This document shows positions 1 through 64,000 of a stretch of DNA of 64,000 nt, piece by piece. Location of the stretch: contig JAHLWH010000134.1 of assembly GCA_019058015.1 (NCBI GenBank), positions 10,299-74,298 on the forward strand, read 5' to 3'. Origin of the DNA: Promethearchaeota archaeon (GTDB lineage: Archaea > Asgardarchaeota > Lokiarchaeia > Sigyniarchaeales > SOKP01). The first letter of the stretch is position 1. Each line of letters begins with the position of its first letter. The translations under genes were made by a program, and so were the position numbers. Below the pieces are notes generated by a model. The model saw only the letters and a list, made by a program, of their open reading frames with translations, had not been told where the DNA came from and did not search any database.

Positions 1-455
1 ATCATTTTAAGGAACCAAATAGCGGGAGCGATCATTTCTATCAAGTGCTAGATTTTGTTGCAAAAGTAAAACCATCTGGAAAAACTAAATTAGAAGAAGC
101 AATGGATTTTATTAATAAAAGATTTCAAAAAAGGAGTTTAGTGTTCTTAATTACAGATTTAGAGCAAACTTCTGATGATGTTATAAAGGGAATTAAAAAA
201 ATTGTAATGTGGAAGCATTCTCTAGTGGTCATAAATCCATTCAGTCCTTGGTTTGAAATTCACGAGGTTGATTTATCTCCAAGTGATAAAGCTCTAGCTG
301 AAGCAATATCAGAAGAAATGATGGAACAAGTTTTAAAAATAAGACATAATGCGAGAACATTGGGGGTACCAATTATTAGTGTGGGCCCAGATGATATGAT
401 GTCTCAGATCCTAGCCCAATATTTAGAAGCAAAGAAAAAGGGGAAGGCGTATTAA
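1..455 (+). CDS. DUF58/vWA-like protein, C-terminal part (5' end outside the window)
   Basis: The frame is open back to nt 3 (..GSDHFYQVLDFVAKVKPSGKT). The pattern G-x-T-x-L .. RSLVFLITDL .. HSLVVINPFSPWFE resembles the C-terminal half of DUF58 proteins, which are usually MoxR-associated. Confidence 0.55.
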   Translation, partial: HFKEPNSGSDHFYQVLDFVAKVKPSGKTKLEEAMDFINKRFQKRSLVFLITDLEQTSDDVIKGIKKIVMWKHSLVVINPFSPWFEIHEVDLSPSDKALAEAISEEMMEQVLKIRHNARTLGVPIISVGPDDMMSQILAQYLEAKKKGKAY

Positions 456-1892
456 ATGGTGAGATGGTATCTAACAACATTAAAAGTTATAAATATTTTA
501 GTATTTTTTTGGATTTTAGCAATTTTTAATACAATTTTTGATCAGAGTTTAATTGATTTTGCTGCAGTAATAAATGTAATAACTTCTTTAAAAAATATTA
601 TCAGCTATTTGATTTTTGGATTACTTTATTTAGTCGCAGTAGGAATATCTATGATGGTAATTTTCTTGTTTTTATGGCACGGCCATTTTGATTCTTCTTT
701 TATGCGTAATTTTCTTGATAATTTATTTAAAGGTCTTTTAAACTCATGGTTTGCATTTCCAGAAGGACCAGTAGAATCCTTGGGCCAGATTCCAACCCGT
801 TTATTGAATCAAATTGAATTAATAACAGATGATATTTATAATGTATCATTTCAAATTTTATTTCTACTTCTAATTATTAATTTTATTAGATCTATACTTC
901 AAACAAATCCTAAATATAATTTCTGGGTAGTTGGGTGCCTTGTAGGAATGATTATAATTCCGCTATTCTTTGAAGGATTAAGAAACATGCTTGATTTATT
1001 TAATATTAGTATAGAATATTTAGATGCTCTTCCAAATCCGCTCTTTCCATCTATTCTTGAAAGACCGGTTAATGACTTTATAGCTTTTATTTTTAGTTCT
1101 ATTTCTCAATTGGCACTTGCTCTATATATTTATCTAGATCTCTCCTTTCAAATAAATTATACAAATATAGTATCGATGCCTTCATTAGAAAGAACTGAAA
1201 GATTGGAATTTCAATTAGAAGTATTAAATAAAGAAGCTTTGGAGATTACAACAAATATTGAACAGATTAAAGAAGAAAGTAAAAAGAAAAAGGAAGAATT
1301 GGGAATTGAAAAGGGAGAAAAAATTACTACTTTTTTAGGAAAGAAGGAACAAAAATTCTCATATGTAAAGGAGATGATATTAAAAAAGAAATTAGAAGAG
1401 GAGGAAAAGAAACTGATTTCTGCTGCTCATGATACAAGGCGATTAGGGAGTTATATAGAAAGATTGTTTGTAGAAGATTCAGAAGCACGAGATACACTCA
1501 CAGCTACAAGTTCTGCACCAAGACCTTCTAAACTCATCGTTTCAACTCTCACCAGTTTTTTTATTAGGGTAATTGCATTAATCTTTATTAGTTTTATTAT
1601 TCTCCATACTTCTTGGTTAATTATTTCAGTTTTGAATTTACCGGAGGCTATATCAGGAAGCGTTGCAATGTTCTCACCGGAAATAATACTTGTTGTAATG
1701 TTGCCAATTATATTACTTTTCCCTATAAGTGCTCAAATAATATCTTATGTTAAAAAGCGAGCCCTCATTAGTCAATTAAAGGAAGAAAGAGAAATAAAAG
1801 AAATTGAAGCTACTGTTGGAGATTATCTAGTCTCTACAGAACAGGAAAAGAGTGAAATCGTCGAAGAAGAGGGAGAGGTTTCAATCACATAA
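456..1892 (+). CDS. multi-pass membrane protein with a central Lys/Glu-rich coiled-coil segment, function unknown
   Basis: TAAATG junction with the upstream gene. Two blocks of hydrophobic helices flank a charged segment (KEESKKKKEELGIEKGEK..KKKLEEEEKK). No recognisable catalytic motif. Confidence 0.5.
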   Translation: MVRWYLTTLKVINILVFFWILAIFNTIFDQSLIDFAAVINVITSLKNIISYLIFGLLYLVAVGISMMVIFLFLWHGHFDSSFMRNFLDNLFKGLLNSWFAFPEGPVESLGQIPTRLLNQIELITDDIYNVSFQILFLLLIINFIRSILQTNPKYNFWVVGCLVGMIIIPLFFEGLRNMLDLFNISIEYLDALPNPLFPSILERPVNDFIAFIFSSISQLALALYIYLDLSFQINYTNIVSMPSLERTERLEFQLEVLNKEALEITTNIEQIKEESKKKKEELGIEKGEKITTFLGKKEQKFSYVKEMILKKKLEEEEKKLISAAHDTRRLGSYIERLFVEDSEARDTLTATSSAPRPSKLIVSTLTSFFIRVIALIFISFIILHTSWLIISVLNLPEAISGSVAMFSPEIILVVMLPIILLFPISAQIISYVKKRALISQLKEEREIKEIEATVGDYLVSTEQEKSEIVEEEGEVSIT

Positions 1893-1899
1893 TAACTTT

Positions 1900-2847
1900 T
1901 CATATGTCTAAATTTAGAATATATTTTGCTAATGCTACTTTTTTTTTTAAATTTATCATAAAAATATCATATAAATAGGTTTTAATTCCAAGGTTTTCAA
2001 TTTTTGAAGTAAATTTTTCATCTCTTATGTCAATGATAAAATGTCCTAAAAAATCTGCATAATATTTTGCTATTCCAAAAGAAGATACTTCAAGATTTAA
2101 AGCTTTCATTAATTTATCTGTAGGACCTTTCACTGGAGCACCTTTTATTAAAGGACTAACTCCAATTACCTTATTTTTCACTCTCTTTAAGGTATCTCTT
2201 ATCCCCTTTACCTCTAAAATAGGTTTAATTGATACAATTGGATTTGATGGACAAATAATAATTTTCTTAGCCTTTTCAATTTTCTTTAACACACCTTTTA
2301 CTGGTTCGGCTTTTTTTATTCCATTAAAAATTACATTTTTAACTGGAATATTCGTTTTATATTTTATGAAATATTCTTCAAAATGAATATCTCCACGCGG
2401 TGTTATTATATGAGTTTCCACCCATGTATCAGTCATAGGTATAATCTCGCATTTAACTCCTAATCTATCGCATATCTTTTTTGTAGCTTCTGACTTAGAA
2501 AATCCTTTTGACATTAAATCTGTTCTAAAGATGTGTGTTGCAGCATCCTTATCTCCAATGTTAAACCAATTAAAACCATAATATTTTTTTAAAATATTTA
2601 AACAGGTAAAACTCTCATCTTTAAATCCCCACCCCTTATTCTCATCTACTACATTTGCTACTGTATAAGTTATAATGTCGATATCAGGACAGATTTTTAG
2701 CCCAAATAACTCAATATCATCTCCAGTATTGACGATAATTTGAAAATTTTCTTGAGGTAAAATTTCAATTAAACCTCGTATTAACCGTGCTGCACCTATT
2801 CCACCCGCTAAGACTAATATTTTTGAATTTTCCAGCATATTATCCAC
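1900..2847 (-). CDS. cofD: 2-phospho-L-lactate transferase (LPPG:FO transferase, CofD family)
   Basis: N-terminal ILVLAGGIGAARLIRGL loop. 315 aa with overall CofD/UPF0052-like pattern. Co-directional with cofE two genes away. Confidence 0.85.
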   Translation of the reverse strand: MDNMLENSKILVLAGGIGAARLIRGLIEILPQENFQIIVNTGDDIELFGLKICPDIDIITYTVANVVDENKGWGFKDESFTCLNILKKYYGFNWFNIGDKDAATHIFRTDLMSKGFSKSEATKKICDRLGVKCEIIPMTDTWVETHIITPRGDIHFEEYFIKYKTNIPVKNVIFNGIKKAEPVKGVLKKIEKAKKIIICPSNPIVSIKPILEVKGIRDTLKRVKNKVIGVSPLIKGAPVKGPTDKLMKALNLEVSSFGIAKYYADFLGHFIIDIRDEKFTSKIENLGIKTYLYDIFMINLKKKVALAKYILNLDI

Positions 2848-2861
2848 ATTAATTTTTTATT

Positions 2862-3479
2862 TTACATAAAATTTGAGCTAATAAATAGAATCTTTTTAAG
2901 TGGTTGGCGAATAGGAGGTTTAATTTCTTTTTTTTTTGGGTAGCCAACAGTAATAAATGCTATGGGATAATAAGTTTTAGGTAGATTTAATATAGATAAG
3001 ACTATTTCTCTTGTAAATAAAGGCGCTGAATACCAGCAAGAAGCTAATCCATACTTTTGAAATGAAATAAGTAAATATGTAATTGAACTAGCTACACTTA
3101 AATTTCCTAAGATAAATTCATTCTTATTACGTTCATTATCTGGATATATATACAATACAGATGAATCCATACATGAAAGGATCAAAAATGGAGAATTTAA
3201 GAACTGTTCTCTAGTTAATTTAATTTTTATATCAATTTCTTCTTCTGATTTACTATTTTTCTTAAAGTCTTTCCTCAATTTTTCATTCATTTTATCCACT
3301 AGAGTTAATCGTTGTTCCTTATTATCGATAATAATGTAACGCCATGGCTGACAGTTATGTGCTGAAGGGGCCCATTGAGAAATCTCTATACATTCCTCTA
3401 TTATTCTCTTTTCCACCTCTTTTTTTTCAAAAGAAAATTTATAACTCCTTCTATTTTTTAATGCATTTATAATTTCCAT
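2862..3479 (-). CDS. nitroreductase-superfamily flavoprotein (FbiB C-terminal-domain-like candidate)
   Basis: NRRSYKF and WAPSAHNCQPWRYIII motifs of the nitroreductase fold. Wedged between cofE and cofD with 5-nt and 14-nt gaps. Confidence 0.75.
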   Translation of the reverse strand: MEIINALKNRRSYKFSFEKKEVEKRIIEECIEISQWAPSAHNCQPWRYIIIDNKEQRLTLVDKMNEKLRKDFKKNSKSEEEIDIKIKLTREQFLNSPFLILSCMDSSVLYIYPDNERNKNEFILGNLSVASSITYLLISFQKYGLASCWYSAPLFTREIVLSILNLPKTYYPIAFITVGYPKKKEIKPPIRQPLKKILFISSNFM

Positions 3480-3484
3480 AAAAA

Positions 3485-4285
3485 TTAACTCCTAAAAATA
3501 TCAAATTTATCTTCTCTTAAAATAGATGTTATAGAAGCATGTTCTTCTATAATATAATCATAACCTCTAATAATCACTACTGGAATTCCTTCATTACTTT
3601 CACCCATTACTAACTGTGCAGCGGATACCAAATTATCTGCCTGTCCTATTATTGTTGTTTGTAATTTATACCCATATAAATCCATGCAACCTCGTTTATC
3701 TAAAATAGGTTTCATTCCAGCAATACCAATTGCAACTCCTACAGTCCCAACTCTAAAAGGTCTTCCAAAAGAATCTGAAATGATTACTGCTACTTCTCTA
3801 TTAGATAATTCTTTAAGTTCTTTTCTTATTCTCATAGCATCCTCATCCGGATTTTCTGGAAGTAAAGTAACATTGTCAATCCCCTCAACATTTGATTTAT
3901 CTATTCCAGCATTAGCACATATAAATCCTTGATGTTTTGTTTCAACTATTAACACATGCTCAACTTTAAGTATTTCTTTCGATTCTTCTAATATTGCCTG
4001 AATTAATTCAGGAGATTTTATTGAAATTCCAGCTCTTTCTACCTTAGGTTTCATCCGTTTATATATTTCAATAGCTTTTTTACTAGGTACAATCTCATTT
4101 AAGTTTCTAATACGCCCATTACTCTTCGAAATAATTGATTGAGATATAATAATAACATCCTTATCCTTTAAGGACATATAGTTTTTCTTTAGTGATTCTA
4201 TTATTATTGTCGAAATATTATCTCCTTCTTTTATAAAAGGAATATCTTGAACCCCAATTATCTCAATTTGATTTTTTGATATCAT
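3485..4285 (-). CDS. cofE: coenzyme F420-0:L-glutamate ligase (CofE family)
   Basis: ANAGIDKSNV motif, KEGDNISTIII..DVIIISQSIISKSNGR, and SDSFGRPFRVGTVGVAIG. All are typical of CofE. Confidence 0.85.
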   Translation of the reverse strand: MISKNQIEIIGVQDIPFIKEGDNISTIIIESLKKNYMSLKDKDVIIISQSIISKSNGRIRNLNEIVPSKKAIEIYKRMKPKVERAGISIKSPELIQAILEESKEILKVEHVLIVETKHQGFICANAGIDKSNVEGIDNVTLLPENPDEDAMRIRKELKELSNREVAVIISDSFGRPFRVGTVGVAIGIAGMKPILDKRGCMDLYGYKLQTTIIGQADNLVSAAQLVMGESNEGIPVVIIRGYDYIIEEHASITSILREDKFDIFRS

Positions 4286-4301
4286 TCTAAATCATTTATT
4301 C

Positions 4302-5366
4302 TTATGAATTTTGATATTTTTTAATTTCTTTATCTGAACTTTTAGAAAATTTTTCAAATTTTACTGGAATTGCACAACATGCAGAATAAAATTTGAATGA
4401 AATTCCAGGATAACTTTCTTTTACCCAAATTAAAGTTTTTTTGGAAGGAATTTCAATTCTATTTACTCCTGCTTGAATTGCATATTTCTCAATTTTAAAT
4501 TTAAATGAACCTCTCGGGCGCATACAACCTAATGAAATTTCTGTATTAGGAAAAATTAATCTAGTTAAAGTTATAATCTTTGCAATATCGATTGGATTTG
4601 GTGTGACAAATCTTTCATTTATATCCTCTAAAGATCTGGGAGGAATTAATGCAATTAATACAATTACTGAAGGATTAATAATATTTTGTTTTATAAATTT
4701 AATAGATTCAATTTCTTTATGAAGTCTCCCATAAAATAGCCCAATACAAATATGAGGAACTATATTTAAATTATACTTTTTTAAAATTTGAACAGCCTCT
4801 TTATAATCTTCTAAATTCTTATTCAAATGATAAATATTTTGGATAATCTCCTCATCCATATTTATATCAAATGATATAATATCAACATTAGAATCTGTCA
4901 ATTTTTTTGCCGTTTCCTCATTTAACAATCCAGTATGTGTATTTATAATTAAATTAGTCTCATTTTTTACTTTTTTAATCACATCTAAAAAATCCTTTAA
5001 AGGGACCGCCCCTTCTTCATCACAACCCCCAGAAATTAAAGCCCCTACACCATTATTTTTTGAGTGATTAAGCAAGAATTTTTCTAATTTATCTGAATTT
5101 TGAATTTTTTTCATTCCTTCTAAATATTTTTTATTACAATGTTCACATTCTAAAGCACACTTATTTCCTGTTATACTTATAGCCGGAAATCTTTTACTCG
5201 GTGTATATATTTTAAGTTGATTTCCAAAATTTTGAATCGAAATTTCATGAGAAAGATCAAAAAAAGCTTCTAAATCGTTTTCCTTTAATTGTAAAAAATT
5301 ATAATAATCATCCCATGAGGCATTTCCCACCTTAATTTTATTAAATAATTGCTGGATTTTATTCAT
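4302..5366 (-). CDS. radical SAM protein (candidate LipS-type lipoyl synthase component)
   Basis: CALECEHC (CxxxCxxC) cluster motif and SGGCDEEG. Overlaps the stop of the lipoate-ligase gene by 8 nt. Confidence 0.6.
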   Translation of the reverse strand: MNKIQQLFNKIKVGNASWDDYYNFLQLKENDLEAFFDLSHEISIQNFGNQLKIYTPSKRFPAISITGNKCALECEHCNKKYLEGMKKIQNSDKLEKFLLNHSKNNGVGALISGGCDEEGAVPLKDFLDVIKKVKNETNLIINTHTGLLNEETAKKLTDSNVDIISFDINMDEEIIQNIYHLNKNLEDYKEAVQILKKYNLNIVPHICIGLFYGRLHKEIESIKFIKQNIINPSVIVLIALIPPRSLEDINERFVTPNPIDIAKIITLTRLIFPNTEISLGCMRPRGSFKFKIEKYAIQAGVNRIEIPSKKTLIWVKESYPGISFKFYSACCAIPVKFEKFSKSSDKEIKKYQNS

Positions 5367-6138
5367 ATTTGTATAACCATTTATCCGTACTATATTTCTC
5401 TTTTATTAATTTTTCTGCTAATTCCAATTCATATTTTGAAAATTTTCCCTTCTCCAATTTTATTCCTAAAGTTGTTTCAAAACCATTAATAAGATAAGAA
5501 ATAAATTCATTTTCATCAAAATTTTGAATTTGTTCTTCTATACCAATTACTTTAGCATATACTGAAGCCACCATCTTTTTAGTAGGAACATTTTTTGGAG
5601 CTTTTAATACAGAGTACATCAACTCAGGATTTATTTTTAATAATATCGTTCCATGTTGTAATAAATATCCACTTCTTCTAACTTGTGCATTTCCGGAGAT
5701 CTTTTTTCCATCTAAAAAGATCGCAGGGCAATGTATAACTCCTTTATCAGATCCTAATTGATAATTACTAAGAGCTTCAATTATCCCTTGAGTAATAATC
5801 TCATATTGTTCTATCATTCTTATAAATCCCTTTTCCTCTAAAAATTTTAATGGACATACAACTGAATAAGTTATTTCTCCTTTAAAATCATGAAAAACCG
5901 CACCCCCTCCAGTTATCCTTCTTACTATATTAAATTTTTTCTCTTTAGCAACAGTTATATTAACCTCATCTGAAACACTCTGATGATATCCAATCGTTAT
6001 TGTAGAAGGATCCCATTTAAATAAACGAATCGTGTTTGGAGTTTTTTTTTCAATACAAGATTGTAATATTGACTCATCTAAAGCCATATTCCAATAACCA
6101 TCTCTGATTTCTAATGGTAAAAATCTCCAAATATTCAT
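5359..6138 (-). CDS. lplA: lipoate/octanoate-protein ligase (BPL/LplA/LipB family)
   Basis: RRITGGGAVFHD and GKKISGNAQ (catalytic Lys) motifs. N-terminal WNMALDESIL pattern. Confidence 0.8.
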   Translation of the reverse strand: MNIWRFLPLEIRDGYWNMALDESILQSCIEKKTPNTIRLFKWDPSTITIGYHQSVSDEVNITVAKEKKFNIVRRITGGGAVFHDFKGEITYSVVCPLKFLEEKGFIRMIEQYEIITQGIIEALSNYQLGSDKGVIHCPAIFLDGKKISGNAQVRRSGYLLQHGTILLKINPELMYSVLKAPKNVPTKKMVASVYAKVIGIEEQIQNFDENEFISYLINGFETTLGIKLEKGKFSKYELELAEKLIKEKYSTDKWLYKYE

Positions 6139-6155
6139 AATATCACTCTTAATGA

Positions 6156-7172
6156 TTAATTTACAAATCTCTCTAGTAATTTATATATTTCTTTTTTCTC
6201 AAAGAAATTTATTTCCCGTGGATAATTATAAATTGGTCCTGAAGGCTTAGAAGTATAATAAGGACGATTGCAACCTGGACATCCGGTAGTCCTGAAAGCC
6301 TCACTCTCATCAACAAAATTTCTTAATTCTTTCTTATTTAAATTAAAATATATTATATCTCCTTTTTGATTAAATGTAAAATCATCTAATTTCTTGTAAT
6401 CATTTATGAGTAAATATCTACCTAATTGTATTTTTCTAAAGTGATTTATATCTGGCTGGATCATATTCTCAAATTTTGTTCCTTCAATAGGTGTAAATGC
6501 AAATAATCCGGGTAAAATAGACAACTCATGCAATTCTGCAATTAATTTTAATGTTTCTTTCTGAGTTTCACCAAAACCAATTATTATATGAGTGCTTACA
6601 AGTTCTTTTCCAAAAACATCCAAGGCATCTCTTAAACTATCAAAATGAGAACGCCAAAAATACGAACCGTTAACTCCTATTCCCTTAATTTTTTCGAAAA
6701 TTTCTTTTGTTACGCCATCTAATGCTATTCCCACTCTTTGTACTCCACATAACTTTAAATCCTTTAATTCATCTTTAGATATTGGAGGTATTGCCACAGA
6801 TATTGGTATATTGGTAACTTTTCTAATCCCAGATATAATTTCAATCAAGTCTTGTAAATTCTCGGCATAATTAAGCGTTTGAACACATATTCTCTGAAAT
6901 TTTTTTAAAGAAGCAGCATATTTTAATTTGGTTAAAAAATCCTTAAAGGGAAAAATTGGCCAATTGATACGTGATAATTTATCATTTGAACTAGTTGCAT
7001 TTCTTGCTTGAGGACAAAAACCACAATTTGCAATGCATTTTCCTTTCTTGTAAGTCATACTATAAACCGTAGTTGGAGGGGTCTCGAGCTTTATGGAAGT
7101 AAATCCTAAAATCGTGGCGCTACCAATAGAAACTCTAATTTTTTCAATCGTCATAGAATATTTTAAAATCAA
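6156..7172 (-). CDS. radical SAM protein (candidate LipS-type lipoyl synthase component)
   Basis: CIANCGFC (CxxxCxxC) motif. First gene of a co-directional rSAM-ligase-rSAM array. Confidence 0.6.
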   Translation of the reverse strand: MILKYSMTIEKIRVSIGSATILGFTSIKLETPPTTVYSMTYKKGKCIANCGFCPQARNATSSNDKLSRINWPIFPFKDFLTKLKYAASLKKFQRICVQTLNYAENLQDLIEIISGIRKVTNIPISVAIPPISKDELKDLKLCGVQRVGIALDGVTKEIFEKIKGIGVNGSYFWRSHFDSLRDALDVFGKELVSTHIIIGFGETQKETLKLIAELHELSILPGLFAFTPIEGTKFENMIQPDINHFRKIQLGRYLLINDYKKLDDFTFNQKGDIIYFNLNKKELRNFVDESEAFRTTGCPGCNRPYYTSKPSGPIYNYPREINFFEKKEIYKLLERFVN

Positions 7173-7206
7173 ATAATTATATTAATTTAAAAATAGTATT
7201 AAGTAA

Positions 7207-8319
7207 ATGAAAAAAATTATGGAAAAACCTCTGAATATCATCTTTATCGAAAATTTTCATATCTATAAAAAATACACCAAAGTTAAAACTGTAGGTGGCA
7301 TAGAAACAAATACTTGGGATGTTATCAATTCATTAAGAAATAAGGGCCATAACGTATGGGTTCCGAGTGAGAATAAATCTCCACCAAAATGGGTTCAAAA
7401 AAATGAAGTAGATGTAATTTCTAGTTCTACATTTGATCCCTTAACTGCATGGCAATTGTATAAGATGAAAAAAAAACACAATGCTACAGTTATCCAACAT
7501 GCACATACAACAGTTGAAGATTTAGAAGGCGGATTTTTACCTAATATGAAAATTTGGGCAAAATTAACTCGAATATACCTTAAATATTTATATAACGTGT
7601 CACATTTAATAATAACTCCATCAGAATTTTCTAAAAATTCAATAAAGAAGCTAAATTTAAAGAAAAAACCACCAATATATGCAGTTAGTAATGGAGTTAA
7701 ATTTGAAAAATTTAAAGAAAAAAAGGAATATCGAGAAAATTTTAGAAAATTTTTAAATGAAAGATATAATGTTCCAATTGATGCCAAAATCATTCTAAAT
7801 GTAGGTTTTACTTGGAGAAGAAAAGGAGTTGATGAATTTTATAAATGCGCAAAAGATTTATTAGATTATTGGTTTGTTTGGGTAGGACCAATAAAAGAAA
7901 ATTTCTATGTAAAACAAGCTTCTTCGCTGGAAAATTGTATTTTTACAGGATATTATGATAATATTTGTGAGCCTTATTATGGGGCTGATGTTCTTTTATT
8001 CCCCTCATATGTAGAAAATCAAGGGATTCCTCTCATGGAAGCTGCAGTTTGTAAATTACCAATTGTAGCCCGTGATATAGAACCATTTAATTGGTTAGTC
8101 CATAACGAGTCTTGTTATAAAGCAAATCATCATAGTGAATTTATAACAGGAATTGAAATGATTCTACATGATTCAGCTTTTAGAAATAAAATAATTAAAA
8201 ATGCTTATATATCAACTGATAAACTGCATAACTTTAAAAAAATTGGCGATAAAATTGAATACTTATACAAAAGAGCAATAAAAATAAAAACTCTCCATCT
8301 TAAAAGAATCAGTAATTAA
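7207..8319 (+). CDS. glycosyltransferase, GT-B fold (GT4-like)
   Basis: C-terminal LLFPSYVENQGIPLMEAAVCKLPIVARDI (E-x7-E-type sugar-donor region). Confidence 0.75.
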   Translation: MKKIMEKPLNIIFIENFHIYKKYTKVKTVGGIETNTWDVINSLRNKGHNVWVPSENKSPPKWVQKNEVDVISSSTFDPLTAWQLYKMKKKHNATVIQHAHTTVEDLEGGFLPNMKIWAKLTRIYLKYLYNVSHLIITPSEFSKNSIKKLNLKKKPPIYAVSNGVKFEKFKEKKEYRENFRKFLNERYNVPIDAKIILNVGFTWRRKGVDEFYKCAKDLLDYWFVWVGPIKENFYVKQASSLENCIFTGYYDNICEPYYGADVLLFPSYVENQGIPLMEAAVCKLPIVARDIEPFNWLVHNESCYKANHHSEFITGIEMILHDSAFRNKIIKNAYISTDKLHNFKKIGDKIEYLYKRAIKIKTLHLKRISN

Positions 8320-8324
8320 TTTTT

Positions 8325-8789
8325 TTATAAAACCAGTTCCATAAAAATTGCACCTTCCACGGGATTGTATCTATACGGTTTAATATTTTTAAAACCTAAT
8401 GAACGATAAAGTGCTATTGCCTCTATCATTGAAGGAATTGTATCAAGTCGCATATAATTATAACTCATATTTTGAGCTTTTTCAATAATTTTTATCATTA
8501 ATCTTCTGCCTATTCCTCTTTTTCGAAATTCTGGTCGTACATATAATCTTTTCATTTCACACATACCTTTAGTAATCTTTCTTAATGCCGCACATCCAAC
8601 TATCTGCTTTTTTTCTTTAGCTAGAAGCAAGCAACCATTCGGTAAAGTATATTCTCCTGGAAGTGCTGCTAATTCTCTCTCAAAATCTTGAAATTCTAAA
8701 TTAAAATCTAACCATGATGCATATTCTTTAAAAAGCTCTCTTATAATATTTAGATCTTCTTCAGTTTTTACAGAAGAAATTTTAACCAT
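8325..8789 (-). CDS. GNAT-family N-acetyltransferase
   Basis: RPEFRKRGIGRRLM acetyl-CoA binding motif. 154 aa. Confidence 0.85.
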   Translation of the reverse strand: MVKISSVKTEEDLNIIRELFKEYASWLDFNLEFQDFERELAALPGEYTLPNGCLLLAKEKKQIVGCAALRKITKGMCEMKRLYVRPEFRKRGIGRRLMIKIIEKAQNMSYNYMRLDTIPSMIEAIALYRSLGFKNIKPYRYNPVEGAIFMELVL

Positions 8790-9261
8790 GATTAATTATT
8801 AGTATAATTTATTTTAAGAAGTTAAAAATTAGCTTTTATAAAAATCTAATTATGAAAGAAAGAAGAACTAATAAAAATAAAAAACGAAAATTGAGCATTT
8901 CAAAAAATAATTCCATATATATTCTAAATCTATGCCCTTTTCTGTAGATATTATGATAATCTTTAAAAGTAGTGATTATAATATCTATCATAATGTCTCT
9001 CTTAATGAATAAAGTACAAAATGCATTGTTATTTGTATTACTCTTAGTAGTAGTACTCTCATTAGTACTCTAATTCGAGAGAGAACGAACCTGAGCCTTT
9101 TTTTAAATCTAATTTCCTTGGATTTGTTCTTTCTTAATCTCCAGCAAATATTTTTAGAATTAAAGCTCAAAGGTTCGAAAAAGCATTGAAAAAAAGAATT
9201 CATAAAATTGAAAAAATATAGAAAATTTAATTAGAAGTAATAGAATGGAATAAAAGGAATT

Positions 9262-12042
9262 ATGCGTGATTATAATCCCAATATAATAGAAAAGAAATGG
9301 CAAAAGAAATGGGAAGAAAAAAAAATTTTTGAAGTAAAAAAGGATTCAAAAAAGAAAAAATATTATGTACTCGAAATGTATCCTTATCCCTCTGGAGAAC
9401 TTCACATAGGTCATCTACGTAATTATTCTATCGGTGATGCTTTTGCTAGATACAAACGAATGTGTGGATTCCATATGCTTTATCCTATGGGATATGATTC
9501 TTTTGGACTACCCGCAGAAAACGCCGCAATTGACGAGGGGGTTAATCCAGAGGAATGGACAAATTTAAACATCGATACTATGAGAAATCAACAAAAACGA
9601 ATAGGATTATCTTATGATTGGACTCGCGATATTCACAGTCACGACCCGAATTATTTCAAATGGGACCAGTGGTTTTTTCTGAAAATGTTAGAAAAAGATC
9701 TAGCTTATAGGGAAAATAGTTATATTAATTGGTGCCCTCAATGTGCAACGGTGTTGGCTAACGAACAAGTTCAAGGTGGTCAATGTTGGCGCTGTAATAC
9801 AGAAGTAGAACAAAGATTCTTGACCCAATGGTTTTTAAAAATAAGATCTTATGCCGAAGAATTGTTAAATGGCTTAAATGATGTTGATTGGCCCGAAAAA
9901 GTTAAAGTCATGCAAAGAAATTGGATCGGGAGGTCGGAGGGATCGATAATTAAATTCCCAATTGTGGGAGAAGAAAAGACCATTGACATATTTACAACTA
10001 GAGCTGATACACTTTTTGGAGTAACTTTTATGGTTTTTGCTCCAGAACATCCTTGGATTCACGAATGGGTTAAAGGAACTGAATATGAAAAGGATTTTGA
10101 AATTTTTTATACCGATGTTAAAAAACAGAATAAATTTGAAAGAACAGATGTTGAGGTTGAAAAAAAAGGGATGTTTATCGGTAAATACGCGTACAATCCA
10201 ATGACAAAAGAAAAAATTCCTATTTATATTGGAAATTTTGTCATTTATGAATACGGTGCAGGTGCTGTTATGGCGGTTCCTGCTCACGACCAGCGTGATT
10301 TTGAATTTGCAAAAAAGTATAATATCACGATTAAAATTGTCATTCAACCACCTGATTATGAATTAAATGCGGATAAAATGATAAGAGCTTATGTGGCAGA
10401 TGGTATCCTAGTAAATTCAGAAGAATTTGACGGGATGGATAATCGAACTGCAAATAATGCGATAGCAAAAAAGTTAGAGAAAATAGGGATGGGTCAAGCA
10501 ACTATTAATTATAAGTTAAGGGATTGGTTAATTTCCCGTCAAAGATATTGGGGTTGCCCAATACCAATAATATATTGCGATGATTGTGGAATTGCGCCTA
10601 TTTCTTATGAGGATTTGCCATTAGAATTACCAAAAGATGTTAAATTCACTGGAAAAGGAAACCCTTTAGAAACCTCTGAAAATTTCATTAATTGCCAATG
10701 TCCAAAATGTGGTAAACCAGGGAGGCGTGAGACTGATACAATGGACACTTTCATTGACAGTGCATGGTATTTCTTCAGATTCTGTGATCCTCATGCAAAA
10801 AACTTACCATACAGAAAGGAAATTGTTAATTATTGGGGAAATGTTGATCAATATATTGGCGGAATTGAACATGCAATAATGCATCTTCTTTATGCAAGAT
10901 TTTTTACAAAAGTAGCGCGTGATCTTGGGCTACATTCACATGATGAACCCTTTCAACGATTATTAACACAGGGTATGATCAACAAAGCACATCCATATTG
11001 CCCAAAATGTAATTCCTTTGCGATGAAAGCAGAAATGCATGATGAGAGATGTAAACGATGTGGAACGGAATATATTCTAAAAAGCGCTAAGATGAGCAAA
11101 TCTCTAGGAAATACCGTAGATCCAATTGGAATTATGAATGAATATGGGGCAGATGCAACTAGATTTTTCATATTATTCGGAGCAAGTCCAGAGAAAGGAT
11201 TGGAATGGTCTGATCAAGGAGTTGGATTTGCATATAAATTTGTCTCTGGTTTATGGGTACTTTTTACAGAGTCTGCCGAAAAAATAAGAAACAAAAGGAA
11301 TATAAATGATACTTTTATAGAATACAAATTAAATAAACTCATAAAAATTGCTACAGAATACATGAATAATCTTGCATTACGTGATGCGATAAATGAAATT
11401 GTTCAATTTATTCCATATTTTAAAGGATATAAGAAAAATGGTATTATTGAAGATCTATATAAAGAATGTCAAGAAAAATTGCTACTGATCTTACATCCAT
11501 TTATACCACACATAACAGAAGAATTATGGGAAATGCTTGGTCATAAAGATTTCTTAAGTATATCTACTTGGCCATCCTATAACAAAAATCTACTAACAGA
11601 TGAAAACGATTTTAAATGGAATTTACTGAACAACACAATAGATGATATAAAAAATATAATACAAATTTTAAAGGGTCATAAAATTTCTTTGATTAAAATT
11701 GTAATTGCAGCCGAATGGAAATACAAATTGTTTTCAATATTAATACCATTGATTGAAAAATCTAAAGATCAAGGAGAAATTATGAAATTAGTTATGCAGG
11801 ACGCTGAATTGAAAAAATTTGGGAAACAAATAAATCAAATCACCAATAATATTTTGCAAAATCTTGGGACATATTCAAAAATAGTCTTAACATCAAAAAA
11901 TGAAATGGACTTTTTTAATGAAATAAAACCAACTTTTCAGGATAAGTTTGGGGTTAATATTGAAATATTTTTAGAAGATCAAATTGATCATAAAAAAGCT
12001 AAACAAGCATTACCTGGGAAACCCGTTCTAATTTTAGAGTAA
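9262..12042 (+). CDS. leuS: leucyl-tRNA synthetase, bacterial-type architecture
   Basis: HIGH (HIGHLRNY) and KMSKS (KMSKSLGN) signatures. Also FGLPAEN, CPQC..CWRC zinc motif, RDWLISRQRYWGCPIP and YIGGIEHAIMHLLYARFF. Confidence 0.95.
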   Translation: MRDYNPNIIEKKWQKKWEEKKIFEVKKDSKKKKYYVLEMYPYPSGELHIGHLRNYSIGDAFARYKRMCGFHMLYPMGYDSFGLPAENAAIDEGVNPEEWTNLNIDTMRNQQKRIGLSYDWTRDIHSHDPNYFKWDQWFFLKMLEKDLAYRENSYINWCPQCATVLANEQVQGGQCWRCNTEVEQRFLTQWFLKIRSYAEELLNGLNDVDWPEKVKVMQRNWIGRSEGSIIKFPIVGEEKTIDIFTTRADTLFGVTFMVFAPEHPWIHEWVKGTEYEKDFEIFYTDVKKQNKFERTDVEVEKKGMFIGKYAYNPMTKEKIPIYIGNFVIYEYGAGAVMAVPAHDQRDFEFAKKYNITIKIVIQPPDYELNADKMIRAYVADGILVNSEEFDGMDNRTANNAIAKKLEKIGMGQATINYKLRDWLISRQRYWGCPIPIIYCDDCGIAPISYEDLPLELPKDVKFTGKGNPLETSENFINCQCPKCGKPGRRETDTMDTFIDSAWYFFRFCDPHAKNLPYRKEIVNYWGNVDQYIGGIEHAIMHLLYARFFTKVARDLGLHSHDEPFQRLLTQGMINKAHPYCPKCNSFAMKAEMHDERCKRCGTEYILKSAKMSKSLGNTVDPIGIMNEYGADATRFFILFGASPEKGLEWSDQGVGFAYKFVSGLWVLFTESAEKIRNKRNINDTFIEYKLNKLIKIATEYMNNLALRDAINEIVQFIPYFKGYKKNGIIEDLYKECQEKLLLILHPFIPHITEELWEMLGHKDFLSISTWPSYNKNLLTDENDFKWNLLNNTIDDIKNIIQILKGHKISLIKIVIAAEWKYKLFSILIPLIEKSKDQGEIMKLVMQDAELKKFGKQINQITNNILQNLGTYSKIVLTSKNEMDFFNEIKPTFQDKFGVNIEIFLEDQIDHKKAKQALPGKPVLILE

Positions 12043-12176
12043 CAGAGAAAAAAATAAAAATAAAAGCTCGAAAAAATATATTTTAATTAATATAATAAGA
12101 AATTAATGGTGCTGAAAAATATCCAAACAATCCCCAGATTATTCAAATTTAATTTATTTTATTAATATCGGATGTT

Positions 12177-12712
12177 ATGAAAGCTCCTATTTTTCATGGA
12201 AACAAAAAAATTTACCAAAATCTTTTTTTTTTGAAAGCTTTCTCGCTAGAAATGCACCTAAAGAATCCAGATATTATCATATAAACAAAGCTGACTCTAA
12301 AGTTGTATTTATAAAAAAAAAAGATGTAGTCTTTGTAATTGGTGCCGATAAATCCGTTCAATTTCAGTTAATTGAGGCGATTTTGGATTATATTTCTGAT
12401 GAATTTATTGAAATCTATGGAGAATCTTTTTTAAATTCATATGATGCAATTTATGATGATTTTTTTAAAGGTTTTAACTCAGTAGTGGAGAAAGCTATAA
12501 AAAATGTACCGAGTAAAAATGGAAAATTTGTAGATGCATTTTGTAAATATTGTAAAAAAACTCTTAAGATATATGTAAAGAATAGTTTAATCGAGAATTC
12601 AACTAAAAAATTGGTTCCTTTAGTTTTTAATCATCATGACCATGCTCTATTACTCTATATTGATACAAATTTTATTGTAAGAAGTGTTGAAATAATTTCA
12701 ATCTCGGGTTAA
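12177..12712 (+). CDS. longin-like domain protein with C-terminal CxxC..HHDH segment; N-terminus apparently frameshifted at a T10 run
   Basis: The tracked ORF (12383..12712) starts at TTG, but its frame is open back to 12116 with no ATG/GTG/TTG. An ATG at 12177 in another frame joins it across T10 (12223-12232). KVVFIKKKDVVFVIGADKSVQFQLIEAILDYISDEFIEIYGE resembles the beta-beta-helix core of sigma-adaptin/longin domains. Confidence 0.4.
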
Positions 12713-12824
12713 TAAAGCTTGTTTTATATCGTTTTAATATTAATTTTCTATAATTATTTATATCCAATTAACAAATTTTAGTATATACTGAATATATGAA
12801 AAATTGGGAAATTTTTAATAATAG

Positions 12825-13313
12825 ATGACAATTTACTCACTTCAAGTTATAACGACCACTGGTTATCCCTATTATAATCTAGAAATAGAACCTCAACCTG
12901 AAGGAGTTCCTCTTTTTCTAAGATTTTTCGATTTTTCAACTCAAGAATTTAACCATGAGAATGAATTCAATCCAATCGAATGTTTTGAATTGACTTCTGG
13001 ATTTGTTTCAGCTATTTTTGAATTTGCTAGACTTCTAGATAAAAACCTAAAAGTATTGGAATTTATTCCCTTACGCAAAAATATAAAAGGTAGCAAAAAA
13101 TCCCAAGAAAAGCAAATAAAAAAACACAGTGGCAATGTTTTAATAACATGTCAAACAGAAACCTATCTAAATAATAAGGCTGTAAAACAAAAAATTCAAA
13201 TGATATTTGATTGGGTAATTCAAAATAAAATCCCTCTTGGTCCAGAAAAAAAAATAAATCCTGAAGAAAAAGAAAGAATTATGCGAATACTCACAGATGC
13301 AAAAGCAAAATAA
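12825..13313 (+). CDS. longin-like small protein
   Basis: IYSLQVITTTGYPYY (strand pair), ELTSGFVSAIFEFARLL (helix), LKVLEF / VLITCQTE (strands) and a C-terminal helix. This order resembles sedlin/Bet5-type longin folds. Assignment from pattern only. Confidence 0.4.
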   Translation: MTIYSLQVITTTGYPYYNLEIEPQPEGVPLFLRFFDFSTQEFNHENEFNPIECFELTSGFVSAIFEFARLLDKNLKVLEFIPLRKNIKGSKKSQEKQIKKHSGNVLITCQTETYLNNKAVKQKIQMIFDWVIQNKIPLGPEKKINPEEKERIMRILTDAKAK

Positions 13314-13370
13314 CAAATTGAAGCAAAAAAAAATGAATTAAAAAAGATTTTTAATGATTTTTTAAATGAA

Positions 13371-13694
13371 ATGAAGGTTTATGGACTTGAAGGACTATGT
13401 GTTACATCATTTGATTTATCCCCTATAATTTCTTTTGGTATTGATTTTAAATCTGTTGAAGCCCTCCTAAGAAATTTAGGAGATATTCCTGATGTAGAGA
13501 CTTTACAATGGAAATATCGAGAGTCAACAATTGAAGATCTAAGGAAATGGGTCTATATAATCAATTCTGGAGTAGGACCTTCTGAAGAATCTATTTTTAT
13601 GCCATATTATTATATTCTTTTCGCTAGTCCTGAGAGCTTTCTTGGAGAATCCCCGGGTATTTTAGCTTCTAAAATTAATCTTATTTTAGGCTAA
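13371..13694 (+). CDS. roadblock/LC7-like small protein; coding probably begins upstream of the ATG
   Basis: Same frame as 12825..13313, separated only by TAA 13311-13313. The gap encodes QIEAKKNELKKIFNDFLNE, followed by MKVYGLEGLCVTSFDLSPIISFG. This reads as helix1-G-strand-strand, as in roadblock domains. Confidence 0.4.
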   Translation: MKVYGLEGLCVTSFDLSPIISFGIDFKSVEALLRNLGDIPDVETLQWKYRESTIEDLRKWVYIINSGVGPSEESIFMPYYYILFASPESFLGESPGILASKINLILG

Positions 13695-14007
13695 GAAAAA
13701 ATATATCTTGAATCATATACCTGATATATTTGAAAGAGATTCAGACTATCGTAATTAGGCTCTTTTTTACTTATAACACCAAATATGTCATTCATATAAA
13801 AGAATAAATCTTTTGAATTAAAAATTAATTAGAATAAAAAATGTTTTAAGATCTCTGAATAAATGACAATATTATTAAGATATACTATTATAGCTCTGAA
13901 ATAAATTAATAAATAAAATCAATTCGATATATTAGGTAATTAAATTTATTAGAAAATGCTCTTTTTTTAAAACATAATTAAGTATCTTGCTACAAAAGTA
14001 GATTTTT

Positions 14008-14979
14008 ATGCCAATCAAAATTATTATAACAGAAAATTTTGAACACATGAGCGAAATTGCATCCATAATTATTAAAGATAATATCATCCAAACGTTACAG
14101 AAGAAAAAAGAATTCGTTATTGGATTAGCAACAGGAAATTCGCCTACTGGTCTTTATAAACATTTAGCGAGAATGGCTAACGCTGGTGAATTTGATAGTA
14201 GTCGGATCCACAGTTTCAACCTTGATGAATATATTGGCCTTCCAGGTGAAAATGTTCAACAACGCACGATACATCCGGAGAGCTACTGTTATTTTATGAT
14301 TCAAGAATTTTTTGGACATCTTGTCAATAAATTCATAGAAACAACTGTTCCTTATGGGTGCTTAATCGATCAAGACCATCTCATACAAGAATTGGAAGGT
14401 CATCCAGATGATTGGCGTGAATTGGGCACAGATGCTGGTAAATCAATTAATATCATAGATAATAAATTTTCAGAATATCTAGCTTGGATCCGTAAAACAA
14501 TCTTGGATGGATATGCCCAAAAAATTAAGGATATTGGAGGTATTGATTTGCAAATTATAGGAGTTGGTGGACGTGGCCATGTAGCTTTCCATGAATCGGG
14601 AATTCCTTTTGATGGTAGTAATATCATGTTAGTTAAACTTGACGATAACACGATAAAAAATGCCGTTATCGATGGACATTTTCCCTCAGAAAAAGATAGC
14701 CCACATTATGCTATTAGCATGGGTGCAGAATTAGTTTATAAAGCGAAAACAGTAGTCCTGCTAGCTACTGGCGAACGAAAAGAAAAGGCAGTTGCCGAAT
14801 CACTATTAGTTGATCCTACACCAAATATTCCCATTTCCTATGGTCAGAAATACTCTGAAAAGGGTGGTAATCTAATTTATGTATTGGATAAAATTGCTGG
14901 TCGAGAGTTGCTCGCTAATAAAATGATACTTGAACAAAAAGGTATAGAAATTAATATTTTACAAAAAACCAGTAATTGA
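14008..14979 (+). CDS. nagB: glucosamine-6-phosphate deaminase family protein (NagB/6-phosphogluconolactonase fold)
   Basis: GLATGNSPTGLY, FNLDEYIGL and IGVGGRGHVAFHESG motifs. Convergent with glmS. Confidence 0.8.
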   Translation: MPIKIIITENFEHMSEIASIIIKDNIIQTLQKKKEFVIGLATGNSPTGLYKHLARMANAGEFDSSRIHSFNLDEYIGLPGENVQQRTIHPESYCYFMIQEFFGHLVNKFIETTVPYGCLIDQDHLIQELEGHPDDWRELGTDAGKSINIIDNKFSEYLAWIRKTILDGYAQKIKDIGGIDLQIIGVGGRGHVAFHESGIPFDGSNIMLVKLDDNTIKNAVIDGHFPSEKDSPHYAISMGAELVYKAKTVVLLATGERKEKAVAESLLVDPTPNIPISYGQKYSEKGGNLIYVLDKIAGRELLANKMILEQKGIEINILQKTSN

Positions 14980-15055
14980 TTATCTCGTTTTTGTATATAC
15001 TGTTTTACTATGAAATATAAAATTATTTCTTACAGTGTTAAAGTTACTAATTTAT

Positions 15056-16897
15056 TTAATGAACTGTAACAGTCTTACTTAAGTTCAATGGCTTATCTGG
15101 GTCGAGTCCATGGAAAATTGCTGTATAATATGCAAGCAACTGTAATGCTGGAATAAAGGTAATTGGACTAAATATACTATGGTATATATCGGCTGGTTGA
15201 GGTATATCAATTGTCATATCACTATGTACTCTGATTTTTTTATCACTTTCTACAACAATGGAGATAATTTTGCCCCCTCTTGATTTAAATTCCATTAAAT
15301 TTCCGATTAATCTAACATAAGTCTCATCTGGCGGTGCGATAAAAACGATCGGGTATCCTTTTCGTACCAATGCAATGGGACCATGTTTTGCTGAAGCTGC
15401 AGAATATCCTTCAATGAATCTACAAGCTACTTCTTTTAACTTTAATCCACCTTCTTTAGCTGTACCAATTGATATCCCACGAGCTAAAAAAAAATAACTC
15501 GAATGTTTCTCTAAATCTTTTACAATTTTTCTAATTAAATTAATATTATTACTCAAAAAATTCTCAATTATTTGAGGTGTTGATTTTAAAGCCTTGTAAT
15601 AGTTTTGTATTTCACTTTCTGGTTCTATTTTTCTCAATTTTGCAATCTCCAACGCGATTAATGCAAGTGTAAGTACTTGACAAGAGTAAGTTTTTGTAGC
15701 AGCGACTCCAATTTCAGGACCAGCTTGTGTAATTATAAAGTGATCTGAATATCTTGTAATTGATGATCCTACAGCATTAGTTATCGATAAAATTTTTAAA
15801 TTTTGTGCTTTTTTGGCCCAGCGAATAGCCTCAATTGTATCTATTGTCTCACCTGATTGTGAAACTGCAATTATTACTGAATTATCCCTTAAAAAATTTG
15901 TTAATTGACCTTTTAACTCAGAACACTCAATTGCCTGAATATATTTACCTAAAAATTTGGAAATAATAAATTTTCCAGCTAAGGAAGCAAATAGTGAGGT
16001 TCCAGCACCAGTAATATAAATATCATTGGCAGACAAAATTATTTGGGCAAATATTTTAATATCTTCATTTGAAATCTTCAATGTTCGTTTCAAAGCTTCA
16101 GGCTGTTCATATATCTCTTTTAACATAAAATGTTTATATCCTCCCTTTTCTGCTGCATTAATACTCCACTCAATTTGTTGAGATTTCTTCTCAATTATCT
16201 CTGAAGTATTCATATCAAAAAATTCTACCTCTCCTGCTTTTAAAATCGCCATCTCACAATCCTCCAAAATGTAATATGTTTTTGTTAATGGCAGAAAAGC
16301 TGGAAAATCTGATGCACAATAGGTCGCTACTCCGGGTTCAATCCCAATTATAATCGGAGATTCTTTTCTTACAGCAATAATAGTATCTGGGACATATAAG
16401 CTTAGAATGGCTAATCCATATGACCCTTTAAGGATTTTTAAAGCTTCAATAATTGAATCCTTAAAGTCTAACCCTTCCTTCATTTTCTCTTCAATTAAAT
16501 GTGGAATAATCTCTGTATCTGTGTCAGATTTAAAATTATGCCCCCTTTGAATGAGTTCTTCTTTTAGAGTCATAAAATTTTCAATAATTCCATTATGAAC
16601 AACCGTAATGTTATTAGAACAATTTGTATGTGGATGACTATTAATTTTTGTAGGAGCGCCGTGTGTTGCCCATCTAGTATGTGCAATTGCAATTTTACCG
16701 GGAAAATCATCTAATTTTAGCTTTTTATGAACCTCATCGATTTTTCCTGCATCTTTCTTTATAAATAATTTTCCATCATGTTGTGAAACTATTCCAACGG
16801 AATCGTATCCTCGATATTCTAATCGTTTTATTCCTTCAAGTGCTATTTTACCAATGGGTATATCTTGATTTGTTATAACTCCAAAAATTCCGCACAT
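15056..16897 (-). CDS. glmS: glutamine--fructose-6-phosphate aminotransferase
   Basis: MCGIFG N-terminal nucleophile. Class-II amidotransferase domain followed by two SIS-like halves (SQSGETIDT). 613 aa. Confidence 0.95.
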   Translation of the reverse strand: MCGIFGVITNQDIPIGKIALEGIKRLEYRGYDSVGIVSQHDGKLFIKKDAGKIDEVHKKLKLDDFPGKIAIAHTRWATHGAPTKINSHPHTNCSNNITVVHNGIIENFMTLKEELIQRGHNFKSDTDTEIIPHLIEEKMKEGLDFKDSIIEALKILKGSYGLAILSLYVPDTIIAVRKESPIIIGIEPGVATYCASDFPAFLPLTKTYYILEDCEMAILKAGEVEFFDMNTSEIIEKKSQQIEWSINAAEKGGYKHFMLKEIYEQPEALKRTLKISNEDIKIFAQIILSANDIYITGAGTSLFASLAGKFIISKFLGKYIQAIECSELKGQLTNFLRDNSVIIAVSQSGETIDTIEAIRWAKKAQNLKILSITNAVGSSITRYSDHFIITQAGPEIGVAATKTYSCQVLTLALIALEIAKLRKIEPESEIQNYYKALKSTPQIIENFLSNNINLIRKIVKDLEKHSSYFFLARGISIGTAKEGGLKLKEVACRFIEGYSAASAKHGPIALVRKGYPIVFIAPPDETYVRLIGNLMEFKSRGGKIISIVVESDKKIRVHSDMTIDIPQPADIYHSIFSPITFIPALQLLAYYTAIFHGLDPDKPLNLSKTVTVH

Positions 16898-16969
16898 AAC
16901 TTCTAAACCAATTTTAAATTAGATTAAAGTCAGTAAAGTTCTAAAGAAAATAAATTTATTTATATATAT

Positions 16970-17509
16970 ATGAGCTTTAAAAAATTACCAATTACAAGTC
17001 ATATTGGATTGATGTATCCAAGACAAACAATTTTACTAACTACTTACCCTGTAAATATTATCCCTCTTGCTTGGACTCTTATTTTAAGTAGAAATCCTCC
17101 TATTGTAGGAATTTCCGTGTCACCCTCAAGATTCTCTCATAATTTAATTAAAGATCAAGGAGAATTCACAATAAATGTTCCTACAAGGGAAATATTAAAA
17201 AAAGTAATGTATTGTGGTCAAACATCAGGTAAAAAAGTAAATAAGTTTAAAGAAACTGGCTTAACACCATTAGATGGAATAAACGTGAAGTGTCCTCGAA
17301 TAAAAGAATGTATTAGCCACATAGAATGCAGACTGATCGATAGTAAGGTCTATGGGGATCACACTTTATTCATTGGTAAAGTTGTAACATGTCTAGGAAA
17401 TGAGGATTTTTTAAAAAATAATAGAATAGATATTAAAAAAGTAGAAATACCTTATCATTTGACTGGTAGGAATTTTACTTTTAATCAGAAAAAAATTTAT
17501 TATGTTTAA
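16970..17509 (+). CDS. flavin reductase-like (flavoredoxin/split-barrel FMN-binding) protein
   Basis: LLTTYPVNIIPLAWTL..PPIVGISVSPSRFSHNLIKDQGEFTINVP pattern of the flavin reductase domain. Confidence 0.65.
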   Translation: MSFKKLPITSHIGLMYPRQTILLTTYPVNIIPLAWTLILSRNPPIVGISVSPSRFSHNLIKDQGEFTINVPTREILKKVMYCGQTSGKKVNKFKETGLTPLDGINVKCPRIKECISHIECRLIDSKVYGDHTLFIGKVVTCLGNEDFLKNNRIDIKKVEIPYHLTGRNFTFNQKKIYYV

Positions 17510-17635
17510 ACAAATTGAGATCCATTATATTGGAGAAGACATAGAAAATATACAATCTTTTTCATAAAATAAAAATATGGGAAGCAAGTATCGTTTGCTC
17601 CAAATGATTTCAAAATGTAGAAAATCATTTAAATC

Positions 17636-19351
17636 TTAAAGAGCGTTAATTTCAGCATATTTATATTTATTGAAAATCTTACGAATTTGTTCAAATAATT
17701 CTAAAACATCGGTACTGGAGATCATTTTTTTTTGTTTAGTATTTTGAATATTGTCTGAAATTAATTTTAACTCGGGATAAATTTTAATGCGATCCGAAAG
17801 ATTATTTTGCTCAATATCAAGTGAAAGTTTTTCAACACCACCAAACTTATAATTTAATCGATATACAAGTTGATCAACAATATAGTCAATAATCTCTAAA
17901 CAAATGAAATAACAGCTGGAATAATCCCCAGAACGAAAACAATTTCGAGTAAAATTGAGTCGAAAATTGAGGTCTTTAATTTTGATTGCCTTATTGGTTC
18001 TTTTAATATTGATTTTATTTTGTCTCTTATCCTTCAATAAAATCATATCGATATTCTTTTCCTTCTTTCTTACTTTTGATGATTTTCTTGAGATATGAGT
18101 CTCTTTTACCCAAGGAACTTGTAAAAGAAAGGGATTTTTAATAGAGGGCGTTCTAATTATACATTGCCCCTTTTCTAATAAAGAGAGATACATATACTTC
18201 TCTTCGGGTAAATTTAATAATTCAGCGAAATTTTTTTTCTTAAAATGTGTTTCAAAACCTATAACCAAACCCGAATTAGCCAAAATATTTTCACTGATAT
18301 CGGGTCTTGTGGCAATAGCCATTAAACTCTCACCCGTACCTCTCTGGAGCAATGCAATATCTTCAAGATATGTGCTAATTTTATCATTCTGAGAACTTTC
18401 CTTAGGCATAAAGTATGTTGCATCGTCAACAATTGTTAGATGCTTTAACCTATTAAATATGCCGGCAGAAACATTATAATCCCAGATATTCTTTAAAACT
18501 AACATTAAAAAGAAATAAATATCTTCTTTATCTCCTCCAAGTCTAATGATTGAGTTCAAATTCAAAATACAATTATTATTTAAAATTTTACTGATTGGTA
18601 TTGAATTTTTATTATTAAACACTTTTTTCAAAGGCCCTTCCGAAAATCTCCGAATTCTGTTTTTTATACTAATTAAAGTTTGCGCTAATTGTGGAATTTC
18701 ATGTTTATGATTCTTAAAATATACATTACAAATTTCATAAAAGTTTTGCCAATTTTTTGAACCTTTACCTCTACATACTTCTATTAAAACATCTACAAGA
18801 ACTTTCTCCATTTGAGGGGAAAATTCACTTGAAGAATCAATTAATCTGGTATTTTTAAACATTTCAAATATTCTTTCAGCATGAATTAAGGGACCAACTG
18901 TTCCAGGATTAAAAATATCAATAGAAAAATTCTCACCAGGAGAATATATTTCAAGATCTTTAAAATAATTCTTAAAAAAGTCAAAATCATTCTTTATTTG
19001 AATGATTAAAAAATTAACATTAAATTTTCTAATAAAATTAAATAAAAAGTTTTTAACAAAATTTGTCTTTCCTGCTCCCGTTAACCCGCTAATGAAAACA
19101 TGTCTATGCAGATCATCTTCGCTTAGAAAAATATTATGCTTTTTTTTATATTTAGGTCTTTTTAACAAAAAAGATTCTTTTACAACTAGGGATTTACCAA
19201 TTTTAATCGTTCCACTTTTAGAATCTTTCCTAGAAGGTGCGTCTAAATCGATTAATTCTCTCTTTTTTTCAATACTTATAGTTTCATATAGCTTATTTCT
19301 TTTGACACTATAATCTCTTTGGATTTTCCCCCATTCTTTATATTTAGTCAT
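17636..19351 (-). CDS. HerA/FtsK-superfamily (DUF87-like) P-loop ATPase with uncharacterised C-terminal helical domain
   Basis: LHRHVFISGLTGAGKTN (Walker A), HLTIVDDATYF (Walker B) and MAIATRPDISENIL (sensor region). Confidence 0.65.
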   Translation of the reverse strand: MTKYKEWGKIQRDYSVKRNKLYETISIEKKRELIDLDAPSRKDSKSGTIKIGKSLVVKESFLLKRPKYKKKHNIFLSEDDLHRHVFISGLTGAGKTNFVKNFLFNFIRKFNVNFLIIQIKNDFDFFKNYFKDLEIYSPGENFSIDIFNPGTVGPLIHAERIFEMFKNTRLIDSSSEFSPQMEKVLVDVLIEVCRGKGSKNWQNFYEICNVYFKNHKHEIPQLAQTLISIKNRIRRFSEGPLKKVFNNKNSIPISKILNNNCILNLNSIIRLGGDKEDIYFFLMLVLKNIWDYNVSAGIFNRLKHLTIVDDATYFMPKESSQNDKISTYLEDIALLQRGTGESLMAIATRPDISENILANSGLVIGFETHFKKKNFAELLNLPEEKYMYLSLLEKGQCIIRTPSIKNPFLLQVPWVKETHISRKSSKVRKKEKNIDMILLKDKRQNKINIKRTNKAIKIKDLNFRLNFTRNCFRSGDYSSCYFICLEIIDYIVDQLVYRLNYKFGGVEKLSLDIEQNNLSDRIKIYPELKLISDNIQNTKQKKMISSTDVLELFEQIRKIFNKYKYAEINAL

Positions 19352-19699
19352 ATGCTCTATTTTTCATATTTTTTTAATCGCTAATTAGCCTTAATCTATC
19401 TTTCTTTTACATTATCCCTTTACTTAAATTATTTATAAAGTCCTTGAATTTTCTTTTTGATTATTTAATACAAAATAAATCATCACTGCGATTGAAATAA
19501 AGAACTTAATTAAAAATTCTCAAATAAGTTTTGAAATTGTTATTTCTTTTTTTCTATTAGAAACAAGAATCTCTTTTTTTATACTTAAATAAATTTTTTG
19601 CTTTGATTTCTAACATTATTCTACTCATTTCTATCTTTACAAATGCAAGGAGAACAATCCAGCTTTAATTAAATCTATTCAAAGATTAAGGTATAATAT

Positions 19700-20470
19700 T
19701 TATTTACTAACTTCATTTGCGGCTTTTAAAATTTCATAAAACGAATCAATATTGAGTGATGCGCCGCCAACTAATCCACCATCGATATTAGGCTGATTAA
19801 ATAGATTTCTCGCATTATTTGGTTTTATAGAGCCGCCATATTGGATCCTAACTTTTTCTGCAGTATCTGAATCATAAGTTTTATTTATATGTCCCCGAAT
19901 AAATTTATGAACTTCTTCTGCTTGTTCAGCTGTTGCTGTCTTTCCGGTTCCAATTGCCCAAACAGGTTCATACGCAATGATCATTTTTATAATTTCTCCC
20001 TTTGATAAATCCTTAAATGTATTTTTCAATTGATAATCGATTATCTCTTCCGTCTTTCCTTGTTCCCTTTCTTCAAGATGTTCCCCAATACATACAATTG
20101 GATTCAATCCAATAAAAAGCGCCTTTTTTAACTTTTTATTTATCAATTCATATGTTTCTCCAAAAATATTCCTTCTTTCACTATGTCCCAATATAACATA
20201 ATTACAACCGACATCTTTAAGAAATATTGGTGAGATATCTCCCGTAAATGCACCCTTATCTTCAAAATACATATTTTGCCCAGATAAATTAATATTTGTG
20301 CCTTTAATTATTTTTGAGACTTCATACAAAACAGTAAAAGGCGGCGCAATTACTATATCAACATTATTTAAATCCTTAACCATGGGAATTAATTTCTCAA
20401 CAAATTCCTGGGCTTCTTGTGGACTTCCCAAATTCATTTTCCAATTCCCTCCAATGATTTGCTTTCGCAT
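19700..20470 (-). CDS. tpiA: triosephosphate isomerase, bacterial/eukaryotic-type
   Basis: GGNWKMN, ILGHSERR, AYEPVWAIGTGKTA, IQYGGS and GGLVGGASL motifs. 256 aa. Confidence 0.9.
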   Translation of the reverse strand: MRKQIIGGNWKMNLGSPQEAQEFVEKLIPMVKDLNNVDIVIAPPFTVLYEVSKIIKGTNINLSGQNMYFEDKGAFTGDISPIFLKDVGCNYVILGHSERRNIFGETYELINKKLKKALFIGLNPIVCIGEHLEEREQGKTEEIIDYQLKNTFKDLSKGEIIKMIIAYEPVWAIGTGKTATAEQAEEVHKFIRGHINKTYDSDTAEKVRIQYGGSIKPNNARNLFNQPNIDGGLVGGASLNIDSFYEILKAANEVSK

Positions 20471-20772
20471 AATTCTAAACTCCTAATTCTTTTAGTTCAA
20501 TATTATTTAGGTTTTTATATTAAAAAAATTTCTATACTTTTTACTTAATTTTTATCTTACAATTATCCCTAATAAACTCACTTATTCAAATATATTTAAT
20601 TTTAATAGGTTATTTTAAAATAGAAACAAAAATTGAAATAGAAAAAGGTTTTTTTAATTTTAATTAATTTTTTTAATTACAATCTTAATATTATAAGATA
20701 ATAACTTAAATTGATAAGCTAATTTTCAATTTTTTCATTAATTTTTTTATTAGTTAATAAAATTGGTTAAAA

Positions 20773-21990
20773 ATGAAATATAGAAAAATGGGATCTCTTG
20801 ATTGGGAGGTATCTATTCTTGGATTTGGGGCTATGCGATTACCGATAGATAAACAATCTAAGATCATTGAAGAAGAATCAATAAAAATGATTCGTTATGC
20901 TATTGATAATGGAGTAAATTACGTTGATACGGCGTATCCTTACCATGATGGTGAAAGCGAAGTCCTAGTGGGAAAAACATTAAAGGATGGTTATCGGGAG
21001 AAAATTCATCTCGCTACAAAATTACCAATGTGGTTAGTTAAAAAAACAGAAGATTTTGACTTTTTTCTTAAACAACAAATTGAACGATTACAAACAAATC
21101 CTGATATCTATCTGTTCCACGGTTTAACTAAAGAACGATTCCAAAAAATTAAAAACTTTAATTTAATCGAAAAGATGGAAAAAGCAAAAGCTAAAGGTTT
21201 AATTAAGTATATAGGATTTTCATTTCATGATACTTTTGACGTGTTTAAAGAGATAATTGATTACTATCAATGGGATTGTTGTCAGATCCAACACAATTAT
21301 CTTGATATTGAATTTCAAGCAGGTACTAAAGGATTAAAATATGCTGCCAGTAAAAATATTGCAGTAATAATTATGGAACCGATTCATGGCGGAAAGTTAG
21401 CCATTCCCGAGCACAAATTAGATACAAAACCAGAAATCAAGAAAATTCTTGAAAAATCAAAAATTAAAAGAACTATGCCTGATTGGGCCTTACAATTCCT
21501 TTGGAACCAACCCGAAGTCTCAGTCGTATTAAGTGGAATGAGCACTATGCAACATGTTGTAGAAAATATAGAATCTGCAAATAATTCAGGAATTAATACA
21601 CTAACTGAAGATGAATTACAAACTATTTCCGAATTGCGTGATACATATAGTAAATATATAGTTGTACCGTGCACGAGCTGCGGATATTGCTTGCCATGTC
21701 CAAATGGAGTCGCTATCCCAGGAGTTCTTAGACTCCTAAATGAACTTGCGTATTGGGGTGAAAGAGGAAAACCTAGAATTGCCTTTTTTTATAATGGAAT
21801 GGTAAAAACACAAGAGGATTTGGAAAAAAAGAAGTCTCAAGGTGACGAAATTGAAGGAGCCGCCAGTTTATGTATTCAATGCGGCGAATGTCTCGATAAA
21901 TGCCCACAACAAATAGAGATTCCTTCTATTCTTGAGAAAGTTAATGCCATATTTGAGGAAGGTAAAAAATTTTCAGATGTTTTTGACTAA
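20773..21990 (+). CDS. aldo/keto reductase fused to a C-terminal 4Fe-4S ferredoxin-like domain
   Basis: GFGAMRLP and DTAYPYHDGESE (AKR). CTSCGYCLPCP and CIQCGECLDKCP cluster motifs. Confidence 0.75.
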   Translation: MKYRKMGSLDWEVSILGFGAMRLPIDKQSKIIEEESIKMIRYAIDNGVNYVDTAYPYHDGESEVLVGKTLKDGYREKIHLATKLPMWLVKKTEDFDFFLKQQIERLQTNPDIYLFHGLTKERFQKIKNFNLIEKMEKAKAKGLIKYIGFSFHDTFDVFKEIIDYYQWDCCQIQHNYLDIEFQAGTKGLKYAASKNIAVIIMEPIHGGKLAIPEHKLDTKPEIKKILEKSKIKRTMPDWALQFLWNQPEVSVVLSGMSTMQHVVENIESANNSGINTLTEDELQTISELRDTYSKYIVVPCTSCGYCLPCPNGVAIPGVLRLLNELAYWGERGKPRIAFFYNGMVKTQEDLEKKKSQGDEIEGAASLCIQCGECLDKCPQQIEIPSILEKVNAIFEEGKKFSDVFD

Positions 21991-22155
21991 TTTGATTTGT
22001 TATTAATTTTAAAAATGAAGATCAAATCAAATCATTAGTAGAATGAAAAATAAATCAAGTAGCACTAGTTTTAGCTTCAAGTAAAAATTGGTCTATAGAA
22101 CTTTATTATAGAATATTTCTTATTTCATGACCATGGAAAATACTTTGGTACTATT

Positions 22156-22338
22156 ATGAGTAAATCAAAATCAATAAATATAGGTAAATCAATGGACATT
22201 ATCTTCATTATTTCCTCTATTATTTTCAACATTTCAGTGAGTATTTTGTACATTGCAACAAAATTTAGCAACATGGAACTCTTGCAGGTCAGTGGTATTA
22301 TTGTCATTTTTCTGATAATTCCTTTTACTATCACATAA
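22156..22338 (+). CDS. small hydrophobic protein (possibly N-terminal part of the next ORF)
   Basis: Two hydrophobic helices. Same frame as 22348..22611, separated by TAA plus 3 sense codons. Confidence 0.3.
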   Translation: MSKSKSINIGKSMDIIFIISSIIFNISVSILYIATKFSNMELLQVSGIIVIFLIIPFTIT

Positions 22339-22347
22339 TTAGGATAT

Positions 22348-22611
22348 ATGAAGGAGAAAGAGGAAAAAAAGATAATAATATCTCTAGTAATTATTCTATT
22401 CTATCTCTTTTTGGAAATATTATTAGATTATATCCTCATAATTCCATTCAGAGATATACTAGCACTTCACATCCCCTACATTATAGTCTTTTATGCCGCT
22501 GACTTCTGCATGATAGGTGTTTCTTTCAATAAAAACAAGAAAATGGGATATGTCGTGATAGCAACATTCTTGATATTGCTAGGATGTCTGATTTACAGGT
22601 ATATGGGTTAA
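22348..22611 (+). CDS. small membrane protein
   Basis: Three hydrophobic helices after a KEKEEKK N-terminus. No family recognised. Confidence 0.4.
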   Translation: MKEKEEKKIIISLVIILFYLFLEILLDYILIIPFRDILALHIPYIIVFYAADFCMIGVSFNKNKKMGYVVIATFLILLGCLIYRYMG

Positions 22612-22630
22612 ATTCTCCGAAAATTAATTT

Positions 22631-22718
22631 TATTTATTTTTTATTTTTGATTGAATTAATTCTCAAATTTTAATTTAAATAATTTTTAAACCCTTTATTA
22701 AACATTATTTTATTAATT
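22631..22718. repeat. direct repeat copy 1 (about 88 nt, 60-nt perfect core)
   Basis: 22631-22690 is identical to 24409-24468. Similarity continues with a few substitutions and one indel to about 22718/24497. The minus strand reads ..KCLIKGLKII*, resembling a phosphatase C-terminus. Confidence 0.85.
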
Positions 22719-22729
22719 CTCTGACCTCC

Positions 22730-23338
22730 CTATAAACTCCTATTCCTTTCATGGTTGGCTCCCTTTTTCCTCGATTTTGGTATTCCTATCCATTTTGGGG
22801 TCTTATCCATATATTCACGATATTCATTCCCATACTTTTCAAGGCACCATTTTTCTTCGGAAGGTATCCAAATGTGCATTAGGATTAAAAATACTATTCC
22901 GCACAACAGAAAAATCCAGGAAACACAAGCTATGCCTATACCGATGAATATCAAGAAAATACCAAAGTTCATAGGATGCCTTGAAATACGATACACACCT
23001 TTGGTAACCGGTTTATCCAATGGAGTAGTAGCAAAAGCTCCGTTCGCTATGACGAGAAAAATTATACACAACCAATAGACAATGAATCCGGCATAGAACC
23101 AAGCTGTATCTAGATTCAACGGCAAGAAAATACTATAAAATATTATAAATAATATTAAGAAAGCTTCGATTTTTGAAACTCTTTTCTCTTTTTCAGTATG
23201 TCGGGCTAATTCTTCCTTAGACTCATATGTCTCTCTTCTCTTAAGAATAATATTACTAATAATACTTATTAAGATCTGGGGAACGATAAAAATCCAAGCG
23301 TTACATAAACCTAACTCAAAAGCTGGTATAAGTGACAT
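22730..23338 (-). CDS. isoprenylcysteine carboxyl methyltransferase / phospholipid methyltransferase-family membrane protein
   Basis: YRISRHPMNFGIFLIFIGIG motif. Several hydrophobic helices. Confidence 0.65.
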   Translation of the reverse strand: MSLIPAFELGLCNAWIFIVPQILISIISNIILKRRETYESKEELARHTEKEKRVSKIEAFLILFIIFYSIFLPLNLDTAWFYAGFIVYWLCIIFLVIANGAFATTPLDKPVTKGVYRISRHPMNFGIFLIFIGIGIACVSWIFLLCGIVFLILMHIWIPSEEKWCLEKYGNEYREYMDKTPKWIGIPKSRKKGANHERNRSL

Positions 23339-23406
23339 GATTTCACACCTTATGGTTCACTTTCACTCTTTGATTTTTTATTCATTTTCTCATTCCTTCA
23401 TTCATC

Positions 23407-24339
23407 CTAGAAATCGTCTGCTTCACTTCTATAAAATTTGTCGCCGTAAACTTGCTGGAATGTCGCAGACTTCCTTAACGGTTTTACCATTAATACACCG
23501 TAACTTCTATTTAGTACCATATATCCTCTGGATTGGTATGCTTGAAATATTTTGTTGTCAAGGACCACTCTGTCGATTACTATAGTTTGCGCTTTCTTTT
23601 CCACTTCGTCAATCAATTTGTTTGCTTCGTCGATTGTAGGCGAGATGATTTCTTGCACTAGAATCGTTTCTTTTCGTTCTTTAAGAAATACATATCCCAT
23701 CTTAGTAATAATCGACGTTTCTGGTTGTATATCCCCACTTTTTTCAAGCATCTTAAAGTATCCTTTGTCTCTAACCACGAAGCCAGTTTTTTTGGCAGAA
23801 CATTGGTTGTAGATTTCCAAAATTTTCTCCCAATCTAGCCTCTTTTTTCCATTTTCGGCTGTTTTAGATTCATTGGTTTTTTGAAGTATTTTATAAGCGC
23901 TTGGGAATTCTATGGCGATTTTATAGCCTAGTTTTTGATAGTAGGCAAACGCTATGAGGTATTTGCTGGTATTTAAGAAAGAAAATCTGTAACCTTGTTC
24001 TTGGAAGTATTGGTGGGCTCTTTGTATGAGGGTCGTAGAGATCCCCTTTCTCGCATGGTTTGGGAGGGTGGCTACTCCATGTATTCCTCCAGCGAGTTCT
24101 ATTGATCCGTCTAGGGTTCTTGTGGCTAGATCCATCACTCCGACGAAACCGACTACTTGGTTGTTTTCTACCGCACAGTAGCCTACTGGACTGTCTTTTA
24201 ACCGAGGATCGATTTTAATGATTTTTTCACGTTTTTGAGGGTTAAAAGGCCAGGAAAATGCTTGATCCATTAGTGGAACAAACTCGTTTTTTAATCGTAG
24301 TTCTTTGTAGGTAATAATGTGCATCCCAATACCACTCAT
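23407..24339 (-). CDS. GNAT-family acetyltransferase with extra C-terminal domain (Eis-like layout)
   Basis: GVATLPNHARKGISTTLIQRAHQYF acetyl-CoA site. 310 aa. Confidence 0.6.
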   Translation of the reverse strand: MSGIGMHIITYKELRLKNEFVPLMDQAFSWPFNPQKREKIIKIDPRLKDSPVGYCAVENNQVVGFVGVMDLATRTLDGSIELAGGIHGVATLPNHARKGISTTLIQRAHQYFQEQGYRFSFLNTSKYLIAFAYYQKLGYKIAIEFPSAYKILQKTNESKTAENGKKRLDWEKILEIYNQCSAKKTGFVVRDKGYFKMLEKSGDIQPETSIITKMGYVFLKERKETILVQEIISPTIDEANKLIDEVEKKAQTIVIDRVVLDNKIFQAYQSRGYMVLNRSYGVLMVKPLRKSATFQQVYGDKFYRSEADDF

Positions 24340-24408
24340 TTGGTTGAATTTAAGCTAAATCTGAGAATTCTAATGTGTTTAATAAGTATATCACTATTAA
24401 AATTTCCG

Positions 24409-24497
24409 TATTTATTTTTTATTTTTGATTGAATTAATTCTCAAATTTTAATTTAAATAATTTTTAAATCCTTTATTCAAACATTTTTTTATTGAAT
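24409..24497. repeat. direct repeat copy 2
   Basis: See copy 1. This copy is contiguous with the phosphatase gene fragment 24448..24690. Confidence 0.85.
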
Positions 24498-24690
24498 TAC
24501 GTACTTCTCTAAATCCACTTAATTCTTTCATTGAAGGATCCCCAATATCTCCCCAATCACCTGCGAATTCTCTCAGTGTATAAATTTCCTTTCTCATAGA
24601 TTCATCGAACCTTTTTATCTCTTCCTTGTGTTTCTCTGTTAAGGTCAAAATCAAATCAGCTTTCTTAAATATCGACGTTTTAAATCTAAT
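24448..24690 (-). pseudogene. 5'-truncated remnant of a low-molecular-weight phosphotyrosine phosphatase paralogue
   Basis: ..FKKADLILTLTEKHKEEIKRFDES..GDIGDPSMKELSGFREVRNSIKKCLNKG aligns by eye with the C-terminal ~75 aa of ORF 25622..26125. It lacks the CX5R catalytic N-terminus. An in-frame TAG lies at 24691-24693. Confidence 0.7.
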
Positions 24691-24727
24691 CTAATTACAA
24701 CTAAAAAGATTTAATAATAAATTTAAT

Positions 24728-25564
24728 TTAATTTTGTAAAAAATCTATGATAATCTTATTTATTTCGGGAGCTCTTGATAATGTCATAAAATGTCCTGCT
24801 TTTTCAATAATATTTAAGGTACTATTTGGAATTCTTTTATGCATCTCAATAATAGATGATTTGGGAGTCAATCTATCGTGAGAAGCTGCAAGTAATAAGG
24901 TTTTATTTTTAATTTCACTCAATCTTTCTAATGTATTATGTTTGGCAATGGCATGTGCTCGATTTTCAATATCTTGAGGAGTTGGTGGATCTATCGTACT
25001 TTCTCTTATAAGCTCCTCTACTGACCAAATTCCATGAAATTTTTTCTTAGGATTAGCTTCCATTTGTTTTCTAAATTCTTTATAATATAATACTCGAGCT
25101 TTTTGCCAAAACTCTTTCACTGGATCTTCTTTAAGTCGTTTCAAACCTTCAATATAGGATTCTTTAAGCATTTTGGCTCCTTGTTCATCTGGCATACCTG
25201 GATTAGTAGTAATTAGCACTAATTTATCTACACATTCAGGATAATTTAATACAAAATGCTGAGCAATCATCCCACCCAAAGATCTTCCAATTAAATGAAC
25301 CTTTTTGATATGAAGATAATCCATTAAACCTTTTATATCATCTGCAAACATCCCCATAGTATAAGGTTTATTTGGGCGATCGGATTTACCAGAACCACGA
25401 ATATCAAATGTGATTACTTTAAATTTTTTGCTTAGCGCCCCCACTTGTGAGTTCCAAATCTCTTTTTTTGCACCAAACCCATGAATTAAGATTATAGGAA
25501 TAATTTTCTCTCTGCCGTAAATTTCATAACAAAGCTTTATTCCATTAATATCTGCAAAACTCAT
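24728..25564 (-). CDS. alpha/beta-fold hydrolase
   Basis: ILIHGFGA oxyanion region, GRSLGG nucleophile elbow, and C-terminal AGHF histidine. Confidence 0.8.
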   Translation of the reverse strand: MSFADINGIKLCYEIYGREKIIPIILIHGFGAKKEIWNSQVGALSKKFKVITFDIRGSGKSDRPNKPYTMGMFADDIKGLMDYLHIKKVHLIGRSLGGMIAQHFVLNYPECVDKLVLITTNPGMPDEQGAKMLKESYIEGLKRLKEDPVKEFWQKARVLYYKEFRKQMEANPKKKFHGIWSVEELIRESTIDPPTPQDIENRAHAIAKHNTLERLSEIKNKTLLLAASHDRLTPKSSIIEMHKRIPNSTLNIIEKAGHFMTLSRAPEINKIIIDFLQN

Positions 25565-25621
25565 AATATTAAATATTTACTTTTAATAATAATAACTTTA
25601 ATGAATGGTGGAAATGCACAA

Positions 25622-26125
25622 TTAAATATCAAATAATATTAAAATTTTTTTTAACCCTTTTTCTAAACATGTTTTAATTTCATTTCTTGCCTGCCTAAAG
25701 CCGGCCAATTCCTTCATCGACGGGTCTCCAATATCTCCCGTCTCCTCAGCAATTTCTTTTAATGTTAGAATCTCCTTACCTTTAGATTCATCAAAATTTT
25801 TAATTTCTTCTTTATGCTGCTCAGTTAAAGTTAAAATCAAATCAGATCTTTTAATTAAATCTCGGTGTTTCTTTAAATCGATAGATAAATAATTTTCAGG
25901 CAAATTTATTCCAATCTCTTCCATCACCAATCTAGCATCCAATGAGGTGAGCATCCCATCCCTTGCATGAGACGATATTCCCCCTGAAAAGACTTTAACT
26001 CCTTGAATGTCATTATCTGCCAAAAATCTTTTCAAAAAACCTACTACCATCGGGCTTCTAGCGGTATTAACGCTACAAACGACCAATATCGACTTATAAG
26101 GAAATTGCTTCTCTCTACTACTCAT
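25622..26125 (-). CDS. low-molecular-weight protein-tyrosine phosphatase / ArsC-like
   Basis: CSVNTARS (CX5R-S) P-loop near the N-terminus. GDIGDPS acid loop. Confidence 0.8.
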   Translation of the reverse strand: MSSREKQFPYKSILVVCSVNTARSPMVVGFLKRFLADNDIQGVKVFSGGISSHARDGMLTSLDARLVMEEIGINLPENYLSIDLKKHRDLIKRSDLILTLTEQHKEEIKNFDESKGKEILTLKEIAEETGDIGDPSMKELAGFRQARNEIKTCLEKGLKKILILFDI

Positions 26126-26177
26126 TTCTTGTACAATCTAAAAGAAGTTAAAATTTAAAAGAAAAAATATGAAATAA

Positions 26178-27059
26178 TTAGACGGCATTATATCTTTCTA
26201 ACAGTGTTTGTGGACGTGCTCTATGAAGTTTTAAGTTAAGATCGTCATATTTATAGCCCATTGCAAGTGCTAATAATTCTGTTAGGTAGAGAATAGGTAT
26301 GTTATATTCCTTTTCGAATAACTTTTTCAAATTTCTCTGAGAGTTGTCCATTTGTTGATAACAGGCAGGACATATTACTACGAAGCACTTAGCACCAGCC
26401 TGAATAGCGCTATCAAATTTTTGCTTTAATATTTGCATTGCTGGCTCTTCTTCAGTATTTCCAACACCCGCTCCGCAACATAAAACTTCTTCATCGTAAT
26501 CAACTGCAGTTGCACCAGTTGCCTCAACTAATTCACGTAAACACTTGGGTTCCATAGGATCGTCCCATTGCATAATATGAGATGGTCTAGCGTAATGGCA
26601 TCCCGTATGGCAAGCGACTTTAAGGCCAGTGAAAGGTGTCGTTATAGCTTCTTTAATCTTTTCTATGCCTACATCTTCGATTAAAATTTGCACAAAGTGT
26701 TTTACACTAATTGTCCCTTTAAATTCTCGACCAATCTTTGCCAGAACCGCATTTATTGAAGCCCTTTCTTCTTCACTCTGTTTTAATTCGACATTAACTG
26801 CTTTCAAAGTCTGAGTGCATCCATTACATAATGAGGCAATAGATCTATTATCATTTTCTGCAATGGTGAGATTTCTCGCGCTCAAAACCATCCAGCTTTT
26901 ATGGTGAACTGCATTAAATCCTACTGGATCTGGACAACAGTTAAAAGGTGCATCGAATGTTTTTACGCCCAATTTATCAAAGACTTTCCTTGCTGAATCT
27001 TCTAAGTAAGGTAAGCGATTTGGGATAACACATCCTGGAAATAAATCGTATTCTTCCAT
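26178..27059 (-). CDS. heterodisulfide reductase subunit B-like protein (two CCG domains)
   Basis: PGCVIP..FNCCPDP and CHTGCH..LCCGAGVG cysteine-rich CCG repeats. TAATG overlap with the upstream HdrC-like gene. Confidence 0.75.
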   Translation of the reverse strand: MEEYDLFPGCVIPNRLPYLEDSARKVFDKLGVKTFDAPFNCCPDPVGFNAVHHKSWMVLSARNLTIAENDNRSIASLCNGCTQTLKAVNVELKQSEEERASINAVLAKIGREFKGTISVKHFVQILIEDVGIEKIKEAITTPFTGLKVACHTGCHYARPSHIMQWDDPMEPKCLRELVEATGATAVDYDEEVLCCGAGVGNTEEEPAMQILKQKFDSAIQAGAKCFVVICPACYQQMDNSQRNLKKLFEKEYNIPILYLTELLALAMGYKYDDLNLKLHRARPQTLLERYNAV

Positions 27060-27589
27060 TATTTTTCTCCCTCCTTCTTTTCTTCTTCTATTGGTCCTAT
27101 TATTTTTTCAAGTCCTGTTTCTTTTAATAATGCTCTAACTTCTTTTTTATCAACTTTTGGTGCTTTAGGTAATCCCATCTGATCACGTCTTCTCTCTATT
27201 GCTGGTGCTAGTGGAATAGCCTTACCATGTTCTAAAATAAATTTTGCTTGAGTTGTATAATAATCAGGAGCTTCTCCTTTTTTTACGCTCATATTTTTTA
27301 ATAAGGTAAAGATCTCGGTCAATTCAACATTCTGAGGGCACATTTCATCACATGTATCACAAACAGTGCAGCCCCAGATATTAAAATTATTTTCGGTACC
27401 TAGTAATAAATTATCTTTAAGTCCTAAAAGTGAATTTAAAATTAATTTTCTCGGATTATATCTACCATTGGTTACTTGAGCCACTGGGCAAGCTCCAGAG
27501 CATGTTCCACATTGATAGCAATAGGCGAGTGTATTTCCCAAATCTTTTTGGATAATACTATTACGGAATTCGAAATCGATAACTGCCAA
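27059..27589 (-). CDS. heterodisulfide reductase subunit C-like 4Fe-4S dicluster protein
   Basis: CYQCGTCSGACP and CTVCDTCDEMCP motifs. Confidence 0.75.
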   Translation of the reverse strand: MAVIDFEFRNSIIQKDLGNTLAYCYQCGTCSGACPVAQVTNGRYNPRKLILNSLLGLKDNLLLGTENNFNIWGCTVCDTCDEMCPQNVELTEIFTLLKNMSVKKGEAPDYYTTQAKFILEHGKAIPLAPAIERRRDQMGLPKAPKVDKKEVRALLKETGLEKIIGPIEEEKKEGEK

Positions 27590-27738
27590 ATCTTATCACT
27601 AAATTTTTTTGTAATTTAATTTTGTAACAATTCCAAAAAATAAAAGACTAACTCTATTTGATTTTAAAATTTTTTTTAAAAAATCATGTAAATACTATAT
27701 AATTTAAAATAAAGAAAAAAAAATGTTTAATTTACTAA

Positions 27739-28107
27739 TTACTTTACAGATTCATTTTCTTCCATAATTCCAAATTGATTTCCTTCTGTATCCTTAAAAA
27801 ATGCGAAATATCCAACTCCAGGAATAGAGAATTTCGGTGTTGTAATTGTTCCACCATTTTTTACAATTTTTTTACAAAATTCATCTACGGAAGGTACATC
27901 AATGAAATTAAAAATTTTATCATCAGGATTTTCTCTTTTCTGTAAACCTCCATCAATACCTGGGATGTCTTCTTGGCCTGTACTGATTAACCAATATTCG
28001 ACAGAACCTTCCCATTTTTCAATTTTCCAATCAAAAACATTCTCATAAAATTTTTTTGCTCGTAATGGTTGATCAGCATTAATTTCAAAATGAGTAACTC
28101 TAGGCAT
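27739..28107 (-). CDS. glyoxalase/bleomycin-resistance (VOC) family protein
   Basis: VTHFEINADQPLRAKKFYENVFDW N-terminus and GVGYFAFFKDTEGNQFG C-terminus. Confidence 0.75.
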   Translation of the reverse strand: MPRVTHFEINADQPLRAKKFYENVFDWKIEKWEGSVEYWLISTGQEDIPGIDGGLQKRENPDDKIFNFIDVPSVDEFCKKIVKNGGTITTPKFSIPGVGYFAFFKDTEGNQFGIMEENESVK

Positions 28108-28300
28108 ATTTTCACCTTAGTTTTTTTTTATTATTTATACTAAACAATTTCAGAATTATATTAATAAAATGTCTAAATCCCGTAAATTAAAGAAATAATA
28201 TATATATAATTAATTTTAAAAAAATACCAGAAAGTGAATAAAAATCTTTTTAAAATCAATTAAGAGAAAAAATTCTGCATTTTAAGCAACTACGTGAAAT

Positions 28301-30145
28301 TTAATCTTCCTTTTTAATGGATTTTATCCAATTTGCATATTTCTCGGCCATAGCTTCAAAATTTACGTCATCCTTTAACGAAACAATTATATTATCACCA
28401 TGAACTATACGAATATCTGCTTGAAGATCAATAGGATCTTTATATTCAGGAATTTCTTTCAATTTTTCAATGGATTTCTCCGCTTCATAATAAATTTCTT
28501 CGATCGATTTATTTATTTGATCAATGAAAGCATTAGCACTAAACTCTTCACCAGTCAGATCTTTTATATATTCTGTAAAACTTTTTAGATTTCCTTGCTC
28601 CCAGTATTCTTTTCGGAGTTCTTCGCCAATTTTTGGGTTATCAATAATGTATCCATATTTTTTTAAGAAATATGTGCGGGTTTGGTATACGCCTAGCAAA
28701 CCAAGAAGATAGGAATGATAATATGCAGAAAAATCTCCCGTAATGAGATGAGGAATGGATAAAGTCGGGAAATAACTTGGTTCTGTTAAAATGTCCGCTT
28801 CGATTTTTCGTATAGTAGGAAGTATTTTGTCTGCGGTTAAATCTCCATCCGATAATTCATAAAGATATTTTTCTATTATTGAAGTTGTCAAAATACGTCT
28901 TGAAGCAAATATCAGATCTCTATGTTGATTTTCAAGATTTTCCTTAATAAGTTCCCACGGAATAGGTTCTCCTTGTTCATTGGCTGCATAAAGGGAAAGC
29001 CAATCTGCATCATTTATTAATTGATCTATAAACATTGATTGAGTTTCTGCAAAGGAGGGTGATGTAGGTGGGAATTCTTGTGAAAAACATGGAGAAGGCA
29101 TAGTTATGTTTGATGTATGTGCTGAATGTCCACCTTCATGAAGGAGAACAATTAAAGTATCCTTTCCACTTCCAATTGTTCCTGGAATAGCAGTGGAAGC
29201 AATATTTATCCATGCAGGCTTAAATTCCCCATTTTCTATATATGGTGGGAAAGGTATATGCATAAAGCGTGCAGGAGATTTTCCTTTCCTTTCTACTAAA
29301 TCCAGTTGTAAAAGTGCATTTTTAAAATCAATTCCCATTGCCATAAAAGTTTTCCCAAAACGTATTAAGGCTTGTTCCAAGGGAAAATAAGGGTCTAATT
29401 GAGCATTGAGATACCCTTCGGAGTAAAATTTATAATTCCAAGGTTTAACTGCATTTTCTCCATGTTTGCTCTTTAATTCATTTGCAACTATTTGACAGGC
29501 AGAACGTGTATTTTTTTCAAAGTCATCAAGTATTGAAAAAAGTTGCTTTTTCGACATATCACCAAAGATAAACGCCCTATAATCATAGTAATCTTCATAT
29601 CCTAACATCCGAGCCAGGCGGTTTCGTTCTTTGATAATATTGATAAAACCGTTTTTAAGTAAAAATGTCTCAATTGAACAAAGGCTTTCATAAACAGCTC
29701 TGCGAACTGATTCATCTTTTTCGGAAGTAATCATTAAATATAATTTAGTTGAACTGGCTTCAATAAATTCACCTGTTTTGGGATCTATATATCCCAATTT
29801 CATTTCTTGACGAGTTTGACCTAATTTTTCCTCCATTTTAACAATTTTTTGGGCTAACGCTTTCGCTTCTTCGTTTTCAATTGCATGAATTTCAAAATAT
29901 TTCTTCCATCCGAGAAGACCGATTCTCTCTTCATCGGATAAATCATTTTTTTCAAGTTCTTTTCGAATCTCTTTTAGGATTGAAGTGTCTGAAATATACG
30001 CTTTTAATATATTTTCTGTTTTAGCAAAATCTCTGGGAATAAATTCTTTTAAATTCATATACATTGCCCAGAATGCTTTTTCCTTGGCAATGTGTAATTT
30101 AAGATATTTTTCATTTAATTTATGATTAAGAGACATAACAATCAT
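28301..30145 (-). CDS. M3-family oligoendopeptidase (PepF-like)
   Basis: LLHEGGHSAH (HExxH) zinc site. Length about 600 aa. Confidence 0.8.
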   Translation of the reverse strand: MIVMSLNHKLNEKYLKLHIAKEKAFWAMYMNLKEFIPRDFAKTENILKAYISDTSILKEIRKELEKNDLSDEERIGLLGWKKYFEIHAIENEEAKALAQKIVKMEEKLGQTRQEMKLGYIDPKTGEFIEASSTKLYLMITSEKDESVRRAVYESLCSIETFLLKNGFINIIKERNRLARMLGYEDYYDYRAFIFGDMSKKQLFSILDDFEKNTRSACQIVANELKSKHGENAVKPWNYKFYSEGYLNAQLDPYFPLEQALIRFGKTFMAMGIDFKNALLQLDLVERKGKSPARFMHIPFPPYIENGEFKPAWINIASTAIPGTIGSGKDTLIVLLHEGGHSAHTSNITMPSPCFSQEFPPTSPSFAETQSMFIDQLINDADWLSLYAANEQGEPIPWELIKENLENQHRDLIFASRRILTTSIIEKYLYELSDGDLTADKILPTIRKIEADILTEPSYFPTLSIPHLITGDFSAYYHSYLLGLLGVYQTRTYFLKKYGYIIDNPKIGEELRKEYWEQGNLKSFTEYIKDLTGEEFSANAFIDQINKSIEEIYYEAEKSIEKLKEIPEYKDPIDLQADIRIVHGDNIIVSLKDDVNFEAMAEKYANWIKSIKKED

Positions 30146-30202
30146 TTCAACTTGGTTCAGTCAAATAATAAACATAACTCTCCTATAATATTTTCGTAAA
30201 AA

Positions 30203-32599
30203 TTATTGATTTTGATATTTAAAAATTCCACCAATTAATTGTCCTGTACTAATACCAGCATCACCAGGAGCGACTAAATCATGTTCTAGAAAAGTAAATC
30301 CCTCCTTAATTATCATATTTTTGATTGTATTGCTAAATGAATAATTATATGCAACTCCTCCTGTTAAACCAATTTTATTAATTCCATTACTTTCAGCCAT
30401 TTTAACAGCAATATCTGCAAAAGCTTTCCCAAACTCGACTTGGAATGCTACAGCAATATCTTCTTTTCTATTATTTGAATTTTCTAATAAATTTAATATG
30501 TTAGTAATTATTTCTGAAGTCTTAATGATGTATTGTCCATTTTCTTTAATAAAATTTATAGATAACTCAATATTATTTGGGTTTCCTTTAGAAGCCAATC
30601 CTTCCAATCGAATAGCAGGTTCACCTTGATAGGTTTTTAGTTTACATGCATCCAACAAATATGAGATGACATCAAAAATTCTCCCTGTTGCACTTGTTAA
30701 AGGAATATTTTTTGTTGGAAAATTTCGATTGGAATATATAAATTGAGAAATTATGCCTTCTAATTCTGCGGATTTATGTTCTAAATCATTTTTTAATTCC
30801 ATTTTCTGGAAAACTTTATTAGCTTCTTCAACTCCGATGATATTTAGTAAGATTGAAGCAAACATTCGTCCAGGGTATTTTGCACATCGATCACCCCCAA
30901 TCATTGGCTGAGATTCTAAATGACCTAATCTTTGGTATCCACTATAAGAACTTAATAAGAGTTCTCCGCCCCACACGGTATGGTCTTCACCATAACCAAC
31001 TCCGTCGGTGGCAATTGCTATAATTTCTTCATCTGGGGATATTTTATTTTCAGCCATTAAACCTAGAACATGAGCAAAATGATGTTGAATTGGAAAATAC
31101 TCAACTCTAAAATTTTCTGCAAGTTCCTTAGCATAATTGGTTGTATAGAAAGACGGGTGCAAATCACATGCAATAAATTTAATTTCATTATCTTCAATCT
31201 GTAACAAATTTTTTATATTCATCAATGCATTTTTCAAAAAATTTAATGTTTCAAGGCTGGTTACATGACCAATATGTTGAGTTGGGAAGATTCTATTTCG
31301 CCTTAATACTGCTCCAGTTAAATTTAATTCAGGTCCAGTTGCCAAAGCCCCCGGAACATCTACTTCAAAAGGTAATGGCAGGTATTCAGGAATATAACCT
31401 CTAGATCGACGAATTAATTTAATTTTGTTTCCATGTACTCTTAAAACACTATCATCACATCTCTGAAAAATTGTTCTATTATGTAAGAGAAAAAAATCAG
31501 CAAGTCCTTGCAATTGCTCAAAAATCATTTCATTTCTTATTCCCATAGGTAAATTTGATACATTTCCGCTAGTATAGATTAATGGTTTTTGCCCTATAAA
31601 ATCAAAAAGCAGATAATGAATCCCGGCATAAGGTAACATTACACCTATTGAACTTAAACCTGGAGCCACTTGATTTGAAAGTATTCCATCATTAGATCCT
31701 TTTTTTTTTTCAAGAATGACAATAGGTCTTCTAAAAGAAGTTAAAAATTCTCTTTCTTTCTCAGAGAATATAACAAAATTTTCAAGAACCTCTAATTTAG
31801 GAGTCATAATAGCAAAGGGTTTATATTTCCGATCTTTTTTTCTATTTCTTAGATCTTCTAGTACTTTATCATCTTCAGCCAAACAAATTAAATGAACTCC
31901 TCCCATCCCTTTAACTGCGGCAATTTCACCACTATTAATTCTTCTGGCTGTGATTTCCAAGATTTCTTTAATAGAATTTGTCTCAATTATATTTTTAGAT
32001 TTATCATATAACTGGTATTGTGGTCCACAAACTGCGCAAGCAAATGTTTGGGCATGAAATCGTCTATTATTAAAATCTTTATATTCCTTTACACATGATG
32101 TTTTGTCCTCATTACATAATGGAAATTCAATCATAGTACTTCTCTCTCGATCGTAAGGTAAAGTATTAACAATCGTATAACGTGGACCACAGACTGCACA
32201 AGCAACAAAAGGATACATATAATATCTTTTTTTATTTTTATCTCTTAAATCATTCACGCAATCATCACAAATTGCAATGTCTGGGGGAAGAGTAAGACTT
32301 ATTCCACGACTTTTTTCACTTTTTCGAATCTTTAAATCTTTAAATTCCTCATCAGTCTCTATTTTCTTAACCGAAATTGATTCAACATAGGAAATCTTTG
32401 GCTTTTTTAATTTAATATCCTCAACAAATCTATCCAATAATTCTTCTTCTCCAGTGAGAACAAGACGGACTCCCGCATTACCTTGATTTAAAATATATCC
32501 TTTAAATCCATATTTTCGAGCTAAATTAAATAAAAAAGGTCTAAAGCCAACGCCTTGGACTATGCCCGTAATGTTAATTTCGATTTTAATATTTTTCAC
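30203..32599 (-). CDS. hypF: [NiFe]-hydrogenase maturation carbamoyltransferase HypF
   Basis: Acylphosphatase-like GIVQGVGFRPF. CDDC and two CAVCGPRY/CAVCGPQY zinc-finger units. YrdC-like and Kae1-like C-terminal regions. 798 aa. Confidence 0.95.
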   Translation of the reverse strand: MKNIKIEINITGIVQGVGFRPFLFNLARKYGFKGYILNQGNAGVRLVLTGEEELLDRFVEDIKLKKPKISYVESISVKKIETDEEFKDLKIRKSEKSRGISLTLPPDIAICDDCVNDLRDKNKKRYYMYPFVACAVCGPRYTIVNTLPYDRERSTMIEFPLCNEDKTSCVKEYKDFNNRRFHAQTFACAVCGPQYQLYDKSKNIIETNSIKEILEITARRINSGEIAAVKGMGGVHLICLAEDDKVLEDLRNRKKDRKYKPFAIMTPKLEVLENFVIFSEKEREFLTSFRRPIVILEKKKGSNDGILSNQVAPGLSSIGVMLPYAGIHYLLFDFIGQKPLIYTSGNVSNLPMGIRNEMIFEQLQGLADFFLLHNRTIFQRCDDSVLRVHGNKIKLIRRSRGYIPEYLPLPFEVDVPGALATGPELNLTGAVLRRNRIFPTQHIGHVTSLETLNFLKNALMNIKNLLQIEDNEIKFIACDLHPSFYTTNYAKELAENFRVEYFPIQHHFAHVLGLMAENKISPDEEIIAIATDGVGYGEDHTVWGGELLLSSYSGYQRLGHLESQPMIGGDRCAKYPGRMFASILLNIIGVEEANKVFQKMELKNDLEHKSAELEGIISQFIYSNRNFPTKNIPLTSATGRIFDVISYLLDACKLKTYQGEPAIRLEGLASKGNPNNIELSINFIKENGQYIIKTSEIITNILNLLENSNNRKEDIAVAFQVEFGKAFADIAVKMAESNGINKIGLTGGVAYNYSFSNTIKNMIIKEGFTFLEHDLVAPGDAGISTGQLIGGIFKYQNQ

Positions 32600-32709
32600 T
32601 TCAATAGGTGCAGCATTAATTTTAATTTATTCTCAATAATCGGAATTGATAGATTTTATTTTAATTTAATTTAATTAAATTTTAATGCATTCTCAATATT
32701 ATATTATTC

Positions 32710-33762
32710 ATGAAAAGCGACGTAAAAGGCTCAAAAATAATACGCTTAGCTCACGGTTCAGGCGGAACCTTGCAATCGGAATTGATAGAATTCATAGTAA
32801 AGGGGATTGCTCAAAAAAATGTTAATAATGGTATTGGTGTTGAAGAATTAGATGATGGAGCTACAATTCCCTTAAAAAATTATGATAAAGAGATTGTAAT
32901 AACTGCTGATGGACACACTGTTTTTCCTCTATTTTTTCCGGGAGGGGATCTTGGAAAATTAAGCATATGTGGAACGGTGAATGATATTTTAATGATGGGA
33001 GCTGAACCTTTAGCTTTAAGTTCAATTTATATTATTGAAGAAGGATTTAACTTTGATATATTAGGAAAAATTGTTAAGTCTTTTAATCAAACTGCTAAAG
33101 AGGTTGGTATTGCAATTATTGCTGGTGATACAAAAGTTATGCCTAAAACCACGTTGAATGAAATTATTATCGCAACCTCTGGAATAGGGATTAAAGATAC
33201 GGATATAAAAATATGTGATAATAATCTAAAGGCTGGTGATAAAATTATAGTAACAGGTTCAATCGGTGATCATGGTGCTGCTTTAATGGCAAAAAGAGAA
33301 GGATTAAATTTATCGACAAATTTAGAATCTGATCTTGCACATTTAAAAGAAATATATCTTGCGATTAAAGAAAATATTAAACAAAATCATATTCATGCAA
33401 TGAAAGATCCTACTCGTGGAGGAATTGCCAGTGCCTTAAATGAATGGAGTTCAAAATCAGATGTAAGTATTTGGCTCGAGGAAGATGCTATTCCAATAAA
33501 GGATGAAGTAAACTCTATTTGTGATATTTTGGGATTAGAGCCATTTAATATTGCATGTGAAGGTAGAGCTCTCATCGCTGTTGATTCAAATTATGTAGAT
33601 GAAGTCTTTAAAAAAATCAAAACTACAAATCTTGGAGAAGAAGCCCGGATAATTGGAGAAGTAAAATCTGAGGAACATAAAAAAGTATTCTTAAAAACAA
33701 TAATTGGAGGAACTAGATTCGTAGATATGCCTTTAGGGGAGTCTATTCCTCGTATATGTTAA
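32710..33762 (+). CDS. hypE: hydrogenase maturation protein HypE
   Basis: LAHGSGG N-terminal motif, PurM-like repeats, and the characteristic C-terminal PRIC. Confidence 0.9.
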   Translation: MKSDVKGSKIIRLAHGSGGTLQSELIEFIVKGIAQKNVNNGIGVEELDDGATIPLKNYDKEIVITADGHTVFPLFFPGGDLGKLSICGTVNDILMMGAEPLALSSIYIIEEGFNFDILGKIVKSFNQTAKEVGIAIIAGDTKVMPKTTLNEIIIATSGIGIKDTDIKICDNNLKAGDKIIVTGSIGDHGAALMAKREGLNLSTNLESDLAHLKEIYLAIKENIKQNHIHAMKDPTRGGIASALNEWSSKSDVSIWLEEDAIPIKDEVNSICDILGLEPFNIACEGRALIAVDSNYVDEVFKKIKTTNLGEEARIIGEVKSEEHKKVFLKTIIGGTRFVDMPLGESIPRIC

Positions 33763-33940
33763 AAATATTATCATTTGAAAATTAACAAAATAAAAAAATT
33801 ATTAATAAAAAATGCAAAATCTAGGAACAAGACAATTAATTCTCGGAATTTAAATAACAGATTAGAGAAAAACTTTTAAGTTAGTTTCCCTCCTAAAGAA
33901 GTTATTTAAATTTCAATAAGAACAAAATTGTTGTATTAAA

Positions 33941-35569
33941 ATGAGGAAAAGACTGGTTCTAATTAATCCAATTAATCCCTCTGAACTAAGTAAAATAAAG
34001 ATAGTGCCAACTCAGCTTTTGATTTTAGCTTCATATATTAAAAAAAATGTCGATTTAGATGTCGATATTTTAGATCTATCTTTTAAATTCGAACTCCATA
34101 GTGTAGATAAAACGATTTCCAGATATTTAGATAAATTTAATGAATATGACTATTTTGGAATCGCTTGTTTCTCAAGTTTTTTTTATATCACTAGTTTATT
34201 TCTAGCAAAAAAAATTAGAGAAATACATCCAAATGCATATATTTTTGTAGGGGGATATCATCCAACAATTAGGCCAAATGATTTTATTTTTCCTAATTCT
34301 CCTTTTAATTACATTTTTTCTGGTGAAGCAGAAAAAGAGCTTTGTAAACTAATAAAAAAGTTAAATGTAAAATCATTTCGCCTTAAGGCACCATTGATTA
34401 TTTATTGTGAGCCCTTAAATATTGAAGATTTCATTAATACTGATTGGTCTTATACAGAATCCCTTGATTATGTAAAAAATCCCACACCTTCCGATCGTAT
34501 TATGATCCCTGTATTTCTTTCTCGTGGATGTCCGTTTACATGCAATTTTTGTCAAGATCCAAAAAATAAATTAACAAAATCCAGCAGATCTTGGAGAAGG
34601 ATGCCAATAAACAAGGCACTTAATGAATTAGTTAATATTTACAATCAATTTCATAATCGAGATAATTTAATTTATGAAGTATGGATTTGGGACCCACTAT
34701 TTGGGACTCCTAAGTATCGTATCGAGTTATATAAAAAATTAATACGATATGCTCCAGATCAATATTATTGGGCTGAGCTGAGAGTTGACACATTTAAGCC
34801 TGATGAGGAAATTCCATTCTTGAAACAACTTAAATTTAGTTTAACATTTGGTCTTGAAAGTGGCTCTCCTAAAATACTCAAAATTTGCATGAATAAAACG
34901 CCAAAACCATACAAATACTTAGAAAAAATGAAAGTTATTTCCGCAAAACTTGATGAGAATAAAATATATCATACGATAAATATATTATATGGTCATCCAG
35001 GAGAGACATATCAAACAATAAATGAAACTAATGACTATTTAGTGAAATTATTTAAAAATAAACATTTTATTTTACCTAATTATTCCATATATGAACATTA
35101 CCCTGGAACTGAAATATATTCAAATATGAGCAAATATGAAAATCTTTATGGCACTCAATTTTTACTAAAAAAATGGTGGAACACAAACAAAAATCCAAAG
35201 ATGGCTTCAAGATTAATAAAGCCTTCTAATGAATTAGATTGCATAGATGTACACTTTAAAACACAAGAAAATGTGTTAAATATTGCTAAAATAGTATTAA
35301 AAAATAAAATTGGAAGGAGATCTGATATGCCTCTTACATATCACAAAATTAGAGAGTATCTCATAAATGGCATAATGACTTGGAAGATGGTGCCTAAATT
35401 TTTTATCGATCTTATTAGAGACAATATTTTTGTTTTATTAGCTAATAATTACTCTAAAGAAATGTATAATTTTATGAAAAATAAAATGGATAAATTATTA
35501 GCAGAAGATTTCCCCCAAAAATTTAAAACAATTGAATTTCTTAAAAATAATTTCCCTGAATTTTTGTAA
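33941..35569 (+). CDS. B12-binding-domain radical SAM protein (class B-like)
   Basis: N-terminal Rossmann-like LVLINP..ILASYIK. SRGCPFTCNFC (CxxxCxxC). Confidence 0.75.
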   Translation: MRKRLVLINPINPSELSKIKIVPTQLLILASYIKKNVDLDVDILDLSFKFELHSVDKTISRYLDKFNEYDYFGIACFSSFFYITSLFLAKKIREIHPNAYIFVGGYHPTIRPNDFIFPNSPFNYIFSGEAEKELCKLIKKLNVKSFRLKAPLIIYCEPLNIEDFINTDWSYTESLDYVKNPTPSDRIMIPVFLSRGCPFTCNFCQDPKNKLTKSSRSWRRMPINKALNELVNIYNQFHNRDNLIYEVWIWDPLFGTPKYRIELYKKLIRYAPDQYYWAELRVDTFKPDEEIPFLKQLKFSLTFGLESGSPKILKICMNKTPKPYKYLEKMKVISAKLDENKIYHTINILYGHPGETYQTINETNDYLVKLFKNKHFILPNYSIYEHYPGTEIYSNMSKYENLYGTQFLLKKWWNTNKNPKMASRLIKPSNELDCIDVHFKTQENVLNIAKIVLKNKIGRRSDMPLTYHKIREYLINGIMTWKMVPKFFIDLIRDNIFVLLANNYSKEMYNFMKNKMDKLLAEDFPQKFKTIEFLKNNFPEFL

Positions 35570-35737
35570 TTCTCTTCTTTTTGAGAATATTTAATCATCC
35601 TTAAATTTAAAGTAATAATAATATTAAAATGTTAATTTCAGGAAATATTAAAAAAAAAGTGGTTCTGCAGCATTCCAGTATTAAAAATATTAAAAAATAA
35701 AGGATTTACAGAAAAAATCACTAAGATAATAAACAGT

Positions 35738-36754
35738 TTGGCCCGAAAAATTAATAAACCAATTAAACTGATGCATGTGTGTGGAACACATGAACATACT
35801 ATTTCTAAATATGGAATTCGTTCAATCTTACCTAAAGAACTTGAAATTATTTCCGGTCCTGGATGTCCTGTATGTGTATGTCCTGCAGCCGATATTGATA
35901 AAGCAATAGAGATTGGAAAAAGAGAAGATACAATAATCACAACCTTTGGAGATATGCTCCGGGTTCCTGCAACTAATCTTTCTCTAACAGAATTAAGAGC
36001 TCAGGGAGCAGATGTAAGAATTGTATATGGGCCAAATGATGCAGTTAAAATTGCTAAAGAAAATCCCGATAAAGAAGTTATTTTTTTTGCTATTGGATTT
36101 GAAACAACTGTTCCATTGATTGGATATGAGATTAAAATCAATCCTCCATTAAATTTTTCAGTAATTTGCGCCCATAAACTCATTCCTGCTGCATTGGAAT
36201 TACTTATTGGAATTGACCAATTAAACATAGATGGTTTTATCTCTCCTGGACATGTTGCTACCATAATTGGAACTAAACCATTCCAATTATTTTCTGATGC
36301 ATATCACGTCCCGAATGTTGTAACGGGTTTTGAACCTAATGATGTGCTCATGGCATTGGCTATGTTATTAAAACAAATAAAAAATAAAGAATATAAGACA
36401 GAAAATGAATATACACGAGTAGTTAAATCAGAGGGTAATAAAATTGCCCAAAAAATTATCACTGATGTTTTTGATTCAGTGTCTTCCCCTTGGAGAGGTA
36501 TTGGCCGAATTCTTGATGGTGGTCTAGCAATTAAGGATTCATATTCTAAATATGATGCGGATAAAAAATTTGATATTAAAATTGAAAATTCTATAGATAT
36601 TCAACCAGGTTGTAATTGCCACTTAGTTATGACTGGAAAAATATATCCATATGAATGTAAAATGTTTAAAAAGATTTGCACCCCTGAAAAACCCATAGGC
36701 CCATGCATGGTTAGTGCAGAAGGAACATGTGCAATTTATTATAAATATGGTTAA
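35738..36754 (+). CDS. hypD: hydrogenase maturation protein HypD (start uncertain)
   Basis: MHVCGTHEH, GPGCPVCVCP, GFETT and SPGHV motifs. The tracked start is a TTG only 11 codons before MHVCG; the frame is open back to 35636. Confidence 0.85.
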   Translation: MARKINKPIKLMHVCGTHEHTISKYGIRSILPKELEIISGPGCPVCVCPAADIDKAIEIGKREDTIITTFGDMLRVPATNLSLTELRAQGADVRIVYGPNDAVKIAKENPDKEVIFFAIGFETTVPLIGYEIKINPPLNFSVICAHKLIPAALELLIGIDQLNIDGFISPGHVATIIGTKPFQLFSDAYHVPNVVTGFEPNDVLMALAMLLKQIKNKEYKTENEYTRVVKSEGNKIAQKIITDVFDSVSSPWRGIGRILDGGLAIKDSYSKYDADKKFDIKIENSIDIQPGCNCHLVMTGKIYPYECKMFKKICTPEKPIGPCMVSAEGTCAIYYKYG

Positions 36755-36758
36755 AATA

Positions 36759-37577
36759 TTATATAACTATTCTATCTGGATGAGTATAAATATTCATCTT
36801 GCTTCCCCTTACAAATCCAATTAATGTAATATTATAATTAAATGCAATTCTTATTCCAGATTCAATCGGGGCTGATATTGAGGCTAAAATGGGTATTTTA
36901 CTTCTCGCTGCTTTCAAGACTGAGTCTCCAGTTAATCTTCCAGTTGAGCAGAGAAATGTCTCTTTTAATTCAATATTTTTTATCAAAGCACTCCCAATAA
37001 CTTTATCAATTGCATTATGCCTTCCAATATCTTCAAATATTTCTAATAATTTTCCTTGAAAATTAAACAATGCTGCTCCATGACATCCTCCTGTTTCTTT
37101 AAATAAAGAAGTCTCTTTTTGCATTTTGACAATACTGTTAAATATTAAATCGGAAGTAAGTTTAATATTATTGAATTGTTCTTCAGGTTTATCAATAGAA
37201 TTTAAAATTAAATCTCTCCAAATTGATGGAATACCACAAGATGTTTTTATAATTCTATTATATGTAGAGGAATTGAAGTTTTCAATGGTAGTTTTATTTA
37301 AATCATCAACAAAAATTGAAACCTCGTTTTCAATAGAATTAACTTCTATATTTTTTATTTCATTAATTGAATCAATAAATCCCGTAGTATATAAAAATCC
37401 AATAGTTAATTCTTTAAGATCTTTGGGCAAACAAATAATAGTAACAACTGAATTCTCATTTATTTTAATCGTGATCGGTCTTTCTATTAAAATAGTATCT
37501 TCAATATCATGAAAATTTCCTTTTTGGAGCTTTTTAATTTTATGCATTCTCTTATACATTTTATGGTCCAATTTCAA
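36759..37577 (-). CDS. fdhD: FdhD/NarQ-family sulfurtransferase (formate dehydrogenase accessory protein)
   Basis: GGCHGAALF and EDIGRHNAIDKVIG motifs. Confidence 0.85.
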   Translation of the reverse strand: MKLDHKMYKRMHKIKKLQKGNFHDIEDTILIERPITIKINENSVVTIICLPKDLKELTIGFLYTTGFIDSINEIKNIEVNSIENEVSIFVDDLNKTTIENFNSSTYNRIIKTSCGIPSIWRDLILNSIDKPEEQFNNIKLTSDLIFNSIVKMQKETSLFKETGGCHGAALFNFQGKLLEIFEDIGRHNAIDKVIGSALIKNIELKETFLCSTGRLTGDSVLKAARSKIPILASISAPIESGIRIAFNYNITLIGFVRGSKMNIYTHPDRIVI

Positions 37578-37695
37578 TAATTTTGTATTCTTTAATAATT
37601 TCCTATTAACAAAATATAATCTAAAATTTTATTATGAGTTTTATATTTTTAAATCTATAGAAATAATAAAAAACTAATAAACTGAGATATTACTA

Positions 37696-38040
37696 ATGAT
37701 GGCTAAAAAAATTGATAATTTAGATGATGAGATTGCTAAAGAAGGAATAACTATTGTAGATTTTACAGCTACTTGGTGCGGACCTTGTAAAGTAATTAGC
37801 CCAATATTACATAACCTTGAAGATAACGGTCTAATAAAAGTGGTTTCTGTAGATGTTGATTTGAATAAAGGACTTGCAATGAATTTTGGAATTCAGGCTG
37901 TTCCTTATCTTGTTTTTTATAAAAATGGTGATAGAGTTCATAATAATATAGAATTGGAAGGTTATAAAGTTATGAAAGATGGCGTAATCATTGGTGCTTT
38001 AAATGAAACATATTTACGACAAATTATTAGTCAATTATAA
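37696..38040 (+). CDS. thioredoxin
   Basis: WCGPCK active site. 114 aa. Confidence 0.85.
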   Translation: MMAKKIDNLDDEIAKEGITIVDFTATWCGPCKVISPILHNLEDNGLIKVVSVDVDLNKGLAMNFGIQAVPYLVFYKNGDRVHNNIELEGYKVMKDGVIIGALNETYLRQIISQL

Positions 38041-38183
38041 AAGTCTTTTTCATAATTTTTTTATCTAATTTTTAAAAAATATAAGATTTTAATAATATCT
38101 TTAATACGAAATTAGATTTGAAAAGGATTTTAAATTAATTTTTATTTTTAATCCTAATAATAATTACTTTTAAAGGTAATTTT

Positions 38184-38687
38184 ATGAATTATACAAGATC
38201 AGATCTAGTTCAAGCCGACGCTGCAATGAATCAAATGAGGAATGCAATATATCATTTAATTAGATTTATGAAAAAAGAAAATGTTAAAGATGTTAAAATG
38301 CGATTACAGCGCATAGGAAAAAATATTGCATCAACTTACAGCCGATATTGGCTCCCTAAAAGCGCGATAACCAAAGAAAATCTGGATATAATATTAAAAG
38401 AGATATATTCTTCTATTTTTAAGTCAAAAATTAATCTCGAGGTAGATTTTGGAAAAAATATTCTAAAAATAGTGGATAATAAATGCTGCCTATGTAAATA
38501 TAACTATCCGGATATAGACATCCCGGGATGTGAAGTGCTACAAGGGTTTTTACCAAATTTCATTGATATTTTAAATAAAAAACACCCTAATGAAAAAATT
38601 ATTTCGGTAAAACCTAAAGAAGTCAGTAGATCTAGAGCTATTGGAGATTCTCATTGCGTGCAAGAATTTTATATAAATGAGAAATAA
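38184..38687 (+). CDS. V4R-domain protein (Bet3/TRAPP-related fold)
   Basis: KCCLCKYNYP..PGCEVLQGFLPNFIDIL..AIGDSHCVQEFYI matches the V4R pattern C..C...C.f..G...G....a.Gd..C.f.i. Confidence 0.5.
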   Translation: MNYTRSDLVQADAAMNQMRNAIYHLIRFMKKENVKDVKMRLQRIGKNIASTYSRYWLPKSAITKENLDIILKEIYSSIFKSKINLEVDFGKNILKIVDNKCCLCKYNYPDIDIPGCEVLQGFLPNFIDILNKKHPNEKIISVKPKEVSRSRAIGDSHCVQEFYINEK

Positions 38688-38703
38688 TGGGGTGTAGAAT
38701 AAA

Positions 38704-40155
38704 ATGGGACTATTATCATGGTTAATTAAAAAAATTGGGAAGTCGCTTGGAAGAAATACTAAAGCATTATTTTATACTTTATTATATCGAGAAATTTTTA
38801 AAGAGATTTATGATATTAAAAAAGATTTAGATAAATCAGTTAAGATAATGAGATTTATTGGTGGAGAAGCTTCTTTGGAATCTATAAAAAGACAAGCGTC
38901 GATTTTAAAATTTTTACCTGGAGAACCAGATAGGGTATTAAAATATTTTGAACTTATATGGATCATAGTATTCGGAATGGAAATCGGAGAATATGAATAT
39001 GAAGAAGAAGTAGAAGAAGGCTATCCTTATCCAATAGTTCGAGTAAAAATAAAAAAATGCCCAGTTTGTGGAGGATATGGAATGGATCCTGAAGACACTA
39101 TTGATTTTAATGAATTAAAAGCAGACTCCGATGGAATGGCATGCGGATTTATTGGAATGATAGAAAAAGTAATTAATTATCTTCTTATGACAAAAGATAA
39201 CGATTTTAGGATGAAAATAACGGAAGAAAAATGTTACGCTAAGGGAGATGACATATTACAATTCAGAATGGATATTATAAATATTCACGATTTCAAATCA
39301 AAAATTCCCGGCTCTGAAGATTTTATTGCAGGAGAAAATGAACATGAACTATTGTTAGAAACTAAAGAAATTAAAGAAAGTGTGTTCGACAAGCTTCGAG
39401 ATAAGCTAGATTTAGATAGAATTGAAGAATTTTTTGATGAACCTTTAAATTCAATTAAAGAAAATCTTTCTAATCTTATAAGAGATAAAATGCATATGGA
39501 GCCTGAAGATTTTTTTGATTGGTTTACTAATTATGAGAGTGATATTTTTAGAATAATTGGTTATTTGAGCATACATCTACTTAATGAATATGGAGGACTT
39601 GCTGAGAAATATCTTTCAAATGAAATATTTGCAAAAATAAGTGGATATATTTTTCAGCAAATTAAAGAAACCTATAAAATATTTATTCCTTTTGATATAA
39701 TAGATGATTACCATCAACTTTTACTAGAATTTCTTAGAGATTTAGCTCCTGAAGAAATGGTAGAAAAAATTAAAGACCTTTCTCCAACCGATTGCACTGA
39801 CCTTATTTTAGAAGGAACTCAAATGGCATTAGAAGATCTCGGTATTGATTTTTCAGAATTAAAAGAGAATATATGGGAGGAATTAAAAAGACAAAAACCT
39901 ACTGAAGGGGAAAACGAATTAGCTTCTATTACTTCGACTAAAGAGGAAAAAGGATCAGCATTGATACAGATCTTCCAAGAAATATTATTGTTAATTAATG
40001 CCTTGTTGAGTCTTCCAGTTCGGATTATTCTAGCCCGTGAACATGAAAGTATAAAAACCACACTTAAATCAACAACCTCAGGAGGAGAGGTTCTGGAATC
40101 AATAAAACTTCACGCTGATAGAATCGTTGAATTTTTAGAAGAAATTAGAAGTTAA
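38704..40155 (+). CDS. V4R-like N-terminal domain fused to a ~290-aa acidic helical extension
   Basis: KKCPVCGGYG..MACGFIGMIEKVINYLL..EEKCYAKGDDILQFRMDI (V4R-like). The remainder is Glu/Leu-rich helical sequence with no recognised family. Confidence 0.45.
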   Translation: MGLLSWLIKKIGKSLGRNTKALFYTLLYREIFKEIYDIKKDLDKSVKIMRFIGGEASLESIKRQASILKFLPGEPDRVLKYFELIWIIVFGMEIGEYEYEEEVEEGYPYPIVRVKIKKCPVCGGYGMDPEDTIDFNELKADSDGMACGFIGMIEKVINYLLMTKDNDFRMKITEEKCYAKGDDILQFRMDIINIHDFKSKIPGSEDFIAGENEHELLLETKEIKESVFDKLRDKLDLDRIEEFFDEPLNSIKENLSNLIRDKMHMEPEDFFDWFTNYESDIFRIIGYLSIHLLNEYGGLAEKYLSNEIFAKISGYIFQQIKETYKIFIPFDIIDDYHQLLLEFLRDLAPEEMVEKIKDLSPTDCTDLILEGTQMALEDLGIDFSELKENIWEELKRQKPTEGENELASITSTKEEKGSALIQIFQEILLLINALLSLPVRIILAREHESIKTTLKSTTSGGEVLESIKLHADRIVEFLEEIRS

Positions 40156-40178
40156 TTATTGACTTTTATTTTTGTATA

Positions 40179-41162
40179 ATGGAAATTAAAAATTTTGCAG
40201 TACTTGGATATGGTTCTATCGGAAAAATTCACCTTCGGAATTTAAAGAAACATCCAAAAGCCGAAGTAAAAGCAGTATATTCTCGTTCTCATAAAGCAAA
40301 ACTTACTAAAGGAATAAATTTTTATACTTCTTATGAAAAATTGATTGAAAAAGAAGAAATTGATGCAGTACTCATTGCTACTCCCACATTCACTCATAGA
40401 AACATTGCTTGTTTCTGCGCCGAAAATGGTTTAGATATTTTTTTAGAAAAACCAATGGCACTAACACTTGATGAATGTGATAGTATTATTAATACTGTTG
40501 AAATTAATAATGTAAAACTTTTTATTGGGCATGTATTAAGATTTTGGCCTTCTTACCGCTATGTTAGAGATTTTATAATTAGTCCTAAATCCAATCTTGG
40601 TGATATACACACATTTATAGCGAAAAGATTAAGCACATTTCCATGGAGTGAGTGGTTTGCAGATGAAAAAAAATCTGGTGGTGTAATTTTTGACCTTTCT
40701 ATTCATGATCTTGATTATGCTTCATGGATTTTAGGAAATGTAATTTCTCTTTCATGTAAAGCAAAAAAAATAAAACGGTTTGATCGGAAGGTATTTGGTA
40801 AATCCAATACATCCTTAACATTTCAAGATGATAAAAAAGCTAAATGTACAGCGAGTTGGGCCGAAAAAAAAGATTTTATTTTTACTACATATGGAAATAT
40901 TATAGGAACAAGAGGAAATGTAGAATTCAATGGAGAAGGAATATTTGAAGGATATTCAGTTGAGATTATTGAGAAATTAAAATCACATGATGGTTATTAC
41001 AATGAACTATCTCATTTTATTGATTGTATTATTAATAGATATAAGAATTTAGCAATAGTTGGTGAAGATGGTAAAAATTCTGTTGCATTATGTTTAGCTG
41101 CAGTAGAATCAGCAAATAATAATGGAAAAACTGTTTTTTTAGATGAATATCTAAACTATTAA
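40179..41162 (+). CDS. Gfo/Idh/MocA-family NAD(P)-dependent oxidoreductase
   Basis: AVLGYGSIGKIHLRNL Rossmann N-terminus and EKPMALT motif. Confidence 0.8.
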   Translation: MEIKNFAVLGYGSIGKIHLRNLKKHPKAEVKAVYSRSHKAKLTKGINFYTSYEKLIEKEEIDAVLIATPTFTHRNIACFCAENGLDIFLEKPMALTLDECDSIINTVEINNVKLFIGHVLRFWPSYRYVRDFIISPKSNLGDIHTFIAKRLSTFPWSEWFADEKKSGGVIFDLSIHDLDYASWILGNVISLSCKAKKIKRFDRKVFGKSNTSLTFQDDKKAKCTASWAEKKDFIFTTYGNIIGTRGNVEFNGEGIFEGYSVEIIEKLKSHDGYYNELSHFIDCIINRYKNLAIVGEDGKNSVALCLAAVESANNNGKTVFLDEYLNY

Positions 41163-41257
41163 AATTAAACCTTCTCTTTTCTAAATGTCTTTAATCTTTA
41201 TGTAATTCTCTATCCATAAATCCAATAGAAATTCCTAAATTCTTGGCGATAAAGCCT

Positions 41258-42613
41258 TCAATTTTTTTTTAATTGGGAAATTTCTGATTTATACCTTTGA
41301 TAAAATAATTCAACGATATTTTGGAAAAAAAAGCGTTCTTTCAAAACATCATAATGTGATTTATTTTTTAAACTTGTTAATTTTGGTATTTCTTCTGATT
41401 TAATCTTACCCTCCGCTACGAGATTCATTCGACATTTAAATTGGTCAATTAAATCTACTGGTCTAAGAATTATTGAAAATATTTCAGAAATCTCTTTAAT
41501 TAAATCCACTATTTTTAATTTAGTGTTTAATTCCCTATTTGAATATAGATATGAATCTATTTTCTTAATTAGTGACTCTTTCTTATTAATATCAAGATAA
41601 TCTTCCTCTGATATTATATCATCAATAAATCGAATTATTTTATTTATTATGGTTTCATTTATCTTGCTTTTTAAAAATTCATTTGTTAATTTTTGTAAAA
41701 AAGTATCTTTTATATATTTCTTAAATCTGATAATTATTGCTTGACTTTCTTTTCTATCAGAACAAATCTCAATAATTTCACCTTTTGGAGTACTATAACT
41801 AAATCCGTGCCCCTCTGGCCCTAATCCTCCTAAAAAAATCATGGAATATGTATAGAAATTATACCATTTTGGATTTATCATCTTATTTAAATTGATTTTA
41901 ATATTATTTTCTGAAATTAAATGAGTTTTATCGTCAATTTCTATTATTAAGAAATTATCTTCATCATAAATTTCTTTCAAATCAAAATTATGTATTTTAT
42001 TAATGTGAGCTTTAAAGATTTTTAAATATCTTGATATTTTTCCTAAATTTTTTACACTTAATCCATAAACTGAATAATTATTAAAATAGTTACGAATTTG
42101 TTCCGCAATTTCCTCAAGATTACTATAACCTGGATATATTCCATCTGTTTGAACAAATAAATCATATAACCCTTCAGGTAAATCTTTATATACAAAATAG
42201 ATAAAATAATCACTAACTTCTCCAAATATATCCATTAAATTTTCCATAAAAAGAGTTTTTTGCTTTAATTTTTTAATTAAATTAATTTTCTTTTCATTTA
42301 ATTCTCTATAACTTAAATTATAACGAATTACATATTGCAAGATGCTAATAATTCCACCTAAATGTAGATTTTGAATACAATCATTGATAGCTAATTGAAT
42401 TTTTTTAAATCTATCTGGAATTTTTAGAGGATCAACAAAAATGCCTAGTTTTAAGGCTAAATCTAGAATGCTTTGAAAATATTTTAATGAATCAAGAGTT
42501 ATACAATTTGACAATATTTTATGTATGTATTGTTCAGAATCAACATATTTTTTCTCATGAATTTTATTCCGCAATTCTTTTTCTAATTTAGGAAGATACT
42601 TGGGAATATTCAT
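41258..42613 (-). CDS. hypothetical protein, no recognisable family; second gene of the roadblock operon
   Basis: Long uninterrupted ORF 57 nt downstream of the roadblock gene on the same strand. No P-loop or other motif found by eye. One conspicuous Gly-rich patch: IFLGGLGPEGHGFSYSTPKGE. Confidence 0.5.
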   Translation of the reverse strand: MNIPKYLPKLEKELRNKIHEKKYVDSEQYIHKILSNCITLDSLKYFQSILDLALKLGIFVDPLKIPDRFKKIQLAINDCIQNLHLGGIISILQYVIRYNLSYRELNEKKINLIKKLKQKTLFMENLMDIFGEVSDYFIYFVYKDLPEGLYDLFVQTDGIYPGYSNLEEIAEQIRNYFNNYSVYGLSVKNLGKISRYLKIFKAHINKIHNFDLKEIYDEDNFLIIEIDDKTHLISENNIKINLNKMINPKWYNFYTYSMIFLGGLGPEGHGFSYSTPKGEIIEICSDRKESQAIIIRFKKYIKDTFLQKLTNEFLKSKINETIINKIIRFIDDIISEEDYLDINKKESLIKKIDSYLYSNRELNTKLKIVDLIKEISEIFSIILRPVDLIDQFKCRMNLVAEGKIKSEEIPKLTSLKNKSHYDVLKERFFFQNIVELFYQRYKSEISQLKKN

Positions 42614-42670
42614 TACTAAAATAAGGTTATATTAATATAAAAAAATCGCCTTTATTATATCAGTTTTGAT

Positions 42671-43063
42671 TTAATCTAATAAGTTAGCTATTTTTTTAGA
42701 AGCAGCAATAATATTTAGGAAAACCATGCCCAAAGAAGGATTTTGAGATGTCAAAACACACAGGATTGCATTGTTTCCTGCCCTTGATAAAATAATTAAG
42801 CCCTCATCTCCTTCAATCATAATTCTTTTAAAATTTCCACGGGCTAACTCAGATACAGCTCTCTCGGATACACTTATTATAGCAGCAGACATAGCACTTA
42901 TAATACCGTTATTAGTTTCTCCTCCATATACAGTTCTTAATCTTGGGAGGGCGCTAGCTATTGGTAATCCTTGAATACTAACAATAGAACTCCCTTGAAT
43001 TTCAGAATTCATTGCTTCCATTTGTCGAAGTATATTTGCAAGTTCCGAGAGGTTTTCTGACAA
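42671..43063 (-). CDS. roadblock/LC7 (MglB-like) domain protein
   Basis: Helix (LSELANILRQMEAMNSEI) - G - strand pair (SSIVSIQGLPIAS) - helix (ISAMSAAIISVSERA) - three strands (FKRIMIEGDEGLIILSRAGNNAILCVLT) - helix. 130 aa. Confidence 0.75.
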   Translation of the reverse strand: MSENLSELANILRQMEAMNSEIQGSSIVSIQGLPIASALPRLRTVYGGETNNGIISAMSAAIISVSERAVSELARGNFKRIMIEGDEGLIILSRAGNNAILCVLTSQNPSLGMVFLNIIAASKKIANLLD

Positions 43064-43248
43064 TTTTAATCAAAAATCAAAAATGTTTAAAGTATTAATC
43101 TTAACAAAAGTAATATTTTATTACATTAATTTATATTTTTTATTTTTTTTAATGTAATTTATATTTTATCAATTAATTTTAATTAGTGTTTAGAATATTT
43201 AATAATTAATTTTAGAATTTGATTAATATTAGTGATGAGTAAGAAACA

Positions 43249-44292
43249 ATGAGTGAGAAGAAAGCTCCAAAAACAGTTAAAAATCGAATAGAAAATTCAA
43301 CTGAACAACAAAATGAAGAAAAAGAAGATTATAAAGAAAAACCAATTGTAAAAGAATCACCAGATGAAAAAAAGAAAGAAGAGGAAGATGAATTAAAAAA
43401 AAAGATTGAATCGACCAAAAAAGCAGGAGAAATCGCCAAAAAAATAAAAGATGCTATTCGCCCTAAAATAAAAGTCGGTGTAAAAGCAATTGACATAATA
43501 AAAGAAATTGAGAATATGATTTTTGATTTAGAAGCTAAACCTGCTTTTCCAATCAATATCTGCATTAATAACATTGCTGCACATTATACTTCACCTGTAA
43601 AAGATGAGATGGTAATAAATGAGGGAGATATTGTTAAAATTGATTTTGGAGTTCATATCGATGGTTATTGTGTTGACACTGCATTTACTTTAAGTTTTAA
43701 TGATAATGAAGAACTAAAAAATATAGTAGAAGCACCAGAAGTAGCGGTTAAGGCAGCAATAATGATGATGAAACCCGGTGTTAAAACCAATGAGATTGGT
43801 AATAAAATTGAGCAAATAATTAAAGGTTATGGATTTAAATCGATAAAGGAGTTGGGAGGTCATTCTGTAGAACGGTGGAGAGTTCATGGATCAAAAGAAC
43901 TCCCAAACCAAAGCTCAAAGCATGGAATAGAAATTGAAGAAAAAGAAATATTTGCCGTTGAAGTTTTTGCTTCTACTGGAGAAGGAACGGTTCATAGATC
44001 CGGAAATGTGCATATTTATAGCCTAAATCCTTCTGCTGGGAGAGTTCCTTTAAGACGAAAAATTTCCAGAAAGATTTTAGGCTTTATCTCAAAAGAATAT
44101 AAAACATTACCTTTTTGTGAGCGACAACTTATAGCTGAATTAAAAACTGGTATTAGCTTTGGATTACAAGAACTAAAAAATTCAGGGAAAATCACTCAAT
44201 ATCCTGTACTTCTTGAAAGGAAAGGTGTATATATTTCGCAACATGAGGAAACAGTTTTAATTACCAAAGATGGATGTACACAATTAACTTAG
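43249..44292 (+). CDS. map: type 2 methionine aminopeptidase with Lys/Glu-rich N-terminal extension
   Basis: DFGVHIDGYCVDTAFT, GGHSVERWRVHG, FAVEVFASTGEG and QHEETVLITKDG metal-ligand regions. About 55 aa of charged N-terminal sequence precede the catalytic domain. Confidence 0.85.
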   Translation: MSEKKAPKTVKNRIENSTEQQNEEKEDYKEKPIVKESPDEKKKEEEDELKKKIESTKKAGEIAKKIKDAIRPKIKVGVKAIDIIKEIENMIFDLEAKPAFPINICINNIAAHYTSPVKDEMVINEGDIVKIDFGVHIDGYCVDTAFTLSFNDNEELKNIVEAPEVAVKAAIMMMKPGVKTNEIGNKIEQIIKGYGFKSIKELGGHSVERWRVHGSKELPNQSSKHGIEIEEKEIFAVEVFASTGEGTVHRSGNVHIYSLNPSAGRVPLRRKISRKILGFISKEYKTLPFCERQLIAELKTGISFGLQELKNSGKITQYPVLLERKGVYISQHEETVLITKDGCTQLT

Positions 44293-44338
44293 ACTAAATC
44301 AAATATTAAAATAATATAATAATAGAAATAAGATTATT

Positions 44339-45466
44339 ATGCGAAAAAAAGGCAAATTAAACAAAAATAATCCCATAAAAATCTGTCTTGTATCTCTTGC
44401 CTTTTTTCCGGATAAAAAAGATGGATCTGCAAAAATTGCTACCTCTATCTATAATTATTTAAACGATAATGGCTATGATATAAAGGTTATCACTGCAAAA
44501 TGGAATGTTGATTTAAAAGATCCAAATATAATTCAAATAAATATTATTAGAAAGAGATTTTTTTGGTTCCCTCAATTCATATTAAGTGTTTTCAGAATTT
44601 TAAACAAACAAAAATTTGATATAATTCATGGTAATGGATCTAGGGTAAGTATTTCATTTCTTTTTAGAAAATATCTTACTACTATTCACGATCTAGGACC
44701 TTTTGAAACAAGTTTTTCAAAAATCCCAATTTTACTAATGTTAGAAAAATTAAATGCTTTTAGAGCTAAAAGAATAATTACTCCATCAAATATAATTAAA
44801 ATGGGTTTAAAATATTACATTCGACGACTTAATATTAAAAAAATTAAATGTGTATATAATCCAATCGATCCAAAATTTAAACCTTATCCTAAACAAGGCT
44901 TTTCTCTAAAAGAAAAATTGAATTTAAAGGGACCAACTATTCTTTATATCGGACGTATCGCATTTTATAAAGGTATAGATGATATTATTAAAGCCTATCA
45001 CTTAGTAAAAAAGGAAATACCTGATTTAAATTTAGTTATTGGGGGAAAACCTACATTAAAAATGGCAAATATATATCAAAGTTGGAAAGAAAAATATAAA
45101 GATATAAAATTTGTAGGAATGATTCCAGAAGAAAAGATTCAACATTACTATTCCATGGCAGATGTGTTTGTTACTTATTCTAATGCATCCGAAGGATTTG
45201 GTTTAACTCCAATCGAATCTATTGCTTGTGGAACTCCAGTAATTTGTTCAAATCTTCCAGCATATAGAGAGATATTAGGTGATAATGCTATTTTTGTTCC
45301 CCCGAAAGAACCTGAATTATTGGCAGAAAAAATCAAATATTATTTTAAGAAAGAAGAAATTAAAAAAAATTTAATAAATAAATCTCAAGAAATAATTAAA
45401 AAGTATTCTATGGAGTCTTTTGGTAAAAATTTATTAGACATTTATCAAGAATTCCTTAAAATTTAG
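44339..45466 (+). CDS. glycosyltransferase (GT4-like)
   Basis: SNASEGFGLTPIESIACGTPVICSNLPAYREI donor-binding region. Confidence 0.8.
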   Translation: MRKKGKLNKNNPIKICLVSLAFFPDKKDGSAKIATSIYNYLNDNGYDIKVITAKWNVDLKDPNIIQINIIRKRFFWFPQFILSVFRILNKQKFDIIHGNGSRVSISFLFRKYLTTIHDLGPFETSFSKIPILLMLEKLNAFRAKRIITPSNIIKMGLKYYIRRLNIKKIKCVYNPIDPKFKPYPKQGFSLKEKLNLKGPTILYIGRIAFYKGIDDIIKAYHLVKKEIPDLNLVIGGKPTLKMANIYQSWKEKYKDIKFVGMIPEEKIQHYYSMADVFVTYSNASEGFGLTPIESIACGTPVICSNLPAYREILGDNAIFVPPKEPELLAEKIKYYFKKEEIKKNLINKSQEIIKKYSMESFGKNLLDIYQEFLKI

Positions 45467-46529
45467 AAATTCTTTCTTTAAATTTAGTTATACATATTTC
45501 AATTGGATTGTCTAATTTTCTAATTTTTTGAAAAGTATCAATTTTGTAATTACTTTCTAAATATTTAATTGCCTGATTGACAGAATCCTTTGCTAAATGA
45601 AAATGTTTTAAAGGAAAGCCATTATCCATAAGAAATTGCTCTTGTGGATAAGTTTCTAAAGGAAAAAATTCAATAGAAGGCACACCTAATAAAGCAGATT
45701 CTCTCACCATAGTTCCACCGCCAGTAATTACTAATTTCGCAAAATACATTATTTGGGCTAAATTATCTAATCCTTGGTATATTTTAACGGTATCAACATT
45801 AATATATTCATTAAATTTTAACTTAAGAAAATTATATTGTTCCTCATTTCGAGTTATGATTAAAAATTTATAGTCAGATGTATGCTGTAATAATTCAGGT
45901 ATTATCTCTGATAATTGAGTTTCATGAGGTTTCATTTTAATAGCTAAATAACCAGCCTTAGTAGGTTCTGTTCGACACACAACATACTTATCTTTTGTCA
46001 AATTTAAATAATTTAAAACGCTTTCATCTGGAATAAAGTCTGAAAGCCATCCAACCTCATCAATTCCATTAAATCGAATTATTTTTTCTTCTTTAAGCCC
46101 ATATTCTAAATACAATTTTAATGGAATACATTTTGGGACAATAATTTGATTTACATAGGGGAATGTTGTAGAACATGGTCCATAAGATCTTGGTTCATCA
46201 TTAAACATTATATTAGGAATCTGGAGCCCAAAGGAAATTCGTAATGCCTCTGGACTTGTTATACAAAATAAAAATTCTGGTTTTTCCTTACTAATAACTT
46301 CAATTAGTTCTGACAGTCTTTTTGAATATGCCTCTAATTTACCAAGTACAGTTCTCCCACCATACTTTCCTACTGGAATATAATCTACTCCCCATTTATT
46401 TAATAAATAATAGGTCGAATCAAAATCCCTCGCAGTTATGAAAACGTCATTATCCTTCATTAATTTTTCATAAAGAGGTCTAAGCATTGTAACACTTTTT
46501 GGCTCACAAAAATCTAACCAAATTTTCAA
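45456..46529 (-). CDS. DUF354-family protein (predicted GT-B glycosyltransferase/epimerase-like)
   Basis: MKIWLDFCEPKSV..FITARDFDSTYYLLNKWGVDY N-terminus, characteristic of DUF354. C-terminal GGGTMVRESALLGVPSI. Confidence 0.7.
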   Translation of the reverse strand: MKIWLDFCEPKSVTMLRPLYEKLMKDNDVFITARDFDSTYYLLNKWGVDYIPVGKYGGRTVLGKLEAYSKRLSELIEVISKEKPEFLFCITSPEALRISFGLQIPNIMFNDEPRSYGPCSTTFPYVNQIIVPKCIPLKLYLEYGLKEEKIIRFNGIDEVGWLSDFIPDESVLNYLNLTKDKYVVCRTEPTKAGYLAIKMKPHETQLSEIIPELLQHTSDYKFLIITRNEEQYNFLKLKFNEYINVDTVKIYQGLDNLAQIMYFAKLVITGGGTMVRESALLGVPSIEFFPLETYPQEQFLMDNGFPLKHFHLAKDSVNQAIKYLESNYKIDTFQKIRKLDNPIEICITKFKERISKF

Positions 46530-46552
46530 TATTTTAATACCCTCCTTAAAAA

Positions 46553-47566
46553 TTAAACCCTAGGTTGACAATTCCACTGTTCTAAATTTTCCCTAATCCA
46601 TTCTACTTCTTTTTTAACGCCTTCTTCAAACTTAATTTTAGGTTCATAATCTAATTCTTTAGAAATTAAAGAACTATCTAAAATAAAATCTCTCAATTCT
46701 CCAGGTAATCTTTTTCGATTAGGTTGATATTTGCTAGATTCACCTGGTTTAGGATCATCATAAATTGGTTTTAATTTAGGATTTATGAGTTTAATAACGA
46801 TTTCGGCAACTTCATTAATTGAATAAAATTCTTTTCCTCCAACGTTATATACTTTACCACCAGTTTTCTCATTTTTTAACGCAAGAATATTGGCATCAAC
46901 CGCATCATTAATATATACATAATCTCGAACTTGTTTTCCATCTCCAAATATTATCGGTGCCTTACCCTCTAAAACTCTTTTAATAAATAATGTTAATACT
47001 CTTCCATACCACTCTCTCGGTCCATATACAATTCCATACCGAAGTGAAGTAGTTGGAAAACCATATAATAAATAATATTGAAGGCAATATTTTTCTCCCG
47101 CTAATTTACTCACTCCATAAGGCCAATGAGGCATTAATGGATGATTTTCTGGCTCTGGAGTTAATTGAGCTTGCCCATAAACACCTCCAGAAGAAGCATA
47201 AATTAATTTTTCTACATCATTTTTTAATGCCGCGTTTAATACATTTAGAGTTCCTTCTATATTAGTTCGTAAATCATGGATTGTATTTTCGATTCCAGTA
47301 AAAACTTCAAGTTCAGCGGCATGATGTGAAACTAAATCCACATCTTTCATGCTCTCTTCTAACTTTTCATAGTCTAAAATATCCCCTTTTATTATTTCTA
47401 TAGGTTTTTTTTCGAGAAAATCTTTATTACCAGTTGAAAAATTATCATATACAATTACTTTACCAGCTTCTTCTTCTAAAAATCGATCTACTAAATGAGA
47501 ACCAATAAAACCGGCTCCCCCTGTAATCAAAACATTTTTTCCTTCAATATTCATTATTTTTCCCAT
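46553..47566 (-). CDS. NAD-dependent nucleotide-sugar epimerase/dehydratase (SDR)
   Basis: VLITGGAGFIGSHLVDRF and YGVSKLAGE (YxxxK). Confidence 0.9.
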   Translation of the reverse strand: MGKIMNIEGKNVLITGGAGFIGSHLVDRFLEEEAGKVIVYDNFSTGNKDFLEKKPIEIIKGDILDYEKLEESMKDVDLVSHHAAELEVFTGIENTIHDLRTNIEGTLNVLNAALKNDVEKLIYASSGGVYGQAQLTPEPENHPLMPHWPYGVSKLAGEKYCLQYYLLYGFPTTSLRYGIVYGPREWYGRVLTLFIKRVLEGKAPIIFGDGKQVRDYVYINDAVDANILALKNEKTGGKVYNVGGKEFYSINEVAEIVIKLINPKLKPIYDDPKPGESSKYQPNRKRLPGELRDFILDSSLISKELDYEPKIKFEEGVKKEVEWIRENLEQWNCQPRV

Positions 47567-47598
47567 TATGCAGTGAAGAATCCATATTAGTTAATAAA

Positions 47599-47916
47599 TT
47601 AACCTTTAAATTCCTTATTACATTGACACGGCTTTGAATTACACACATAACATTTATCCGGATATTTATTCTTTAAAGATTTTTCTAAGTCTATATTAAG
47701 AATGTTTGCAATGGATACTGTCCAAGCAATTATATCTGCTAATTCTTCAGAAATGTGGGGAATTTCTAATTCCTCCATCTTTAAATTCCTAGCTAATTCT
47801 CCTATTTCCACTACTAGCCATATAAAATTTTTATACACTCCCCTCTCTTTATCCCGATGATAATATAAATCTTTTATGAGCTTTTGAAATTCTGAGATTC
47901 TCATTTTACAACTCAC
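47599..47916 (-). CDS. MazG-like nucleotide pyrophosphohydrolase domain protein with Cys-rich tail
   Basis: EIGELARNL..EELADIIAWTVSIANILNIDL (EExxE/D-type helices). C-terminal CYVCNSKPCQC. Confidence 0.6.
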   Translation of the reverse strand: MSCKMRISEFQKLIKDLYYHRDKERGVYKNFIWLVVEIGELARNLKMEELEIPHISEELADIIAWTVSIANILNIDLEKSLKNKYPDKCYVCNSKPCQCNKEFKG

Positions 47917-47976
47917 TTAAAAAATATTAAATTAAAAACAATTAGGTTAAAAAAGTTAAATAAAAAATAGTAATTC

Positions 47977-48186
47977 TTAAAGAATCCAATCAAATACATG
48001 CACATGAGAAAGAATAACTATTACAATAAGTATTAAAGCAAAAATGACTGCACTTAATGGGCCAATCTTAATTCCTATGGAACTGTCTTCAAAAAACCTC
48101 ATAAGACCTGCACCACTTTGAGGCATGGGCGAACTTTTTGACCTTCTTCTCTTCCTTCTACTTCTTTGCGACATCTTTTTAATCAA
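47977..48186 (-). CDS. secG: protein translocase subunit Sec61-beta (archaeal SecG)
   Basis: Basic N-terminus (RSRRKRRRSK), SGAGLMRFFED motif, and a single C-terminal TM helix. 69 aa. Confidence 0.8.
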   Translation of the reverse strand: MIKKMSQRSRRKRRRSKSSPMPQSGAGLMRFFEDSSIGIKIGPLSAVIFALILIVIVILSHVHVFDWIL

Positions 48187-48343
48187 AATGTGGTTTAATT
48201 GATATATAATTTATAAGAAATCTAAATTATTTAAAATTACTAAAATATATGTATAGTAAATTTTATGAATTAATGATTATTTTTTAAAAAATATTAAAGT
48301 AAGTTCAAATTAAAACATTTAAGTTTTCGAGAGTCGTTAGAAA

Positions 48344-50203
48344 GTGAAAAAGTATAATATAATATCTAATAAATTTAAAATAAATAAGCATTTTTTATTA
48401 TTTACTTTCTTAATTTCCATCTTAATTTTTTGTTTATTAATTCCATTATTGAAAAATAAAAATAGCAATAATTTTCAAACTCCTAGTACTTTAAAAAATT
48501 CCTCAAATTTTAACACATTTGAAGGTGTTCAAATTACAGAACTCTATAGGAATGTGGAATTAAGTGGAAATGGATTATTAACTGCAGAAGACACATTTAC
48601 TATAAAAAATATCCATAATAACCCAATCTCTTTTATTACAATGGGTATAGATAAATCTTTTATTGAAAATCTCATTTATTATGACGCAAAAGGACCATAT
48701 TCAGAATCATTAGATGTTCAATTCTCAGAAACAATGATTGAGACATTTAAAATGGTATATATTTATTTTGATTGTCCATTACTCCCTTCTCAGGAGATCT
48801 CAATCACTTTTACTCATTCATATAAAGACCTTTATAATTTTTCTGTAATGAGTGTAGGACAAGAGCAAATGCAAACAATTGTGTTTAATTTTTATATATA
48901 TCCAATTGTCCCTTATGAGGTTGATTATGTAGGTATATTTTTTTTTCATCCAGAACTCGGAGAAGAAGTATTAACAATTAATGATTCGGGTGAAGAGGGA
49001 AAATTTGAAGGTGGGTTTTTACAATATTCTAAGGAATTTATGAGGCCTTTCTATTATAAATTGATAATAGGTACCTTTGATTATTCTGAGAACACTAAAT
49101 TGCAAATTGATAAAATATTAAGAAAAATTACATTTAACTCACTAGGTTATTTAATTGTGGATGAGACACTCACAATTCACAATACTGGGGCGATTCCAAT
49201 ATCAGAATTTTCTGTCAAAATTCCAACTGTTGTATCAGAAGTTGAAGTATTTGATTATCTAGGGCCAATAGAAGGTACTTCACTAGACTCAGAACCTAAT
49301 CTTGATGGAACTACCAAAGATTTAACAATTTTATTGACACAAAATAGGGTAACCCTATATGTGGATTCTAAATTCGATTTTTCCATAAGGTATCAATTGC
49401 CCTATGATGAATATCATGTATTTAATTGGCTCTATAATTCTATTTCAATCGATTTATTACTCACAAAATGTGATTATGTTATATATGATCAAGAAATTCA
49501 AATTATTATTGATGGTTGTGAAAATATTATGTCCATAACTGAACAACCTAATTCAATTAAAACGCTTGGGGATGATCTGGTATTAATTTTTAATGATGAT
49601 ATAATTTCACCCCTTGATGAAAAACACATAAACATTATATACACTTTAGATTTTCTTGAAATTTTAATGAGACCATTAATTTTTACAATTCTGTTTATGA
49701 TCCTTTTCACGTCTTTTGTAATAATAACAAAAATTAGGAAAGAAGAATTACCAATTGATGCTTATAGAAAAAGAGATATTCCAATAAAGGAATTACGTGA
49801 ATTTTATTCCTTATATGAAGAGAAAAATGCAATTTACCTAGATATTCAGCAAGCAGATGATGATGTGAAAAGAAAGAAACTTACTAGAAAGAAATATCTT
49901 AATGTGTTAAAGAAATATGAGTTAAGATTAAAATCACTAGAAAACGAACTTGCCCCTCTCAGGAAAAAATTAGAAGAATCAACGAAAATTTTTGAAAATA
50001 TATTTAAAAAACTTGAATTATTTGAAGCTGAAAGATTAAGTTTAAAAGATAATATAAATTTGTTAGAAAACAGATATAAGCGCGGCAGACTACCTTCAAA
50101 AAATGCTTTTGAGAAATTAATGGGCGATTTTCTTAAACGTCGAGAAAAAGTTCGGAAGGCGATAGACCGGCAAATAAATGAGCTTAAAGCATACCTCTAT
50201 TAA
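48344..50203 (+). CDS. ribophorin I (OST1)-like type I membrane protein
   Basis: Layout is N-terminal hydrophobic anchor/signal, ~400-aa beta-rich domain, one TM (LIFTILFMILFTSFVII), then a ~165-aa coiled-coil tail, the same as eukaryotic ribophorin I. Local matches by eye to human RPN1 blocks: ITELYRNVELSGNGLLTAED; ILRKITFNSLGYLIVDETLTIHNTGA versus [32 protein letters not shown] versus VGYNLP. Confidence 0.6.
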   Translation: MKKYNIISNKFKINKHFLLFTFLISILIFCLLIPLLKNKNSNNFQTPSTLKNSSNFNTFEGVQITELYRNVELSGNGLLTAEDTFTIKNIHNNPISFITMGIDKSFIENLIYYDAKGPYSESLDVQFSETMIETFKMVYIYFDCPLLPSQEISITFTHSYKDLYNFSVMSVGQEQMQTIVFNFYIYPIVPYEVDYVGIFFFHPELGEEVLTINDSGEEGKFEGGFLQYSKEFMRPFYYKLIIGTFDYSENTKLQIDKILRKITFNSLGYLIVDETLTIHNTGAIPISEFSVKIPTVVSEVEVFDYLGPIEGTSLDSEPNLDGTTKDLTILLTQNRVTLYVDSKFDFSIRYQLPYDEYHVFNWLYNSISIDLLLTKCDYVIYDQEIQIIIDGCENIMSITEQPNSIKTLGDDLVLIFNDDIISPLDEKHINIIYTLDFLEILMRPLIFTILFMILFTSFVIITKIRKEELPIDAYRKRDIPIKELREFYSLYEEKNAIYLDIQQADDDVKRKKLTRKKYLNVLKKYELRLKSLENELAPLRKKLEESTKIFENIFKKLELFEAERLSLKDNINLLENRYKRGRLPSKNAFEKLMGDFLKRREKVRKAIDRQINELKAYLY

Positions 50204-50241
50204 AATTATATTCCAAATTGCAAAAAATTTATATGATTTAA

Positions 50242-50892
50242 ATGAAACCTTGGCTTTTTGACATCTTAGCATGCCCAATAGATAAAAATTTTCCTTTAGA
50301 ACTCTTAATACTAAAATGGGAAACCAATATAAATGAATTTGAAGAATTCTTAAAAATTTTTCAAGTTCGAAATGAAAAATCCATTAAAAATGAAGAATTA
50401 ATAAAATGTACTGAACCTGAAAATCGTTTAAAAATTCGGGATGGCATAGCTCTCAAATTTAAAAAACCTTCTGAATACCTAAATACGATAAACTCAAGCA
50501 TTCAAGAACTCAAAAATATAATAAATCTTACAAAAGAACCAATAATTAAAAAATGTATTGATATCCTTAAAACAAGCGTAAAGAGAAAAATTGAATCAAC
50601 TATAAACCTTATCTCAAAGGAAGATAAAAAAGAAAAAATAAAGGAAATTATTAATTCTATCCTTCCAGAATTATATCTTATCAATAAATTTAAAATTGAT
50701 ACTGAAATAGAAGAAGGTATTTTATTTTGCTCCAAATGTAATAGATGGTATCCTATCGTTCAAACAATACCTCAAATGTTACCAGATAAATATAGGAATG
50801 AAAAAGAAGATATTACTTTTTTAACTAAATGGAAGGAAACTCTTGATACAATTAATTTCTTACAAAGAGATCTGATCCCATTTAAAATCTAA
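50242..50892 (+). CDS. Trm112-like zinc-ribbon protein with ~130-aa helical insertion
   Basis: N-terminal LFDILACPIDKNFPLEL and C-terminal GILFCSKCNRWYPIVQTIPQMLPD form the two halves of the Trm112/DUF343 knuckle. They are separated by Lys/Glu/Ile-rich helical sequence. Confidence 0.55.
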   Translation: MKPWLFDILACPIDKNFPLELLILKWETNINEFEEFLKIFQVRNEKSIKNEELIKCTEPENRLKIRDGIALKFKKPSEYLNTINSSIQELKNIINLTKEPIIKKCIDILKTSVKRKIESTINLISKEDKKEKIKEIINSILPELYLINKFKIDTEIEEGILFCSKCNRWYPIVQTIPQMLPDKYRNEKEDITFLTKWKETLDTINFLQRDLIPFKI

Positions 50893-50978
50893 AGAAATAA
50901 TTAAAAACTAATCCTTTTAAAATAATTTTAATTATTGTATTATTAAATTAGAATTCATAAAAGGTAAAAGAGAAATAA

Positions 50979-51073
50979 AGCTCCGTCGTCTAGTGGCCAA
51001 ATTTTAAAAAATTAAAGGCTAAGGATTCGGGGCCTTGAACCCCGAAACGCAGGTTCGAATCCTGCCGGAGCTA
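50979..51073 (+). tRNA. tRNA-Gln (anticodon UUG) with a ~22-nt intron in the D-loop
   Basis: Acceptor AGCTCCG/CGGAGCT (7 bp) plus discriminator A. T-arm GCAGG-TTCGAAT-CCTGC. Anticodon arm CGGGG-CCTTGAA-CCCCG, with TTG at 51035-51037. D-stem GTCT/GGAT encloses an oversized AT-rich loop. Locally GC-rich island in AT-rich DNA. Confidence 0.8.
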
Positions 51074-51137
51074 TTATTAGAGTTGGGCTTTTATGCCAAT
51101 CCTTTAAATTCTCAATTAATTTAGGTGAATTATATAA

Positions 51138-52391
51138 GTGCAAAGTTTTTCTGAATATCAATTTGGCGTAGTGGAAATAATTAATTTAGTTATTCTATTC
51201 ATAATTATTTTCATAATAACTTATTTCGTTATTCCATTCGTAATTAAATTCACAAGGTCAAAAGGATGGATTGGAATTGATATTCATAAGGTAGAAAAAC
51301 CTGAAGTTGCTGAGTCCGGAGGAATAAGTATAGTAATAGGGTTGTGTTTCGCATTAGTTTTTATGTTAATACTATTTCCTTCACTTACAAATGAACTATT
51401 AGTTATCATATTAACAATTATAATAGCGGGAGTTATTGGACTTATTGATGACAGAAAAAAACTCTCATCAATAAAAAAAATAATTTTAACTATCATAACT
51501 GGTGGACCTATTTTCATTCTGAATTTTATTAACTTTATCGATGTAGATAGCCCCACAATCCCTATTTTAGGAATGTTACGTCTTAATTACATTTATCCAT
51601 TTGTATTACCTGTAATTATTGCAGTTACAACAAATACAGTCAATATGCTTGAAGGCTATAACGGAGAAGGTTCAGGAACATGTCTAATAGCTGTAATTTT
51701 TATGTTTCTTTCGGGTTTAATTTGGAATTCAGCCCAAGCAGTAATATATTCAGTTCCCTTTATTGCAATATTATTAGCTTTTTTCTTATACAATAAATAT
51801 CCTGCAAAAGTTTTTCCAGGTGATGTAGGAACTATTACTATTGGAGCAATGATAGGTTGTATAGCAATTTTTGGTTCAATCGAAGTGCCAACGTTTTGTG
51901 TTTTATTAGGACATGTTTTTAACAGTTTTTATGTATTATCTTCTATTAGGCGATTACTCGAAAGTAGCCAGATTCAAATAAAGCAAAGTGATATTATCTT
52001 TTTAGAAAATGGTAAAATTAAAGCTTCAAGGGAGGATGATGCAGCAATGAGTTTACCAAGGTTACTCCTCGCAAAAGGAGAATTGACTGAACCTGAATTA
52101 GTGAAAAATTTTTTTGCTTTATCATTTATTTGTGGTCAATTTGCAATTATTGCTGCTTTATCAATGCAATGGACTCTATATTATGATAATTTGGCATTTT
52201 TGATTATTTCAGGAATAATTTTTATTTTAATATGTGGGAGTTTTTCATTAATTATTTATTGGAAATTTCCGAGAATTAGAGGGATTTCAATAATAATGGT
52301 AACGTTATTAACTTGTGGAATTGTTTTTGTATGGTTTATTGATTGGTTTATAGTACAAACACCATTGAATGTGTTGTGGAGTGCAGTTTAA
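51138..52391 (+). CDS. UDP-GlcNAc:dolichyl/polyprenyl-phosphate GlcNAc-1-phosphate transferase (AglH/ALG7, glycosyltransferase family 4 of MraY/WecA type)
   Basis: GLIDDRKKL, NTVNMLEGYNGEGSG (NxxNxxxGxNGxExG, the archaeal/eukaryotic form) and VFPGDVGTITIGAMIG. About 10 TM helices. GTG start. Confidence 0.8.
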   Translation: MQSFSEYQFGVVEIINLVILFIIIFIITYFVIPFVIKFTRSKGWIGIDIHKVEKPEVAESGGISIVIGLCFALVFMLILFPSLTNELLVIILTIIIAGVIGLIDDRKKLSSIKKIILTIITGGPIFILNFINFIDVDSPTIPILGMLRLNYIYPFVLPVIIAVTTNTVNMLEGYNGEGSGTCLIAVIFMFLSGLIWNSAQAVIYSVPFIAILLAFFLYNKYPAKVFPGDVGTITIGAMIGCIAIFGSIEVPTFCVLLGHVFNSFYVLSSIRRLLESSQIQIKQSDIIFLENGKIKASREDDAAMSLPRLLLAKGELTEPELVKNFFALSFICGQFAIIAALSMQWTLYYDNLAFLIISGIIFILICGSFSLIIYWKFPRIRGISIIMVTLLTCGIVFVWFIDWFIVQTPLNVLWSAV

Positions 52392-52513
52392 CCGCTATTG
52401 GCTTAGGACTATGGTATTATGTAGGTTGCTTCCGTTATTTTTGGAAGCAAATTGATAAAATGAAGAAAAGAGAAGATAAAGAAAATATTTAAGCCAGCTT
52501 AATTCAAACCAAG

Positions 52514-53677
52514 TCATTTAAGATTTTTATAATTTTTAATTATATCAATTAGCTTTTTAGATAATTTTGCAGAATTGAGTTTTTTTTGAAACAATTCATA
52601 TCCATTCAATGCAATTTCATTTCTCAATTTTTCATTTTCATATAATGTGATAATAGCATTTGCTAGGCTATCTGGATCGGCGATTTTACATAAGTAACAA
52701 TTCTTTTGATGCGTTAATAGTTCATTTATTGCTTTTGTATTTGCGGTAATTATTGGTTTTCTCATTGCTAATGCAGTATAAACTTTATTTGGAATAACTC
52801 TTCTCGCTTTCAACGTAGAACCAAATATTCCCAATTGAATATCAGACCTTGCAATTGTTTGTGGTATTAGATTAATTGGAATTTGAGGAAAAAAACTAAT
52901 ATTTGAAATTCCAAGTTTTTTAACAATTTTTTTCGTTTCAAATATCTCTGGTTTTGTTCCACCGACAATTTCAAATATTATGTCTTTAGTATATTGTTCT
53001 ATTCTTTTAGCTGATTTAATAATATATTCAATCCCATGCAATGGAATGTAATTACCATTAAATCCAATAACAAACTTATCTTTAAATCCTTCATATTTCT
53101 GAGGATAAAACAACACCTCGTTAACTCCTAAAAATATCCTAAAAATTTTTTTTGGATTTAAATGGAAAAATTGACTAAATCGATATTTTTCCATATCTGA
53201 TTGTGAAATTATTAAATCTGATAAATGAAAAGCAATCCATTCAATTAAGTAATAAAATTTTGCTAAAAACGATTTCTTTTTCAATTTTCGATAATCCATT
53301 GTAACAGAATCAATTAAAGAAGTGTATGGATTAAAAATAATTGGGATTTTTCTATTAAATATTTTCCATGATAAAATTCTTAAAAAATATGCTAAGTATA
53401 ATGATTCGTGACCCGGATAACCGATATAAATACAAACTATATCATAATAATTTGATTTAAAATATTTTTTAATTAAATTAATGTTACGATTTATAAAATT
53501 CCTAAAAAATGATAAAGTAAACATATGTTTTTGATTAGTTAAAAAATCTCTTACTAGATTAGGGGTCGAAAAATTTACTGTAATAATCTCTATATCTTTG
53601 ATTTTTTTCAAACCATTTAGAAAAACTCTATTCACATTTCTATTTTCGTCAAATGCTCCAAAAAAACAAATTTTCAT
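52514..53677 (-). CDS. glycosyltransferase (GT-B fold)
   Basis: FVIGFNGNYIPLHGIEYII..IFEIVGG..VIPNKVYTALAMRKPIITANT layout of Glycos_transf_1-like proteins. Confidence 0.6.
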   Translation of the reverse strand: MKICFFGAFDENRNVNRVFLNGLKKIKDIEIITVNFSTPNLVRDFLTNQKHMFTLSFFRNFINRNINLIKKYFKSNYYDIVCIYIGYPGHESLYLAYFLRILSWKIFNRKIPIIFNPYTSLIDSVTMDYRKLKKKSFLAKFYYLIEWIAFHLSDLIISQSDMEKYRFSQFFHLNPKKIFRIFLGVNEVLFYPQKYEGFKDKFVIGFNGNYIPLHGIEYIIKSAKRIEQYTKDIIFEIVGGTKPEIFETKKIVKKLGISNISFFPQIPINLIPQTIARSDIQLGIFGSTLKARRVIPNKVYTALAMRKPIITANTKAINELLTHQKNCYLCKIADPDSLANAIITLYENEKLRNEIALNGYELFQKKLNSAKLSKKLIDIIKNYKNLK

Positions 53678-53761
53678 ATTACAATTAAAATAGAGTCTTA
53701 TATTTTCAAAAATATTTACTTAAATAGAATACTCTAATTCATATAATATAATTTTTTTAAG

Positions 53762-54850
53762 TTGATTTATTTGAAAAGAATTTTAATCACAGGTTCTGGA
53801 GGTCCCGCTGGAGTCAATACACTTAAATCTCTGAATATTACTTCTGAAAAAATGAATCTATATGGTACAGATATCAATATTTATCATTTAGAATTTTCCC
53901 GACCATGGACAAGGAAAGTGTTTTTAGTTCCAAGATGTAATTCACCTGAATTTATACCTAAAATTAATAATATAATTGAAAAATATAAAATAGAGTTAGT
54001 AATTCCCCAACCTGATGTAGAAGTTGCGGTGATATCAGAAAATCGTGAAAAATTAGATACAAATACATTTTTACCTAAAAAAGAAACCATAAGTATTTGC
54101 CAAGATAAATTTAAAAGTGCTGATATCTGGAAAAATAAAGGATTTCCAACAGCGAAAGCTATTGAACTTAGAAAAGATCATCTGGAAAAGGATTTAAATA
54201 ACGCTTTCTCTGTTTTGGGAGATAAACTCTGGATTAGAGCAAAGAAAGGGGCGGGAGGAACTGGAAGTACTCCTGCTGATAATATAGAAACTGCTTCAAG
54301 TTGGATTCACTATTGGTATTCGAGAGATAAAAATTGGGAATTTATTGCACAAGAATTTCTTCCGGGAAAAAATATTGCCTTTCAAAGTGTGTTCAATGAT
54401 GGAGAAATTATAACATCCCAAGCAAGAGAGAGAATAGAATATATATATCCTTATCTTGCGCCGTCAGGAATAACAGGCACTCCTGTTGTAGCAAAGACTA
54501 TCCATGATGATAAAATAAATGAAATGGCTACAAAAGCAGTACTGAGTATTGATACGAATGCAAATGGCGTATTTTCAGTAGATTTAAAAGAAGATAAAGA
54601 AGGAAATATCGTTCCAACTGAAATAAATGCTGGTCGATTTTTTACCACAAGTTTTTATTTTTCTTATGCTGGTAAAGAATACAATGTTCCAAAAGCTAAT
54701 ATGCCATATATACTTGTCAAGCTTGCTTTTGATGAAATAATTCCTGAAGGCAAGAATTATAATATTCTACCAGCGAATCTATACTGGATTAGACATATTG
54801 ATTGTTCTCACCATTTAATTCCAGAAGATAAATTACAGAAAATAACCTAA
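53762..54850 (+). CDS. ATP-grasp domain protein
   Basis: ILITGSGGPAGV N-terminus, WIRAKKGAGGTGS, AQEFLPGKNIAFQSVF and VPTEINAGRFF (ATP-grasp Mg/ATP site). Confidence 0.6.
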   Translation: MIYLKRILITGSGGPAGVNTLKSLNITSEKMNLYGTDINIYHLEFSRPWTRKVFLVPRCNSPEFIPKINNIIEKYKIELVIPQPDVEVAVISENREKLDTNTFLPKKETISICQDKFKSADIWKNKGFPTAKAIELRKDHLEKDLNNAFSVLGDKLWIRAKKGAGGTGSTPADNIETASSWIHYWYSRDKNWEFIAQEFLPGKNIAFQSVFNDGEIITSQARERIEYIYPYLAPSGITGTPVVAKTIHDDKINEMATKAVLSIDTNANGVFSVDLKEDKEGNIVPTEINAGRFFTTSFYFSYAGKEYNVPKANMPYILVKLAFDEIIPEGKNYNILPANLYWIRHIDCSHHLIPEDKLQKIT

Positions 54851-54911
54851 AAATTTGACTTTCTAAAAAAATAATAACTTTTTTAGTCTATTTCTTAATT
54901 AATAATTTATA

Positions 54912-57389
54912 ATGGAGAAAAATAAACGAATTCTTATTTTAATTCTTACTTTATTGCTGTCTGGTCTATCTGTATACTTATTTGGATTTGTATTTTTCAC
55001 TCTTGACTGGATAATAATAATATTAGATATTGCATTTTGGATTACACTTCTTTTATATTTTTTTTTAGTCAATGAAATATATCATTGGGTAAAAGAAGGA
55101 AAAAGAAGTGAATTAGCTGATATTGTTTTTATTGCTTTTTTATTCTTTTTTATATTTTTTCTATTTAAGGATTTAATGACTTCATTTATGGGCGCCTTCT
55201 TTATTTATCTTTTATTAGGAAGATCCGAAGTAAAAGAATATGAAGTATTAAGCAAATTACTTGATATTTCATTGATTACTTATGCAGTAATCTTTTTCTC
55301 AGGGATAATTTCAAGAATTGTAAATAATGATATTATTATTAATACTGCTTTCTCTTTTTCTATTTGGTTAATTTTAGGCTTAGGTTTTGCATACTTTGGA
55401 AGAAAATATATAATTGTATTTAGATTTATGAGTCCTGAATATCTCACATTACTCCTGTATGTTCTCGCATGGTTAATCGTTATCTTTATCAATCAATATA
55501 CACCTTTAAATTTCATTGATTATATCTACTATGTTTTACTTATTACAAATTGGGTCATCTATTTCATTTCAGGTCCAATTTTAGATAAAATGTTGGGTAT
55601 AAAAAGAGTCCAAGATGAGAAACTTCTCAAATTAGTCAACAAATTAAAGGAAAAAGTGGGGATACGTGGAAAAGTTAAGGTAGGATTTGGTAAATATCCA
55701 ATACTCAATGCGATGGCTTATGGTTCTTTTTTAGATAAAAGAGTGGCAATCATTGCTGAAGATATTTCTGAAATAGCAGAGGATGAAATAGATGGAATAA
55801 TTGCACATGAACTTGCACATACAAAAGAATACCATACTTTATTTTTAACGCTTTTAACTTCTATCGATTTAATCTTCAGAATGATATTTAATATTCCAGC
55901 CACATATTACGACTATGTCTTTGGAAATCCCTCTATTCCACTAGTAGCTTTTATATTTTTAAATTTGGGAATTTTTATTATATTATTTATATTTGTAAGA
56001 TTTTTAGAAAGTCGAGCTGACTTAAAAACCAAGAAAATAGGCCTTGGTCTTAATCTTGCCAAAGCTCTCTATAATCTAGAAAGCTTCTACGCACACGGAC
56101 GCGAAGTGGGACTTAACACTATATTACTCGCGGAAGAGAAGCAAAATCCAAATAATATATTATTAGATTATATGAGTACTGCGGAATATATTAATAATTC
56201 AATGATACAACCCTCAAGATTATCTTTACTCAGCAATTTTATTAACTCTCATCCGCCAACTTATTTTAGAATTGCAGCAATTCTAGGTGATAATTTAAAA
56301 CCCTTAAAAGAAGCGTTTTTAACTTTTTTTTTAATGAAAAAATCTAAACAGAGAAAATATGCAGAGAAATTTTCTCAAGCGAGAGAATTATTTACAAAAG
56401 TAGCAACTACTAAATTTAAAGAAAAATTTGAGATTTCTAATATTCCAGAAATGATGGAACACCTAAATAAAAAAGAAATATATCAAAAATATTTCAATAA
56501 AACATATTTATTTAAGAATAAAGTCACTAAAGCTATAATTTTGGGCAAATTAATTGATATCTCATTCACCAATGAAATTACTAATCCTGTTGAATTCATT
56601 ATTGAAAATTTAGAGGGAAATATAAAAGAAAAAATTAACCCTTCTTTCTATAGTTCAATAGAATTCCAAATAGATGGAAAATATTTTTTTGAAAAAGAAA
56701 ATCCAATTATTCTTACTAAAGTTGATTTATTAGAAGACCATACTAAGGGAAATTTTGTATTTAAGTCAAAATCCAATGATACAATTCATAAGAATATAAA
56801 TAAAACCAAACTCCCAAAATCTATAAAAATAATTGAAAATCTTAAAGGAAAAGAAGTCTTCTTTACCACGAAAGGCACGATATCAATAAGGGAATGTACT
56901 GATATAACACCCTCTGAGATATATGGTGATTATAAGATCGCACTTCTAGAATATGCTGATTCTGACGATAATTCAAAGCCAATAGTATATGATTTAAAAG
57001 ATTTAATTGTTAAAACATCTGAAAATGGTATCGGAATAATTTTTTATCGTGATTTAAATACTAAACCATATGAATTAAAAATTCTAGAATGGCTAAAAGA
57101 TAAACAGATTAGGACTTCAATCTTTCTAAAAAAACCGGTCAATAATGAGGAAATCGGTTATCTCCAAAAAAATATAGTCAATTTCAGAAATCAAGATGAA
57201 ATTGAAAAAAGCAAGGTTATAATTAAAAATATATTTGGGGAAGAAATTGAAATTCCTTATAAAAAAATTGAGCTAGTTCTTTTTAATTATGATTCAGTTG
57301 TCATTCTGCAGAAAAATAAAACGAGTATTTTTAGTAAATTAGGCTATAAAATACTAAAAAAATTCGCACCACAAAAAATATTTATCTAA
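54912..57389 (+). CDS. membrane-embedded M48-family (HtpX/Ste24-like) zinc metalloprotease with large C-terminal soluble domain
   Basis: About 7 N-terminal TM helices. ILNAMAYG..IIAHELAHTKEYH (HExxH), ESRADLKT and SHPPTYFRIAAIL. The ~350 C-terminal residues have no recognised family. Confidence 0.7.
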   Translation: MEKNKRILILILTLLLSGLSVYLFGFVFFTLDWIIIILDIAFWITLLLYFFLVNEIYHWVKEGKRSELADIVFIAFLFFFIFFLFKDLMTSFMGAFFIYLLLGRSEVKEYEVLSKLLDISLITYAVIFFSGIISRIVNNDIIINTAFSFSIWLILGLGFAYFGRKYIIVFRFMSPEYLTLLLYVLAWLIVIFINQYTPLNFIDYIYYVLLITNWVIYFISGPILDKMLGIKRVQDEKLLKLVNKLKEKVGIRGKVKVGFGKYPILNAMAYGSFLDKRVAIIAEDISEIAEDEIDGIIAHELAHTKEYHTLFLTLLTSIDLIFRMIFNIPATYYDYVFGNPSIPLVAFIFLNLGIFIILFIFVRFLESRADLKTKKIGLGLNLAKALYNLESFYAHGREVGLNTILLAEEKQNPNNILLDYMSTAEYINNSMIQPSRLSLLSNFINSHPPTYFRIAAILGDNLKPLKEAFLTFFLMKKSKQRKYAEKFSQARELFTKVATTKFKEKFEISNIPEMMEHLNKKEIYQKYFNKTYLFKNKVTKAIILGKLIDISFTNEITNPVEFIIENLEGNIKEKINPSFYSSIEFQIDGKYFFEKENPIILTKVDLLEDHTKGNFVFKSKSNDTIHKNINKTKLPKSIKIIENLKGKEVFFTTKGTISIRECTDITPSEIYGDYKIALLEYADSDDNSKPIVYDLKDLIVKTSENGIGIIFYRDLNTKPYELKILEWLKDKQIRTSIFLKKPVNNEEIGYLQKNIVNFRNQDEIEKSKVIIKNIFGEEIEIPYKKIELVLFNYDSVVILQKNKTSIFSKLGYKILKKFAPQKIFI

Positions 57390-57493
57390 TTCTTGCATCT
57401 AATTTTATTTTAATATATCTCTTAAAATTAAAAAAAAACAGAAAAGCAAAAAAATAATTAGTAATTATAACACTAATAGTCTCCTCAAAAAAA

Positions 57494-58441
57494 TTGATTA
57501 GGATGGCAGGAAAATTAATTTCTATTTTAAGGTTATTGCGTGTAAAGCAATATTATAAAAATCTTTTAATATTCATAGCAGCATTTTTTGGAGAAATGAT
57601 TTTGGATGCTTCTTTATGGTTTATTTTAGTATTGGGTTTTATTCTGGCATGTTGCACGTCATCAATAAATTATATTGTGAATGACATTATCGATGTTGAA
57701 AAAGATAAATTGCATCCAGAAAAATCCAAAAAACGCCCCCTTGCATCGGGTTGTTTATCAAAAGGTTTTGCATTCTTTCTATTGTTCATTTTAATATTTT
57801 CCGTTATTATATGCCTTATTTTTATAATTCCCAATTTATTTTTTGGATTAACGTTATTGTCAATTTTAATTGTAGGACAATTGTATAATTTTATTCTCAA
57901 TAAATATGCTTTCGTTGATATTATCTCCCTATCTATTCTTTACATTATTCGAGCGATTGCAGGATGTTTTTTAATTGAAGTTTTCATATCCCCGTGGTTA
58001 TTTCTAGCGATTTTTCTAGTAGCATTATTTTTAGTTATTTGCAAAAGAAATGCTGATTTAGTATTAATGGGAGAGGAAGATGCATCTAAACACAAAAATG
58101 TATACGATCAATACTCAATAAAGTTATTAGAACAGTTTCATATTTTGGTAGCTAGTTCATTATTTATGACCTACTCATTATATATAATTTTAGGGCCATT
58201 TAATATACTTAGTGTAGAAAATATTAAATTACATCAATATTTTTCGGTTTTTACTATTCCAGTTGCATTATATTTAATATTGAAATATATGTATTTATTA
58301 AGAGCAAATCCAAAAATCGCTAGAAATCCTTCAAGAGCTTTTTTTGATAAAGGAATAATAATTTCAGGAGTTTTTATTCTTATTTTTATGTTTATTGCTT
58401 TTTATTGGGATACTGTATTAGAAATTTTTGGACTAAATTAA
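57494..58441 (+). CDS. UbiA-superfamily prenyl/phosphoribosyl transferase (decaprenyl-phosphate phosphoribosyltransferase-like)
   Basis: NDIIDVEKDKLHPEKSKKRPLASG motif closely follows the NDxxDxExDxxHPxKxxRPxAxG pattern of the polyprenyl-phosphate 5-phosphoribosyltransferase subgroup. Polytopic. Confidence 0.75.
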   Translation: MIRMAGKLISILRLLRVKQYYKNLLIFIAAFFGEMILDASLWFILVLGFILACCTSSINYIVNDIIDVEKDKLHPEKSKKRPLASGCLSKGFAFFLLFILIFSVIICLIFIIPNLFFGLTLLSILIVGQLYNFILNKYAFVDIISLSILYIIRAIAGCFLIEVFISPWLFLAIFLVALFLVICKRNADLVLMGEEDASKHKNVYDQYSIKLLEQFHILVASSLFMTYSLYIILGPFNILSVENIKLHQYFSVFTIPVALYLILKYMYLLRANPKIARNPSRAFFDKGIIISGVFILIFMFIAFYWDTVLEIFGLN

Positions 58442-59179
58442 ATGATGTATATGCCCCACCCACCAATTATTTTATTTGATTTTGATGGTGTAGTTATAAC
58501 ACACACAAGCTTAGAACTTGCTGCCTTAAAACAACTTAAAAATAATTGGTATAAATGGCAAAATATTGAAAAGATGAGACTTATTGATTTTGCCAGAATT
58601 TTAGAACAATCTGATTCTGAAAACAAATTTAAGGCTTATAAAAACTTATTTAAGAATTACAGAAAAATTATTCCAAACCCTTTAAAAATTATTATCTTCT
58701 TTATTCGTTTTAGACTTGTATATCCCAAATTGGAGAAAATCTATGAAACTCTCAAACCAAATCTAGAAAATGTTTTAAAAATCTTAAAAGAAAATAATAT
58801 TCCCACGGGAATCGTCTCAAATACACAAAAGAAACGATTAGCTTTTTTTACTGAAAAGTTTAATCTAAGCCAATATTTCGCTGTGATAATGTCACGGAGT
58901 GATGCTCCCTCCCGGAAGCCAAACCCTTTACCTATTTTACTTGCTTTGAAAACAATTAAAAATACATATGGATTTTCCAAAATTGAAAAAAGTAGAGTTT
59001 ATTTTATTGGTGATTTACCCACAGATATTAAATGTGCTAAAAATGCGGGGATAAATAGTATTGCCATTCTATCGGGACATGGATTAAAAAAAGATTTAGA
59101 AAGAGAAAATCCTTCAATCATCTTGGAGAATAGCCAACAATTGTTAGAAATTGAAATGATTAAAAAATATTTAAAATAA
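58442..59179 (+). CDS. HAD-superfamily phosphatase
   Basis: ILFDFDGVV (motif I), IVSNT (motif II) and K..YFIGDLPTDIKCAKNAGI (motifs III/IV). TAAATG junction with the UbiA gene. Confidence 0.8.
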   Translation: MMYMPHPPIILFDFDGVVITHTSLELAALKQLKNNWYKWQNIEKMRLIDFARILEQSDSENKFKAYKNLFKNYRKIIPNPLKIIIFFIRFRLVYPKLEKIYETLKPNLENVLKILKENNIPTGIVSNTQKKRLAFFTEKFNLSQYFAVIMSRSDAPSRKPNPLPILLALKTIKNTYGFSKIEKSRVYFIGDLPTDIKCAKNAGINSIAILSGHGLKKDLERENPSIILENSQQLLEIEMIKKYLK

Positions 59180-59185
59180 TTAAAA

Positions 59186-60148
59186 TTATCTCTCGATTTT
59201 TCCTGGAAGGTAAAAATCATATTTCTTTCGAAATAGTTTTGTTTTTATGAAACGATCGAATTTTCGAACCCTTTGAAAAATTTCCCAAATCATTTTATCG
59301 TTATTATAATATGATTGAACCTCTTTTAATGTAATAGATTCTATGTTGAACTCTCCAGCTTCTTGTATAAAAAAATCATTAATTATTTTTATTAATCCCG
59401 GAATTAGTTCACGTTTCTGTTCCTTAAAGAAGTTAGCAATTAAATCAATAGCAACTAAGCGCCAATCATGGTAACGATCCATTACTTCTTGAATAAATAA
59501 GGCTTTAAGAAGCCATCTCAAAAAAGATGGGGCACTTTTTAAAAATAGTTCAGGTTCCATAGCTTCGATTCCATTAATTCTATACATTGGTGTACTTGTA
59601 TCTAAATAAATTAATTTTATATCTTCAGGAACTTTTGGATTATTCGGGTTGTATCCCTCTAGAGAAAAATTTGAGATTTGTCCATCTATTCCGACTTTTA
59701 TATTCTCATTTTTCTTATTGAAGTCCCAAACTTTTTTTAATTCTCTCATGATAAATAAGACTAACTTGCTCACATCATGATTACTAAGTTCGTGAATAAT
59801 TTTATTTCCGATCGTTTCAGGCGGAACTTTTTCTTGAGCACAATACAATACAACATTACCTTTTGGATCTTTTACCCACACAGCATCACAATCTGGAATA
59901 TTTAATCTTATGTCCTCCTTTAAGATTCTATTATATTCTTTGTAAGCTTTTATATGCTTTTTTACTTGTTTCTCAGTATCAAAGATAGGAAGCCTTTTAT
60001 AAGCTATTTTTTCAGGATCATCTACGAGTTCAAATACTAAACTTATTTCACCAAAACCAAGAATTTTTATTGGGATTTTACCACGCTCTGGATGTATAGT
60101 ATCAATTACATTCTCTAGTTCATTTATAATGTCTGTATTTATTTTCAT
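59186..60148 (-). CDS. uncharacterised protein with protein-kinase-like motif order (candidate small-molecule kinase)
   Basis: ILGFGEISLVFEL (Gly-rich loop), IAYKRL (Lys), IDGQISN (D-x4-N) and IYLDTS (metal-binding Asp) appear in the order expected for a kinase-like fold. Assignment from motif order only. Confidence 0.35.
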   Translation of the reverse strand: MKINTDIINELENVIDTIHPERGKIPIKILGFGEISLVFELVDDPEKIAYKRLPIFDTEKQVKKHIKAYKEYNRILKEDIRLNIPDCDAVWVKDPKGNVVLYCAQEKVPPETIGNKIIHELSNHDVSKLVLFIMRELKKVWDFNKKNENIKVGIDGQISNFSLEGYNPNNPKVPEDIKLIYLDTSTPMYRINGIEAMEPELFLKSAPSFLRWLLKALFIQEVMDRYHDWRLVAIDLIANFFKEQKRELIPGLIKIINDFFIQEAGEFNIESITLKEVQSYYNNDKMIWEIFQRVRKFDRFIKTKLFRKKYDFYLPGKIER

Positions 60149-61471
60149 TTACATTTGCACCTCTTGTTTTTTTTTAGGATATTCACTTAACGCAATATCT
60201 AAACGTTTTAAAATTTCATCAATATCCTCAGATTCAATAATTAAAGGGGGCATTAATTTATTTGTTGATTTATTATTCCCACAGTAGTCAGCAAAAATTC
60301 CATTTTTAATCATATAAACTGTAAAAATTTGGCCGTAAACTTCATTAATGAACTCAATCCCCCACATAAGCCCTCTACCCCTTATATCTACAATGATATT
60401 TGAATATTTTTTTTTAAGCTCTTTCAAACCATCTCCAAATTCCCTTCCCATCGTTCTAACATGTTCTAAAAATTTAGGTTGAGAAATTATATCGAGCATC
60501 CTCCTGCAAAAATAACAACCAAGCTCAGAACCCCCAGTAGAGCTTATATGTAGGAAAGGATCATCTTTAAATACTTCTTCAATAAAAGGTTTATAACTAC
60601 AAGTGGCTATGGGATAATAACCAGCGCTCATTCCTTTAGCAAGTACAATTATATCTGGAACAACTTTTTCATGTTTATATAATCCCCCAAAAATTGCCCA
60701 GAATTCTCCTGTTCGACCTAAACCTGTTTGAACTTCATCAGAAATCATTATGACTCCATTATCATCACATAACTCTCTTACTGTAGCAAAATATCCCTCC
60801 GGAGGTATTAAAATCCCACCAGTTGCAGGAATTGTTTCAAATATAACGCAAGCAGTTTCCCCATCAATCACCTTAGATATTGCATCAATATCCCCAAAAG
60901 GAACTTGTACAAAATCGGATGGCCCCCATAGAAAAATGTCTTTAAAATTTGAAGCACAAGCCCCTAAAGCAAACCCTGTTACCCCATGATAAGCTCTATT
61001 TGCAGAAATAATTTTTATCCTTTGTGTTATTGCTCTGGCTAATTTTAAGGCTAAATCTATTGCTTCCCCACCTCCAACACAGTACTGAGTTTTAGAAATA
61101 TCTCCAGGAAGAAGTTCCGCCAATTTTTTTGCGAGTAAAGATCTTTGCTCACTTATTAAATGATGATCTCCTATATCTAGACCTGCATCAATACCATCTT
61201 TTAATGCCTTTATTATTTCCGGATGTCTATGCCCTAAGTTAAAAACTCCTCCAGTCGTTCTGCAATCGATTAAATCTAGTGGAGGTTGTCCTTTCCTTGT
61301 TCCTTCTAACATCTTCACATGAAAGCGATCTCGCTCACCTTGAACGATTCCAAAACCCAATTTTTTAAAAAAAGATGCTTTATATTTGTTTACATAAGTG
61401 GAATACATTTTTACTATATTTTTTTGAGTTTCTGAGCCAATAATCTTTCTTTTTTGAGACATTAAATTCAC
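60149..61471 (-). CDS. class-III (omega) pyridoxal-phosphate aminotransferase-fold enzyme
   Basis: GGGEAIDLALKLAR, SDEVQTGLGRTG, VLAKGMSAG (PLP Lys) and STGGSELG. Confidence 0.85.
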   Translation of the reverse strand: MNLMSQKRKIIGSETQKNIVKMYSTYVNKYKASFFKKLGFGIVQGERDRFHVKMLEGTRKGQPPLDLIDCRTTGGVFNLGHRHPEIIKALKDGIDAGLDIGDHHLISEQRSLLAKKLAELLPGDISKTQYCVGGGEAIDLALKLARAITQRIKIISANRAYHGVTGFALGACASNFKDIFLWGPSDFVQVPFGDIDAISKVIDGETACVIFETIPATGGILIPPEGYFATVRELCDDNGVIMISDEVQTGLGRTGEFWAIFGGLYKHEKVVPDIIVLAKGMSAGYYPIATCSYKPFIEEVFKDDPFLHISSTGGSELGCYFCRRMLDIISQPKFLEHVRTMGREFGDGLKELKKKYSNIIVDIRGRGLMWGIEFINEVYGQIFTVYMIKNGIFADYCGNNKSTNKLMPPLIIESEDIDEILKRLDIALSEYPKKKQEVQM

Positions 61472-61559
61472 ACTCTTCTTGAATTTAGATAATTCTATTT
61501 TTATTTTCTTAATATATTAAATTTTTTTATTAGATTCTTGAATTTAATAATATTTAGTT

Positions 61560-62717
61560 TTATTGGTATGATTGGAATAATTTTCCCCAATCTGACTTTA
61601 AAAATTTATTAATTCTTTTCCTCCCTGTCCAATTATACCAAAATAAGTCGTGAAAAAGTTTAGAAGCCATTATCGGTCCCATAAAAAATAATTCATTGTG
61701 AAGAAGGGGCTCCAAGAATCTTAAGAAACCCTTTCGGGTCATTTGATCACCCCATATGACCAAGCTTCTTTTTACACGAAAATTCCAGTTAATTTTAGAA
61801 ACATCTCCTCCTACAATATCAATCTGATCGAAATCACCACAACCTAACCCTTCATCATGAGCCATTTTTATTGCTGGTAGGGAAAGTGGTTCAAATCCCA
61901 ACATATGAGATACTACGGCATCGATTGCCACTTGATCATATCCTGCAAGTAGATAATTTTTTATTCTAGGTATCATTGTTCTCGGTCCAGCTCCATCTCC
62001 GCATACTGTTCCATCTACAACAGCAAGTATGTTGGGATGAATTTGTTTTTGAATTATTAGTAAATCTACAAGAACTTCAGACATATATTGATGACTAAAA
62101 TGTCTTCTCTTTGTAAGTAATCCCCCGAATGCATTTTTCATAGCACATGTTATTCCTCCATGCTTTGAAGTACCCATAGTGTGCTTTAAAGATCCTCCTC
62201 TTTGTCCGGTGTGTCCGTGAGTTTTCATTGTAGGTAAGTGAATAATACTTTTTCCGAAATAGAAAAGAGGGATTTTAAATCCTTTTGGGAAAATTTTTGA
62301 ATCCAAAACAAATAATTTTTTATTTTTTAAATTAATAAATTTAGGTCTTAGAGACTCATAGGAAACAAATTTTACTCTCGTTAAAGGAACAAACCATGTA
62401 TTATATCTCTCTATTATTTTTTCCCATTTATTACCTTTAAGACCAAGCTCTATATTTGTTACAACTGTTCTATTTTCACAAGGAAAAAGCTTCCTTGGAT
62501 TGAAACCATCATCAATCATAGTTTTTAATACGCCCTCTACTTGCCATGGTGGAGAACTGCAAGCTGGAAAGAATTTACTCCATGATAGATTTAATTTAAT
62601 AATTGTTTTTTTTTCTTTTTTGTAATAATCTTGATATTTCGCCATGTGCATTAATTTTTTATAATCCTTTAATACTGTTTTCGGCGAAGTTTTTACTACG
62701 TATATCTTTTCATTCAT
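61560..62717 (-). CDS. DUF362-domain protein
   Basis: TIIKLNLSW, ILAVVDGTVCGDGAGP and IDAVVSHMLGFEP resemble the DUF362 pattern. Confidence 0.6.
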   Translation of the reverse strand: MNEKIYVVKTSPKTVLKDYKKLMHMAKYQDYYKKEKKTIIKLNLSWSKFFPACSSPPWQVEGVLKTMIDDGFNPRKLFPCENRTVVTNIELGLKGNKWEKIIERYNTWFVPLTRVKFVSYESLRPKFINLKNKKLFVLDSKIFPKGFKIPLFYFGKSIIHLPTMKTHGHTGQRGGSLKHTMGTSKHGGITCAMKNAFGGLLTKRRHFSHQYMSEVLVDLLIIQKQIHPNILAVVDGTVCGDGAGPRTMIPRIKNYLLAGYDQVAIDAVVSHMLGFEPLSLPAIKMAHDEGLGCGDFDQIDIVGGDVSKINWNFRVKRSLVIWGDQMTRKGFLRFLEPLLHNELFFMGPIMASKLFHDLFWYNWTGRKRINKFLKSDWGKLFQSYQ

Positions 62718-62779
62718 AATAAATTCAAAAATTCTTTTTAATTAAAAAATATCTTTTATCGTACATTATAATTTTTTTT

Positions 62780-63911
62780 TCAAGATTTATCCTTCGATAG
62801 ATATACTGCAAACCTCGAGATATGCCATTTTAATGACAATTTTGGTCCAAATTTCTCATACATAATTTTTGATATATACCAAAATACCATTACGGTGATA
62901 GTTACTGGTATCCAGATACTATATATGTCAAGCCTATTCCAAAAGATTGGAGCTGTTATATCATGTAAAAAATATAACGTTAGTGAATAATATGAAAAAT
63001 AAAATAAAAATCGATGTCTCCATTCTGGTGTAAATTTAAATTCGTGAAAATATGTTAGCAAACTAAAAAGGACTAAATCCCAACCAATTACCCATAACAT
63101 TAAGGTAAGCACGCTCCTATCTACACCTAAAATTGTTCCCATTGTTTCGGTTGTTCTCCAAGTGGTAATATCGTGATGAAATATAAAAATATTACTCAGA
63201 ATTGAAGCAATGATTATTATTGTACCAAAAATTGCAAAATTTCTAACAATTTTCTTTTTTATTTGAGTTTTTCTTAAGTCTCCTTCTTCAATTGAATAAA
63301 TCTCGTAGAAAATATCACCAACTATAGTGCCTAAACAAAAATTTGTAAAAAACGGTAATATTGGATATTCATGAGCAGGAAAAAAAATGAAATGATATAT
63401 TAACTCCCAAAAAAGATTAATATATCTTAGACTTTCTAGCAAATCAAATACTGGATAAGAAATTATAAGTATAAACATTGCTAAAATTAAACGGACTACT
63501 TTTGGCAGCTTTAACAGAGGATAGGCAATTAATAAGCAAAAGCCAATTATAAAAAGAATATACCAACTCCAAAGTGCCAATAAACCCGCAATGTAAATAA
63601 CCGAAATTGCGTTATAAATTACAGCTAATAAAAAAAAAAAAAAAAGATCGATAATAATATTCCCTAATAAAATTTTGCTTCGAATAGTTAGGGTTCGATT
63701 TTACCTTATCCATCCTTCTTCTTATTGATAAAACCACACTAATTCCTGAAACAAAAAGAAAACCAGCTGCACCAACAACTTCCGTAGTCAATCTTAAAAG
63801 TATTAACGCCCAAGAATGTAAAGGCGATGCCCACCAATAGGATGTATGCCAAACAATCATAGCGAAAATGCAATAACCTCGAAAAGCATCAACACTTTTA
63901 ATACGACGCAT
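62780..63911 (-). pseudogene. DUF1624/HGSNAT-like membrane acyltransferase, reading frame broken at an A16/T16 run (may be an assembly artefact)
   Basis: N-terminal ORF 63612..63911 (RIKSVDAFRGYCIFAMIVWH, the DUF1624 signature) ends just after T16. The frame of ORF 62780..63580 is open through the same run (..FFLLAVIYNAISVIYIAGLLALWSW..). Confidence 0.55.
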
Positions 63912-64000
63912 GATTTCTTTCTACAAATTTTCCTTTAAAATTTTGAATTGAATTAATCCATTATATAAAAAAACTAATAATATAGATATTTTTAACCTTT

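What the first reader, a model, noticed from the sequence alone, without database searches (positions are those of the whole stretch)
1900..4285. cofD - nitroreductase - cofE: an FbiB-like function encoded as separate genes
A stand-alone nitroreductase-fold gene sits between cofE and cofD, with gaps of 5 and 14 nt.

In mycobacteria the CofE-like domain is fused to a nitroreductase-like domain (FbiB). That domain reduces dehydro-F420-0 formed from phosphoenolpyruvate.

A split version in an archaeon would imply the PEP/dehydro-F420-0 route rather than the 2-phospho-L-lactate route usually assumed for archaea.
Basis: inference. Interest (0 to 1): 0.4.

Follow-up and report, generated by a model that had tools for sequence, protein, structure and literature searches.

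The report
Split FbiB-like F420 enzyme in Lokiarchaeon
In this Asgard (Loki-type) archaeal genome, an enzyme that relatives encode as one two-part protein for finishing the redox cofactor F420 has been cut into two adjacent genes; this is a tidy new example of something already described, not a new kind of system.

Summary
Three minus-strand genes sit head to tail: cofE (4285..3485), a 205-aa nitroreductase-fold gene (3479..2862) and cofD (2847..1900), with gaps of 5 and 14 nt.

The nitroreductase is not a generic one. Its best curated family, its best solved-structure sequence match and its 11 best fold matches are all the FbiB C-terminal domain, the dehydro-F420-0 reductase of Mycobacterium tuberculosis.

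Among 53 syntenic Asgard loci, 51 carry cofE and this domain as one ~470-aa FbiB-like ORF. Only the window's own clade is split: five independent assemblies, 58-96% identical. The break lies in the interdomain linker, and a Shine-Dalgarno-like AGGAG precedes the new ATG. A six-protein tree places the split clade inside the fused ones, so this is probably a gene fission.

In Bathyarchaeia, Hel- and Odinarchaeota the stand-alone homologue sits in NTR-cofD-cofC clusters.

The inferred role is FMNH2-dependent reduction of dehydro-F420-0, which implies a phosphoenolpyruvate route. No assay exists for any archaeon.

The idea is already published: the Lokiarchaeal FbiB fusion (Bashiri 2019), and stand-alone "FbiE" in Thermomicrobium with archaeal homologues noted (Braga 2020, cited in Grinter and Greening 2021). 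I class it as a new member of a known kind, of low to moderate interest.

The parts
3485..4285 (-). cofE, F420-0:gamma-glutamyl ligase (266 aa). It corresponds to the N-terminal half of the FbiB-like fusion found in relatives and ends ...DKFDIFRS-TAA.
   Evidence: PF01996 at 249.9 bits. TIGR01916 at 269 bits (cut-off 181) and PRK13293 at 284 bits (cut-off 274). Colinear with residues ~5-266 of the fused ~472-aa ORFs in L003-L053.
3480..3493 (-). Fission junction. A Shine-Dalgarno-like AGGAG (3493..3489) lies inside the last cofE codons, followed by the cofE stop TAA (3487..3485) and a 5-nt TTTTT spacer (3484..3480) before the NTR ATG (3479..3477).
   Evidence: Read directly from the sequence. 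L001 and L002 have the identical junction. L081 has AGGAG + TGA + 5 nt + ATG. L082 has an overlapping TAATG. Fused relatives have a 6-10-residue linker at this point. SD-like 5-mers precede 8 of 56 ORF starts against a 4.2% background, binomial p = 0.0024.
2862..3479 (-). Stand-alone nitroreductase-fold gene (205 aa). It is the orthologue of the C-terminal domain of Asgard FbiB-like proteins (FbiB C-terminal / 'FbiE' type) and the inferred FMNH2-dependent dehydro-F420-0 reductase.
   Evidence: PF00881 at 87 bits. Best NCBIfam family TIGR03553 at 110.8 bits, below its cut-off of 249.55. PDB best hit 4xom at E 6e-18. AlphaFold pLDDT 91.9, and the top Foldseek hits are M. tuberculosis FbiB C-terminal chains at TM 0.87-0.91 and rmsd 2.0 A. 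Fused to cofE in 51 of 53 syntenic loci.
1900..2847 (-). cofD (fbiA-type) transferase (315 aa with the GTG start at 2847; an alternative ATG lies at 2838). It makes F420-0 or dehydro-F420-0 from Fo and the CofC product.
   Evidence: PF01933 at 161.8 bits. TIGR01819 at 316 bits, cut-off 257. Lies immediately downstream of the NTR in 52 of 53 Asgard loci and next to it in 21 of 27 more distant loci.
4302..7172 (-). Upstream same-strand genes lipS2 (7172..6156), lplA large subunit (6138..5359) and lipS1 (5366..4302). They are tightly spaced with cofE (gaps 17, -8 and 16 nt) and form a conserved six-gene block. No functional link to F420 is known.
   Evidence: NCBIfam LipS2 at 323 bits (cut-off 270) and LipS1 at 264 bits (cut-off 230); LplA_large at 195 bits, below its cut-off of 480. 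The order LipS2-LplA-LipS1-CofE-NTR-CofD is kept in L001-L053 wherever the contig reaches, and in L081.

Best explanation
The window comes from a Lokiarchaeia-type Asgard archaeon (phylum Promethearchaeota). Its DNA is about 94% identical to the MAG CSMAG_2237.

The three genes cofE, NTR and cofD are the F420-tailoring part of a six-gene same-strand block. The 205-aa nitroreductase-fold protein is the orthologue of the C-terminal domain of the FbiB-like CofE-NTR fusion that almost all related Asgard genomes encode.

In this lineage the fusion was cut within the interdomain linker. An indel that is not a multiple of three put the two halves in different reading frames. CofE now ends at a stop codon, and 5 nt later a new ATG, preceded by an SD-like AGGAG, restarts translation. 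The two halves are therefore probably made as separate, translationally coupled polypeptides.

Inferred mechanism:
1. CofC, encoded elsewhere, activates phosphoenolpyruvate with GTP.
2. CofD transfers the enolpyruvyl phosphate to Fo, giving dehydro-F420-0.
3. The NTR protein, as an FMN-bound dimer using FMNH2, reduces the enol double bond to give F420-0.
4. CofE adds the gamma-glutamates.

Shown here: gene order, family membership of CofE and CofD, closest-family placement of the NTR, fusion in relatives, the anatomy of the split and its inheritance.

Inferred: the reductase activity, the use of phosphoenolpyruvate, the direction of the event (fission), co-transcription, and separate translation.
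For: Family and fold:
- The best NCBIfam match is the FbiB C-terminal domain, 58 bits ahead of the next family.
- The best PDB sequence hit is the M. tuberculosis FbiB C-terminal domain.
- The model has pLDDT 91.9, and its top 11 Foldseek hits are that same domain at TM 0.80-0.92.

Fusion in relatives:
- 51 of 53 syntenic Asgard loci have one continuous ~470-aa CofE-NTR ORF.
- Three tested fusions align end to end with the full-length FbiB model PRK13294 at 272-301 bits, against a cut-off of 304.

Linkage:
- The NTR lies next to cofD in 73 of the 80 loci from genome contigs and in both further contigs, L081 and L082.
- cofC follows cofD in 13 loci, including Odin-, Hel- and Bathyarchaeia.

The split is real and inherited:
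- Five independent assemblies (window, L001, L002, L081, L082), 58-96% identical, all have it.
- Their junctions differ: TAA + 5 nt, TGA + 5 nt, and a TAATG overlap.
- The split clade has bootstrap 100. It is basal to all fused loci in only 3 of 200 replicates.
- dN/dS for the NTR is 0.24-0.33 against L001 and L002.
- R10, R11, S12, A37-A40, N42, Q44, W46, E121 and G179 are invariant across the family alignment.

Substrate-pocket residues:
- Residues named in PMC6450877 map as P289 to A40 and M372 to L124. The bacterial stand-alone homologues show the same pattern (A, and M or L).
- The M. tuberculosis residues H290, R296 and E369, checked in the same alignment, are conserved.

The biochemistry of the homologues comes from the literature: FbiB C-terminal domain (PMC6450877) and T. 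roseum stand-alone FbiE (Braga 2020, cited in PMC8498797).
Against: - The NTR scores 110.8 bits on TIGR03553, far below the curated cut-off of 249.55.
- It is only 23-24% identical to the M. tuberculosis domain.
- The equivalent of the carboxylate-binding R337 is ambiguous: R90 in the pairwise HMM alignment but L88 in the multiple alignment.
- No cofC, cofG/H or F420-dependent enzyme lies in the 64-kb window, so pathway completeness in this genome was not seen.
- No archaeal member of this group has been assayed.
- Cognate CofC/CofD pairs from other archaea (an uncultured archaeon, BMS3Bbin15, and a Hydrothermarchaeota archaeon) were highly specific for 2-phospho-L-lactate, and the CofC enzymes of the methanogens M. 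jannaschii and M. mazei also preferred it (PMC8764529).
- The polarity of the event rests on a neighbour-joining tree rooted with a single outgroup, and its internal nodes have weak support.
Confidence: 0.7

Rival explanations
1. Salvage or proof-reading role. The main route uses 2-phospho-L-lactate, as in methanogens. The NTR only rescues dehydro-F420 species made when a promiscuous CofC/CofD pair occasionally takes phosphoenolpyruvate.
For: Archaeal CofC/CofD enzymes accept phosphoenolpyruvate at a low rate while preferring 2-phospho-L-lactate, and M. jannaschii CofD shows relaxed specificity (PMC8764529). The homology and linkage data here fit this reading as well as the main-route reading.
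Against: A physical fusion to CofE in 51 of 53 loci, and tight NTR-cofD-cofC clusters in other archaea, look like a core pathway step rather than a repair function. No source of 2-phospho-L-lactate (CofB) has ever been identified (PMC6450877).
Confidence: 0.12
2. Non-redox accessory role. The NTR protein mainly binds F420-0 or dehydro-F420-0 and presents it to CofE to start or extend the glutamate tail, without being needed as a reductase.
For: In M. tuberculosis FbiB the C-terminal domain binds F420 and was reported to be essential for extending the tail from F420-0 (summarised in PMC6450877). Fusion to CofE in relatives fits a partner role.
Against: The nitroreductase FMN-site signature (R10-R11-S12, G179, R191) is invariant or nearly so. 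The same M. tuberculosis domain was later shown to be the FMNH2-dependent reductase (PMC6450877). In Bathy-, Hel- and Odinarchaeota the stand-alone gene is linked to cofD-cofC, not to cofE.
Confidence: 0.1
3. A generic FMN nitroreductase, or a BluB- or iodotyrosine-deiodinase-like enzyme unrelated to F420, that merely happens to lie between cofE and cofD.
For: It is below the curated TIGR03553 cut-off. It gives weak hits to BluB (52.7 bits) and to iodotyrosine deiodinase (E 2e-10).
Against: FbiB C-terminal domain is the best hit by a wide margin in sequence and in fold. Orthologues are fused to CofE in 51 loci, and the NTR lies next to cofD in 75 of 82 loci.
Confidence: 0.04
4. A broken gene or an assembly or sequencing frameshift in an FbiB-like fusion; that is, a pseudogene or an artefact rather than two working genes.
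For: Relatives carry a single ORF, and the two halves are in different frames, which is what a frameshift error would produce.
Against: The same split is seen in five independent assemblies, 58-96% identical, with three different junction sequences. Both halves are full length. The NTR has its own ATG and an SD-like AGGAG. dN/dS is well below 1, and catalytic motifs are invariant.
Confidence: 0.02

Closest known systems
FbiB of Mycobacterium tuberculosis (Rv3262): an N-terminal CofE-like ligase fused to a C-terminal nitroreductase-fold dehydro-F420-0 reductase (PDB 4XOM/4XOO/4XOQ)
   Same: It has the same two modules in the same order. The window NTR's best sequence and fold matches are to this C-terminal domain. 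H290, R296 and E369 are conserved, and the hydrophobic pocket positions are kept in character: P289 to A, M372 to L.
   Different: The modules are two separate polypeptides here. Identity is only 23-24%. The score is below the curated domain cut-off. The window's CofE matches the archaeal CofE model (284 bits) better than the FbiB model (168 bits). The R337 equivalent is ambiguous.
Lokiarchaeal / Asgard FbiB-like CofE-NTR fusion (noted by Bashiri et al. 2019, PMC6450877)
   Same: These are direct orthologues: 50-57% identity in the NTR part, the same six-gene synteny, and the same cofD downstream.
   Different: The relatives have one ORF of about 470 aa with a 6-10-residue linker. The window clade has a stop, 5 nt and a new start at that linker.
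Stand-alone dehydro-F420 reductase of Thermomicrobium roseum ('NTR', later named FbiE; Braga et al. 2020 AEM, cited in PMC8498797 and PMC8764529)
   Same: It has the same architecture, a free-standing FbiB C-terminal homologue encoded with cofE and cofD. Chloroflexota homologues in L068, L074 and L077 show cofE, NTR and cofD as separate adjacent genes and score similarly on TIGR03553, at 116-132 bits for the two scanned, L068 and L077.
   Different: The T. roseum sequence itself could not be obtained, so identity to it was not measured. The window NTR is 33-36% identical to the Chloroflexota homologues held. The window gene appears to derive from a fusion by fission, which has not been described for Thermomicrobia.
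Stand-alone NTR in NTR-cofD-cofC clusters of Bathyarchaeia, Hel-, Odin- and Sigynarchaeota
   Same: These belong to the same protein family (34-41% identity), and cofD lies immediately downstream.
   Different: They have no adjacent cofE; cofC follows cofD; and the lipoylation genes are absent, except in L072, where they lie on the opposite strand.

Membership tests
FbiB C-terminal domain / FbiE-type dehydro-F420-0 reductase (nitroreductase superfamily) | Nitroreductase fold with the FMN-phosphate-binding signature | tested here: met
   PF00881 at 87 bits, cut-off 23.5. AlphaFold pLDDT 91.9. All Foldseek hits are nitroreductase-fold proteins. R10-R11-S12 and G179 are invariant, and R191 nearly so. 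Reading these as FMN-phosphate ligands is by analogy with NfsB-type enzymes, from my own knowledge.
FbiB C-terminal domain / FbiE-type dehydro-F420-0 reductase (nitroreductase superfamily) | Closer to the FbiB C-terminal domain than to any other nitroreductase subfamily | tested here: met
   TIGR03553 at 110.8 bits against BluB at 52.7. PDB 4xom at E 6e-18 against the next hit at 2e-10. Foldseek ranks 1-11 are all M. tuberculosis FbiB C-terminal chains.
FbiB C-terminal domain / FbiE-type dehydro-F420-0 reductase (nitroreductase superfamily) | Score above the curated NCBIfam cut-off for TIGR03553 (249.55 bits) | tested here: not met
   The score is 110.8 bits. All non-actinobacterial relatives tested also fall short, at 101-143 bits. 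This includes the fused Asgard proteins and Chloroflexota stand-alone homologues, so the cut-off appears tuned to actinobacterial FbiB.
FbiB C-terminal domain / FbiE-type dehydro-F420-0 reductase (nitroreductase superfamily) | Fused to, or encoded next to, F420 biosynthesis genes (cofE, cofD, cofC) | tested here: met
   In the window it lies between cofE and cofD. It is fused to cofE in 51 of 53 syntenic loci. It lies next to cofD in 75 of 82 loci. cofC follows cofD in 13 loci.
FbiB C-terminal domain / FbiE-type dehydro-F420-0 reductase (nitroreductase superfamily) | Substrate-pocket residues from the M. tuberculosis docking model (P289, M372, R337) | tested here: inconclusive
   P289 maps to A40 and M372 to L124; both are conservative, and the bacterial stand-alone homologues show the same pattern. 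R337 maps to R90 in the phmmer alignment but to L88 in the MAFFT alignment.
FbiB C-terminal domain / FbiE-type dehydro-F420-0 reductase (nitroreductase superfamily) | FMNH2-dependent reduction of dehydro-F420-0 to F420-0 | not testable with these tools
   This needs an enzyme assay. No archaeal member has been assayed, to my knowledge and in the papers read (PMC6450877, PMC8498797, PMC8764529).
CofE (F420-0:gamma-glutamyl ligase) | Score above the curated equivalog cut-offs | tested here: met
   TIGR01916 at 269.2 bits (cut-off 180.65) and PRK13293 at 284.2 bits (cut-off 274).
CofD / FbiA (2-phospho-L-lactate or enolpyruvyl transferase) | Score above the curated equivalog cut-off | tested here: met
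   TIGR01819 at 316.2 bits, cut-off 257.45. The YvcK-type model TIGR01826 scores only 39 bits.
FbiB (bifunctional fusion protein) | CofE-like and NTR domains on a single polypeptide | tested here: not met
   A TAA stop and a frame change separate the two ORFs in the window, L001, L002, L081 and L082. The feature is met by 51 relatives.
BluB (5,6-dimethylbenzimidazole synthase) | Score above the TIGR02476 cut-off (150 bits) | tested here: not met
   The score is 52.7 bits. No cobalamin biosynthesis genes lie nearby.

The most novel reading that the evidence does not exclude
Asgard archaea, together with Bathyarchaeia, Hel- and Odinarchaeota that carry NTR-cofD-cofC clusters, may make F420 from phosphoenolpyruvate through dehydro-F420-0. 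On that reading this nitroreductase family is the 'CofX' reductase that was sought for archaea, and the 2-phospho-L-lactate route is a speciality of methanogens rather than 'the archaeal route'. The window lineage would then be a natural experiment showing that the two halves of FbiB work as separate polypeptides.

A more remote possibility (about 5%) is that the conserved co-location with lipS2-lplA-lipS1 reflects a real functional link between lipoylation and deazaflavin synthesis.
Probability: 0.5. Interest if true: 0.4.

Novelty: new member of a known kind. Interest (0 to 1): 0.25.

Why it matters
How archaea build the lactyl linker of F420 is still debated. The proposed lactate kinase (CofB) has never been found. 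Phosphoenolpyruvate was shown to be the precursor in mycobacteria and Thermomicrobia, and 2-phospho-L-lactate was later re-established for methanogens.

A conserved FbiB C-terminal-type reductase, fused to or encoded beside the F420 genes in Asgard and other non-methanogenic archaea, points to the phosphoenolpyruvate route there. It also names a concrete protein to assay.

The split form adds a small evolutionary point. The same lineage group holds both fused and fissioned versions, which helps when reasoning about whether the two activities need to be physically coupled, and when engineering F420 production.

None of this is conceptually new. The fusion in Lokiarchaeum and the stand-alone archaeal homologues have already been noted in print.

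Tried and rejected
- Braga et al. 2020 (PMC7267189) and Bashiri et al. 2016 (PMC4807274) are not held. The T. roseum sequence and the full list of F420- and FMN-binding residues were therefore unavailable. Only the three docking residues in PMC6450877 could be mapped.
- I searched all 56 window ORFs of at least 100 aa that are not shadow ORFs overlapping a longer ORF for cofC, cofG/H or F420-dependent enzymes, using Pfam and a CofC HMM built from related loci. Nothing was found. The rest of the genome could not be reached.
- I followed a lead that an Asgard CofC/CofD pair had been shown to be specific for 2-phospho-L-lactate ('Ca. H. archaeon' in PMC8764529). It is a Hydrothermarchaeota archaeon, not an Asgard one, so it is not direct counter-evidence.
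- An NTR-domain-only tree of 195 sequences left all deep nodes unresolved. It cannot say whether the Asgard and actinobacterial fusions arose independently. An earlier attempt with Biopython's neighbour-joining timed out.
- Protein lengths in databases suggested many 'stand-alone' ~200-aa Asgard proteins. The two that could be traced to loci held here (P0017 in L024, P0018 in L051) are calls from internal starts inside continuous fused ORFs. Architecture was therefore judged from DNA only.
- The sigma-70 promoter and terminator scan was not used, because it does not apply to archaea.
- The BluB, generic nitroreductase and artefact readings were considered and rejected (see the rival explanations).
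Full report
**Observation.** One search lists three consecutive minus-strand ORFs at exactly the stated coordinates: 4285..3485 (266 aa), 3479..2862 (205 aa) and 2847..1900 (315 aa). The gaps are 5 nt (3484..3480) and 14 nt (2861..2848). The 14-nt figure assumes the longest-ORF GTG start of the third gene. An in-frame ATG nine bases further on (2838) would make that gap 23 nt.

**Identity of the flanking genes.**
- The 266-aa protein passes the curated CofE equivalog cut-offs: TIGR01916 at 269 bits (cut-off 181) and PRK13293 at 284 bits (cut-off 274).
- The 315-aa protein passes the CofD cut-off: TIGR01819 at 316 bits (cut-off 257).
- Three more same-strand genes lie immediately upstream: LipS2, the large subunit of lipoate-protein ligase, and LipS1. 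Their spacings are 17, -8 and 16 nt, so the block has six genes.

**What the nitroreductase is.**
- It passes Pfam Nitroreductase (87 bits).
- Among NCBIfam models its best match by far is TIGR03553, the FbiB C-terminal domain (110.8 bits, E 7e-32). The next nitroreductase family, BluB, scores 52.7 bits. The score is well below that model's curated cut-off of 249.55.
- Against PDB sequences the best hit is the M. tuberculosis FbiB C-terminal domain (4xom/4xoo/4xoq, E 6e-18). Next is an iodotyrosine deiodinase at 2e-10.
- An AlphaFold model built on a 21-sequence alignment has mean pLDDT 91.9. Its 11 best Foldseek matches in the PDB are all chains of that same domain (for example TM 0.87-0.91, rmsd 2.0 A). 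Generic nitroreductases follow at TM about 0.8 or below.
- PMC6450877 names three residues from a docking model: P289, M372 and R337. I checked the offset between the PDB chain and FbiB numbering on those three residues. P289 maps to A40 and M372 to L124.
- Non-actinobacterial relatives carry A, and L or M, at those two positions, including the bacterial stand-alone homologues.
- The M. tuberculosis residues H290, R296 and E369, checked in the same alignment, are conserved.
- R337 maps to R90 in the pairwise HMM alignment but to L88 in the multiple alignment. That residue is unresolved.

**Relatives.**
- A protein search finds close homologues only in Asgard archaea and Bathyarchaeia.
- A scan of one genome per species returned 80 loci. 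I mapped the six window proteins onto them and checked reading frames on the DNA.
- Loci L001-L053, all from Asgard MAGs, keep the order LipS2-LplA-LipS1-CofE-NTR-CofD. Their record titles name Promethearchaeota, Hod-, Hermod-, Odin- and Thorarchaeota, or simply 'uncultured archaeon'.
- In 51 of these 53 loci, CofE and the nitroreductase are one uninterrupted ORF of about 470-490 codons where the contig holds it whole.
- Three such ORFs were scanned. They align end to end with the full-length FbiB model PRK13294 at 272-301 bits (cut-off 304). Their N-terminal halves pass the archaeal CofE model.
- Only L001 and L002 (95-96% identical to the window protein) are split like the window.
- Two metagenome contigs with more distant members (L081 at 58% and L082 at 64%) are also split.
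- Of the remaining 27 loci, 21 have cofD next to a stand-alone nitroreductase. These include Odin-, Hel- and Sigynarchaeota, Bathyarchaeia, Thermoproteales, and the bacterial groups Anaerolineae and Gammaproteobacteria.
- A CofC profile built from these loci finds cofC directly after cofD in 13 of them.
- The reductase candidate is thus repeatedly encoded with the two enzymes that would make its substrate.

**Anatomy and direction of the split.**
- Fused relatives read ...DLFR, then a 6-10-residue linker, then LxxLKxRRSYK....
- The window reads ...DIFRS-TAA, then TTTTT, then ATG-EIINALKNRRSYK. The two halves are in different frames, and AGGAG lies 9 nt upstream of the ATG.
- L081 has AGGAG, TGA, 5 nt and ATG. 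L082 has an overlapping TAATG.
- SD-like pentamers precede 8 of 56 ORF starts in the window against a 4.2% background (binomial p = 0.0024). The motif is therefore plausibly functional.
- In a neighbour-joining tree of the six concatenated proteins, the split clade has bootstrap 100. It is sister to all fused loci in only 3 of 200 replicates. That favours a fission of an ancestral fusion.
- The rooting uses one outgroup and inner nodes are weak, so the polarity is an inference.
- dN/dS against L001 and L002 is 0.24-0.33 for the nitroreductase, from few substitutions. Family-wide invariant residues are intact. An artefact or a pseudogene is therefore very unlikely.

**Mechanism.** By homology with M. 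tuberculosis FbiB (PMC6450877) and the stand-alone enzyme of Thermomicrobium roseum (Braga 2020, as cited in PMC8498797 and PMC8764529), the most likely role is FMNH2-dependent reduction of dehydro-F420-0. That intermediate is made by CofC and CofD from phosphoenolpyruvate, GTP and Fo. The product is F420-0, which CofE then glutamylates. The reductase activity, the use of phosphoenolpyruvate and the co-transcription of the genes are all inferred. None was tested here, and no archaeal member has been assayed in the papers I could read.

**Limits.**
- The 64-kb window has no cofC, Fo synthase or recognisable F420-dependent enzyme. The rest of the genome was out of reach.
- Sequence cannot at present tell a phosphoenolpyruvate-using CofC/CofD pair from one that uses 2-phospho-L-lactate. 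PMC8764529 shows the choice depends on the cognate pair. That work also re-established 2-phospho-L-lactate for methanogens.
- Two rival readings therefore stay open: a salvage role, and a substrate-presenting role.

**Comparison with what is known.**
- Bashiri et al. 2019 already noted that Lokiarchaeum encodes an FbiB-like fusion.
- The 2021 review by Grinter and Greening (PMC8498797, section 27) names the stand-alone form FbiE. It states that independent homologues occur in predicted archaeal F420 producers, and it draws the same conclusion about a phosphoenolpyruvate route.
- What this window adds: a Lokiarchaeial sub-lineage in which the fusion has been split; the size of the fused majority (51 of 53); and the conserved placement behind the lipoylation genes. 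I did not find these three points in the papers read.
- I classify the finding as a new member of a known kind, with low to moderate interest.

Noticed in passing
window 4302-7172 (-); L001-L053, L081: The lipoyl-cofactor genes lipS2, lplA (large subunit) and lipS1 sit directly upstream of cofE, on the same strand, with gaps of 17 nt or less. This six-gene order is kept across the 53 syntenic Asgard loci wherever the contig reaches, and in L081. In Sigynarchaeum (L072) the lipoylation genes are next to cofD but on the opposite strand. No functional link between lipoylation and F420 is known to me.
   Followed up: partly
L024 5167-6600; L051 5197-6609 (proteins P0017, P0018): Public records list ~200-aa 'nitroreductase family proteins' for Asgard MAGs. 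The two traced here start at internal TTG or ATG codons inside continuous ~475-codon CofE-NTR ORFs. Database protein lengths therefore overstate how many Asgard genomes have a stand-alone form.
   Followed up: yes
window 16970-17509 (+): A flavin-reductase-like protein (PF01613, 103 bits) lies about 13 kb from the cluster. It could in principle supply the FMNH2 that an FbiB C-terminal-type reductase needs, but there is no linkage evidence.
   Followed up: no
window 7257-8896: A ~1.6-kb segment carries a group-1 glycosyltransferase (7207-8319, +) and a GNAT acetyltransferase (8325-8789, -). It is absent from the 94%-identical relative L001, although a glycosyltransferase occupies the same place in the more distant L081. 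This is an indel between close relatives.
   Followed up: partly
window 42671-43063 (-), 48344-50203 (+), 44339-53677: There are eukaryote-like signature proteins typical of Asgard archaea: a Roadblock/LC7 protein and a Ribophorin I homologue. The latter lies within a glycosylation gene neighbourhood (several GT4/GT1 glycosyltransferases, DUF354, an NAD-dependent epimerase and a Glycos_transf_4 family protein).
   Followed up: no
window 30203-37577: The hydrogenase maturation genes hypF, hypE-like (AIRS) and hypD are interrupted by a B12-binding radical SAM gene (33941-35569) and followed by fdhD. An HdrB/C-like pair (CCG domain plus 4Fe-4S) lies at 26178-27589.
   Followed up: no
window 9262-12042 (+) and 19700-20470 (-): The leucyl-tRNA synthetase matches the Pfam LeuRS editing-domain model PF13603 strongly (234 bits). 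The 256-aa triosephosphate isomerase matches Pfam TIM at 326 bits. From memory, both look more like the bacterial than the classical archaeal types. I did not check this.
   Followed up: no
L065 4523-10047: A gammaproteobacterial MAG carries a compact F420 cluster: fno-like, cofE, stand-alone NTR, a 283-aa ORF with a lipoprotein-like N-terminus, cofD, cofC and a luciferase-like oxidoreductase. This is another bacterial example of the unfused arrangement.
   Followed up: partly

Follow-up and report, generated by a model that had tools for sequence, protein, structure and literature searches.

A gene for a Roadblock/LC7 protein (Robl) and the gene of a 451-aa protein (X) are kept side by side across phylum-level lineages of Asgard archaea. 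Robl lies immediately upstream of X on the same strand wherever the upstream DNA of the orthologous X clade is present, i.e., in 57 of 57 non-redundant loci, and X belongs to an Asgard-wide family with no match in Pfam, NCBIfam, the PDB sequences or, as a structure model, the PDB folds. Roadblock proteins are an already known kind, and what is new here is the conserved pairing of one of them with a protein of unknown fold. No description of the pair or of the X family was found in the searchable literature. In Asgard genomes, Roadblock and longin genes number in the dozens, and since such genes are rarely in operons with those of GTPases, their partners are essentially unknown (PMC10933270).

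Organisation of the locus

The pair was studied in a stretch of DNA of 64 kb, hereafter the window, which has a low GC content of ~29% (Table 1). Its closest public relatives are MAGs of Promethearchaeota/Promethearchaeia, i.e., Lokiarchaeia-type Asgard, in which the proteins of the studied genes are 88-92% identical. The list of ORFs and reading of the sequence bore out the preliminary description of two ORFs on the same strand, spaced by exactly 57 nt. The Gfo/Idh/MocA gene had been placed ~1 kb away, but its end is separated from the X stop codon by only 95 nt and the two genes are convergent.

Table 1. Features of the locus, with coordinates and strands as in the window
Feature	Coordinates	Strand	Description
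p167 (TRAPPC3/Bet3/V4R superfamily)	38184..38687	+	Profile match to 7YH2 and 7YH3; invariant Cys; synteny
p483 (no family match)	38704..40155	+	Conservation and synteny
Gfo/Idh/MocA oxidoreductase	40179..41162	+	Pfam
X	41258..42613	-	451 aa, ATG start; homologues, AlphaFold2 model
Robl-X intergenic gap	42614..42670	-	57 nt; T7 run, then TATA-like TTTATATTAA
Robl (Roadblock/LC7)	42671..43063	-	130 aa, TTG start; Pfam PF03259 and PDB matches
Robl/M24 divergent intergenic region	43064..43248		185 nt, AT-rich; common to both genes
M24 metallopeptidase, methionine-aminopeptidase type	43249..44292	+	Pfam PF00557, E 5e-33; synteny

The Roadblock protein

Robl is a member of the Roadblock/LC7 family, as had been proposed from the sequence, since it passes the cutoff of the curated Pfam model Robl_LC7 (E 4.2e-12, 46.1 bits against a cutoff of 23, profile positions 14-91 of 91) and is homologous to experimentally solved Roadblock folds. 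The matched PDB sequences were 9JUE (E 1.3e-22), 7F8M (E 5.4e-17), 7YH1 (E 5.5e-8) and 3LEQ (E 1.3e-5), the last of which is the structure of Streptomyces CvnB5; no paper describing 9JUE was found in the searchable literature. Homologues of Robl form 348 clusters. Its orthologue group is Asgard-wide and almost invariant, with a usual length of 123 aa, and nearly identical copies occur in MAGs labelled as different phyla. In the alignment, the window protein carries a 7-aa loop insertion relative to its orthologues, and its N-terminus reads MSENLSEL where they have MSENISEL. This agreement of the N-termini indicates that the TTG start is right and that the public gene call for Robl in the ABR01 MAG, with 116 aa, probably falls short of the full length.

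The syntenic copies of Robl have a median pairwise identity of 82% (minimum 64%). Such identity is very high for an adaptor of 123 aa and suggests that most of the Robl surface is constrained; the lower value of 72% for the adjacent M24 gene likewise points to many constrained surfaces on Robl. The solved structure nearest to the syntenic group is 9JUE, with 50-54% identity, while 7F8M is ~39% identical, and by this comparison none of the matched PDB entries is an orthologue of syntenic Robl. The protein is acidic (pI 4.6-5.4) and should form a dimer, through the edge of the beta-sheet and helix alpha2, by analogy with the solved Asgard Roadblock proteins, which are homodimers resembling MglB and LAMTOR2 and one of which has been proposed to act as a protein-protein scaffold (PMC10933270).

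X is an Asgard-wide protein family

The preliminary description saw no familiar family signature in X, and searches of Pfam and NCBIfam, as well as single-sequence and profile queries against the PDB sequences, indeed returned no match. The same holds for Pfam searches with 74 members of the family at E values up to 5. The reported lack of a P-loop was also upheld by the motif scan, as the Walker A motif GxxxxGK[ST] is absent and the sole glycine-rich stretch, GGLGPEGHG, has no GK[ST] and sits between two beta strands in the structure model. The label of an orphan, in contrast, has to be dropped, because X has at least 285 homologues with ~40% identity over the full length, which make up an Asgard-wide family with ancient paralogues. 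All named homologues are from Asgard archaea (Promethearchaeota, Loki, Thor, Odin, Hermod and Hod). With one genome per GTDB species, 124 loci encode members of the family, all of them in MAGs of Asgard or unnamed archaea. When 1.84 billion representative proteins were searched exhaustively with a HMMER profile, the family came out as only 99 clusters, and no eukaryotic, bacterial or other archaeal relatives were recovered; the match to a C25 peptidase (P0210, E 2e-4) was spurious. The divergent full-length members that carry a name are from Helarchaeota, and several others are unnamed. The number of homologues and the confident AlphaFold2 model described below show clearly that X is a real gene.

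X is a soluble, basic protein (pI 8.8) without a transmembrane segment, and 34 positions are invariant in the family. They include the block LLGGLGPxGHGFxYSTPKGExIEICSD in the central core (residues 258-286), while the motif KLTSLKxKSHYDVLRERFFFQ (residues 411-431) is conserved in the C-terminal domain. The invariant polar residues are H231, E279, E282, C284, S285, D286, D390, Q391 and R395, and SHYD is near-invariant. Even the most divergent copies keep the Cys and the glycine loop. Both are also kept in the metagenomic protein P0207, which has only the central module in common with X, so that this module acts as a unit in evolution.

In the neighbour-joining tree, ~21 X genes fall into paralogous clades of their own that have no Robl, and these paralogues keep the core motifs equally well. 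Their neighbours resemble SRP19, HypA, S8e and proteasome beta, as judged by translations only, and by Pfam also HIRAN, radical SAM and histidine kinase proteins; no consistent partner was found among them and none is a Roadblock. Long forms of 720-763 aa have an additional helical extension at the N-terminus with a CxxC...CxxC pattern of the zinc-ribbon type. This extension is not a Roadblock and no Robl-X fusion was found in the family, the candidate P0007 (592 aa) being a truncated long form.

Structure model of X

AlphaFold2, given the alignment of 74 sequences, produced a confident and compact model of X (pLDDT 84.4, pTM 0.82), in which an N-terminal helical domain (~1-155) and a C-terminal helical domain (~299-450) flank a central alpha/beta module made of beta-hairpins (~166-290). 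Foldseek found no significant match to the model in the PDB (best E 0.18, TM ~0.1) and none among the viral models of BFVD. Modelled alone, the central module was poor (pLDDT 59), and since this domain-only model is unreliable, its Foldseek output carries no weight. Going by these predictions, the module evidently needs the surrounding helical domains to fold. The idea that it is a cryptic Roadblock or longin domain was rejected, as both the hhalign profile-profile comparison and the Robl HMM were negative. Comparison of X with p483 and p167 by hhalign gave no sign of kinship either.

Conservation of the pair and the surrounding block

For the analysis of synteny, ORFs were called in 84 fetched loci and the neighbours were identified by jackhmmer. 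The orthologous clade of X was taken from the neighbour-joining tree and contains 61 ORFs, corresponding to the 57 non-redundant loci. The pair is thus not unique to the genome of the window. The clade includes MAGs labelled as Thor (L010, L077), Odin (L051), Hermod (L029, L043, L067) and Hod (L026, L036, L059, L060) and many Loki-type genomes. The gaps between Robl and X range over 10-208 nt and are mostly 63-77 nt. X orthologues have a median pairwise identity of 47%, and retention of the pair across phylum-level lineages at such divergence is unlikely without selection. The long forms L024, L025 and L037 and the examined Helarchaeota copy have no Robl neighbour.

The pair is embedded in a block of eight genes with the order DUF354(+), GT4(-), M24(-), Robl(+), X(+), p483(-), p167(-) and thioredoxin(-), where strands are relative to Robl. 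M24, whose product has a K/E-rich N-terminal extension, is divergent from Robl in 51 of the 57 loci, with four more at contig edges. On the other side, p483 converges on X in 46 loci, at a distance of no more than 100 nt from the X stop codon in 22 and no more than 1.5 kb in 38, and is its immediate convergent neighbour in most lineages; p167 and thioredoxin belong to the block in 42 and 39 loci, respectively. The median pairwise identity of the syntenic copies is 69% for p483 and 55% for p167. As the whole block of eight genes is conserved, the adjacency of Robl and X may partly reflect inherited gene order and not a specific pairing. The Gfo/Idh/MocA gene between X and p483 is a lineage-specific insertion that occurs only in the closest relatives of the window (L001-L007), and it does not belong to the conserved block.

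The convergent operon Trx-p167-p483 contains the two genes that had been described as tandem V4R genes. For p167 this label holds at the superfamily level: its family profile matched the solved Thor-TRAPPC3 (7YH2, E 1.1e-7; 7YH3, E 7.4e-7; ~107 profile positions), and its invariant cysteines C101, C104, C116 and C158 fit the 4-Cys Zn site described for TRAPPC3/V4R proteins (PMC10933270). The Pfam V4R model itself matches neither gene, and p483 is without assignment, its only match being a sub-threshold one to an ARL2BP-like (ARL2-binding) protein (E 0.15). p167 is basic, while p483 is highly conserved and very acidic (charge -34). Neither X nor p483 resembles a large or accessory TRAPP subunit in Pfam or the PDB sequences, nor does X in the Foldseek search of the PDB.

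Transcription and linkage to GTPases

The two genes had been regarded as co-transcribed, which is called into question by the content of the gap. In the window, a T7 run just past the Robl stop codon is followed by the TATA-like TTTATATTAA ~27 nt before the ATG of X, which may possibly represent an internal terminator and promoter. In many other lineages, the BRE/TATA-like AAAATTTTATTTTC is found at a fixed position, -44 from the ATG, in no fewer than 11 different gap sequences, and related variants occur in others. Such a conserved promoter-like element suggests that X may be transcribed from a promoter of its own, whether or not read-through from Robl also occurs; because these genomes are AT-rich, this promoter is only putative.

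The GTPase partner implied by the preliminary description has no genomic support. The scan for G1/G3/G4 motifs revealed no small GTPase anywhere in the 64 kb of the window. Among the 84 related loci, a small GTPase lies within 8 kb in only three; these sporadic cases, of RagA/Gtr1 type and Rab type, are near X copies without Robl, are not conserved, and include none of the syntenic Robl-X loci. An MglB-type GAP or a Roadblock-GTPase module is recognised by a cognate GTPase in the neighbourhood, and the locus has none. The absence is in keeping with a published observation on Asgard archaea, in which Roadblock and GTPase genes do not, as a rule, share an operon (PMC10933270).

Discussion

Our working hypothesis, which we hold as plausible but tentative, is that X serves this Roadblock dimer as a dedicated partner or scaffold, possibly together with the adjacent TRAPPC3-like pair. 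Robl and X would form a conserved two-gene module that the sampled Asgard lineages inherited from their common ancestor, in which X would bind the Robl dimer and the two would serve as a regulatory or assembly platform, with a logic like that of Ragulator, of MglB with its cofactor or of TRAPP-type Roadblock/longin platforms. The platform would act on a target, probably a small GTPase, whose gene would lie at another place in the genome, and the convergent operon of thioredoxin, p167 and p483 may join the same functional module. The partnership is favoured by the adjacency without exception although X has diverged to ~47% identity, the short co-directional gaps, the higher conservation of Robl than of M24, the complementary charges of the basic X and the acidic Robl, and the confident compact model of X with strongly conserved motifs. 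It is also in line with the dimeric platforms formed by the solved Asgard Roadblock proteins, one of them a proposed scaffold, and with the TRAPPC3-like gene kept beside the pair, as TRAPP mixes Bet3-fold with longin/Roadblock-like subunits (PMC10933270). The main counter-argument comes from the paralogues, which keep the core motifs without Robl, so that the core activity of X would not need an adjacent Roadblock protein. The Helarchaeota copies and three long forms also lack this neighbour, no fusion of the two proteins was found, the promoter-like element in the gap suggests independent transcription of X, and no GTPase is syntenic with the pair, the three nearby ones among 84 loci being sporadic. 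Conservation of the whole block of eight genes may partly weaken the argument from adjacency, too. If gene order alone were inherited, Robl would work with other partners and the pair would be a frozen accident without any functional link. The promoter-like element and the X paralogues and orthologues that occur without Robl would agree with this, as would the fact that Robl is one of dozens of Asgard Roadblock paralogues, whose genes and those of GTPases are generally not in operons (PMC10933270); we nevertheless consider such an accident improbable, because retention in 57 of 57 loci at ~47% identity of X is not expected without selection.

The motifs that survive without Robl would also agree with X being an autonomous enzyme or ligand-binding protein, with the Gly-rich beta-loop-beta core and the invariant Cys/His residues as its active or metal site and the adjacency as inherited order. 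The invariant polar residues are indeed grouped in motifs (H231; E279, E282, C284, S285 and D286; D390, Q391 and R395; SHYD), the Cys and the glycine loop persist even where divergence is greatest and also in P0207, the block includes genes with housekeeping roles, among them those of the M24 peptidase and of glycosyltransferases, and a thioredoxin gene is conserved nearby. We regard this explanation as rather unlikely, though, since X has no similarity to an enzyme family or fold, its isolated central module is not confidently folded, and the adjacency to Robl is far stricter than expected from drift at such divergence. An extension of the partnership would make Robl, X, p167 and p483 the four subunits of a TRAPP-like 'proto-TRAPP', composed of a Bet3-fold and a Roadblock protein and two large Asgard-specific subunits. 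It would account for the TRAPPC3-like nature of p167, the placement of p483, which converges directly on X in 22 loci and lies no farther than 1.5 kb from it in 38, the high conservation of all four proteins, and the charge pairs of basic p167 with very acidic p483 and basic X with acidic Robl, and it has a precedent in the mixture of Bet3-fold and longin-type subunits in TRAPP (PMC10933270). The genes form two convergent operons and not a single transcription unit, however, and insertions of 0.5-6 kb between these are tolerated, including the Gfo/Idh/MocA gene in the window; moreover, neither X nor p483 is like any TRAPP subunit, the Bet3/V4R fold is also found as a simple domain for ligand binding, and no Rab-like GTPase is linked. 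We therefore give this four-subunit assembly little credence. A bolder form of the preferred partnership, which we think unlikely, is that X has a new fold and builds with the Robl dimer, perhaps also with p167 and p483, an Asgard-universal complex without a described counterpart. Such a complex would be an ancestral Roadblock/Bet3 platform predating or parallel to Ragulator and TRAPP, and absent or unrecognisably diverged in eukaryotes.

The locus offers a specific and testable pairing, in which the most conserved Roadblock orthologue seen here is followed by X beside a TRAPPC3-like gene pair. Binding of the two gene products to each other would give Asgard archaea their first defined native complex centred on a Roadblock protein, and with it a way to study how platforms of this kind operated before Ragulator and TRAPP of eukaryotes. 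Without such binding, X would still be a near-universal Asgard family that is confidently modelled but has no relative known so far, and its structure would be worth solving.

Like the solved Asgard Roadblock proteins (Thor-RB, MKD1-RB; 7F8M, 7YH1; 9JUE), the Robl of the window is a full-length RB-type protein, but none of them is orthologous to the syntenic group, and we know of no X-like partner protein reported for them. In Ragulator, LAMTOR1 wraps the Roadblock dimers LAMTOR2/3 and LAMTOR4/5, and the complex is a platform for GTPases. The proposed Robl-X complex would share this logic of a Roadblock dimer on a non-Roadblock scaffold. LAMTOR1, however, is short, extended, lipidated and helical, whereas X is a compact three-domain protein of 451 aa without similarity to it, and no Rag GTPase is linked to the pair. 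The MglB/MglA systems and the CvnB conservon contain a Roadblock domain homologous to Robl (3LEQ CvnB5, E 1e-5). In these systems a GTPase gene adjoins the Roadblock gene, whereas the conserved neighbour here is X. Another conserved Asgard neighbourhood around a Roadblock gene is the operon of a LAMTOR1-like Roadblock, a Rab-like GTPase and a DENN-domain protein (Liu et al., 10.1101/2020.10.19.343400). The Robl-X locus is separate from it, as it has no GTPase and X has no match to DENN, which is absent from the Pfam matches of the 74 X-family members at E values up to 5. The TRAPP core combines Bet3-fold and longin/Roadblock-like subunits (PMC10933270); it differs from the present locus, where X and p483 are unlike all TRAPP subunits, the genes are split between two convergent units and a linked Rab is lacking, but the two are alike in that the TRAPPC3-like p167 is kept beside a gene of the Roadblock superfamily.

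Conserved gene order around Robl and X

The Roadblock/LC7 gene (Robl) and the gene X for the 451-aa protein downstream of it belong to an eight-gene block, whose order is retained in Loki, Thor, Odin, Hermod and Hod MAGs. The majority of Asgard ESP genes are reported outside conserved neighbourhoods, thus the retention of this block is unusual.

Coordinates of the features in the window and in related loci (L numbers)
Feature	Position	Strand	Remark
Eight-gene block	window 37696-46529; also L005-L084		DUF354(+) GT4(-) M24(-), Robl(+) X(+), p483(-) p167(-) Trx(-), written with Robl and X as (+)
p167	38184-38687	+	TRAPPC3/Bet3/V4R superfamily, by profile match
p483	38704-40155	+	
Robl-X gap	42614-42670		
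Robl	42671-43063	-	130 aa, from TTG
Robl, public call	L001 5586-5936		116 aa, from internal ATG
M24	43249-44292	+	methionine-aminopeptidase-type, divergent from Robl
NDP-sugar epimerase	within 46553-53677		
MazG-like	within 46553-53677		
Sec61beta	47977-48186	-	
Ribophorin I	48344-50203	+	
Trm112-like	within 46553-53677		
Glycos_transf_4	51138-52391	+	AglH/ALG7-like
GT1 gene	within 46553-53677		
Gtr1/RagA-family GTPase	L037 2215-3618; L025 2325-3728	-; -	467 aa
P0207	L085 1328-3121		597 aa; JGI metagenome 3300069122

Two proteins of the operon converging on X were characterized by profile comparison. The p167 profile, with four invariant Cys residues, matched 7YH2 and 7YH3 (E 1e-7), and the Pfam V4R model gave no match to p167. 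The p483 protein, strongly conserved (69% median identity) and with a very acidic composition (net charge of about -34), was assigned to no family; its residues 253-358 matched ARL2-binding protein below the threshold (E 0.15). By eye, the CPxC...AC region at its N-terminus resembles V4R, a likeness that hhalign did not support.

The N-termini of the orthologues favour the upstream TTG as the Robl start over the internal ATG of the public gene calls, and the window lineage carries a 7-aa insertion in Robl (PRLRTVYGGETNN versus AR...DVND). In the Robl-X gaps of the window, L004, L046, L047, L051, L055, L064, L067, L068, L084 and other loci, AAAATTTTATTTTC stands at a fixed position, -44 relative to the ATG of X, followed downstream by CCTTTGACTTGATAG-like sequence. 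The element, kept between lineages despite substantial divergence of the X proteins, resembles either a BRE/TATA promoter of the archaeal kind or a 5' leader element.

The M24 metallopeptidase orthologues in other loci are about 325 aa long; in the window, about 55 additional N-terminal residues, rich in K and E, precede the Pfam domain.

Long, Robl-less and possible divergent forms of X

Long forms of X (678-763 aa; L009, L011, L013, L022, L024, L025, L037, L040, L048) are extended at the N-terminus by a helical region of some 240-280 aa that contains a zinc-ribbon-like CxxC...CxxC motif, and those of L024, L025 and L037 have no adjacent Robl. About 3.4 kb upstream of the Robl-less long form, and seen only in the two related genomes of L037 and L025, lies a Gtr1/RagA-family GTPase gene. 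The N-terminus of this GTPase is weakly folliculin/longin-like.

In L035, L082 and L083, a Robl-less X paralogue is duplicated in tandem, head to tail, and adjoins a gene for a 99-aa predicted membrane protein.

The metagenomic protein P0207, whose gene adjoins a methyltransferase gene, shares with X the central module alone (26% identity over 136 aa), retaining its GG..PEG.G.TY.TP.GE..EIC, and may be either an X that has diverged strongly or a member of another family with the same module.

The stretch 46553-53677 of the window is a secretion and N-glycosylation gene neighbourhood.

Follow-up and report, generated by a model that had tools for sequence, protein, structure and literature searches.

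The open reading frame at positions 48344..50203 on the forward strand of the 64-kb window (the whole stretch of DNA analysed) has a GTG start and codes for a 619-aa protein which, judged by sequence profile, is a true homologue of ribophorin I from an archaeon. Ribophorin I, or OST1, is the largest non-catalytic subunit of the eukaryotic oligosaccharyltransferase (OST), and is one of the eukaryotic signature proteins cited in support of the view that the ER translocon-OST machinery goes back to an Asgard ancestor. The protein is very probably the Asgard orthologue of this subunit, which would link ribosome-Sec translocons to N-glycosylation. The locus does not hold a new kind of protein: it provides a clean, full-length orthologue of the Lokiarchaeia type with a good structural model, and the find is correct but ordinary, with the exception of the strikingly conserved set of neighbouring genes. 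The added value of the locus is this gene context, in which OST1 is locked in a pan-Asgard block together with Sec61beta, a Trm112-family protein, an Alg7/AglH-type GlcNAc-1-P transferase and other glycosyltransferases.

The reading frame is real and had been placed at the same positions by the earlier note, which read its product as a ribophorin I (OST1)-like protein. That reading is supported by the Pfam search, the predicted fold and the match of the tail to a solved archaeal structure (PDB ID: 8WHN). The Pfam Ribophorin_I profile (PF04597), which had been proposed as a check, matches residues 63-290 over profile positions 2-236 (E=1.5e-14, 54.4 bits against a gathering cutoff of 25). Using HMMER, the family profile finds human RPN1 (6s7o_E, E=5.8e-10), with residues 117-563 placed against RPN1 92-557, and the profile matches are collinear across the ectodomain, the transmembrane (TM) helix and the tail. 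Both of the blocks previously aligned with RPN1 by eye are recovered in this comparison. In the first, the profile ‘..GyiiveetltienvGai..’ pairs with a 17-letter segment of human RPN1, and in the second, which lies before the TM helix, ‘..eikiiytldlleillrPli’ pairs with ‘DIVVHYTFNKVLMLQEPLL’. The family comprises 511 representatives (50% identity, E<=1e-3), most of them full length. No model matched OST1 in the NCBIfam search, which may be why the deposited identical protein is unnamed in all sources. This identical protein is encoded on a public contig of a Promethearchaeota (Lokiarchaeia-type) MAG, to which the window is 99.9% identical.

The ribophorin I layout that had been described for the protein, with an N-terminal hydrophobic segment, a beta domain, a single TM helix near residue 440 and a helical tail, is real. 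Kyte-Doolittle hydropathy gives exactly two hydrophobic segments (residues ~17-36 and ~444-462), and the AF2 model has an N-terminal helix (2-37), a beta-rich region (62-435), a TM helix (437-465) and four long helices in the tail (481-509, 515-546, 548-579 and 586-618). The N-terminal hydrophobic segment (residues ~17-36, positions 48392..48451, forward strand) falls within the first of these helices, which is modelled at low pLDDT, and is preceded by an N-terminus carrying a charge of +5. It is predicted to act either as a signal peptide or, uncleaved, as a signal anchor, its hydrophobic core of 20 residues being long for a signal peptide. The predicted extracytoplasmic beta-rich region (residues 62-435, positions 48527..49648, forward strand; pLDDT ~80-90) consists of two tandem beta-sandwich domains according to AF2 and Foldseek; the beta-rich domain of the earlier description is therefore present, at ~375 aa rather than ~400 aa. 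The ectodomain is acidic (pI 4.2) and carries three N-X-S/T sequons (N52, N165 and N213). The single TM helix (residues 437-465, positions 49652..49738, forward strand), located by hydropathy, AF2 and the HMMER match to the pre-TM/TM block of RPN1, is preceded by a conserved ‘IIYTLD..EILMRPL’ block. The tail is C-terminal and helical as had been claimed, but it is ~155 aa long rather than ~165 aa, and the coiled-coil reading is ruled out by the AF2 model and 8WHN, which, like Foldseek, show a four-helix bundle (residues 481-618, positions 49784..50197, forward strand). The tail is basic (pI 9.8), the charge pattern fits the positive-inside rule, and a type I-like topology is predicted, with a signal segment, a large extracytoplasmic domain, one TM helix and a cytoplasmic C-terminus. 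According to the model, the protein has the full metazoan-type architecture of a signal segment, two beta-sandwiches, one TM helix and a basic four-helix bundle.

Superposition on known structures, also suggested beforehand as a check, gave a positive result. The first eight PDB matches found by Foldseek are all human or yeast RPN1/Ost1 chains from OST cryo-EM structures (8b6l_O, 6s7o_E, 8pn9_E, 6s7t_E, 7oci_A, 6ezn_A, 8agb_E and 6c26_1; E from 9e-33 to 5e-21). Human RPN1 (6S7O chain E, 8B6L chain O; 607 aa) is collinear with the protein over the ectodomain, the pre-TM block, the TM helix and the helical tail, with ~590-610 aligned columns, tail included (E=9.1e-33 for 8b6l_O and 8.1e-28 for 6s7o_E), at only 15-16% identity. 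Since the domains of the model are oriented differently, the rmsd to RPN1 over the whole chain is 13-14 Å, while over the ectodomain and TM helix yeast Ost1 and human OST-B RPN1 superpose at a TM-score (target; TMt) of 0.73-0.76 and an rmsd of 3.9-4.3 Å. For yeast Ost1p (6EZN chain A, 6C26 chain 1, 7OCI chain A and 8AGB chain E), the lumenal beta-sandwiches and the TM helix superpose; the chains have ~430-440 residues, and the alignment ends after the TM helix. Yeast Ost1p does not have the cytosolic four-helix bundle that the protein from the window shares with metazoan RPN1.

This bundle is reportedly the part of RPN1 that contacts the ribosome in OST-A, as identified by Braunger et al. in 2018. 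It is described in the same role by Carilo et al. (JBC 2024, PMC11417166), who solved the structure of the cytoplasmic domain of OST1 (WP_147663064.1) from Candidatus Prometheoarchaeum syntrophicum MK-D1, deposited as 8WHN. The tail from the window matches 8WHN both in a sequence search (E=1.4e-34) and by fold (TMt 0.93, rmsd 1.6 Å, 46% identity). The MK-D1 protein (607 aa) belongs to the same family and phylum and has the same four-part architecture, with a basic four-helix bundle in both proteins. The homologues that were retrieved do not include the exact MK-D1 sequence; P0042, its closest relative among them, shares 86% identity with the 8WHN fragment and is ~31% identical overall to the protein from the window. 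Ribophorin I homologues were, as had been pointed out, already known from Asgard archaea, where the family is partly characterised, but it no longer holds that no archaeal member has been characterised biochemically: besides the structure of the tail, it has been reported that the MK-D1 tail, and not the ectodomain, pulled down human ribosomes, and that the N-terminal segment of the MK-D1 protein works in HeLa cells as a signal peptide that can be cleaved (PMC11417166). These are the only biochemical data, and they concern an orthologue group with ~31% identity overall and ~46% in the tail, and human rather than archaeal ribosomes. Among 50 diverged homologues, conservation is highest in the tail, with a mean identity of 0.50 compared to 0.30-0.37 in the beta domains, and 40 of its 139 positions are at least 90% conserved. 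K509, R510, K512, K516, R577, K591, R600 and K602 are its invariant basic residues. It is basic in all 50 of them (pI 9.1-9.9), a conserved character consistent with ribosome binding, and the tail is a putative ribosome-docking domain. Across Asgard lineages, the strongest constraint lies on this cytoplasmic bundle and not on the extracellular domain.

The neighbourhood of OST1 was compared across Asgard loci with enough flanking sequence, so that the denominator varies by gene. Directly upstream, on the opposite strand, lies Sec61beta (47977..48174, reverse strand, 65 aa from its ATG), an arrangement found in 55 of 55 loci. The assignment is based on Pfam PF03911 (E=3.3e-13, 49.9 bits, cutoff 27) and the NCBIfam equivalog NF002318 (56.2 bits, cutoff 55), and the gene product is a small tail-anchored protein with the C-terminal hydrophobic stretch ‘GPLSAVIFALILIVIVILSHV’. 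The AT-rich region separating the two divergent genes (48175..48343) is presumed to contain both promoters. Downstream of OST1 there is a Glycos_transf_4 polyprenyl-phosphate GlcNAc-1-P transferase of the Alg7/AglH/MraY superfamily (51138..52391, forward strand; PF00953, E=4.5e-30), the first enzyme of lipid-linked oligosaccharide synthesis. In 47 of 48 loci, such a gene lies no more than 6 kb from OST1, in most cases on its downstream side; in the window, its C-terminus is shortened by a 1-nt deletion at ~52389 relative to locus L003. The block further includes a MazG-like NTP pyrophosphohydrolase (47599..47916, reverse strand; PF03819; 50/52 loci), a GT4-family glycosyltransferase (44339..45466, forward strand; PF00534 and PF13439; 44/47) and a large membrane metallopeptidase of the M48 (HtpX/Ste24) type (54912..57389, forward strand; PF01435, E=2.9e-13; 44/45). 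Also kept, in 48 of 49 loci, is a DUF354 GT-B glycosyltransferase (45456..46529, reverse strand; PF04007, E=1.6e-46) with a MurG/Alg13-like C-terminal half (PF04101, E=1.4e-5). Its similarity to MurG/Glyco_tran_28_C is only weak, as is its NCBIfam murG match, and the paper on Agl24 (Alg13/14-like) does not mention DUF354. No description of the Sec61beta/OST1/Trm112/GlcNAc-1-P transferase arrangement was found in the searchable literature, and Carilo et al. do not mention the gene context of OST1 (PMC11417166). As an independent line of genomic evidence, the grouping of these four genes indicates that Asgard archaea already coupled translocation to N-glycosylation.

The gene directly downstream of OST1, at a distance of 39 nt and on the same strand, codes for a 216-aa zinc-knuckle protein of the Trm112 family (50242..50892, forward strand), and this pairing is found in 58 of 58 Asgard loci. 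Its match to PF03966 (40.4 bits, cutoff 22) is split across residues 5-173 and Cys11, Cys163, Cys166 and an IPQMLPD motif are invariant, while its score against the NCBIfam equivalog NF038101 (Trm112_arch) is 52.5 bits, with a cutoff of 77. The protein (AF2 pLDDT 90) carries a lineage-specific inserted helical domain of ~130 aa; in the structure comparison, only the knuckle matches TRMT112 structures and the insertion has no structural match. From its sequence, the protein is a member of the Trm112 family, but not demonstrably a canonical methyltransferase activator. The conserved pairing with OST1 nominates it as a concrete new candidate partner. It is conceivable, though we consider it improbable, that OST1 is the centre of a pan-Asgard, operon-like ‘translocon-glycosylation’ module in which the Trm112-family protein is an unrecognised cytoplasmic partner. 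The order of such a module may be GT4, DUF354, MazG and Sec61beta, followed by OST1, the Trm112-like protein, the Alg7/AglH-type transferase and the M48 protease, and the target of the Trm112-like protein may be the ribosome-binding bundle of OST1 or the translocon-bound ribosome. If this were true, the Trm112-like protein would add a new part to the archaeal forerunner of the supercomplex that ribosome, translocon and OST form in eukaryotes. The conserved synteny is no proof of physical interaction.

In the proposed role, the protein would reside in the cytoplasmic membrane with its beta domains outside, whereas human RPN1 is found in the ER. The TM helix and ectodomain would associate with a catalytic AglB/STT3 encoded elsewhere, and the basic bundle would contact the large subunit of the ribosome at the Sec61 channel, so that nascent chains leaving the translocon could be scanned and receive N-glycans during translation, as happens at the OST-A/Sec61 translocon of eukaryotes. 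The adjacency of Sec61beta and the glycan-synthesis genes on the surrounding DNA speak for this role. A search through all ORFs of the 64-kb window with 100 aa or more found no gene for STT3/AglB, OST3/6, OST4/5 or TRAP, a size limit below which tiny OST4 or OST5 could escape, and a physical link between OST1 and the catalytic subunit is therefore unsupported here. RPN2, OST48 and DAD1 have, among Asgard archaea, been reported only in Heimdallarchaeia (PMC10307638), and in MK-D1 few glycoproteins were detected by glycoproteomics, with ‘no clear ancestral eukaryotic traits’ (PMC11284389).

An alternative explanation is that the protein is a true ribophorin I homologue but works on its own in Asgard archaea, as a receptor for ribosomes or as an accessory factor of the Sec61 translocon with no stable attachment to AglB, recruitment to the OST being a later eukaryotic innovation. 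The tightest genomic partner of the gene is indeed Sec61beta and not AglB, which the window does not encode, the agl genes of MK-D1 are reported not to be clustered with aglB (PMC11284389), and the most conserved part of the protein is the cytoplasmic, putatively ribosome-binding bundle. We nevertheless regard this explanation as unlikely, given that the ectodomain and TM helix, which contact other OST subunits in eukaryotes, are conserved as well and superpose on Ost1, and that the GlcNAc-1-P transferase and several glycosyltransferases in the block tie the OST1 gene to glycosylation. In addition, the OST complex of MK-D1 could be modelled on the human translocon (Carilo et al., PMC11417166). 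Far less probable still is a beta-sandwich protein of the cell surface, for example an adhesin or an S-layer-associated protein, that is unrelated to RPN1 and resembles it only by convergence or composition. Ectodomains of this kind are common, weaker Foldseek matches to adhesin and aminopeptidase N-domains were obtained, and the tail gave matches to Vps5 and DUF5863 which show helical and compositional similarity. The latter are below the Pfam cutoffs, however, and the RPN1/Ost1 structures are ~15 or more orders of magnitude ahead of any other fold, the next unrelated one being at E~1e-6. Together with the significant and collinear profile matches to RPN1, the Pfam match and the agreement of the tail with 8WHN, this effectively refutes an origin unrelated to ribophorin I.

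A tRNA-Gln(UUG) gene with a 22-nt insertion in the D-loop (~50999..51020) is located at 50979..51073 on the forward strand. ARAGORN and Rfam at gathering thresholds gave no RNA genes in the whole window, and this gene surfaced only through a relaxed local Rfam scan and comparison with relatives. Its score against the Rfam tRNA model is 27.5 bits, which is under the gathering score of 29. The sequence folds as a cloverleaf with an extra hairpin (z=-3.8), and a related locus (L002) carries an uninterrupted tRNA-Gln at the same place.

The open reading frame at 48344..50203 (+), with a GTG start and a product of 619 aa (OST1), stands where the earlier note had placed it, in a window with a G+C content of 26-33% throughout. 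Its product matches the Pfam Ribophorin_I family (PF04597) with E=1.5e-14 and, at 54.4 bits, exceeds the gathering score of 25. With a profile derived from an alignment of 14 homologues (A1), human RPN1 (6s7o_E) was reached at E=5.8e-10, collinear over residues 117-563. Two blocks that had been paired with RPN1 by eye are confirmed by this independent method: ETLTIHNTGA falls opposite the ten RPN1 residues proposed for it, and the block preceding the transmembrane helix opposite DIVVHYTFNKVLMLQEPL. The AlphaFold2 model obtained from the same alignment (mean pLDDT 77, 80-90 in the folded parts) consists of a beta-rich region (62-435), a transmembrane helix (437-465) and four long helices (481-618). 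In the structural comparison which the note had called for, RPN1/Ost1 chains occupy ranks 1-8 of the PDB (Foldseek), the human ones being 8b6l_O (E=9.1e-33), followed by 6s7o_E, 8pn9_E and 6s7t_E, and the yeast ones 7oci_A, 6ezn_A, 8agb_E and 6c26_1 (TMt 0.73-0.76, rmsd around 4 Å). Rank 9 is 8WHN (TMt 0.93, rmsd 1.6 Å, 46% identity), and unrelated folds start at around E=1e-6. Chain 8WHN_A, annotated as "Ribophorin 1 superfamily protein", is also the one strong PDB chain match to the tail (residues 472-618, E=1.4e-34). The tail, previously described as a coiled coil, is instead a four-helix bundle, as indicated by the modelled helices and the match to 8WHN. The observation is thereby confirmed and its interpretation as a ribophorin I supported.

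By hydropathy the protein has only two hydrophobic segments, one at residues ~17-36 and one at ~444-462. With a +5 charge at the N-terminus, an acidic ectodomain (pI 4.2) and a basic tail (pI 9.8, 42 K+R against 28 D+E), the charge distribution fits a predicted N-in, ectodomain-out, C-in topology. N-X-S/T sequons occur three times (N52, N165, N213). Amongst 50 homologues 30-52% identical to OST1, the cytoplasmic bundle is the most conserved part (mean identity 0.50, 40 of 139 positions at least 90% conserved), followed by the second beta domain (0.37, 22 of 185) and the first (0.30, 19 of 190). The tail is basic in all 50 (pI 9.1-9.9), which suggests a conserved partner in the cytoplasm, probably one containing nucleic acid, and fits a putative docking to the ribosome.

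The structure 8WHN is that of the OST1 cytoplasmic domain from Candidatus Prometheoarchaeum syntrophicum MK-D1, solved by Carilo et al. (J Biol Chem 2024, PMC11417166). The same work reports that this domain, and not the ectodomain, pulls down human ribosomes, and that in HeLa cells the signal peptide of MK-D1 OST1 sends protein to the ER and is cleaved off. The remark that no archaeal homologue has been characterised biochemically thus no longer holds, the MK-D1 protein being characterised in part. Reports of Ost1 and Ost3 homologues in Asgard archaea go back to 2017, and the known set of OST subunits was enlarged by Eme et al. 2023 (PMC10307638). As a member of a known and partly characterised family, OST1 is of low novelty. 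Amongst the retrieved sequences, the nearest relative of the MK-D1 protein shares about 31% overall identity with the OST1 of the window. The literature is contradictory on MK-D1 itself: a glycoproteomics paper (BBA Advances 2024, PMC11284389) states that Ost1 is absent from its genome, whereas the JBC 2024 paper (PMC11417166) names WP_147663064.1 as the MK-D1 OST1 and gives the structure of its tail.

According to Pfam and NCBIfam, OST1 is surrounded by glycan-synthesis genes, namely a GT4 glycosyltransferase, a DUF354 GT-B enzyme (C-terminal half MurG/Alg13-like), an NAD-dependent sugar epimerase/dehydratase, a Glycos_transf_4 GlcNAc-1-P transferase of the Alg7/AglH/MraY superfamily (GPT, 51138..52391, +) and a further GT1-type glycosyltransferase. 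Sec61beta (65 aa, 47977..48174, -) lies divergently from OST1, scores 49.9 bits in Pfam (against 27) and passes the NCBIfam equivalog cutoff. Across 59 related loci, counting for each gene those with enough flank, Sec61beta is directly upstream of OST1 on the opposite strand in 55/55, and a Trm112-family gene directly downstream on the same strand, within 70 nt, in 58/58. Within 6 kb of OST1 are also found GPT (47/48, mostly downstream), an M48 membrane protease (44/45, downstream), MazG (50/52, upstream), DUF354 (48/49, mostly upstream) and GT4 (44/47, upstream). The epimerase, GT1 and ATP-grasp genes are variably present, and serve as an internal control indicating that the core block is specifically kept. 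No description of the Sec61beta/OST1/Trm112 arrangement was found in the searchable literature, and the conserved Sec61beta-OST1-Trm112-like-GPT block is the sole element that may be new. The GPT gene carries a 1-nt deletion at ~52389 relative to contig JAHLWF010000045.1 (L003), shortening the product from 451 to 417 aa; this may reflect either strain variation or, possibly within an A-run, a fault of assembly.

Beyond the observed homology, architecture, conservation pattern and synteny, OST1 would sit in the cytoplasmic membrane, its beta-sandwich domains facing outwards, and would be a non-catalytic subunit associated with AglB/STT3. Through its basic bundle it would touch a ribosome docked on Sec61, a contact which would couple translocation with N-glycosylation in the manner of the eukaryotic OST-A translocon. 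The principal alternative, that OST1 serves the translocon without stably associating with AglB, stands because OST1 is most tightly linked in the genome to Sec61beta, with AglB encoded elsewhere; we nevertheless consider it unlikely. No STT3/AglB, OST3/6 or TRAP genes are detectable among ORFs of at least 100 aa in the 64-kb window.

The invariable position of the Trm112-like gene (50242..50892, +) behind OST1 makes its product a candidate functional partner. This zinc-knuckle protein (216 aa, ~207 aa in most relatives) matches archaeal and human Trm112 in its N- and C-terminal segments, the ~130 residues between them forming a helical insertion. It is better conserved than OST1: its homologues (n=652) keep 45-50% identity even where OST1 has only ~36%, with Cys11, Cys163, Cys166 and an IPQMLPD motif invariant. 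It scores below the NCBIfam archaeal Trm112 equivalog cutoff. Its AlphaFold2 model is confident (pLDDT 90, pTM 0.86) and matches no PDB structure at E<=1e-3; the knuckle alone aligns to TRMT112, and the insertion has no structural match in the PDB.

An exhaustive profile search gave 511 cluster representatives of OST1 at E<=1e-3, of which 144 reach E<=1e-30; most are 560-625 aa long. Identical proteins are already deposited in GCA_019058035.1 and GCA_019058215.1, and contig JAHLWF010000045.1 is 99.9% identical to the window across 21.9 kb. The MAGs holding the 55 loci of a genome scan are labelled Promethearchaeota/Promethearchaeia, Hermod-, Thor-, Odin- or Hodarchaeota, except for three given simply as "uncultured archaeon" and one given as a bacterium. 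On contig L030 (DATKTW010000090.1), labelled "Candidatus Nanopelagicaceae bacterium" after an actinobacterial family, the Asgard block is complete (Sec61beta, OST1, Trm112-like gene, GPT and M48), and the contig is therefore probably mis-binned or mislabelled. MAG DZ3M.111 has two full blocks on different contigs (L016 and L042), which may point to a true duplication or to a bin in which two strains are mixed.

Elsewhere in the window, a tRNA-Gln(UUG) (50979..51073, +), missed by ARAGORN and by Rfam at gathering score, has a 22-nt D-loop insertion (~50999..51020), possibly a non-canonical archaeal intron. The full 97-nt stretch, insertion included, is matched in L003, L005, L006 and L007, and L002 has an uninterrupted tRNA at the same position. 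A Roadblock/LC7 protein (42671..43063, -) adjoins a 451-aa ORF without Pfam match (41258..42613, -), whose counterpart in L001 is a leucine-rich-repeat protein; the pair is kept upstream of the glycosylation block in L001-L004. Hydrogenase maturation genes at 30203..36754 comprise HypF (30203..32599, -), a HypE-like AIR-synthase-related gene (32710..33762, +) and HypD (35738..36754, +), with a B12-binding radical SAM gene in their midst. Cofactor F420 biosynthesis is represented at 1900..4285 (-) by CofD and F420-0:gamma-glutamyl ligase, whose genes are separated by one of the nitroreductase family; next to them, at 4302..7172, lie radical SAM genes and a lipoate-protein ligase-family gene.
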